A stretch of DNA of 24,000 nt from Minisyncoccota bacterium (GTDB taxonomy: Bacteria; Patescibacteriota; Minisyncoccia; Phycocordibacterales; UBA918): positions 8,851 through 32,850 of the forward strand of contig JAIPIB010000006.1 of assembly GCA_021734905.1 (NCBI GenBank), written 5' to 3'. Numbering within the stretch: the first letter of the stretch is position 1; each line of letters starts with the position of its first letter. Positions 1 to 24,000 of the stretch are shown in pieces. The translations under genes and the position numbers were made by a program. The notes beneath the pieces are model-generated. The model had not been told where the DNA came from, did no database searches, and saw only the letters and a program-made list of their open reading frames with translations.

Positions 1-109
1 CAAACCGTAAGAGCGTAAAAAATCCATATGGCAATCCGTCAATCAGAGCCACAAACAAAAAGAGGGCGGCGATACAAACTATTATGTTTTTCTTTTTATT
101 TAATTCCAT
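1..109 (-). CDS. hypothetical small membrane protein, 5' part only (gene runs off the window start)
   Basis: ATG at 109-107 (minus) opens a frame that stays open to position 1 (MELNKKKNIIVCIAALFLFVALIDGLPYGFFTLLRF...). It contains a hydrophobic helix. It starts 6 nt after the stop of the 116-1075 gene on the same strand, which is operon-like. Confidence 0.35.
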   Translation of the reverse strand, partial: MELNKKKNIIVCIAALFLFVALIDGLPYGFFTLLRF

Positions 110-115
110 TTTTTA

Positions 116-1075
116 TTAGGCATTTTTCCCATTATTCTCTGCTTGTTGTTGTGCGTATTTCATTATACTTGCTTCGTAAAACTTTTTACTAATTCTCTTC
201 ATCTGGATTTTATTTCCGACAAACCAAAAGACAAAAGAAATAATTGCGTTTGATATCACAGCACCGAACTCCAAACTAACGAGATTTATGACACCGAGAA
301 TTAGAAAAATGAATGAAGCACCATACAAAAATCTTACCGCCCAATTACTTTTCTTTTGGTCGTCTATTTCGGCAAAAACTGCTAATTGTTCGTTGCTCAT
401 CTCATCAGGATTAAGACCGATTGATTTTACCCAAGTAGATGTATTTTTTGAAAGAATCGGTCGTTCTATAACTTTTTGTGTTTTGCCGAAAATTGCATTG
501 TAAGCGTCATCCATAGCTTTTTGCTTTTTTGTATGGCGTTTCATATAACCCTCAAAATCAAAACCTCGCCCGAAATCATCTTGTGGGTTTTCAAAAATCA
601 AAATGGAACTAGCAACATCTTTTATATCTTTTTCTTCTTTATTTCCTACACTCTTTTCAAAGATTGCATCCACTGTCATTTTGATTTTATGTTCGTCCCA
701 TCGTAGATTTGAAAAATAAATACGAGCAGTTTCTCTCAAAATCTCTTGATCGGATGTTTTCGGACGGAAAAGTTTTAATTGTTTGTAAATACCAAATATC
801 TTTTTCGCTTTTGCTTTTTCGCTTCCCATAAAATAACCAAATATCCATAGAACGGCGTAAATACCAAGAATCACCAAAACTATTGTTGGATTAACTTTCC
901 ATAAACTATAAAATCCACCAGCAAAAAGTATTAACCAAAGAAGATTTATAATGAGCACCGCAACAGTACTATTAAAAATCATTGGTCTTTCAAAAAAAGA
1001 TTTGCTTTGTGCGTTCGCACTCCATTGAAAAACAATGAAGCCAAGAACTGTTAAAATTATTCCGAGTATCAACAT
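116..1075 (-). CDS. hypothetical multi-pass membrane protein (N-terminal TM helices, ~150-aa charged soluble middle, C-terminal TM helices)
   Basis: 319-aa ORF with no competing long ORF. Clear hydrophobic segments at both ends. Tightly packed (3-nt gap) behind the 1079-1735 gene. No family recognised by eye. Confidence 0.6.
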   Translation of the reverse strand: MLILGIILTVLGFIVFQWSANAQSKSFFERPMIFNSTVAVLIINLLWLILFAGGFYSLWKVNPTIVLVILGIYAVLWIFGYFMGSEKAKAKKIFGIYKQLKLFRPKTSDQEILRETARIYFSNLRWDEHKIKMTVDAIFEKSVGNKEEKDIKDVASSILIFENPQDDFGRGFDFEGYMKRHTKKQKAMDDAYNAIFGKTQKVIERPILSKNTSTWVKSIGLNPDEMSNEQLAVFAEIDDQKKSNWAVRFLYGASFIFLILGVINLVSLEFGAVISNAIISFVFWFVGNKIQMKRISKKFYEASIMKYAQQQAENNGKNA

Positions 1076-1078
1076 AAT

Positions 1079-1735
1079 TTAATCATTAAAAGTGTTACCA
1101 GTGTCATAATGTGTGCTTTTTCCTCCCTCTGTTTTCCACCTGAACCAGTAACTATCACCATTATACATAGTCACATTTAGCCCGTTGCCATTCCATAAAA
1201 TACACAATAAGTCTTCGTGTTGCATAGCCGCACGGAGTATTCCGTCAACAGCTTTGCGATAAATCGTGCGTTGGGCATACCAAAGCAACGCAAGAGATAA
1301 AGTGAGTGCGGTGAGCCAACCTATCCCATTTATAAAACCCCACGCCAAACCGCCAAAAGTTAGCAAAATGAGTCCACTTCGTATTGGTCCAAGCATCATC
1401 GCTTGGCTTGGATGAAAAATAAAAAAACCAATTAACAGAAGTGGCAACGCCAAGAGCAAAAGCCAAGTTTTAGTTATCACAACATAAACAATCAAACCAA
1501 TGGGAACAATAAAAGTTAGAGAAGCCAAAAACAAAGCTTGAGCCCTTTGCCATTTGGAAGAATAAATACCATTTTGAATCCATTGAAGAGCAGCACTCCT
1601 ATCAACGCCGAGACTTGCAACTCCTTCCGATACTCGCTTTTTTAATTCATCAAAACTTGTGAACGGAAAATATTCCAGTTCTTCAACACGCTTTGGTTTT
1701 GGCTTTTGCTCTTTTTGTTCGTTATTATTTTCCAT
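1079..1735 (-). CDS. hypothetical membrane protein (charged N-terminus, ~4 TM helices, small C-terminal W/G/N-rich domain)
   Basis: 218-aa ORF beginning 2 nt after the stop of the XRE gene. Hydrophobic core region LFLASLTFIVPIGLIVYVV...LLLALPLLLIGFFIF. No family recognised. Confidence 0.6.
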   Translation of the reverse strand: MENNNEQKEQKPKPKRVEELEYFPFTSFDELKKRVSEGVASLGVDRSAALQWIQNGIYSSKWQRAQALFLASLTFIVPIGLIVYVVITKTWLLLLALPLLLIGFFIFHPSQAMMLGPIRSGLILLTFGGLAWGFINGIGWLTALTLSLALLWYAQRTIYRKAVDGILRAAMQHEDLLCILWNGNGLNVTMYNGDSYWFRWKTEGGKSTHYDTGNTFND

Positions 1736-1737
1736 AG

Positions 1738-1944
1738 TTATTTTATTAAATCATCAACGCTCACGCCAAAGGCTTTCGCAACCTTTTTAAGCGTGACTAA
1801 TGTTGGATTCTGGTTTTCACCAGATTCCATTTTAATAAGCGTGTTATTGGCGACATCTGCCAATCTCGCTAACTTCTCTTGCGAAAGCCCTTTGGCTTCT
1901 CGCAATTTCTTTATGTTGTTTGCTAAATTTTGGCTTGTTGACAT
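1738..1944 (-). CDS. XRE-family helix-turn-helix transcriptional regulator
   Basis: 68-aa protein. NIKKLREAKGLSQEKLARLADVANNTLIKMESGENQNPTLVTLKKVAKAFGVSVDDL is a textbook HTH_3/Cro-CI fold signature. Confidence 0.85.
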   Translation of the reverse strand: MSTSQNLANNIKKLREAKGLSQEKLARLADVANNTLIKMESGENQNPTLVTLKKVAKAFGVSVDDLIK

Positions 1945-1964
1945 ATAATCAATAAAAGATTAAC

Positions 1965-1970
1965 ATTATA
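1965..1970 (-). promoter_or_regulatory. possible -10 box for the XRE operon
   Basis: Perfect TATAAT on the minus strand about 20 nt upstream of the XRE ATG, with GTAACA 18 nt further upstream as a weak -35. Sequence match only. Confidence 0.25.
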
Positions 1971-2082
1971 GTGGAGTATCTATTAATCTGTTACTACTAT
2001 GATGTTACACCAAAATTTAAAACAAATCAATATGAGTGATTTTTTTGCGGTGGCGAATTTTCCGAAAACCCCCAGTCCGAAA

Positions 2083-2176
2083 CCCGCCCGCATTCCTCCC
2101 CAGACCCCTCCTGCGGGCGGGAAATCAGCCGAGGCAGGGCGAATCCATTCCCCCAGACAAATTGTTTCGCCCTGCC
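2083..2176. other. two tandem GC-clamped stem-loops with related C-rich loops (candidate structured RNA or protein-binding module)
   Basis: Stem-loop A: cccgcccgc (2083-2091) pairs with gcgggcggg (2113-2121), 21-nt loop. Stem-loop B: ggcagggcgaa (2133-2143) pairs with ttcgccctgcc (2166-2176), 22-nt loop. Both loops carry cattcc(t)ccccagac. The stems differ in sequence but keep perfect pairing. Confidence 0.45.
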
Positions 2177-2236
2177 GAGTCCGTTTTAATCATTTGGATT
2201 CTGCTCGAAATAGTTTCGAACTTTGTCCAGCAAACA

Positions 2237-2356
2237 CCGCCAAAATTCGGAATTCAAATTTCCGGCAAAAATATGGTCGGCGCGAAGCGCCATCTGTTCT
2301 GCATTCCCCCCACAAAATCCTGATTCTGCAAGGATTCGCCACGCTCCGCGTGGCTC
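2237..2356. repeat. left 120-bp inverted repeat (IR-L) flanking the serine recombinase gene
   Basis: The reverse complement of 2237-2356 equals 3758-3877 at 119/120 positions (single mismatch 2342 vs 3772), verified base by base. Identity stops abruptly at both ends. Confidence 0.95.
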
Positions 2357-2377
2357 GTCGTTTGCCAATACAAAAAT

Positions 2378-3910
2378 ATGAATAATCAAACCAAAAAGTT
2401 TTTCATATATACTCGCAAGTCTACGGACGACAAAGACAGACAAGTCCGCAGTATTGCTGACCAGTTGAGTGAGTTAAAAGAACTCGCCTTGAAAGAACAA
2501 CTAGAAGTGGTAGATGTCTTTGTCGAAAAGCAGACCGCCAAAATACCAGGTCGCCCTGTTTTTAACGAAATGATGTTGAGAATGGAAGCGGGCGAAGCGT
2601 CTGGTATTTTGGCGTGGCATCCCGATAGACTTGCTCGCAACTCGGTAGATGGAGGAAAGATTATCTACCTCGTTGATACTGGAGTAATTTCAGAAATGAA
2701 ATTCCCAACTTTTTGGTTTGATCCGACACCGCAAGGGAAATTCATGCTTTCAATCGCTTTTTCGCAATCCAAGTATTATGTGGACAATTTGTCGGAAAAT
2801 ATTAAGCGTGGTAAGCGAAATAAAGTGAAAGACGGAATATGGCCTCAAATGTCTCCACTCGGATATATAAACGAAGGTGGAAAAATTGTTGTTGATGAAA
2901 ATATTGCACCGTTAATCAAGAAAACATTTGAGACATATTCGTCTGGGTCTTTCACTTTGCGCCAACTCCGCGACAAATTTAACGAACTTGGATTGAAACG
3001 AAAAAGCGGAAAGGAACTTGCGGTGTCGAATTATCAAAAACTTCTCAAAAATCCTATTTACACTGGTCTAATGAGATATAACGGAGAGATTTTTGAGGGC
3101 AAGCACGAACCGATTATCACAAAGAAACTTTTTGATTCCGTTCAAGAAGTGATGATAAGGAAATCCAAACCTCACTCGAAAGGACTAAAACCATTTTTGT
3201 ATAGAGGATTTTTCCGTTGTGGAGAATGTGGGTGCTTCATTACCACAGAAACACAAAAAGGTCATAACTATTTGCGATGTACTAAACGGAAAAATCCTTG
3301 TACTCAAAAATATGTCCGTGAGGAGCTCATCACTTCTCAAATTCAAGAGGAAATCAAAAAAGTTTCTTTGCCTCTTGATTGGACGGAATGGATGATTGCC
3401 GAAAATGCAAAAGATCGGCAATCGGAAGTCCAATCGAGTACGCTTTTTGCGGATTCAACAAAAGCCGAGATTTCTCTTTTGGATTCCAAGATAGAGAAGC
3501 TGATGAGTGCCTATCTCGAAAGTGCGTTGTCACTTGAAGAATATCGCGAAGCTAAAAACAAGTTGGTCAATCAAAATCAGCTTCTCAAAGAGAAATTATC
3601 GGCTTTTGAGCAAAAAGCGAATAATCGGTTCGAACTTACAGAAAAGTTTTTGAAATACAATATGGAATTGGCAAACGACCGAACAAATGAGGAAAATACT
3701 CATTTGTTCAAAAAAGTCGGTTCGAACTTTCAAATTAAGGATCGAACCGTACTTTTTGAGCCACGCGGAGCATGGCGAATCCTTGCAGAATCAGGATTTT
3801 GTGGGGGGAATGCAGAACAGATGGCGCTTCGCGCCGACCATATTTTTGCCGGAAATTTGAATTCCGAATTTTGGCGGAGAGTGAGGGATTCGAACCCTCG
3901 GTCCCTTTAA
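2378..3910 (+). CDS. large serine recombinase (resolvase catalytic domain + recombinase domain + zinc ribbon + coiled coil)
   Basis: N-terminus FIYTRKSTDDKDRQVRSIADQ with the catalytic Ser and ...HPDRLARN. Zinc ribbon at FFRCGECGCF...YLRCTKRKNPC. Long heptad-like segment EISLLDSKIEKLMSAYLE...LLKEKL. The last ~40 codons are encoded by IR-R, and the final 11 codons run antisense into tRNA-Ser, so the true C-terminus is uncertain. Confidence 0.9.
   Translation: MNNQTKKFFIYTRKSTDDKDRQVRSIADQLSELKELALKEQLEVVDVFVEKQTAKIPGRPVFNEMMLRMEAGEASGILAWHPDRLARNSVDGGKIIYLVDTGVISEMKFPTFWFDPTPQGKFMLSIAFSQSKYYVDNLSENIKRGKRNKVKDGIWPQMSPLGYINEGGKIVVDENIAPLIKKTFETYSSGSFTLRQLRDKFNELGLKRKSGKELAVSNYQKLLKNPIYTGLMRYNGEIFEGKHEPIITKKLFDSVQEVMIRKSKPHSKGLKPFLYRGFFRCGECGCFITTETQKGHNYLRCTKRKNPCTQKYVREELITSQIQEEIKKVSLPLDWTEWMIAENAKDRQSEVQSSTLFADSTKAEISLLDSKIEKLMSAYLESALSLEEYREAKNKLVNQNQLLKEKLSAFEQKANNRFELTEKFLKYNMELANDRTNEENTHLFKKVGSNFQIKDRTVLFEPRGAWRILAESGFCGGNAEQMALRADHIFAGNLNSEFWRRVRDSNPRSL
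3758..3877. repeat. right 120-bp inverted repeat (IR-R)
   Basis: Reverse complement of IR-L (119/120). It overlaps the 3' end of the recombinase ORF. Its outer 6 nt (3872-3877) overlap the CCGCCA 3' terminus of tRNA-Ser. Confidence 0.95.
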
Positions 3911-3961
3911 GAGGACACCTCGTTAGCAGTGAGGCGCTTTCGACCACTCAGCCAACTCTCC
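3872..3961 (-). tRNA. tRNA-Ser (anticodon GCU), 90 nt, CCA encoded
   Basis: The minus strand reads GGAGAGT TG GCT GAGTGGTCGAA AGC G CCTCA CTGCTAA CGAGG TGTCCTCTTAAAGGGACC GAGGG TTCGAAT CCCTC ACTCTCC G CCA. It has a 7-bp acceptor stem, a long variable arm, a GTTCGAATC T-loop and a CU-GCU-AA anticodon loop. Its layout parallels E. coli tRNA-Ser(GCU). Confidence 0.9.
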
Positions 3962-3979
3962 ATTATTTAATTTTGTGGT

Positions 3980-4006
3980 GGCGGACGAAAGTACCTTTCG
4001 TCCGCC
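3980..4006. other. perfect 12-bp GC-rich stem-loop between tRNA-Ser and comF
   Basis: ggcggacgaaag (3980-3991) pairs with ctttcgtccgcc (3995-4006) around a 3-nt loop. There is no adjacent U-run on either strand, so it is not a canonical intrinsic terminator. Confidence 0.4.
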
Positions 4007-4111
4007 TATTGCCTCATAAATATCGACAATCCTGCTCACACTTGTTCGCAGACCAGATGAAAAGTGAAACAGTTCATTTTTTGTCCACTCAGTTACGTCT
4101 CCTGTATTCTA

Positions 4112-4168
4112 TTGCTCGCAATTGGACACGGATGTGTTCAATTGCGAGCAAGGATACCATATTTTTTT
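4112..4168. terminator. long stem-loop downstream of comF, possible bidirectional terminator
   Basis: ttgctcgcaattg (4112-4124) pairs with caattgcgagcaa (4139-4151), with extra acac/gtgt pairing in the loop. A T7 run lies at 4162-4168 on the plus strand, equivalent to an A-run preceding the hairpin on the minus strand. The geometry is imperfect for either strand. Confidence 0.3.
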
Positions 4169-4186
4169 AGGACTCGCATGCAGGAA

Positions 4187-4846
4187 TTAGTGTGCAAAAG
4201 CCACACAGGTTATTGAGGCAGGGGAGTGCGGCAAAAGCGAAGCTTTTGCCGCACTGAGCGTTGCTCCTGTGGTCACAACATCATCAACAAGAAGAATGTG
4301 TGCTCCAGTTACTTTTGAAGGTGAAGTCACGACAAACGCTTTCTCAAGATTCGTGAGACGTTTATCTCGAGGAAGATCTGTTTGTGGTTTTGTATTACGA
4401 GTCCGCTTTAGGATTCCTGTTTCAATTTCAACTTTTTTAGAAAGATTGCGGGCAAGGAGTACTTTATGGACTTGATTGTATCCTCGTGACCTCATTCGTG
4501 CATTTGAAAGTGGTATTGGAATTATGTAATCAAATGAACAAGTATTTTGTTTTAGGTACATATTAAAAAGAACATTGAGTAGAAGCCAAGCACGTGCGTT
4601 TGCGTGAAATTTTCCCTCATGAATAAGTGCGCGTACTTCTTTGGATTTGTAGTCACTGAGTGTATGCGTTGATTTTTTGCTCTGCAGATGATAAAGCAGT
4701 CGCACTTGTTTTGGAGTCATGTTTCGCACACAAAGGTTGTCTTCATCTGGCGGAAAAATAATATCAAAGATTCGTCTTAAAATATCAAACATGGTATCTA
4801 TGAATATAGTATCATTTGATGATAGAATACTTTGTAAATTGCACAT
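4187..4846 (-). CDS. comF: ComF-family protein (phosphoribosyltransferase-like competence protein)
   Basis: C-terminal PRTase motif HILLVDDVVTTGATLSAAKASL and an N-terminal IFDIIFPP...C region, as in ComFC/GntX. The real start is probably Met19 (ATG 4792-4790). The upstream 54 nt contain the likely pilM promoter, and the longest ORF abuts the pilM ATG. Confidence 0.8.
   Translation of the reverse strand: MCNLQSILSSNDTIFIDTMFDILRRIFDIIFPPDEDNLCVRNMTPKQVRLLYHLQSKKSTHTLSDYKSKEVRALIHEGKFHANARAWLLLNVLFNMYLKQNTCSFDYIIPIPLSNARMRSRGYNQVHKVLLARNLSKKVEIETGILKRTRNTKPQTDLPRDKRLTNLEKAFVVTSPSKVTGAHILLVDDVVTTGATLSAAKASLLPHSPASITCVAFAH
4820..4828 (+). promoter_or_regulatory. possible extended -10 promoter for pilM operon
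   Basis: TGATAGAAT (TGn + TAGAAT) lies 19 nt upstream of the pilM ATG in the comF/pilM divergent gap. Motif match only. Confidence 0.3.
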
Positions 4847-5944
4847 ATGGGATTTGATCTTTCATCATTGACGTCATTCTTAAAGACAAGCGTTGCGACT
4901 CCATCAAAAGATGATGCTGTTATTGGTATTGATATTGGATCGTCCACGATAAAGATTGTCCAACTAAAAAATGCAAAAGGAGTTCCAACGGTTGAGACCT
5001 ATGGTGAACTTCAATTAGGACCCTATGAAGGAGTTGATATTGGGCGAGCGACACATCTTCCCTCTAATAAACTAACTGAAGCGCTTATCGATATCTTGAG
5101 AGAGGCTGGGGCAAAAGGAAAGTTAGTTGCTTTTGCACTCTCGTACAACTCTAGTTTCTCTACAATAATCTCTATCCCTTCACTCGACCAAAAAAAGATT
5201 GGTGCTATTGTCCCCGTTGAGGCACGAAAATATATACCAATTTCTCTCACAAAAGTAACACTTGATTGGATGCCTCTTGAAGTTTCAAAGGAAGACAAGG
5301 TAACAAATGTTCTTATTACGGCGATATACAACGAAGCGTATTCACGTTATGAGTCCATTATGCTAGGTGGCAGTCTAGAGACGGTCGCGAGCGAGATTGA
5401 AACTTTTAGTTCAATTCGATCACTAGTTTCTCCTCAAGATGAGTGTGTTGCAATCATTGATTGGGGGGCGTCCTCTACTCGATTGTATATTATTGAAAAA
5501 GGTGTCGCCAGAAAAACACACAGTGTTCTCATGTCTGGATCTGAGTTAACGGGAATTCTTGAAAAGGAGCTCAAAATCGAATTTAAAGATGCAGAAGAAC
5601 TCAAACGATCTGTAGGGCTACGAGGGAAGGAAGAAGATCCTCGGATTGAAAAAGCAATTGCACGTTCTCTTGAGCGTGGGTTGCGTGAGTTACATACCGT
5701 TGTGGTGCGGTATGAAGAAACTGGTGGCGCTCCAGTACAGAAAGTAATTATGAGTGGAGGAGGAGCCCTTCTTCAGGGAGTAATGCCATACGTTTCAGAC
5801 ATGTTCTCGAAGCCAGTTGTTGTTGCTGACCCATTTCAAAAAGTTGCATATCCAGCGTTTCTTGAAGACACACTGAAGGAAGCTGGACCACCATTTGCGG
5901 TTGCTGTTGGTATCGCGCTTCGAGCATTTCAAACAATTCAGTAA
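4847..5944 (+). CDS. pilM: type IV pilus assembly protein PilM (actin-like ATPase fold)
   Basis: 365 aa. VIGIDIGSSTIKIVQLK phosphate-1 motif, later IIDWGASSTRLYII and MSGGGALLQG motifs typical of PilM/FtsA-like proteins. First gene of the pilus operon. Confidence 0.9.
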   Translation: MGFDLSSLTSFLKTSVATPSKDDAVIGIDIGSSTIKIVQLKNAKGVPTVETYGELQLGPYEGVDIGRATHLPSNKLTEALIDILREAGAKGKLVAFALSYNSSFSTIISIPSLDQKKIGAIVPVEARKYIPISLTKVTLDWMPLEVSKEDKVTNVLITAIYNEAYSRYESIMLGGSLETVASEIETFSSIRSLVSPQDECVAIIDWGASSTRLYIIEKGVARKTHSVLMSGSELTGILEKELKIEFKDAEELKRSVGLRGKEEDPRIEKAIARSLERGLRELHTVVVRYEETGGAPVQKVIMSGGGALLQGVMPYVSDMFSKPVVVADPFQKVAYPAFLEDTLKEAGPPFAVAVGIALRAFQTIQ

Positions 5945-6001
5945 CAGATGTCCACAGAAGTATTGTTTATGTGATGCATAAAGCGACGTATACTAGTTGT
6001 G

Positions 6002-6727
6002 ATGACATATATACCTCGTTCTCCACTCGGTTTTAAAGATACGTCTGGTGCAGTTCCTGCTCATGTGAAGAAGAAGCACACTTTTCGTATTTTTAATTTT
6101 ATTGCAGGCACACTTATTACCGTGTCTTTTGCAAGTGCAGTTGGGGTGTTTCTGTATACGTCACATGCGCAGACACAACTTGAAATGGCGAAATCAAATT
6201 TGCAAAAGGAAAGCATGAATGACAGCACGAAGAGTATTGAGGAAATTAGTCTTTTTGATCACAAGCTTAATGTGGCCCAGTATTTGCTTGATAATCATAT
6301 TGCACCATCGCTCCTATTTAGTGAGCTTGAAGGATCAACAAAGGAATCTGTTCAATATGATCAATTTAAATTTACTTATGATCCTGGATTCGATGCTGTC
6401 TTGACGCTTACGGGAAGCACACGAGATTTTTCTTCAGTAGCACTCCAGAAAATGCAGTTTAAAAGAGCGGGTGTTTTTCGAGAGTTTGTCGTAAAGGATA
6501 TTTCCGTTAAGAATGAAACTGGAGATGTAATTAATGGGATAGACCCTGATGCAGCAAAGCGAGCTGTTAGTTTTGGCATTACAGGATTGTTTGACACAAA
6601 ATATCTTGCGTACACAGGAGAGAGAATTTTCGTAAATGAAAAGCCGCAGGAGGAAGTTGTCGAAACCTCTCCTCTTGATTTGGAGCTACAGGGCACAGCG
6701 TCTACAAGTAATGAAGTGACTCAGTAA
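6002..6727 (+). CDS. PilN-like bitopic membrane protein (assignment by position and topology)
   Basis: Single N-terminal TM helix (FIAGTLITVSFASAVGVFLY) followed by a soluble domain. It lies immediately after pilM, as pilN usually does. GTG 5999 or ATG 6002 could be the start. Sequence similarity was not verifiable by eye. Confidence 0.55.
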   Translation: MTYIPRSPLGFKDTSGAVPAHVKKKHTFRIFNFIAGTLITVSFASAVGVFLYTSHAQTQLEMAKSNLQKESMNDSTKSIEEISLFDHKLNVAQYLLDNHIAPSLLFSELEGSTKESVQYDQFKFTYDPGFDAVLTLTGSTRDFSSVALQKMQFKRAGVFREFVVKDISVKNETGDVINGIDPDAAKRAVSFGITGLFDTKYLAYTGERIFVNEKPQEEVVETSPLDLELQGTASTSNEVTQ

Positions 6728-6728
6728 T

Positions 6729-7304
6729 ATGTCTCGAACACTTACACCATTTTTATCGATTATCATTGCAATACTGTTGTTCTTGTTCTTCACTCAACCG
6801 AATTATGAGGAGGTTAAGAATCTTCAGAAAGAGACCGAAGAATATGTATCAGCAACTGAGAAGTACAACAATTTTAATACACGAATTGAAGAATTACTCA
6901 CAAGGAAAGATTCTATAAAGGAGTCTCAGAAAAAAATGTTGGATCTCCTTGTTCCTAAAAGTATTGATGATACTAGAACACTTGTTGATTTGAAGGTACT
7001 TGCAGAGAAAAATGGCCTTTTGTTTGGGAATGTTTCTATTGAGGGTGGTGACATACAGTTACAGGCAAAATCCACGTCTGGTAATAAAGCCAAGGTCAGT
7101 ACCACTGGAAGCAAGGAGCTTGTTACTTCAGATATTTCCTTTGAGGTTATTGGATTTTATCCACAATTCAAAGACTTCCTTCGTGATATAGAAAGTAGCT
7201 TAACTATTATGGAAGTAGTCGATATAACCTTTACTTCAAACGAGAGTCGCTTTCAGCAATTTTCAGTGAAGATCAGAACGTATGCGCTACCGCAGGGTAA
7301 ATAA
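6729..7304 (+). CDS. PilO-like bitopic membrane protein
   Basis: N-terminal TM helix (LTPFLSIIIAILLFLFF), then a coiled-coil-like region (NYEEVKNLQKETEEYVSATEKYNNFNTRIEELL) and a small alpha/beta C-terminal domain. The ATG lies 1 nt after the previous stop. This is the classic PilO layout and position. Confidence 0.55.
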   Translation: MSRTLTPFLSIIIAILLFLFFTQPNYEEVKNLQKETEEYVSATEKYNNFNTRIEELLTRKDSIKESQKKMLDLLVPKSIDDTRTLVDLKVLAEKNGLLFGNVSIEGGDIQLQAKSTSGNKAKVSTTGSKELVTSDISFEVIGFYPQFKDFLRDIESSLTIMEVVDITFTSNESRFQQFSVKIRTYALPQGK

Positions 7305-7315
7305 TTTAAGTATTT

Positions 7316-7618
7316 ATGTCACCAACATTTAAAAAATTGATCGCAGCATTATGTGTCATTGTCCTGTTAGGGGGAGTTTATGTTTATGTTTCTAGCAGAA
7401 ATTCAGATAGCGAGATGGTCTTATCTTCAGGTGAATTTTTAAGTCCCGAGGCAGCACAGCGCACAGAAGAAGTTTTGAGAAATATACAGGAGATTGACGG
7501 TTATAAGTTGGACGACACGCTCTTCCTGGATAGACGTTTTACGTCACTTGTTGATACGAGAATTGAGCTTATAGACATACGGACTGGGAGATACGACCCA
7601 TTTGTACCAGTTAATTAA
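7316..7618 (+). CDS. small membrane-anchored protein of the pilus operon (unknown role)
   Basis: 100-aa ORF with an N-terminal anchor helix (LIAALCVIVLLGGVYVYV), tightly spaced between the PilO-like gene and pilB. Confidence 0.5.
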   Translation: MSPTFKKLIAALCVIVLLGGVYVYVSSRNSDSEMVLSSGEFLSPEAAQRTEEVLRNIQEIDGYKLDDTLFLDRRFTSLVDTRIELIDIRTGRYDPFVPVN

Positions 7619-7630
7619 GGTATATAGATT

Positions 7631-9445
7631 TTGCGTGTTATGAATCTTCTCGCGCTCCTTGCGGAAAAAAATGTAATTGACGCAGCACAGCGTGAGCGTG
7701 TGGAGGCGCTTGCTGTCGAATCAGGTATTTCTTATGAACGAGCTCTCCTTGATGGAGGTGTCGACCCAGACAGTATTCGCGATGCAATTGGCGCATATTT
7801 CGATCTTCCGACAAGAGCAATTTCCGAACGCGATACAATCAAGTCCTCTGCCCTTAAGTATCTTTCAGAGGAATCCGCACGTCACTATAAAATTCTCCCC
7901 ATTGAACTTGAGGACGGGATACTTATTGTTGGACTTACTGATCCTGATGATCTTTCTTTCCGCGATGCACTTAATTTTATAACAGCAAAAGATCAAATTC
8001 CGTACAAATTGGTTGTTATATTAGAGCGAGATTTTGAATACGGCGTAAAATCATACGAAAACATAACTGGCGAAGTTGATGAGGCACTTGGTGTTCTTGA
8101 GTCTGAACTTGAGGAGGAAAGCGAAGGTGTTCCAGAAGAGAAAAAAAAGATAGAGGTTATTAAGGAAGACGCACCGGTAACAAAAATTGTTGCAACTATA
8201 CTCAGGTATGCAGTTGATGGTTCTGCATCTGATATTCACATCGAACCTTCTGCAAAAAAAACCAATGTCCGGTTTCGTGTAGATGGAACACTTGTGCATA
8301 GTCTCGAACTCCCAGAAAAAATTCATCAAGCTGTAGTTGCCCGAATTAAAATTCTTTCATCATTGAGACTTGATGAGAAGCGTAAACCACAAGATGGTCG
8401 TTTCTCAGCATCTATTGATGGAAGACAGATTGATTTTCGTGTCTCGATTTTACCAACGAATCATGGTGAAAAAGTGGTGATGCGTATTTTGGATACAGAG
8501 GCAGGAATTCGTACGCTCGAGGATACCGGTGTGTCTGCACATAATATTGCGCTTATTCGAAAGGCTTTAGCACAGCCGTTTGGCATTATTCTTATTTCGG
8601 GACCTACTGGTTCAGGTAAGTCGACTACACTGTACGGTATGCTCTCTGAGGTTGATAGAATAGGAAAGAATGTTATTTCACTCGAAGATCCAGTTGAGTA
8701 TAGTATTGATGGTGTCAGCCAATCACAAGTTAGGCCAGAAATTGGGTATACTTTTGCGAATGGTCTTCGGACGGCACTCAGACAAGACCCCGACGTCATC
8801 ATGGTTGGAGAAATTCGTGATAAAGAGACAGCGCAACTTGCTATTCAAGCAGCACTTACGGGACATCTCGTACTCTCAACCATTCACACAAATAATTCTG
8901 TAGGTGTGATTCCGCGACTTATTGATATGGGCGTTGATCCATATCTTATTGCTCCAACACTTGAACTTGCACTCGCACAGAGACTCGTCCGCCGCATTTG
9001 CCCTAATTCTGGTAAAAAAGTACCTGTTGCAGGAAGTATTAAGGCGCTCATCGATAGTGAATTCGAAGATCTTCCTGAGCGTTTTAGAAAGATAATTCCT
9101 CAAAGTGATCACGTGTTATTTGTTGAGGCTACTGAAGAGTGTTCAAGTGGAACTAAGGGACGAGTTGCAGTTATGGAGGCAATTACGATTGATGAAGAGA
9201 TTGAACGGCTCATCTTGGATGATGCAGACGAAGAAAAAATTCTTGCTGTTGCACGAAAAAATGGATTTATAAGTATGAAGGAGGATGCCATTATTAAAGC
9301 GCTAGACCACATCATTCCTTTTGAGGAAATAAGTACTCTTGGTGGCGCCATGCTTGTTTCTGATGAGGCGGAGAAAGAGGCTGTTGAAATTAAAGACGTT
9401 GATCTCGCACCATCTGTCGATAACCAAGTATCATCTAATGTATAA
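7631..9445 (+). CDS. pilB: type IV pilus extension ATPase PilB (GspE family)
   Basis: N-terminal T2SSE_N-like domain. Walker A GPTGSGKST, Asp box, Walker B DPDVIMVGEIRD and His box LTGHLVLSTIHTN. TTG 7631 or ATG 7640 could be the start. Confidence 0.9.
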   Translation: MRVMNLLALLAEKNVIDAAQRERVEALAVESGISYERALLDGGVDPDSIRDAIGAYFDLPTRAISERDTIKSSALKYLSEESARHYKILPIELEDGILIVGLTDPDDLSFRDALNFITAKDQIPYKLVVILERDFEYGVKSYENITGEVDEALGVLESELEEESEGVPEEKKKIEVIKEDAPVTKIVATILRYAVDGSASDIHIEPSAKKTNVRFRVDGTLVHSLELPEKIHQAVVARIKILSSLRLDEKRKPQDGRFSASIDGRQIDFRVSILPTNHGEKVVMRILDTEAGIRTLEDTGVSAHNIALIRKALAQPFGIILISGPTGSGKSTTLYGMLSEVDRIGKNVISLEDPVEYSIDGVSQSQVRPEIGYTFANGLRTALRQDPDVIMVGEIRDKETAQLAIQAALTGHLVLSTIHTNNSVGVIPRLIDMGVDPYLIAPTLELALAQRLVRRICPNSGKKVPVAGSIKALIDSEFEDLPERFRKIIPQSDHVLFVEATEECSSGTKGRVAVMEAITIDEEIERLILDDADEEKILAVARKNGFISMKEDAIIKALDHIIPFEEISTLGGAMLVSDEAEKEAVEIKDVDLAPSVDNQVSSNV

Positions 9446-9462
9446 CAGCGTATAATATAAAT

Positions 9463-9831
9463 ATGAAAATATTACTTGTCGACGACGATGCATTTCTTCG
9501 AGATATGTATGCAACAAAATTCAGGGAACTTAAACACACTATCAATGTTGCTGAAACAGCAGAAAGTGCTTTAGTAAAACTTCAGGCAGATACCTATGAT
9601 GCTGTTCTCTTAGACATGATAATGCCAGGAATGACCGGAGTTGATTTATTGAAACAGATTCAGAAAGAAAAAATTGGCGGCAATCCAAAGTTTATTATGC
9701 TCACGAACCAAAGTGAAGAGTCTGATAGAGAAGCCGCGCTTGCTGCAGGCGCTGCGGGGTATATTGTCAAAGCAGAGCTTATCCCGAGTGAGGTAGTCGC
9801 AGAAGTACTTAAACTTGTTTCAAAAAAATAG
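9463..9831 (+). CDS. stand-alone response-regulator receiver protein (CheY/PilH-like)
   Basis: 122 aa. MKILLVDDD acidic pocket, phospho-acceptor context LLDMIMPGMTG, and later LTN...K. No output domain. Confidence 0.9.
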   Translation: MKILLVDDDAFLRDMYATKFRELKHTINVAETAESALVKLQADTYDAVLLDMIMPGMTGVDLLKQIQKEKIGGNPKFIMLTNQSEESDREAALAAGAAGYIVKAELIPSEVVAEVLKLVSKK

Positions 9832-9832
9832 C

Positions 9833-10903
9833 ATGTCAACAGTTGATTACAAAAGAGAACTTGAAGACCTTATTGATATCGTTGCGACAGAGAAGGGCTC
9901 CGATATTCATTTGTCTGTGGGAGGACATCCTGTTATTCGTGTTGACGGTTCGCTCATTCATCTTGAGAAAAAGCCGATACTCACAAACGCAGATGTCGAG
10001 GGTTTTATGCACGTTCTTTTGACCAAAGAACAAGAAGAAAAATTTATTGAAACAAGAGAAATCGATTTTTCATATGCAGCGAAAGACGGGGTTCGTTTTC
10101 GCGGGAATGGTTTCTTTCAAAAAGGTGCTATATCTGTCGCACTTCGGCATATTTCAAAAGAGATTAAGAATTTTGATGAGTTAGCACTTCCTGCAGTTCT
10201 TGAATCATTCACACAGCGACCGCAGGGATTTTTTCTCTGCGTTGGTCCGGTAGGTCAAGGAAAATCAACAACACTTGCTGCAATGATTGAACTCATCAAT
10301 CAGACACGGGCGGAACATATCATGACCATCGAAGACCCAATTGAGTATATTTTTGAACCCAAAAAATCCCTTATTGATCAACGTGAGGTTCGTGTCGATA
10401 CCGCTGATTTTCATACAGGCCTACACTCTGCATTTCGTCAGGACGTTGATGTGATTATGGTTGGAGAGATGCGTGGAAGAGACACTATTTCAACAGCGGT
10501 AACTGCAGCAGAGACAGGGCATCTTGTCTTATCGACACTCCATACAAATGACGCCGCACAAACAATTGATCGTATTATTGATACATTTCCTGCAAGTCAG
10601 CAAGATCAGATCCGCGTCCAGCTCTCCGGCTCACTCACTGCCATTTTTTCTCAACGTCTCATACCGAGAATTTCAGGAGGTCTTGTTCCAGCTTTTGAGC
10701 TCCTCATTAATAATACTGCAGTATCAAACTTAATCCGGGAGCGACGGACTCATGAGATTCAAACAGTCATCGAGACGGGAATGGATATTGGTATGATTGA
10801 TATGAATCGTACACTCGTTGAGTTAGTACAACAGGGGGAAATAACTGTTGAGAATGCTTTTGCATACTCAACTAATCCAAAGGGGCTTGAACGTTTAATG
10901 TAA
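9833..10903 (+). CDS. pilT: type IV pilus retraction ATPase PilT
   Basis: Walker A GPVGQGKST, Walker B DVDVIMVGEMRG, His box ETGHLVLSTLHTN and PilT-type AIFSQRL region. ATG 9833 lies 1 nt after the receiver gene stop; the longer ORF from TTG 9815 overlaps that gene. Confidence 0.9.
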   Translation: MSTVDYKRELEDLIDIVATEKGSDIHLSVGGHPVIRVDGSLIHLEKKPILTNADVEGFMHVLLTKEQEEKFIETREIDFSYAAKDGVRFRGNGFFQKGAISVALRHISKEIKNFDELALPAVLESFTQRPQGFFLCVGPVGQGKSTTLAAMIELINQTRAEHIMTIEDPIEYIFEPKKSLIDQREVRVDTADFHTGLHSAFRQDVDVIMVGEMRGRDTISTAVTAAETGHLVLSTLHTNDAAQTIDRIIDTFPASQQDQIRVQLSGSLTAIFSQRLIPRISGGLVPAFELLINNTAVSNLIRERRTHEIQTVIETGMDIGMIDMNRTLVELVQQGEITVENAFAYSTNPKGLERLM

Positions 10904-10912
10904 TTTAATTCT

Positions 10913-12124
10913 ATGTTGTTTTCATATAAAGCAGTCGATAAAGCAGGAGCTCCTCGAGAGGGAACCGTTGACGCGCAAAATATAGAGTCGGCGATTGAGA
11001 CAGTCGAAACTCGTGGCTATACCATTGTTTCTCTTGACCCAATCAACAAAGCGAAGAATTCCTTTTTGGATGTTGAAATTACGTGGTTTGATCGTGTCTC
11101 AAATAAGGACGTTGTGATTCTGTCGCGACAAATCGCAACACTTTTTGAAGCGCAGGTATCGGCGCTCCGTATCTTCCGCCTCCTTGGTACAGAAATTGAA
11201 AACCCGAAGCTGCAGCAAATTTTAAATGATGTGAGCAACGACCTTCAGGGAGGAAGTTCAATATCACGTGCGCTCGCACGGCATCCGGATGTTTTTTCTG
11301 AATTTTATGTGAGTATGGTCAAAGCTGGTGAAGAATCAGGGACACTCGAAAAGACGTTCATGTATCTTGCAGATTATCTTGACCGTATGTACCAAGTGGT
11401 TTCAAAGGCAAGAAATGCACTTATCTACCCAGCATTTGTCATCTCGATATTTATTGGTGTGATGATGCTCATGCTCACACTCGTTATTCCAAATATTAGT
11501 GCAATACTTCTCGATTCTGGGCAAGAAATCCCTGTCTACACAAAGATCGTCATCGGACTTTCAAGCTTCCTGACAAATTATATTGGACTCATTCTCGTAT
11601 TTATCACGCTTATGGGAGTTGTGTATTGGCAGTTTCAAAAAACCGAAGCCGGCAAGCGAACGGTTGATGAATTTAAGCTCGCAATCCCTTTTATTGGTTC
11701 GCTGTACCAAAAACTTTTCCTAACGCGTATCTGTGACAACCTTGCAACAATGCTTACGAGTGGTATCTCGATGGTTCAGGCACTTGAGGTTACTGCAGAA
11801 GTTGTCGACAACCGAGTCTATAAGGAAATAATTGAGAGTACCCTTATTAATGTGAAAGGTGGACGATCTTTTGCAGATTCAATTGCTGAGTATCCTGAAA
11901 TTCCTGGAGTGCTTGCGCAGATGAGTAAGGTGGGTGAAGAAACAGGGAAGCTCGGTGACATTCTCAGCACGCTCGCTGTTTTCTATCAGCGTGAAGTTAA
12001 TAATGCTGTAGACACACTCATCAGCCTCATTGAGCCAGCAATGATAGTGCTTCTTGGACTTGGAGTCGGAGTGCTTTTGGCATCTGTACTCATTCCTATC
12101 TACAATATTACGGGGGCTATCTAG
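10913..12124 (+). CDS. pilC: type IV pilus platform protein PilC (GspF family)
   Basis: 403 aa with two repeated T2SSF-like halves (...LSRQIATLFEAQVSALRIF... and ...ICDNLATMLTSGISMVQAL...) and three or more TM helices. Follows pilT. Confidence 0.9.
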   Translation: MLFSYKAVDKAGAPREGTVDAQNIESAIETVETRGYTIVSLDPINKAKNSFLDVEITWFDRVSNKDVVILSRQIATLFEAQVSALRIFRLLGTEIENPKLQQILNDVSNDLQGGSSISRALARHPDVFSEFYVSMVKAGEESGTLEKTFMYLADYLDRMYQVVSKARNALIYPAFVISIFIGVMMLMLTLVIPNISAILLDSGQEIPVYTKIVIGLSSFLTNYIGLILVFITLMGVVYWQFQKTEAGKRTVDEFKLAIPFIGSLYQKLFLTRICDNLATMLTSGISMVQALEVTAEVVDNRVYKEIIESTLINVKGGRSFADSIAEYPEIPGVLAQMSKVGEETGKLGDILSTLAVFYQREVNNAVDTLISLIEPAMIVLLGLGVGVLLASVLIPIYNITGAI

Positions 12125-12221
12125 GACTTTTTTAAGCAAAATTACTTAGTGTAGGTCTTGGATTTGTTTACTTTCATAGAGCTTTGTCCACAGGCAGTGC
12201 TCTAAATGCTCTCAAACACAG

Positions 12222-12227
12222 TATAAT
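12222..12227 (+). promoter_or_regulatory. possible -10 box for pilin gene 1
   Basis: Perfect TATAAT 50 nt upstream of the pilin ATG (12277). No convincing -35 was found. Confidence 0.25.
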
Positions 12228-12276
12228 AGTTTGTAACCACACTACGTGGAGTAATATATTACTTATTAAATTAAAT

Positions 12277-12732
12277 ATGATGAAAAATACATACAAACGA
12301 GGTTTTACACTCATCGAACTCCTCGTAGTGATCGCTATTATTGGTATCTTGGCTTCAGTGGTTCTTGCATCACTTAACACAGCTCGAGATAAGGGAGCAG
12401 ACGCTGCTGTGAAGGGGGCGCTTTCACAAATGAGAGCACAAGCAGAATTGTTTTACGATACAGGTAGAACATATGATACTATGTGTGGAGATCCCCAAGT
12501 TGATAGTATTCTTGGGAACGCTGCCTCAAATTCAGTTGCTGGAGCAACAGTTGTTTCTGTAGATGGTACAGCAGGAACTGCAACAACAGTGATTTGCCAC
12601 GATTCCCCTACTGCTTACGCAGCCGCAGCACCACTTAAAGGAACCTCTGGTTCATATTACTGTGTAGATTCTACTGGAGTCACAATGGTTACTGGAACGG
12701 CTTTGGTCGCTTCGGGAACTGTCTGTCAGTAG
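12277..12732 (+). CDS. type IV (major-type) pilin, paralog 1
   Basis: MMKNTYKRG|FTLIELLVVIAIIGILASVVLASL is a class III signal peptide with Gly-Phe cleavage/methylation site and Glu5. C-terminal Cys pair (YYCVDS...GTVCQ). The 12184 ORF extension upstream is non-pilin-like. A strong terminator follows. Confidence 0.9.
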   Translation: MMKNTYKRGFTLIELLVVIAIIGILASVVLASLNTARDKGADAAVKGALSQMRAQAELFYDTGRTYDTMCGDPQVDSILGNAASNSVAGATVVSVDGTAGTATTVICHDSPTAYAAAAPLKGTSGSYYCVDSTGVTMVTGTALVASGTVCQ

Positions 12733-12740
12733 TCTTTTAT

Positions 12741-12778
12741 AAACAAAAAACACCCTTTAAAAAGGGTGTTTTTTGTTT
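12741..12778 (+). terminator. rho-independent terminator after pilin 1
   Basis: aaacaaaaaacaccctt-taaaa-agggtgttttttgttt forms a long perfect hairpin whose 3' arm runs into a T tract. It is symmetric, so potentially bidirectional. Confidence 0.8.
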
Positions 12779-12805
12779 ATAAGTCACGTAAGTTTCATAA
12801 TAGTT

Positions 12806-12814
12806 TGGTATACT
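12806..12814 (+). promoter_or_regulatory. possible extended -10 promoter for pilin gene 2
   Basis: TGGTATACT (TGn + TATACT) lies 36 nt upstream of ATG 12850, downstream of the pilin-1 terminator. Confidence 0.3.
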
Positions 12815-12849
12815 GAAAATATTAGTATAGTTTTGTTTTTTGACCTGTA

Positions 12850-13326
12850 ATGAATTATTCTAAACTTAAAAATGGCTTTACACTCCTAGAGCTTCTTGTA
12901 GTAATTACAATCATAAGTATTGTCGCTGTAATTACTGTCGTTTATATTGGCGAATCTAAGGATAAAGGAGCTGATGCGGGTGTTAAATCAAATATAATTA
13001 ACGCGCGCTCACTAGCCGAAGTGTATTATACGAACAACAATAAGACATACGAAGGTGTTTGTGGAGTAGTCGGAGCTGACATGATCGGACACACTATACA
13101 AAAAGCAAAAGAAGCGTATGGCGGAAATGCAAAAAATTCCTACACGGACTCAGTTGCAAGTACCTGGAATACAGAAGAATGTCACGATTCACCAGACGGA
13201 TACGCTGTGTGGGTTCCTGTAAGGGCTTCAACAAACGCAAATCCAAGAGGGTTCTGTATAGATGGTAATAATGTGACAGACATAGCAACGAGTATTCTTA
13301 ATGTGAATGACACAGTTTGTCCGTAG
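12850..13326 (+). CDS. type IV pilin, paralog 2
   Basis: MNYSKLKNG|FTLLELLVVITIISIV prepilin motif, KDKGADAGVKSNI block shared with the other paralogs, C-terminal Cys pair (FCIDG...DTVCP). Confidence 0.9.
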   Translation: MNYSKLKNGFTLLELLVVITIISIVAVITVVYIGESKDKGADAGVKSNIINARSLAEVYYTNNNKTYEGVCGVVGADMIGHTIQKAKEAYGGNAKNSYTDSVASTWNTEECHDSPDGYAVWVPVRASTNANPRGFCIDGNNVTDIATSILNVNDTVCP

Positions 13327-13367
13327 GTTTACTTGAGGTTAGTAACGTATAGTCGCATCAATTTTCA

Positions 13368-13808
13368 ATGAAGAATACATACAAACGAGGTTTCACACTC
13401 ATCGAACTCCTTGTCGTGATTGCAATTATTGGTGCATTAACATCAATAGTTCTTCCGTCACTTAATGCAGCTCGTGACAAAGGCATTGATGCGGCGGTAA
13501 AAAGTAACCTTAGTGGAATACGAGATCAGATGGCGATTTTCCGAGATAATACTGGGAATGCATATACTGGAGGATGTGCAGACCCAAATATTACCAACAC
13601 AATGGCAGTAGCTACGAGTACAGTAGCACCAACTCAAACAATAGGTGGTTTCGGTGATGGAGAATGTATCGCAACAGCAACGGAGTGGTCGGCTTGGGTT
13701 AATCTCAAAGCATCTTCGACCACTGCGTGGTGTGTCGACGCACAAGGGAATTCTAGCGTGATAGCAGCACAAAACAGTAGTACGGCAAATCTAACTGTTT
13801 GTCCATAG
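13368..13808 (+). CDS. type IV pilin, paralog 3
   Basis: MKNTYKRG|FTLIELLVVIAIIGAL. The first ~66 nt are nearly identical to pilin 1. C-terminal Cys pair (WCVDAQG...NLTVCP). The last 66 nt belong to unit 1 of the 132-bp tandem repeat. Confidence 0.9.
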   Translation: MKNTYKRGFTLIELLVVIAIIGALTSIVLPSLNAARDKGIDAAVKSNLSGIRDQMAIFRDNTGNAYTGGCADPNITNTMAVATSTVAPTQTIGGFGDGECIATATEWSAWVNLKASSTTAWCVDAQGNSSVIAAQNSSTANLTVCP

Positions 13809-13843
13809 ATAAGACTACGCCCGTTATTCCATTGCTATTCTCC

Positions 13844-13874
13844 ATGTTGACCAAGGCAAGGCCTCGGTCAACAT
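13844..13874 (+). repeat. REP-like palindromic element, copy 1
   Basis: atgttgaccaaggc-aag-gcctcggtcaacat is an imperfect 14-bp-arm hairpin with one A/C mismatch, located 36 nt after the pilin 3 stop. Confidence 0.8.
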
Positions 13875-13940
13875 CAAGGGAACTCAGGTGAAATAGCTGC
13901 GCAAAACAGTAGTGTCGTTGACCTAACTGTTTGTCCGTAA
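13875..13940 (+). pseudogene. orphan pilin 3' fragment (promoterless, start-less C-terminal cassette)
   Basis: It is open in the pilin frame and encodes QGNSGEIAAQNSSVVDLTVCP*, versus QGNSSVIAAQNSSTANLTVCP* at the end of pilin 3. It has no start codon and no N-terminal pilin part. Confidence 0.7.
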
Positions 13941-13975
13941 ACAAGTCTACATCCGTTATTCCATTGCTATTCTCC

Positions 13976-14006
13976 ATGTTGACCAAGGCAAGGCCTCGGT
14001 CAACAT
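13976..14006 (+). repeat. REP-like palindromic element, copy 2
   Basis: Identical to copy 1. It ends 15 nt before the RAYT ATG. Confidence 0.8.
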
Positions 14007-14021
14007 GTTATAATTTTTATT

Positions 14022-14681
14022 ATGTCGTATAGAGAGACAGAATTCGCTCCTGAGGAGTTTTACCATATTTATAATCGTGGTAATAGCAGGCAAGAGATAT
14101 TTTTAGACACTGCGGACTATAAGCGTTTCCAAGATCTTTTATATCTCGCAAATGCAGTAGAACCTATCTCTGTCCGTAATGCTCGTAGGAATGGTGTATA
14201 TGAGGTTGAGAGGGGAGAACAATTAGTCGCTATTGGTGCATATTGCCTCATGCCAAACCATTTTCATATTTTGTTGACGCCGCTTACTGATAATGCAGTA
14301 ACGACCTTTATGCTTAAAGTCGCAACAGGTTATGCAATGTATTTTAACAAGCGATATACACGTACAGGCAGTCTCTTTGAAGGCAAGTTTAAATCAAAAC
14401 ATGTTATAGGAGATGAATATATGAAATATTTATTTTCATATATTCATCTTAATCCGCTTAAGTTAAAACATACTGATTGGAAGACACGAATCTTGAAGGA
14501 AAAAGATCTGTTAAGGCAAGGACGCGAATATCAATTTTCTTCATATCAGGATTATGTGCAGGACTTACGAAGTGAATCAATGATTCTTGGAAAAGATCAT
14601 TTTCCAAAGTTTTTCTTAAACCCAGTATCCTGGGAAGGCGAAATGAGGGAATGGATCACATTTCCGGAAGTAAACACTTGA
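14022..14681 (+). CDS. REP-associated tyrosine transposase (RAYT; IS200/IS605-like Y1 HUH transposase family)
   Basis: YHIYNRGN N-terminal block, HUH motif CLMPNHFHILL and catalytic-Tyr block LFSYIHLNPLK. The 219-aa size is typical. The gene is flanked by inverted REP hairpins. Confidence 0.85.
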   Translation: MSYRETEFAPEEFYHIYNRGNSRQEIFLDTADYKRFQDLLYLANAVEPISVRNARRNGVYEVERGEQLVAIGAYCLMPNHFHILLTPLTDNAVTTFMLKVATGYAMYFNKRYTRTGSLFEGKFKSKHVIGDEYMKYLFSYIHLNPLKLKHTDWKTRILKEKDLLRQGREYQFSSYQDYVQDLRSESMILGKDHFPKFFLNPVSWEGEMREWITFPEVNT

Positions 14682-14703
14682 CCGAGGCCTTGCCTCGGTC
14701 AAG
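14677..14703 (-). repeat. REP-like palindromic element, copy 3 (inverted orientation)
   Basis: cttgaccgaggc-ctt-gcctcggtcaag. Its core ttgaccgaggccttgcctcggtcaa is the reverse complement of the copy 1/2 core with 1 mismatch (here the hairpin is perfect). It overlaps the RAYT stop codon (14679-14681). Confidence 0.8.
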
Positions 14704-14733
14704 TTCGGGTGTGGGGTTTTATACTTGTTTTGT

Positions 14734-15561
14734 ATGGAAATATTTTTGTATGGAGTAATTTTTATCTTTGGAACGATCATTGGTAGTTTTTTGAATGTCG
14801 TTATATATCGACTCCATACGGGGAAATCACTTAATGGACGTTCGCACTGCATGACATGTGGTAAAACACTTACATGGTACGAACTTTTTCCACTTGTCTC
14901 ATACATCTTCCAAGGTGGAAAGTGCCGTGGTTGTTTTGCACACATACCATCAAGGTATCTTTTTGTGGAGCTATTAACAGGCCTTTCGTACCTGACCGTG
15001 TGGAACATTTTTGCGCATGATATCTTTTTGTTGGTTGTATATTTTATTCTCGTCTCTGTCTTTATCCTTATTGTTCTCTATGACATTCGACATACGATTA
15101 TTCCTGATGAACTGACGAGCGTTGTGATTATTGTTGCCATGGTACTGGTTGGATATGAACTTATGCAGGGGAATGAGGGTATTCTCAGTACTTTTGCCTA
15201 TCGTATTGGTGCGGGCTTCATCGCTTCATTCTTTTTCTGGGGTTTGTGGTACATCTCTAAAGGGAGATGGATTGGTTTTGGTGACGCCAAGCTTGCGCTA
15301 CCGCTCGGTGTCATTGTCGGTATCGGTGGAATTTTTTCTATGATTGTTCTTTCGTTTTGGATTGGTGCTGCTGTCAGTCTTTTTCTTCTCGGAATTGAAC
15401 GACTGCTTAAAGGGGGAAAAACTAACTTACATTTTCTTTCAACACCACTTACAATTAAGAGTGAGGTACCATTTGCGCCATTTCTCATAACCGGTTTTTT
15501 GTTAGTACAATTTTTCCATGCTGACATCTTTAATATTACGTATGCGCTTTTTTTCTCGTAG
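14734..15561 (+). CDS. pilD: prepilin peptidase / N-methyltransferase PilD (peptidase A24)
   Basis: N-terminal CMTCGKTLTWYELFPLVSYIFQGGKCRGC zinc-type motif. Catalytic Asp contexts LYDIRHTIIPDE and GFGDAKL. Polytopic membrane protein. ATG 14734 is preferred over TTG 14725. Confidence 0.9.
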   Translation: MEIFLYGVIFIFGTIIGSFLNVVIYRLHTGKSLNGRSHCMTCGKTLTWYELFPLVSYIFQGGKCRGCFAHIPSRYLFVELLTGLSYLTVWNIFAHDIFLLVVYFILVSVFILIVLYDIRHTIIPDELTSVVIIVAMVLVGYELMQGNEGILSTFAYRIGAGFIASFFFWGLWYISKGRWIGFGDAKLALPLGVIVGIGGIFSMIVLSFWIGAAVSLFLLGIERLLKGGKTNLHFLSTPLTIKSEVPFAPFLITGFLLVQFFHADIFNITYALFFS

Positions 15562-16153
15562 TTTTAGTGCCCCTTTCTCAAAAGGATTTACCCTTGTTGA
15601 ACTTCTTGTATCAATCGCGATTATCGGAATTGTGACGAGCATTGTCCTTTTAAAATACAACACCTTTGATAGTACGGTACTCCTTAAGGGTGTAGCATAT
15701 GAAATCGCACTCACACTCCGAGATGCTCAAGTGAAGTCAATAAGTGCAATAGGAACCAGTGGTGAATTCAGTTACCCATACGGCGTGACATTTAATACAG
15801 GGTCTGACTCAAAAAGGTATACAGTGTTTCGGTATGAGTCTACCACTTACGGTGATGATCCATACTACTCAAGTCCAGCTGTAGATGTCCTTACAACAAT
15901 CATAGACCGCTCGATGCATGTGAGTGAGATTTGTATATATGGAACACCTTTGGGGGATCCTTGCAGTGTGGACAGGCTTGACGTATCGTTTCGTCGTCCG
16001 GAATTTAATTCGATATTTTATGCTGATGCAACAGGAGGACCATTTACTGATATCGTGAGGGCAGAGATAAAAGTAAATTCAGTAGGGAACCCACTGAATG
16101 TTTTTGTCGTTGAAGTCTCTCAGTTTGGTCAAATTTCAATATATAAACAATGA
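15542..16153 (+). CDS. minor pilin (prepilin-type N-terminal cleavage/methylation domain protein)
   Basis: MRFFSRSFSAPFSKG|FTLVELLVSIAIIGIV motif. The start overlaps the pilD 3' end by 20 nt, suggesting translational coupling. The longer ORF from 15518 is unlikely. Confidence 0.8.
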   Translation: MRFFSRSFSAPFSKGFTLVELLVSIAIIGIVTSIVLLKYNTFDSTVLLKGVAYEIALTLRDAQVKSISAIGTSGEFSYPYGVTFNTGSDSKRYTVFRYESTTYGDDPYYSSPAVDVLTTIIDRSMHVSEICIYGTPLGDPCSVDRLDVSFRRPEFNSIFYADATGGPFTDIVRAEIKVNSVGNPLNVFVVEVSQFGQISIYKQ

Positions 16154-16794
16154 AATGTTGTATGATTTTATTTAGCAATAAAAATGCCCGCAGTAGAAAA
16201 AAAATTGTTCAGGGATTTTCTCTTATTGAGCTTATGGTTTCTTTGTCAGTATTTTCTATGGTGATGCTCATTAGTACAGGAACATTACTTATAATGATTG
16301 ATATAAATGCGAAGGCGCAAGCGTTATATTCGTCAACGACAAACATATCATATGCACTCGATAACCTGACTCGTGAAATACGCACCGGTTATAATTACAA
16401 CTGTTTTCATTCTAACGACTTAGATGTGCAGACTCTTCCAGTAAAAGGATCTACAGCTGACTGTCCATCTTCTGATAATGCTATTGCTTTTACGAGAGAA
16501 AGCGATGGAGCACGTGTTGGATTTAGAAAAAATGACATCTCTGGTTCACTTGAGAAAAGAATTGACAAGATTGGTAATAGTGGGTCCTGGATACCAATAA
16601 CTTCAGATAAAGCAGTTACTGTTGATGTGTTCGATATAACAGTGGATAATTCTGTACCATATTATCCAGCAACCTCAAATACAAACCAGCCAGTTGTCGA
16701 CATCGTTGTAAAGGGCTCGATGAATAATGGGCTTGATCAGAACACAACATTTAATATTCAGTCACACATTGTACAGCGAAGGCTCGATTTGTAA
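16150..16794 (+). CDS. minor pilin (prepilin-type N-terminal domain protein)
   Basis: ...RSRKKIVQG|FSLIELMVSLSVFSMV motif. ATGA start/stop overlap with the previous gene. Confidence 0.8.
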   Translation: MKCCMILFSNKNARSRKKIVQGFSLIELMVSLSVFSMVMLISTGTLLIMIDINAKAQALYSSTTNISYALDNLTREIRTGYNYNCFHSNDLDVQTLPVKGSTADCPSSDNAIAFTRESDGARVGFRKNDISGSLEKRIDKIGNSGSWIPITSDKAVTVDVFDITVDNSVPYYPATSNTNQPVVDIVVKGSMNNGLDQNTTFNIQSHIVQRRLDL

Positions 16795-16804
16795 CATTAT
16801 TTTT

Positions 16805-17371
16805 ATGCGATGGAATGACATTCAAAAAAAAGAAGAAGGATTTACTCTTATCGAGACACTCGTTGCTATTTCGATACTGCTTATTGTGATCATTGGCCCA
16901 ATTACGGTTGCTCAGAAGGGTGTTCAAAATGCTTATTATGCAAATGAACAAGTGACAGCTGTATTTCTTGCTCAAGAAGCAATTGAGGGCGTTAGGATCC
17001 TTCGTGATTCTGCAGCACTTGATGTGCTTGATATTCCGACAAATAAAACATGGACATGGTATACAGATGGTAGTTTTTCTAATGAGTGCAAGACGGTATC
17101 TGGGTGTGCATACATGAGTGGTCTTCTCACTGATTGTTCTTCAGCTAATTCATGTCAATTAAAAATTGATGGTAATGGTAAGTATTCTCACGCTCTTGGC
17201 GCAAACTCATCATTTACGCGAAAAGTATATATAAGAGAACCTCTTCCTGGCACTGTCGAAGTGAAGGTAGATGTTGAGTGGACCTCAAGAATATTCGGAA
17301 GTGGGAATAATAATCGAAAAGTAACACTCCAGACATGGATATATGATCGTTATCAACGTTATGAAGAATAA
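16805..17371 (+). CDS. minor pilin (prepilin-type N-terminal domain protein)
   Basis: MRWNDIQKKEEG|FTLIETLVAISILLIV motif. ATG 16805 lies just after the previous stop; the 16727 ORF extension overlaps the upstream gene. Confidence 0.8.
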   Translation: MRWNDIQKKEEGFTLIETLVAISILLIVIIGPITVAQKGVQNAYYANEQVTAVFLAQEAIEGVRILRDSAALDVLDIPTNKTWTWYTDGSFSNECKTVSGCAYMSGLLTDCSSANSCQLKIDGNGKYSHALGANSSFTRKVYIREPLPGTVEVKVDVEWTSRIFGSGNNNRKVTLQTWIYDRYQRYEE

Positions 17372-17375
17372 TATT

Positions 17376-17963
17376 ATGCGCACACATACTAATCAGGACG
17401 GCATCACCCTTCTTATTACACTTCTCCTCATGGGCGTCTTACTTGGTGTAAGTGCGTCACTTTTGAGCGTTACACTCAAACAGTACCAACTTTCTGGTAT
17501 TGCAGTCGCTTCCGAGATTGCATTTCAGGCCGCAAATGCTGGACTTGAGTGTGCTGCGTACTATGATAATCAAAAGAATGTTGTGAGCCCATTTGAGGTT
17601 AACCAAGATGGAATAACGCCGCAAGGCGCCCCGGCGCAAATTTCGTGCATGGATGTAGGGACATTTATAAATGATGCACCTTCTCCAGGGAGCATGATTA
17701 TTGCTGGCGAACAACAACATTTTCAGTTTACATGGGGAGACCCAGGTGTCTGTACTGATATTAGTGTTTGGAAATTTATCGGTGGACAGGAGGTCACTGT
17801 AGATGGGCAGAAAATGAGAGACAGTAGCGGTGTTGATAACGAGTGTCCTAGTTACGAAGGTGTTACTTGTACAGTAATTCAATCACGCGGCTATGACGTC
17901 CCCTGCGCCCAAATCGGGACGAGTGCACGCGTTGTTGAAAGAGAGTATACACAGGTGTATTAG
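17376..17963 (+). CDS. PilX-like pilus-associated protein (hydrophobic N-terminal helix without a canonical G-F-T-L-x-E motif)
   Basis: MRTHTNQDGITLLITLLLMGVLLGVSASLL resembles the PilX_N type N-terminus. Last gene of the minor-pilin run. Alternative starts at 17361 and 17343. Confidence 0.6.
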   Translation: MRTHTNQDGITLLITLLLMGVLLGVSASLLSVTLKQYQLSGIAVASEIAFQAANAGLECAAYYDNQKNVVSPFEVNQDGITPQGAPAQISCMDVGTFINDAPSPGSMIIAGEQQHFQFTWGDPGVCTDISVWKFIGGQEVTVDGQKMRDSSGVDNECPSYEGVTCTVIQSRGYDVPCAQIGTSARVVEREYTQVY

Positions 17964-18026
17964 ACAGCTATGTTTTAATGTCTGTATTTTGGATACTTTG
18001 TAACAAAATGAGTAGAAGATAACTGA

Positions 18027-20111
<2,085 letters not shown>

Positions 20112-20152
20112 AGGTGGCAACTTTAACTACTGGATGATAGTATACGCATATT

Positions 20153-20446
20153 ATGAAACGGGAAGATATTGAACATCTCGCGAAACTTTCGCGTATAGCA
20201 GTGACCGACGCTGAGGCAGATGATCTTGCGAAAGACATCACCAGTATTTTGGGCTATGTGGGCGAAATCGAAGAAATCACGAGCTCAAGCGAAATAGAAA
20301 AAAAGGTTGGTCCACTCTTTAATGTTATGCGAGAAGATGAAAATCCTCATGAATCAGGGCTTTTTACTGAGGATTTACTCAATCTTGTACCAGAGCGCGA
20401 TGGACCGTACGTGAAAGTTAAAAAAATCATTGGTGATAAAGCGTAA
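20153..20446 (+). CDS. gatC: Asp/Glu-tRNA amidotransferase subunit C
   Basis: 97 aa. IEHLAKLSRIAVTDAEADDLAKDITSILGYVGEI is the GatC signature. Directly precedes gatA. Confidence 0.9.
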   Translation: MKREDIEHLAKLSRIAVTDAEADDLAKDITSILGYVGEIEEITSSSEIEKKVGPLFNVMREDENPHESGLFTEDLLNLVPERDGPYVKVKKIIGDKA

Positions 20447-20450
20447 GTTT

Positions 20451-21878
20451 ATGACAATTACAGAACTGAGAAAAAAATTTATTGAAGGTTCATATACACC
20501 GCTTGATGCGTACACTGACACACGTGCAACGATTGATGCAAAGGATCAGGATATACACGCATTCCTTGACGTATATGATGATGGGAGAGAAAGTGCTGAG
20601 AAGGCTACGAATATTTATAAAGAGAAAGGTGAAGAGACTCCTCTTCTTCTTGGTATGCCACTTGCAATCAAGAATAATATTCTCATTAAAGGGAAGAAGG
20701 CGACGGCTGCATCAAAGATTCTCGAAAATTATATTGCCCCGTACGATGCCACGGTAATTACAAGACTCAAAGAACAGGGCGCGGTCTTTGTAGGAAGTAC
20801 GAACCTCGATGAGTTTGCAATGGGTTCCTCAACGGAGAATTCTGCATTTGGACTTACAAAAAATCCCGTTGATCCGACACGTGTTCCTGGTGGGTCATCG
20901 GGGGGTTCGGCAGCAGCAGTCGCTATGGGTGCTGCTGTCGCTTCTCTTGGTACAGACACCGGTGGCTCGGTACGTCTTCCTGCGAGTTTCTGCGGTGTTG
21001 TTGGTTTTAAGCCAACGTATGGAAGAGTTTCTCGGTCGGGACTTATTGCGATGGGCTCATCACTTGATCAGGCGGGGACACTCACAAATTCTGTCCGTGA
21101 CGCTGAAATACTTTTTAATTCGATTAATGGGAAGGATCCTCTCGATGCAACGACAATTAATGTAGATACATACTCACAGGTCAGGGCGAAGGACACCTAT
21201 CGGATTGGTATCCCACGAGATTTTCTTAGTAATGAGGGGATGGATCCAGATGTACTTCAGGTTTTTAATGACACCATAGAGAACCTCAGTAAAGTGGGGC
21301 ATGAGATTGTTGATATATCTCTCCCACTCATGAGAAAAGGTCTCGCTGCATACTACATCGTGATGCCTGCAGAGGTTTCGTCAAATCTTGCACGATACGA
21401 TGGTGTACGTTTTGGACTTCATGTAGATGGAGATTCATTACTTGAAGACTATATGAAGACGAGAGCGGAAGGTTTTGGTGATGAAGTTAAGCGACGGATA
21501 CTTCTCGGAACCTACGTGCTTTCAGCTGGGTATTACGACGCGTATTATGGAAAAGCCGAACACCTACGCACGATGATGCGAGAAGAACTTTTGCAGGTAT
21601 ATAAAAATGTTGATTTGATCATGACGCCGACTGCGCCAACTCCAGCATTTAAGATTGGTGAAAAAAGTGATCCACTCTCAATGTATCTTGCAGACATATT
21701 TACGGTTCCAGTCAATCTCACAGGAGTGCCTGCTATCTCAATCCCTGCAGGAACTGTTGATCGGGACGGAATTTCTCTCCCAGTTGGGGTACAATATATA
21801 GCACCACATGCTGGTGACGAACGTCTCTTCGATTTTGGAAAGAAGATCTATGATGAGGGGGTGATGCAGTCTGAATAG
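20451..21878 (+). CDS. gatA: Asp/Glu-tRNA amidotransferase subunit A (amidase signature family)
   Basis: Amidase signature GGSSGGSAAAVA...GTDTGGSVRLPASFCGVVGFKPTYGRVSR. ATG 20451 lies just after the gatC stop. Confidence 0.95.
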   Translation: MTITELRKKFIEGSYTPLDAYTDTRATIDAKDQDIHAFLDVYDDGRESAEKATNIYKEKGEETPLLLGMPLAIKNNILIKGKKATAASKILENYIAPYDATVITRLKEQGAVFVGSTNLDEFAMGSSTENSAFGLTKNPVDPTRVPGGSSGGSAAAVAMGAAVASLGTDTGGSVRLPASFCGVVGFKPTYGRVSRSGLIAMGSSLDQAGTLTNSVRDAEILFNSINGKDPLDATTINVDTYSQVRAKDTYRIGIPRDFLSNEGMDPDVLQVFNDTIENLSKVGHEIVDISLPLMRKGLAAYYIVMPAEVSSNLARYDGVRFGLHVDGDSLLEDYMKTRAEGFGDEVKRRILLGTYVLSAGYYDAYYGKAEHLRTMMREELLQVYKNVDLIMTPTAPTPAFKIGEKSDPLSMYLADIFTVPVNLTGVPAISIPAGTVDRDGISLPVGVQYIAPHAGDERLFDFGKKIYDEGVMQSE

Positions 21879-21891
21879 CTGTGTAAAAACT

Positions 21892-22500
21892 ATGCCATAC
21901 GTACCTGATGAAAATGATCTTGCGGTCAAGACATATGGAGTTGATCTTGAACGGTTAGCTCGATTTCTCTATGAAAAATTTACTGACAATGATTGGGACG
22001 CTTTCGTGTCTGCAGCAAGCTTTTGGTGGAATATTTATTCAGTCATTGCGATTATTCTGTCGCTGGTATTTATTATCGGATTTGTTTATGCAAAAATTCG
22101 ATACGGACAACTATCAGATCTTGAACAAGAAGCTCTTCGAGAAGCAGAGGCTCAGTGGGCTGCAACGAACGAAAGTGGTGATACAAAAAACACTCGCTGG
22201 GATTCGATCTTGGCGCATGTTGCGGATAATCGTCCTGAGTCATGGAGGATTGCAATTATTGAAGCTGATATCCTTCTCGATGAGACACTTTCGAAGGCGG
22301 GGTATGTTGGACAGAGCATTGGCGATAAGTTAAAAACTGCAAATACACAATCATTTACGACAATTCAGGATGCGTGGGAGGCACATAAAGTACGTAATGA
22401 TATTGCACACGTTGGGAGTGACTTTGTTCTAACAAAGAAATCTGCCCAAGAAACAATCGTTCGGTTTGAAAGAGTCTTCCGAGAATTTGGGGTTATTTGA
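21892..22500 (+). CDS. hypothetical membrane-anchored protein
   Basis: 202-aa ORF with one internal TM helix (WWNIYSVIAIILSLVFIIGFVY) and a helical C-terminal domain. No family recognised. Confidence 0.6.
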   Translation: MPYVPDENDLAVKTYGVDLERLARFLYEKFTDNDWDAFVSAASFWWNIYSVIAIILSLVFIIGFVYAKIRYGQLSDLEQEALREAEAQWAATNESGDTKNTRWDSILAHVADNRPESWRIAIIEADILLDETLSKAGYVGQSIGDKLKTANTQSFTTIQDAWEAHKVRNDIAHVGSDFVLTKKSAQETIVRFERVFREFGVI

Positions 22501-22741
22501 TTTGCAGTGCGCTAATTGATCTGAGTATTCGTCTTCGTAAAACCGTTCCTTTTTTGTGCCCCTCACTCGAATAGAGTCCCAATCCAAACATGTGACCATC
22601 TCGTTTTGAGAGTGTACTAATTTCGGATTTTCCAATCGAACCAATGTAAAATAGACAAGTAGAGCCATGTTTGCTACACTTGAAAAATTCTGTAAATATT
22701 ATTTTATTTGTAGAGTATGTGTAATTATTTGATTACAGAGA

Positions 22742-22812
22742 CGCGGGGTAGAGGAGAGGTACCTCGGGAGGCTCATAACCTCCAGACCCCGGTTCAATTC
22801 CGGGCCCCGCAA
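22742..22812 (+). tRNA. initiator tRNA-fMet (anticodon CAU), CCA not encoded
   Basis: CGCGGGG TA GAGG AGAGGTA CCTC G GGAGG CTCATAA CCTCC AGAC CCCGG TTCAATT CCGGG CCCCGCA A. The C1-A72 mismatch and CGCGGGG/CCCCGCA acceptor are as in the bacterial initiator tRNA. Confidence 0.85.
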
Positions 22813-22816
22813 CAAG
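22794..22816 (+). repeat. 23-bp direct repeat, copy 1 (3' end of tRNA-fMet plus 4 nt)
   Basis: tcaattccgggccccgcaacaag is identical to 22996-23018. Confidence 0.9.
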
Positions 22817-22818
22817 AA

Positions 22819-22855
22819 TAAAACAACACTCCGTTTTGGGGTGTTGTTTTATTTT
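22819..22855 (+). terminator. rho-independent terminator after tRNA-fMet
   Basis: aaaacaacac-tccgttttgg-ggtgttgtttt followed by attttc, 7 nt after the tRNA end. Confidence 0.7.
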
Positions 22856-22995
22856 CTGTGAGGAGGAAAGAAAGCAAACTGCTTTGCTTTCGTCGGGATT
22901 GAACGAGCGGAGCAATATTTTAGCTATTCCTAATGCTAAAATGAGTGAGCTGAGCTAACAAATTCTTAAGAACAAAGTGAGTTAGAAATTTGACG

Positions 22996-23018
22996 TCAAT
23001 TCCGGGCCCCGCAACAAG
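22996..23018 (+). repeat. 23-bp direct repeat, copy 2 (orphan tRNA-fMet 3' end)
   Basis: Identical 23-mer 202 bp downstream of copy 1. No tRNA body precedes it. Confidence 0.9.
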
Positions 23019-23023
23019 TATAG

Positions 23024-23052
23024 AAAAGGATCAGCCTCGTGCTGGTCTTTTT
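23024..23052 (+). terminator. probable rho-independent terminator after the orphan tRNA 3' fragment
   Basis: aaaaggatcagc-ctcgt-gctggtcttttt forms a hairpin (with G-U pairs) followed by a T-run. Confidence 0.5.
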
Positions 23053-23154
23053 CTTTGTTTGTGTTCAGGAATTGAGTAGGGTGGTTTTGAAGGTCAATTA
23101 AGCACCTTCTGGTGATGTTATGTCTATGCAAAATGTGGTATAAATTTATACATT

Positions 23155-23841
23155 ATGCAATGTGTTATCTTAGCCGCAGGAAATGGTAAGCGTCTTCGTC
23201 CGCTTACTGAGGATAAACCGAAACAATTAGTTACCGTTCATGGGAAGCCACTTATAGATTACATCGTGGAAGCACTCCCAAGCGCTATTGATGAGCTTAT
23301 TATTGTTGTTGGATATCGTGGAGATATGATTCGTGAGTACTGCGGAGAAATTTTCCATGGAAAGAGAGTTACCTACATTGATCAATTCGTTGCAGAAGGC
23401 ACCGCTCGTGCTCTTTGGCTTTGTAAAGATTTACTAAAAGGAAGATTTCTCTTTATGTTTGGCGATGACATCCACGGGCGAGAGGACCTAGCAAGAGCCG
23501 TTTCATTTGTCCGGTCAATTCTGGTTTCATCAGTAACTAGTCCAGAAAAATTTGGTATCGTGGTACGAAATCCTGACGGCACCTTAGGACTCATGATTGA
23601 GAAACCGGAACATGCTCCTTCAAACTGTGCGAGCACAGGTGCAATGGTTCTTGATGATCATATTTTTGAATTCGAACCCCAAACCCCAGTGGGGGATGAA
23701 TACTACCTTACGGAAGTCATTGAACGATACGCACAGAAGTACCCTATTGCAGTCGTCGAACAAAATTTATGGATCCCGATAGGTTACCCTGAGGATATAA
23801 CTAAAGCAGAGACATTGCTCTCAGTGTATAAAAGGATTTAG
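23155..23841 (+). CDS. sugar-phosphate nucleotidyltransferase (NTP_transferase family)
   Basis: N-terminal MQCVILAAGNGKRLRPLTEDKPKQLV (G-x-G-x-R-L signature), 228 aa. Confidence 0.85.
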   Translation: MQCVILAAGNGKRLRPLTEDKPKQLVTVHGKPLIDYIVEALPSAIDELIIVVGYRGDMIREYCGEIFHGKRVTYIDQFVAEGTARALWLCKDLLKGRFLFMFGDDIHGREDLARAVSFVRSILVSSVTSPEKFGIVVRNPDGTLGLMIEKPEHAPSNCASTGAMVLDDHIFEFEPQTPVGDEYYLTEVIERYAQKYPIAVVEQNLWIPIGYPEDITKAETLLSVYKRI

Positions 23842-23855
23842 GAATACTGTCGCAT

Positions 23856-24000
23856 ATGCAATGTGTTATTTTGTGTGCAGGTAAAGGTGTTCGAATGCGA
23901 CCACTTACTAATACCTGTCCGAAACCACTCCTTAAGGTACTCGGAAAACCAATTTTGGAATATATCGTTACTGCGTTACCTCGAGAGGTTGACGAGATTG
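23856..24000 (+). CDS. second sugar-phosphate nucleotidyltransferase paralog (3' truncated by window end)
   Basis: MQCVILCAGKGVRMRPLTNTCPKPLLKVLGKPILEYIV... has the same signature as the upstream gene. The frame is open to the end of the window. Confidence 0.7.
   Translation, partial: MQCVILCAGKGVRMRPLTNTCPKPLLKVLGKPILEYIVTALPREVDEI

Follow-up and report, generated by a model that had tools for sequence, protein, structure and literature searches.

The 24,000-nt window analysed here, from a Minisyncoccota bacterium, most plausibly includes (with a probability of roughly 0.7) the tRNA-proximal end of an integrated island of ~4.3 kb, with attP in its large serine recombinase (LSR) gene and a spare, inverted attP upstream. 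The architecture recurs in more than 100 independent CPR/Patescibacteria loci, which would represent a Patescibacteria-wide family of small integrative elements, 4-5.5 kb in length, comprising (i) an XRE regulator, (ii) one to three cargo genes, and (iii) the LSR. In the proposed organization, attP would reside inside the gene of the LSR itself, ahead of the native stop by 16-19 codons, and exchange would take place at a 4-nt core that reads GCGG on the + strand and is equivalent to the C71-C72-G73-C74 tip of the tRNA-Ser gene. Integration would split attP, joining the integrase-side arm, IR-R, to the tRNA and carrying the other arm (reversed LR, comprising the native tail codons and the 3' UTR) to the far island end, beside the displaced terminator. 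IR-L and LR together (2050-2356) would constitute a second, intact, inverted copy of the whole attP, and the excised circle would contain two attP copies, ~307 bp each, as inverted repeats delimiting an integrase segment and a cargo segment. The LSR is the presumed catalyst of these recombination events.

The recombinase gene and its repeat arms

The reading frame enclosed by the arms encodes a large serine recombinase, as the initial annotation had recognized (Table 1). The Resolvase domain (PF00239, 2.3e-18, residues 9-154) contains the catalytic motif YTRKS at residues 11-15, including the serine nucleophile, and PF07508 (1.4e-15) and PF13408 (2e-08) are both located C-terminal to the catalytic domain; only serine-recombinase domains were detected in the protein, and no tyrosine recombinase catalytic domain. 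The C-terminal domain of A118 Int aligns with residues 168-409, matches to the PDB reach E about 1e-5, and NCBIfam scores fall far under the cut-offs. Homologues number 7603 at E<=1e-10, the best 120 clusters being 84-93% identical, and span 498-647 aa because the ORF reads out into variable flanks. The frame is open across the core in all loci. In the window, IR-R encodes the last 40 codons before the core, in agreement with the ~40 terminal codons first assigned to it, but provides no stop, and the ORF continues for 10 codons plus a stop antisense to the tRNA.

Table 1. Features of the putative island end in the window.
Feature	Position	Strand	Basis and reading
Cargo gene, predicted membrane protein, 319 aa	116..1075	-	ORF; between LR copies in source contig
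Cargo gene, predicted membrane protein, 218 aa	1079..1735	-	ORF list
XRE-family helix-turn-helix regulator, 68 aa	1738..1944	-	Pfam HTH_3 7.6e-17; divergent from LSR
Divergent promoter-like region	1920..1994	.	Consensus scan only; putative function
LR	2050..2236	+	~190 bp left of IR-L; probable inverted spare copy of LSR 3' end and 3' UTR
Spare tail CLLDKVRNYFEQNPND plus stop	2186..2236	-	TAA 2186-2188; in frame with IR-L-encoded peptide
IR-L	2237..2356	+	Putative P arm of intact inverted attP copy; CCGC core 2237-2240
LSR ORF	2378..3910	+	510 aa; Resolvase, Recombinase, Zn_ribbon_recom domains
IR-R	3758..3877	+	Putative P arm of split attP, now in attR; GCGG core 3874-3877
GC hairpin GGCGC-TTC-GCGCC	3823..3835	.	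Mirror copy 2279-2291 in IR-L
tRNA-Ser(GCU)	3872-3961	-	ARAGORN; Rfam tRNA 58.7 bits; putative integration target, B' arm of attR

The 120-bp near-perfect inverted repeat reported around the gene was recovered by a repeat search of the window: the arms are reverse complements at 119 of 120 positions and are separated by 1401 nt, with the search output extending them to 131 nt at 95% through a weak extension into the flanks. The sole mismatch, 2342/3772, is a synonymous change in an Ala codon (GCA/GCG) of the LSR ORF, and the family consensus at this position, arm column 15, is G. Both arms, complete and with the geometry of the window, recur in 110 loci that are independent of one another and come from GTDB genomes as well as JGI/ENA metagenomes. 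The two arms of a locus are identical in 65 of the 110 and differ at no more than two positions in 86, the pairs being bimodal, that is, either identical or different alleles; between loci, a median of 26 of the 120 positions differ, with divergence reaching 40%. The window comes from a MAG contig that ends 2.6 kb from the island, a setting in which 2237 or 3877 could be a fold-back or chimeric join, but the same structure was assembled independently in the 110 loci, by different projects and assemblers, which refutes such a join and leaves it a negligible probability. Chance and assembly artefact are excluded as the origin of the repeat because these independent loci have both arms complete with equal geometry.

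As part of the island model, and with the same likelihood, the sharp outer edge of the repeat corresponds to the crossover point; the repeat would be visible as a 120-bp unit because only the inner 120 bp of the spare attP keeps a partner after integration. Within the arms, the GC hairpin looks like a terminator in both directions. Among 113 distinct arms, compensatory changes affect four of its eight pairs, with a covariation of 0.204 compared with 0.042 in shuffles (0 of 500 shuffles).

The tRNA-Ser target and the island ends

Docking of the unit on the 3' end of tRNA-Ser(GCU), noted in the initial annotation, is upheld by ARAGORN and Rfam, the CCGCCA terminus of the tRNA gene coinciding with the outermost 6 nt of IR-R. 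Of 163 classified loci, 111 have a tRNA-Ser 3' end on the right side; the occupied genes in relatives carry the anticodons GCU, UGA, GGA, CGA and ACU, and the 4-nt core CCGC/GCGG is found at the docking point across loci. Junction comparison places GCGG at (i) the far-left junction between terminator and reversed LR, (ii) the IR-R/tRNA junction, and (iii) the LR/IR-L junction, and no duplication is present besides this shared core; the junctions are compatible with a conservative attP x attB exchange at a central dinucleotide that yields attL and attR. At the predicted empty attB junction, the tRNA-Ser 3' end would read ...CTCTCCGC.

The opposite end of the island is apparent in the relatives. 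They comprise 293 matched stretches in GTDB species-representative genomes and more than 557 metagenome stretches; global MAFFT alignments of their 4-kb left flanks were uninformative because the cargos differ, and the flanks were compared by BLAST on both strands. A second, reversed LR copy is located 1.9-3.8 kb further left in 18 islands with enough flank, and the LR copies within one island are 97-100% identical. The far-left junction reads ...GCGG followed by TGTTTGTTGGAC, with variable sequence before it, and terminator-like hairpins lie outside the far-left LR in four loci (L017, L025, L051, L057), as they do after unoccupied tRNA-Ser genes. In these relatives an intact tRNA marks one end, and its native 3' flank lies displaced at the opposite one. 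The source contig has its far-left LR copy beyond the window, in rearranged form.

Contig L084 displays the order LSR - IR-R/reversed LR - cargo start. The integrated island L066 has, at its far left, an LR-cargo junction with which this contig is colinear (94.8%), a circular permutation of the kind expected from an excised circle or from a tandem array. Intact IR-R/LR junctions occur in six loci and could derive from tandem arrays rather than free circles; one of them, L082, is on a 257-kb chromosomal contig. For the element in the window, the corresponding junction is predicted as ...GAATTTTGGCGG joined to TGTTTGCTGGACAAAGTTCG.

These junctions bear on the self-inverting switch first envisaged for the segment, in which the LSR or homologous recombination would flip 2357-3757 in place between IR-L and IR-R, so that the body of the integrase would be connected by turns with the tRNA side and with the native tail in LR, and transcription would be redirected. 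The flanking 120-bp repeat invites such a reading, LR offers a conserved, in-frame alternative C-terminus that only inversion could join in place, and inversions across neighbouring LR repeats do occur. However, the tRNA stands at the C-terminal side in the 111 loci given above and the mirror arrangement, tRNA at the N-terminal and reversed LR at the C-terminal side, in 0 of 163; a flipped LSR segment is seen in 0 of more than 100 loci, consensus assemblies in which rare subpopulations would be missed; and a circle or tandem array, through its attP, accounts for the native-tail junction with no inversion in place. The switch is thus improbable for the LSR segment. It is the neighbouring cargo-plus-promoter segment that, in 7 of the 74 XRE-carrying related loci, has the opposite orientation with respect to the LSR; the other 67 have the XRE gene at the matching position and orientation. 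The complete absence of the mirror integration product also counts against the island model if both attP copies are equivalent.

A further possibility is that the 1.64-kb cassette IR-L-LSR-IR-R is itself the mobile unit, a TIR-bounded transposon inserting at CCGC-type ends of tRNA-Ser genes and LR-like sequences, with LR and cargo as its target or as a separate element. In L002, L003, L079 and probably L067, the cassette is indeed located between two convergent tRNA-Ser genes, with neither LR nor cargo; both repeat ends are competent junctions, and the cassette is constant while LR and cargo vary. Against this, the combination of a left LR with a right tRNA, observed in at least 75 loci, is impossible from one insertion into one site, integration of a whole island accords with the L084/L066 permutation and with the reversed LR found next to a displaced terminator at the far left, a target-site duplication is absent, and an island's two LR copies hardly differ. 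Nor is the DNA outside both repeats unrelated among copies, LR being at the left in most of them and a tRNA-Ser consistently at the right. We consider the autonomous cassette unlikely. The compact TIR element of the initial annotation retains its target, the tRNA-Ser 3' end with CCGC(CA) supplied by the element, but loses its unit, since LR, cargo and far-left LR belong to the structure in at least 75 loci.

Assemblies of the source population bear on the repeat structure, though not on excision. The Logan assembly of SRR12088351 contains contigs of 100% identity, and in the Logan assembly of this population (L166) the cargo is a separate unitig that ends in inverted LR sequence. Other assemblies of this population, traced via identical host and cargo proteins, break inside tRNA-Ser or LR repeats. 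The 218-aa cargo protein is found identically in five other samples, all on short contigs, and the one contig checked at its ends, from L166, stops inside LR repeats. Integrases from different class-level lineages share 80-94% identity, a level implying that the family spread horizontally in recent times. A scan of IMG/VR with a native-tail homologue as query returned no relatives, so nothing ties the family to catalogued viruses.

The LR region, the putative spare attP and their possible roles

In relatives LR is likewise retained on the outer side of IR-L; it exists in four or more sequence variants and forms the left flank, as element DNA, in at least 75 loci. It comprises two GC-rich hairpins (2083-2121 and about 2130-2177), the fold of 2036-2380 has a z of -4.3, and an Rfam scan of 1500-4300 returned the tRNA as the sole match, with no RNA family on LR. 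Two other readings of the region were discarded: a degenerate tRNA 3' half, suggested by a TTCGAA motif, has spacing unfit for a T-arm plus acceptor and no ARAGORN or Rfam call, its conservation being accounted for by the coding-tail/P'-arm reading; and ORF 1999-2385 of the MAG annotation lies wholly on LR and IR-L and has no family match.

The tail encoded on the minus strand, CLLDKVRNYFEQNPND, is found in most loci and has the codon periodicity of a coding sequence, with 2633/2191 synonymous/nonsynonymous changes in frame vs 1147/2745 and 602/4436 out of frame. Database homologues that end with this type of tail include P0044, P0008, P0047, P0054 and P0063; the native-tail form predicted for exactly this LSR is absent from a 15-billion-protein collection, by exact look-up. 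Conservation of the tail could be due in part to constraint on a DNA site, the P' half-site, and not to coding. LR is probably equivalent to the P' arm of attP, an assignment that carries the likelihood of the island model of which it is part.

The spare copy is kept at full length, with an intact core and an open tail frame, in more than 100 loci. It appears to be recombination-competent and to have recombined with tRNA-Ser genes, because its IR-L side is joined to tRNA-Ser at CCGC in L002, L003 and L079. By position, LR and IR-L are also predicted to form at least part of the LSR mRNA leader, because they are located between the promoter-like region and the LSR start. On the + strand this region contains TTGACA-17-TAACAT (1938-1966) and TTGCTA-18-TATAAT, directed towards LR, IR-L and the LSR, and on the minus strand GTAACA-18-TATAAT, directed towards XRE; relatives display a near-consensus TTGACT-N17-TATAAT at the equivalent place.

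These observations make it doubtful that LR and IR-L are a functionless relic of an ancient inverted duplication, kept identical by gene conversion only. The bimodal arms, identical or different alleles, are as such a relic would have them, and we know of no LSR mechanism that requires a second attP; nevertheless, integrity of the copy persists in loci whose arms differ by up to 40%, its site has recombined with tRNA genes, and it lies within the predicted leader. The initial suggestion of a gene-converted inverted duplication accords with the arm pattern, but not as a scar, since the IR-L side is joined to tRNA-Ser in the tRNA-cassette-tRNA loci.

Within the island model, candidate roles for the spare attP include (i) a second integration site, (ii) an autoregulatory operator or leader, and (iii) a substrate of flip-flop inversion, and loss of the native tail upon integration may change LSR activity. 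A more speculative extension, which we put forward tentatively, is that the two inverted attP copies act as a built-in control device, combining amphimeric circle, flip-flop, clipped tail and spare attP. The excised amphimeric circle would adopt a 2-micron-like geometry in which flip-flop connects and disconnects integrase and promoter; integration through the downstream attP would clip the native C-terminus, locking the element in place; and the spare upstream attP, preserving an intact tail and site, could re-arm the element, recombine with other tRNA-Ser genes, or drive chromosomal inversions. If so, no earlier serine-integrase element would have had such a self-limiting, invertible architecture, and the element would be a major carrier of genes between CPR bacteria, perhaps spreading by natural transformation, since it lacks transfer genes.

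The cargos are small and variable, with N-terminal sequences resembling a DNA methyltransferase, an ATPase, a D-Ala-D-Ala-ligase-like enzyme, and membrane proteins; the 319-aa cargo protein matches no Pfam or NCBIfam family, and neither a recombination directionality factor nor a replication gene was identified. Mobile elements of CPR/Patescibacteria are poorly characterised. No published description of a tRNA-Ser serine-integrase island family was found in the literature searched, whose incomplete coverage leaves novelty unproven, and, as far as could be found, a second inverted copy of an element's own attachment region has not been previously described. As a natural marker, the family can be used to trace gene flow in CPR bacteria, and its serine integrase has a target that is both compact and available universally, namely the 3' tip of any tRNA-Ser gene. 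Its attP in the integrase ORF, with a second, inverted attP upstream, raises a mechanistic question about serine-integrase control. The family also accounts for the frequent breaks of CPR assemblies beside tRNA-Ser genes.

Comparison with known systems

The LSR shows the Resolvase, Recombinase, zinc ribbon order of phage and ICE large serine integrases (A118/LI Int, SPbeta SprA/YokA, phiC31, Bxb1, CcrAB, XisF), which likewise produce short hybrid junctions sharing few bases, with the integrase gene beside one junction. Similarity to these enzymes is distant, and the island differs from them in the tRNA-Ser 3' tip as target, the putative attP inside the integrase ORF, the second inverted attP upstream, and an element size of only 4-5.5 kb.

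As first noted for the window, the unit fits neither Hin/Gin nor IS607. The Hin/Gin/Cin/Pin segments, in which recombinases of ~190 aa with a C-terminal HTH act on 26-bp sites and both orientations coexist in the population, share with it a serine recombinase gene located between inverted repeats, as hin; the island, in contrast, has a 510-aa LSR, arms of at least 120 bp, and no flipped LSR segment in more than 100 assemblies. IS607 and Tn4451/Tn5397 (TnpX/TndX), the latter two using LSRs, resemble it as small elements moved by a serine recombinase through a circular intermediate; they lack long TIRs and are not tRNA-Ser specific. Unlike IS607, the island has long repeats and tRNA-Ser specificity, and its LSR scores 20.6 bits with the family model NF033518 against a cut-off of 110.

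With the yeast 2-micron plasmid (FLP/FRT) the likeness is one of geometry only: the proposed circle would contain two long inverted repeats, each with a recombinase site, and two unique segments, which occur in either orientation relative to each other. The yeast plasmid replicates and its FLP is a tyrosine recombinase of eukaryotes, whereas the island has no visible replication gene, its isomers are skewed 67:7, and attP x attP inversion by its LSR is hypothetical.

SSV-type elements of archaeal viruses and plasmids integrate into tRNA genes. One account of their 'suicidal' tyrosine integrases describes a recombination site within the ORF, so that integration disrupts the integrase's own gene (PMC7253208). 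The island is alike in having its recombination site within the integrase coding sequence, as tail periodicity and native-tail proteins indicate. This is an analogy and not membership: the enzyme is a serine recombinase from another domain of life, and the island detaches only the last 16-19 codons, with a spare copy kept upstream.

In Islander-type islands, the repeated block is a tRNA fragment of 15-50 nt. These islands are described as inserting at tRNA 3' ends, where sequence from the element restores the gene; the integrase lies next to the intact tRNA, and displaced native downstream sequence marks the other end (PMC4383910). The present family follows the same plan, with a tRNA 3' end restored by the element, an integrase beside the intact tRNA, and a displaced flank at the other end; unlike those islands, which use tyrosine integrases, it relies on a serine integrase and on a repeated block of only GCGG (4-6 nt).

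Inverted repeat, recombinase gene and their relatives

The 120-bp repeat is best read as the part of a duplicated, inverted attP (element attachment site) region that remains after the integration of a small large serine recombinase (LSR) island into tRNA-Ser, an integration architecture to which we assign a probability of about 0.7. The repeat, the recombinase and the tRNA docking described in the initial annotation are all confirmed: sequence and repeat search give two arms, IR-L and IR-R, that are reverse complements at 119 of 120 positions and separated by 1401 nt; the ORF displays Resolvase, Recombinase and Zn_ribbon_recom domains; and the CCGCCA terminus of tRNA-Ser(GCU) (Rfam tRNA, 58.7 bits) coincides with the outermost 6 nt of IR-R. 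The sole arm mismatch (2342/3772) is synonymous, within a GCA/GCG Ala codon. IR-R is coding, as had been proposed, but the ORF does not end in it, lacking a stop there and continuing through 10 more codons of tRNA antisense. The window starts at position 417 of JAIPIZ010000005.1, a 50.8-kb contig of a Candidatus Pacebacteria MAG.

Features of the window, in window coordinates
Feature	Position	Strand	Remark
DUF6804 cargo gene	across window start		source-contig island
Membrane-protein cargo gene	116-1075		source-contig island
Membrane-protein cargo gene	1079-1735		source-contig island
XRE cargo gene	1738-1944		source-contig island
Promoter-like TTGACA-17-TAACAT	1938-1966		points to LSR (sequence scan)
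128-aa ORF	1999-2385		MAG-annotated gene
LR, window copy	2050-2236		left of IR-L
Conserved tail, window copy	stop 2186-2188	-	CLLDKVRNYFEQNPND, then stop
IR-L	2237-2356		
CCGCCA-supplying repeat ends	2240-2254 and 3860-3874		alignment A2 columns 113-120
GC hairpin of arms	3823-3835 (IR-R), mirrored 2279-2291 (IR-L)		
LSR ORF	2378..3910	+	510 aa, three serine-recombinase domains
IR-R	3758-3877		
tRNA-Ser(GCU)	3872-3961	-	ARAGORN, Rfam
ComF-like phosphoribosyltransferase	4187-4846	-	just right of tRNA-Ser
Type IV pilus/competence-type cluster	4847-17963		
Y1_Tnp-matching ORF	14022-14681		pilus cluster
Prepilin peptidase gene	14725-15561		pilus cluster
tRNA-Met(CAT)	22742-22813	+	without adjoining element

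The protein search returned 7603 LSR homologues at E<=1e-10, the best 120 clusters of which (made at 90% identity) show 84-93% identity over full length, lengths from 498 to 647 aa and, where given, the source names Pacebacteria, Minisyncoccia, Shapirobacteria, Liptonbacteria or Patescibacteria group. Relatives comprise 293 matched stretches in GTDB species-representative genomes and more than 557 metagenome stretches, from which 160 related loci were retrieved for comparison. Both arms are complete, with the geometry of the window, in 110 loci, so the repeat belongs to a family and is neither a one-off nor an assembly artefact. The two arms are identical in 65 of these 110 loci and carry at most two differences in 86, with a median between-locus divergence of 26/120 positions; about 15 loci combine arms of two different alleles. 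Two element copies per genome occur on one 73-kb contig (L089/L093, occupying different tRNA-Ser genes, ACU and GGA), on one 257-kb contig (L082/L136) and in one MAG (L031/L052).

The inner end of each arm carries an invariant 6-bp palindrome, CCACGC-NNN-GCGTGG, and the outer 64 nt comprise a few very different alleles, the reading frame being open in all. The GC hairpin has a terminator-like score in either direction and displays compensatory changes in 4 of 8 pairs across 113 distinct arms, with a covariation of 0.204 versus 0.042 in shuffles (0/500 shuffles reach the observed value). This hairpin may stand in for the terminator that the tRNA loses when the island integrates, and may shield the tRNA from transcription coming from the LSR.

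The tRNA-Ser target and the DNA beyond the repeat

In 111 of 163 classified loci (the window's own, the 160 related and two context loci), IR-R directly abuts the 3' end of a tRNA-Ser on the minus strand, whose anticodon is GCU, UGA, GGA, CGA or ACU. The repeat terminus is always GCGG, corresponding to C71-C72-G73-C74 on the tRNA strand, and most repeat alleles supply CCGCCA, which gives the docked tRNA an encoded CCA end. Within these loci, about 23 unoccupied tRNA-Ser genes end in ...CCGC, after which come variable sequence and usually a terminator hairpin; in several unoccupied tRNA-Ser genes of these genomes, something other than CA follows CCGC.

The outer edge of IR-L is not the element boundary, and conserved DNA, termed LR, lies to its left. 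The loci share ...GAAATAnnTTCGAACTTyGTyCAAyAnACA, then CCGC, outside IR-L, and LR extends over ~190-330 bp, GC-rich and hairpin-rich, in at least four sequence variants. Its minus strand, in frame with the IR-L peptide, encodes a conserved tail, C[LV]L[DN][KE]VR[NM]YF..NP.. and a stop. Across 49 distinct tail versions, synonymous and nonsynonymous substitutions number 2633 and 2191 in frame with IR-L, 1147 and 2745 in frame +1, and 602 and 4436 in frame +2, the most variable positions being third codon positions. Full-length database homologues terminate in exactly this tail (P0044, ...EFWRCLLDKVRNYFEQNPND; P0008, P0047, P0054 and P0063); therefore, a junction of IR-R with a reversed LR does occur naturally, and it represents the intact gene with its native C-terminus.

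In 18 loci whose left flank is long enough, a second LR of opposite orientation is located 1.9-3.8 kb to the left of IR-L, the far and near copies of one island showing 97-100% identity. The far-left junction reads ...GCGG followed by TGTTTGTTGGACAAAGTTCGAAAC, with unrelated sequence before it; at several junctions (L017, L025, L051 and L057) this preceding sequence carries terminator-like hairpins resembling those after unoccupied tRNA-Ser genes. The source contig (L001) preserves a rearranged far-left LR in its first 200 nt, outside the window; this copy is truncated at its core-proximal end and preceded by a tRNA-Ser 3' fragment (TTCGAATCCCTCACTCTC) opposite in orientation to the resident tRNA-Ser, which looks like the trace of an earlier rearrangement. 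The 128-aa ORF, located wholly on LR and IR-L and with no family match, is probably not a gene. Other flank types adjoin the GCGG core in L113, L151, L152, L091 and L123, L139, L048, L040; one type starts TGTATTCTTAAAATAGCTCGAAC... and another ...CTCGAGTTAAGTACCC..., suggesting more LR families or other targets.

Proposed integration model, spare attP and cargo

The simplest account is one attP x attB integration of a circle ordered reversed LR - cargo - LR - IR-L - LSR - IR-R, in which the junction of IR-R with reversed LR would be attP, that of tRNA-Ser with its terminator attB, and GCGG the place of crossover. After integration, IR-R would be the P arm within attR, the far-left reversed LR the P' arm within attL, and LR joined to IR-L a second attP copy, uncut and inverted. 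Such an event accounts for the exact end of the repeat at the tRNA terminus, for the coding content of IR-R and for the absence of a stop codon belonging to the ORF itself. L084 has the order LSR - IR-R - reversed LR - start of cargo and is colinear (94.8% over 750 bp) with the place in the integrated island L066 where the far-left LR meets the cargo. This is the circular permutation that an excised circle or a tandem array should produce, and it supports the model directly. Six loci in all, including L084, carry reversed LR on the C-terminal side.

The spare attP is active, as IR-L is joined at CCGC to a plus-strand tRNA-Ser in L002, L003 and L079, where two convergent tRNA-Ser genes flank the cassette and both LR and cargo are missing; L067 is probably joined likewise. 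These four loci imply element-mediated recombination between different tRNA-Ser loci, and possibly chromosomal inversions.

An XRE-family regulator located between the LR copies is divergent from the LSR in 67 of the 74 loci having one, and the cargo is inverted relative to the LSR in 7/74. L017 and L031 have 2.7 kb of cargo and LR copies in common at 98.6% identity in opposite orientation, and the orientation of L107 is the reverse of that in L066 and L084. The promoter-like element facing the LSR has a candidate divergent XRE promoter beside it, and cargo inversion takes this region away from the LSR. The self-inverting switch of 2357-3757 proposed initially is unsupported in consensus assemblies, because none of more than 100 loci shows its mirror product, in which the tRNA would adjoin the N-terminal side of the LSR and reversed LR its C-terminal side.

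The LR copies enclose one to three variable cargo genes, including membrane proteins and DNA-methyltransferase-like, ATPase-like, D-Ala-D-Ala-ligase-like and nucleotidyltransferase-like proteins, as assigned from N-terminal sequences only; replication or transfer genes were not seen between them. The long pilus cluster of the window comprises a PilM-like gene, two T2SSE ATPases, a response regulator, T2SSF and several N_methyl pilins, and could be relevant should the island spread through transformation. Between its pilin genes and the prepilin peptidase gene lies an ORF that weakly matches the IS200-like Y1 transposase (Pfam Y1_Tnp 1e-6).

Comparison with known systems

By its domains, the enzyme is an integrase-type LSR, but its relationship to characterised members is distant: it matches SprA/YokA and A118 Int at E ~1e-5, and it scores far below the cut-offs of the CcrB and XisF models. 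Full-text literature searches turned up no account of this family, nor of any LSR element carrying an additional inverted attP copy. The tRNA 3'-end target is shared with tyrosine-integrase islands, of which it is typical (PMC4383910). The location of attP within the recombinase ORF resembles that in archaeal SSV-type 'suicidal' tyrosine integrases, whose hallmark it is (PMC7253208, PMC8371274). Hin likewise has its recombinase gene between inverted repeats, and the yeast 2-micron plasmid is a circle split by two long inverted repeats, as in the modelled element; both likenesses are geometric only.
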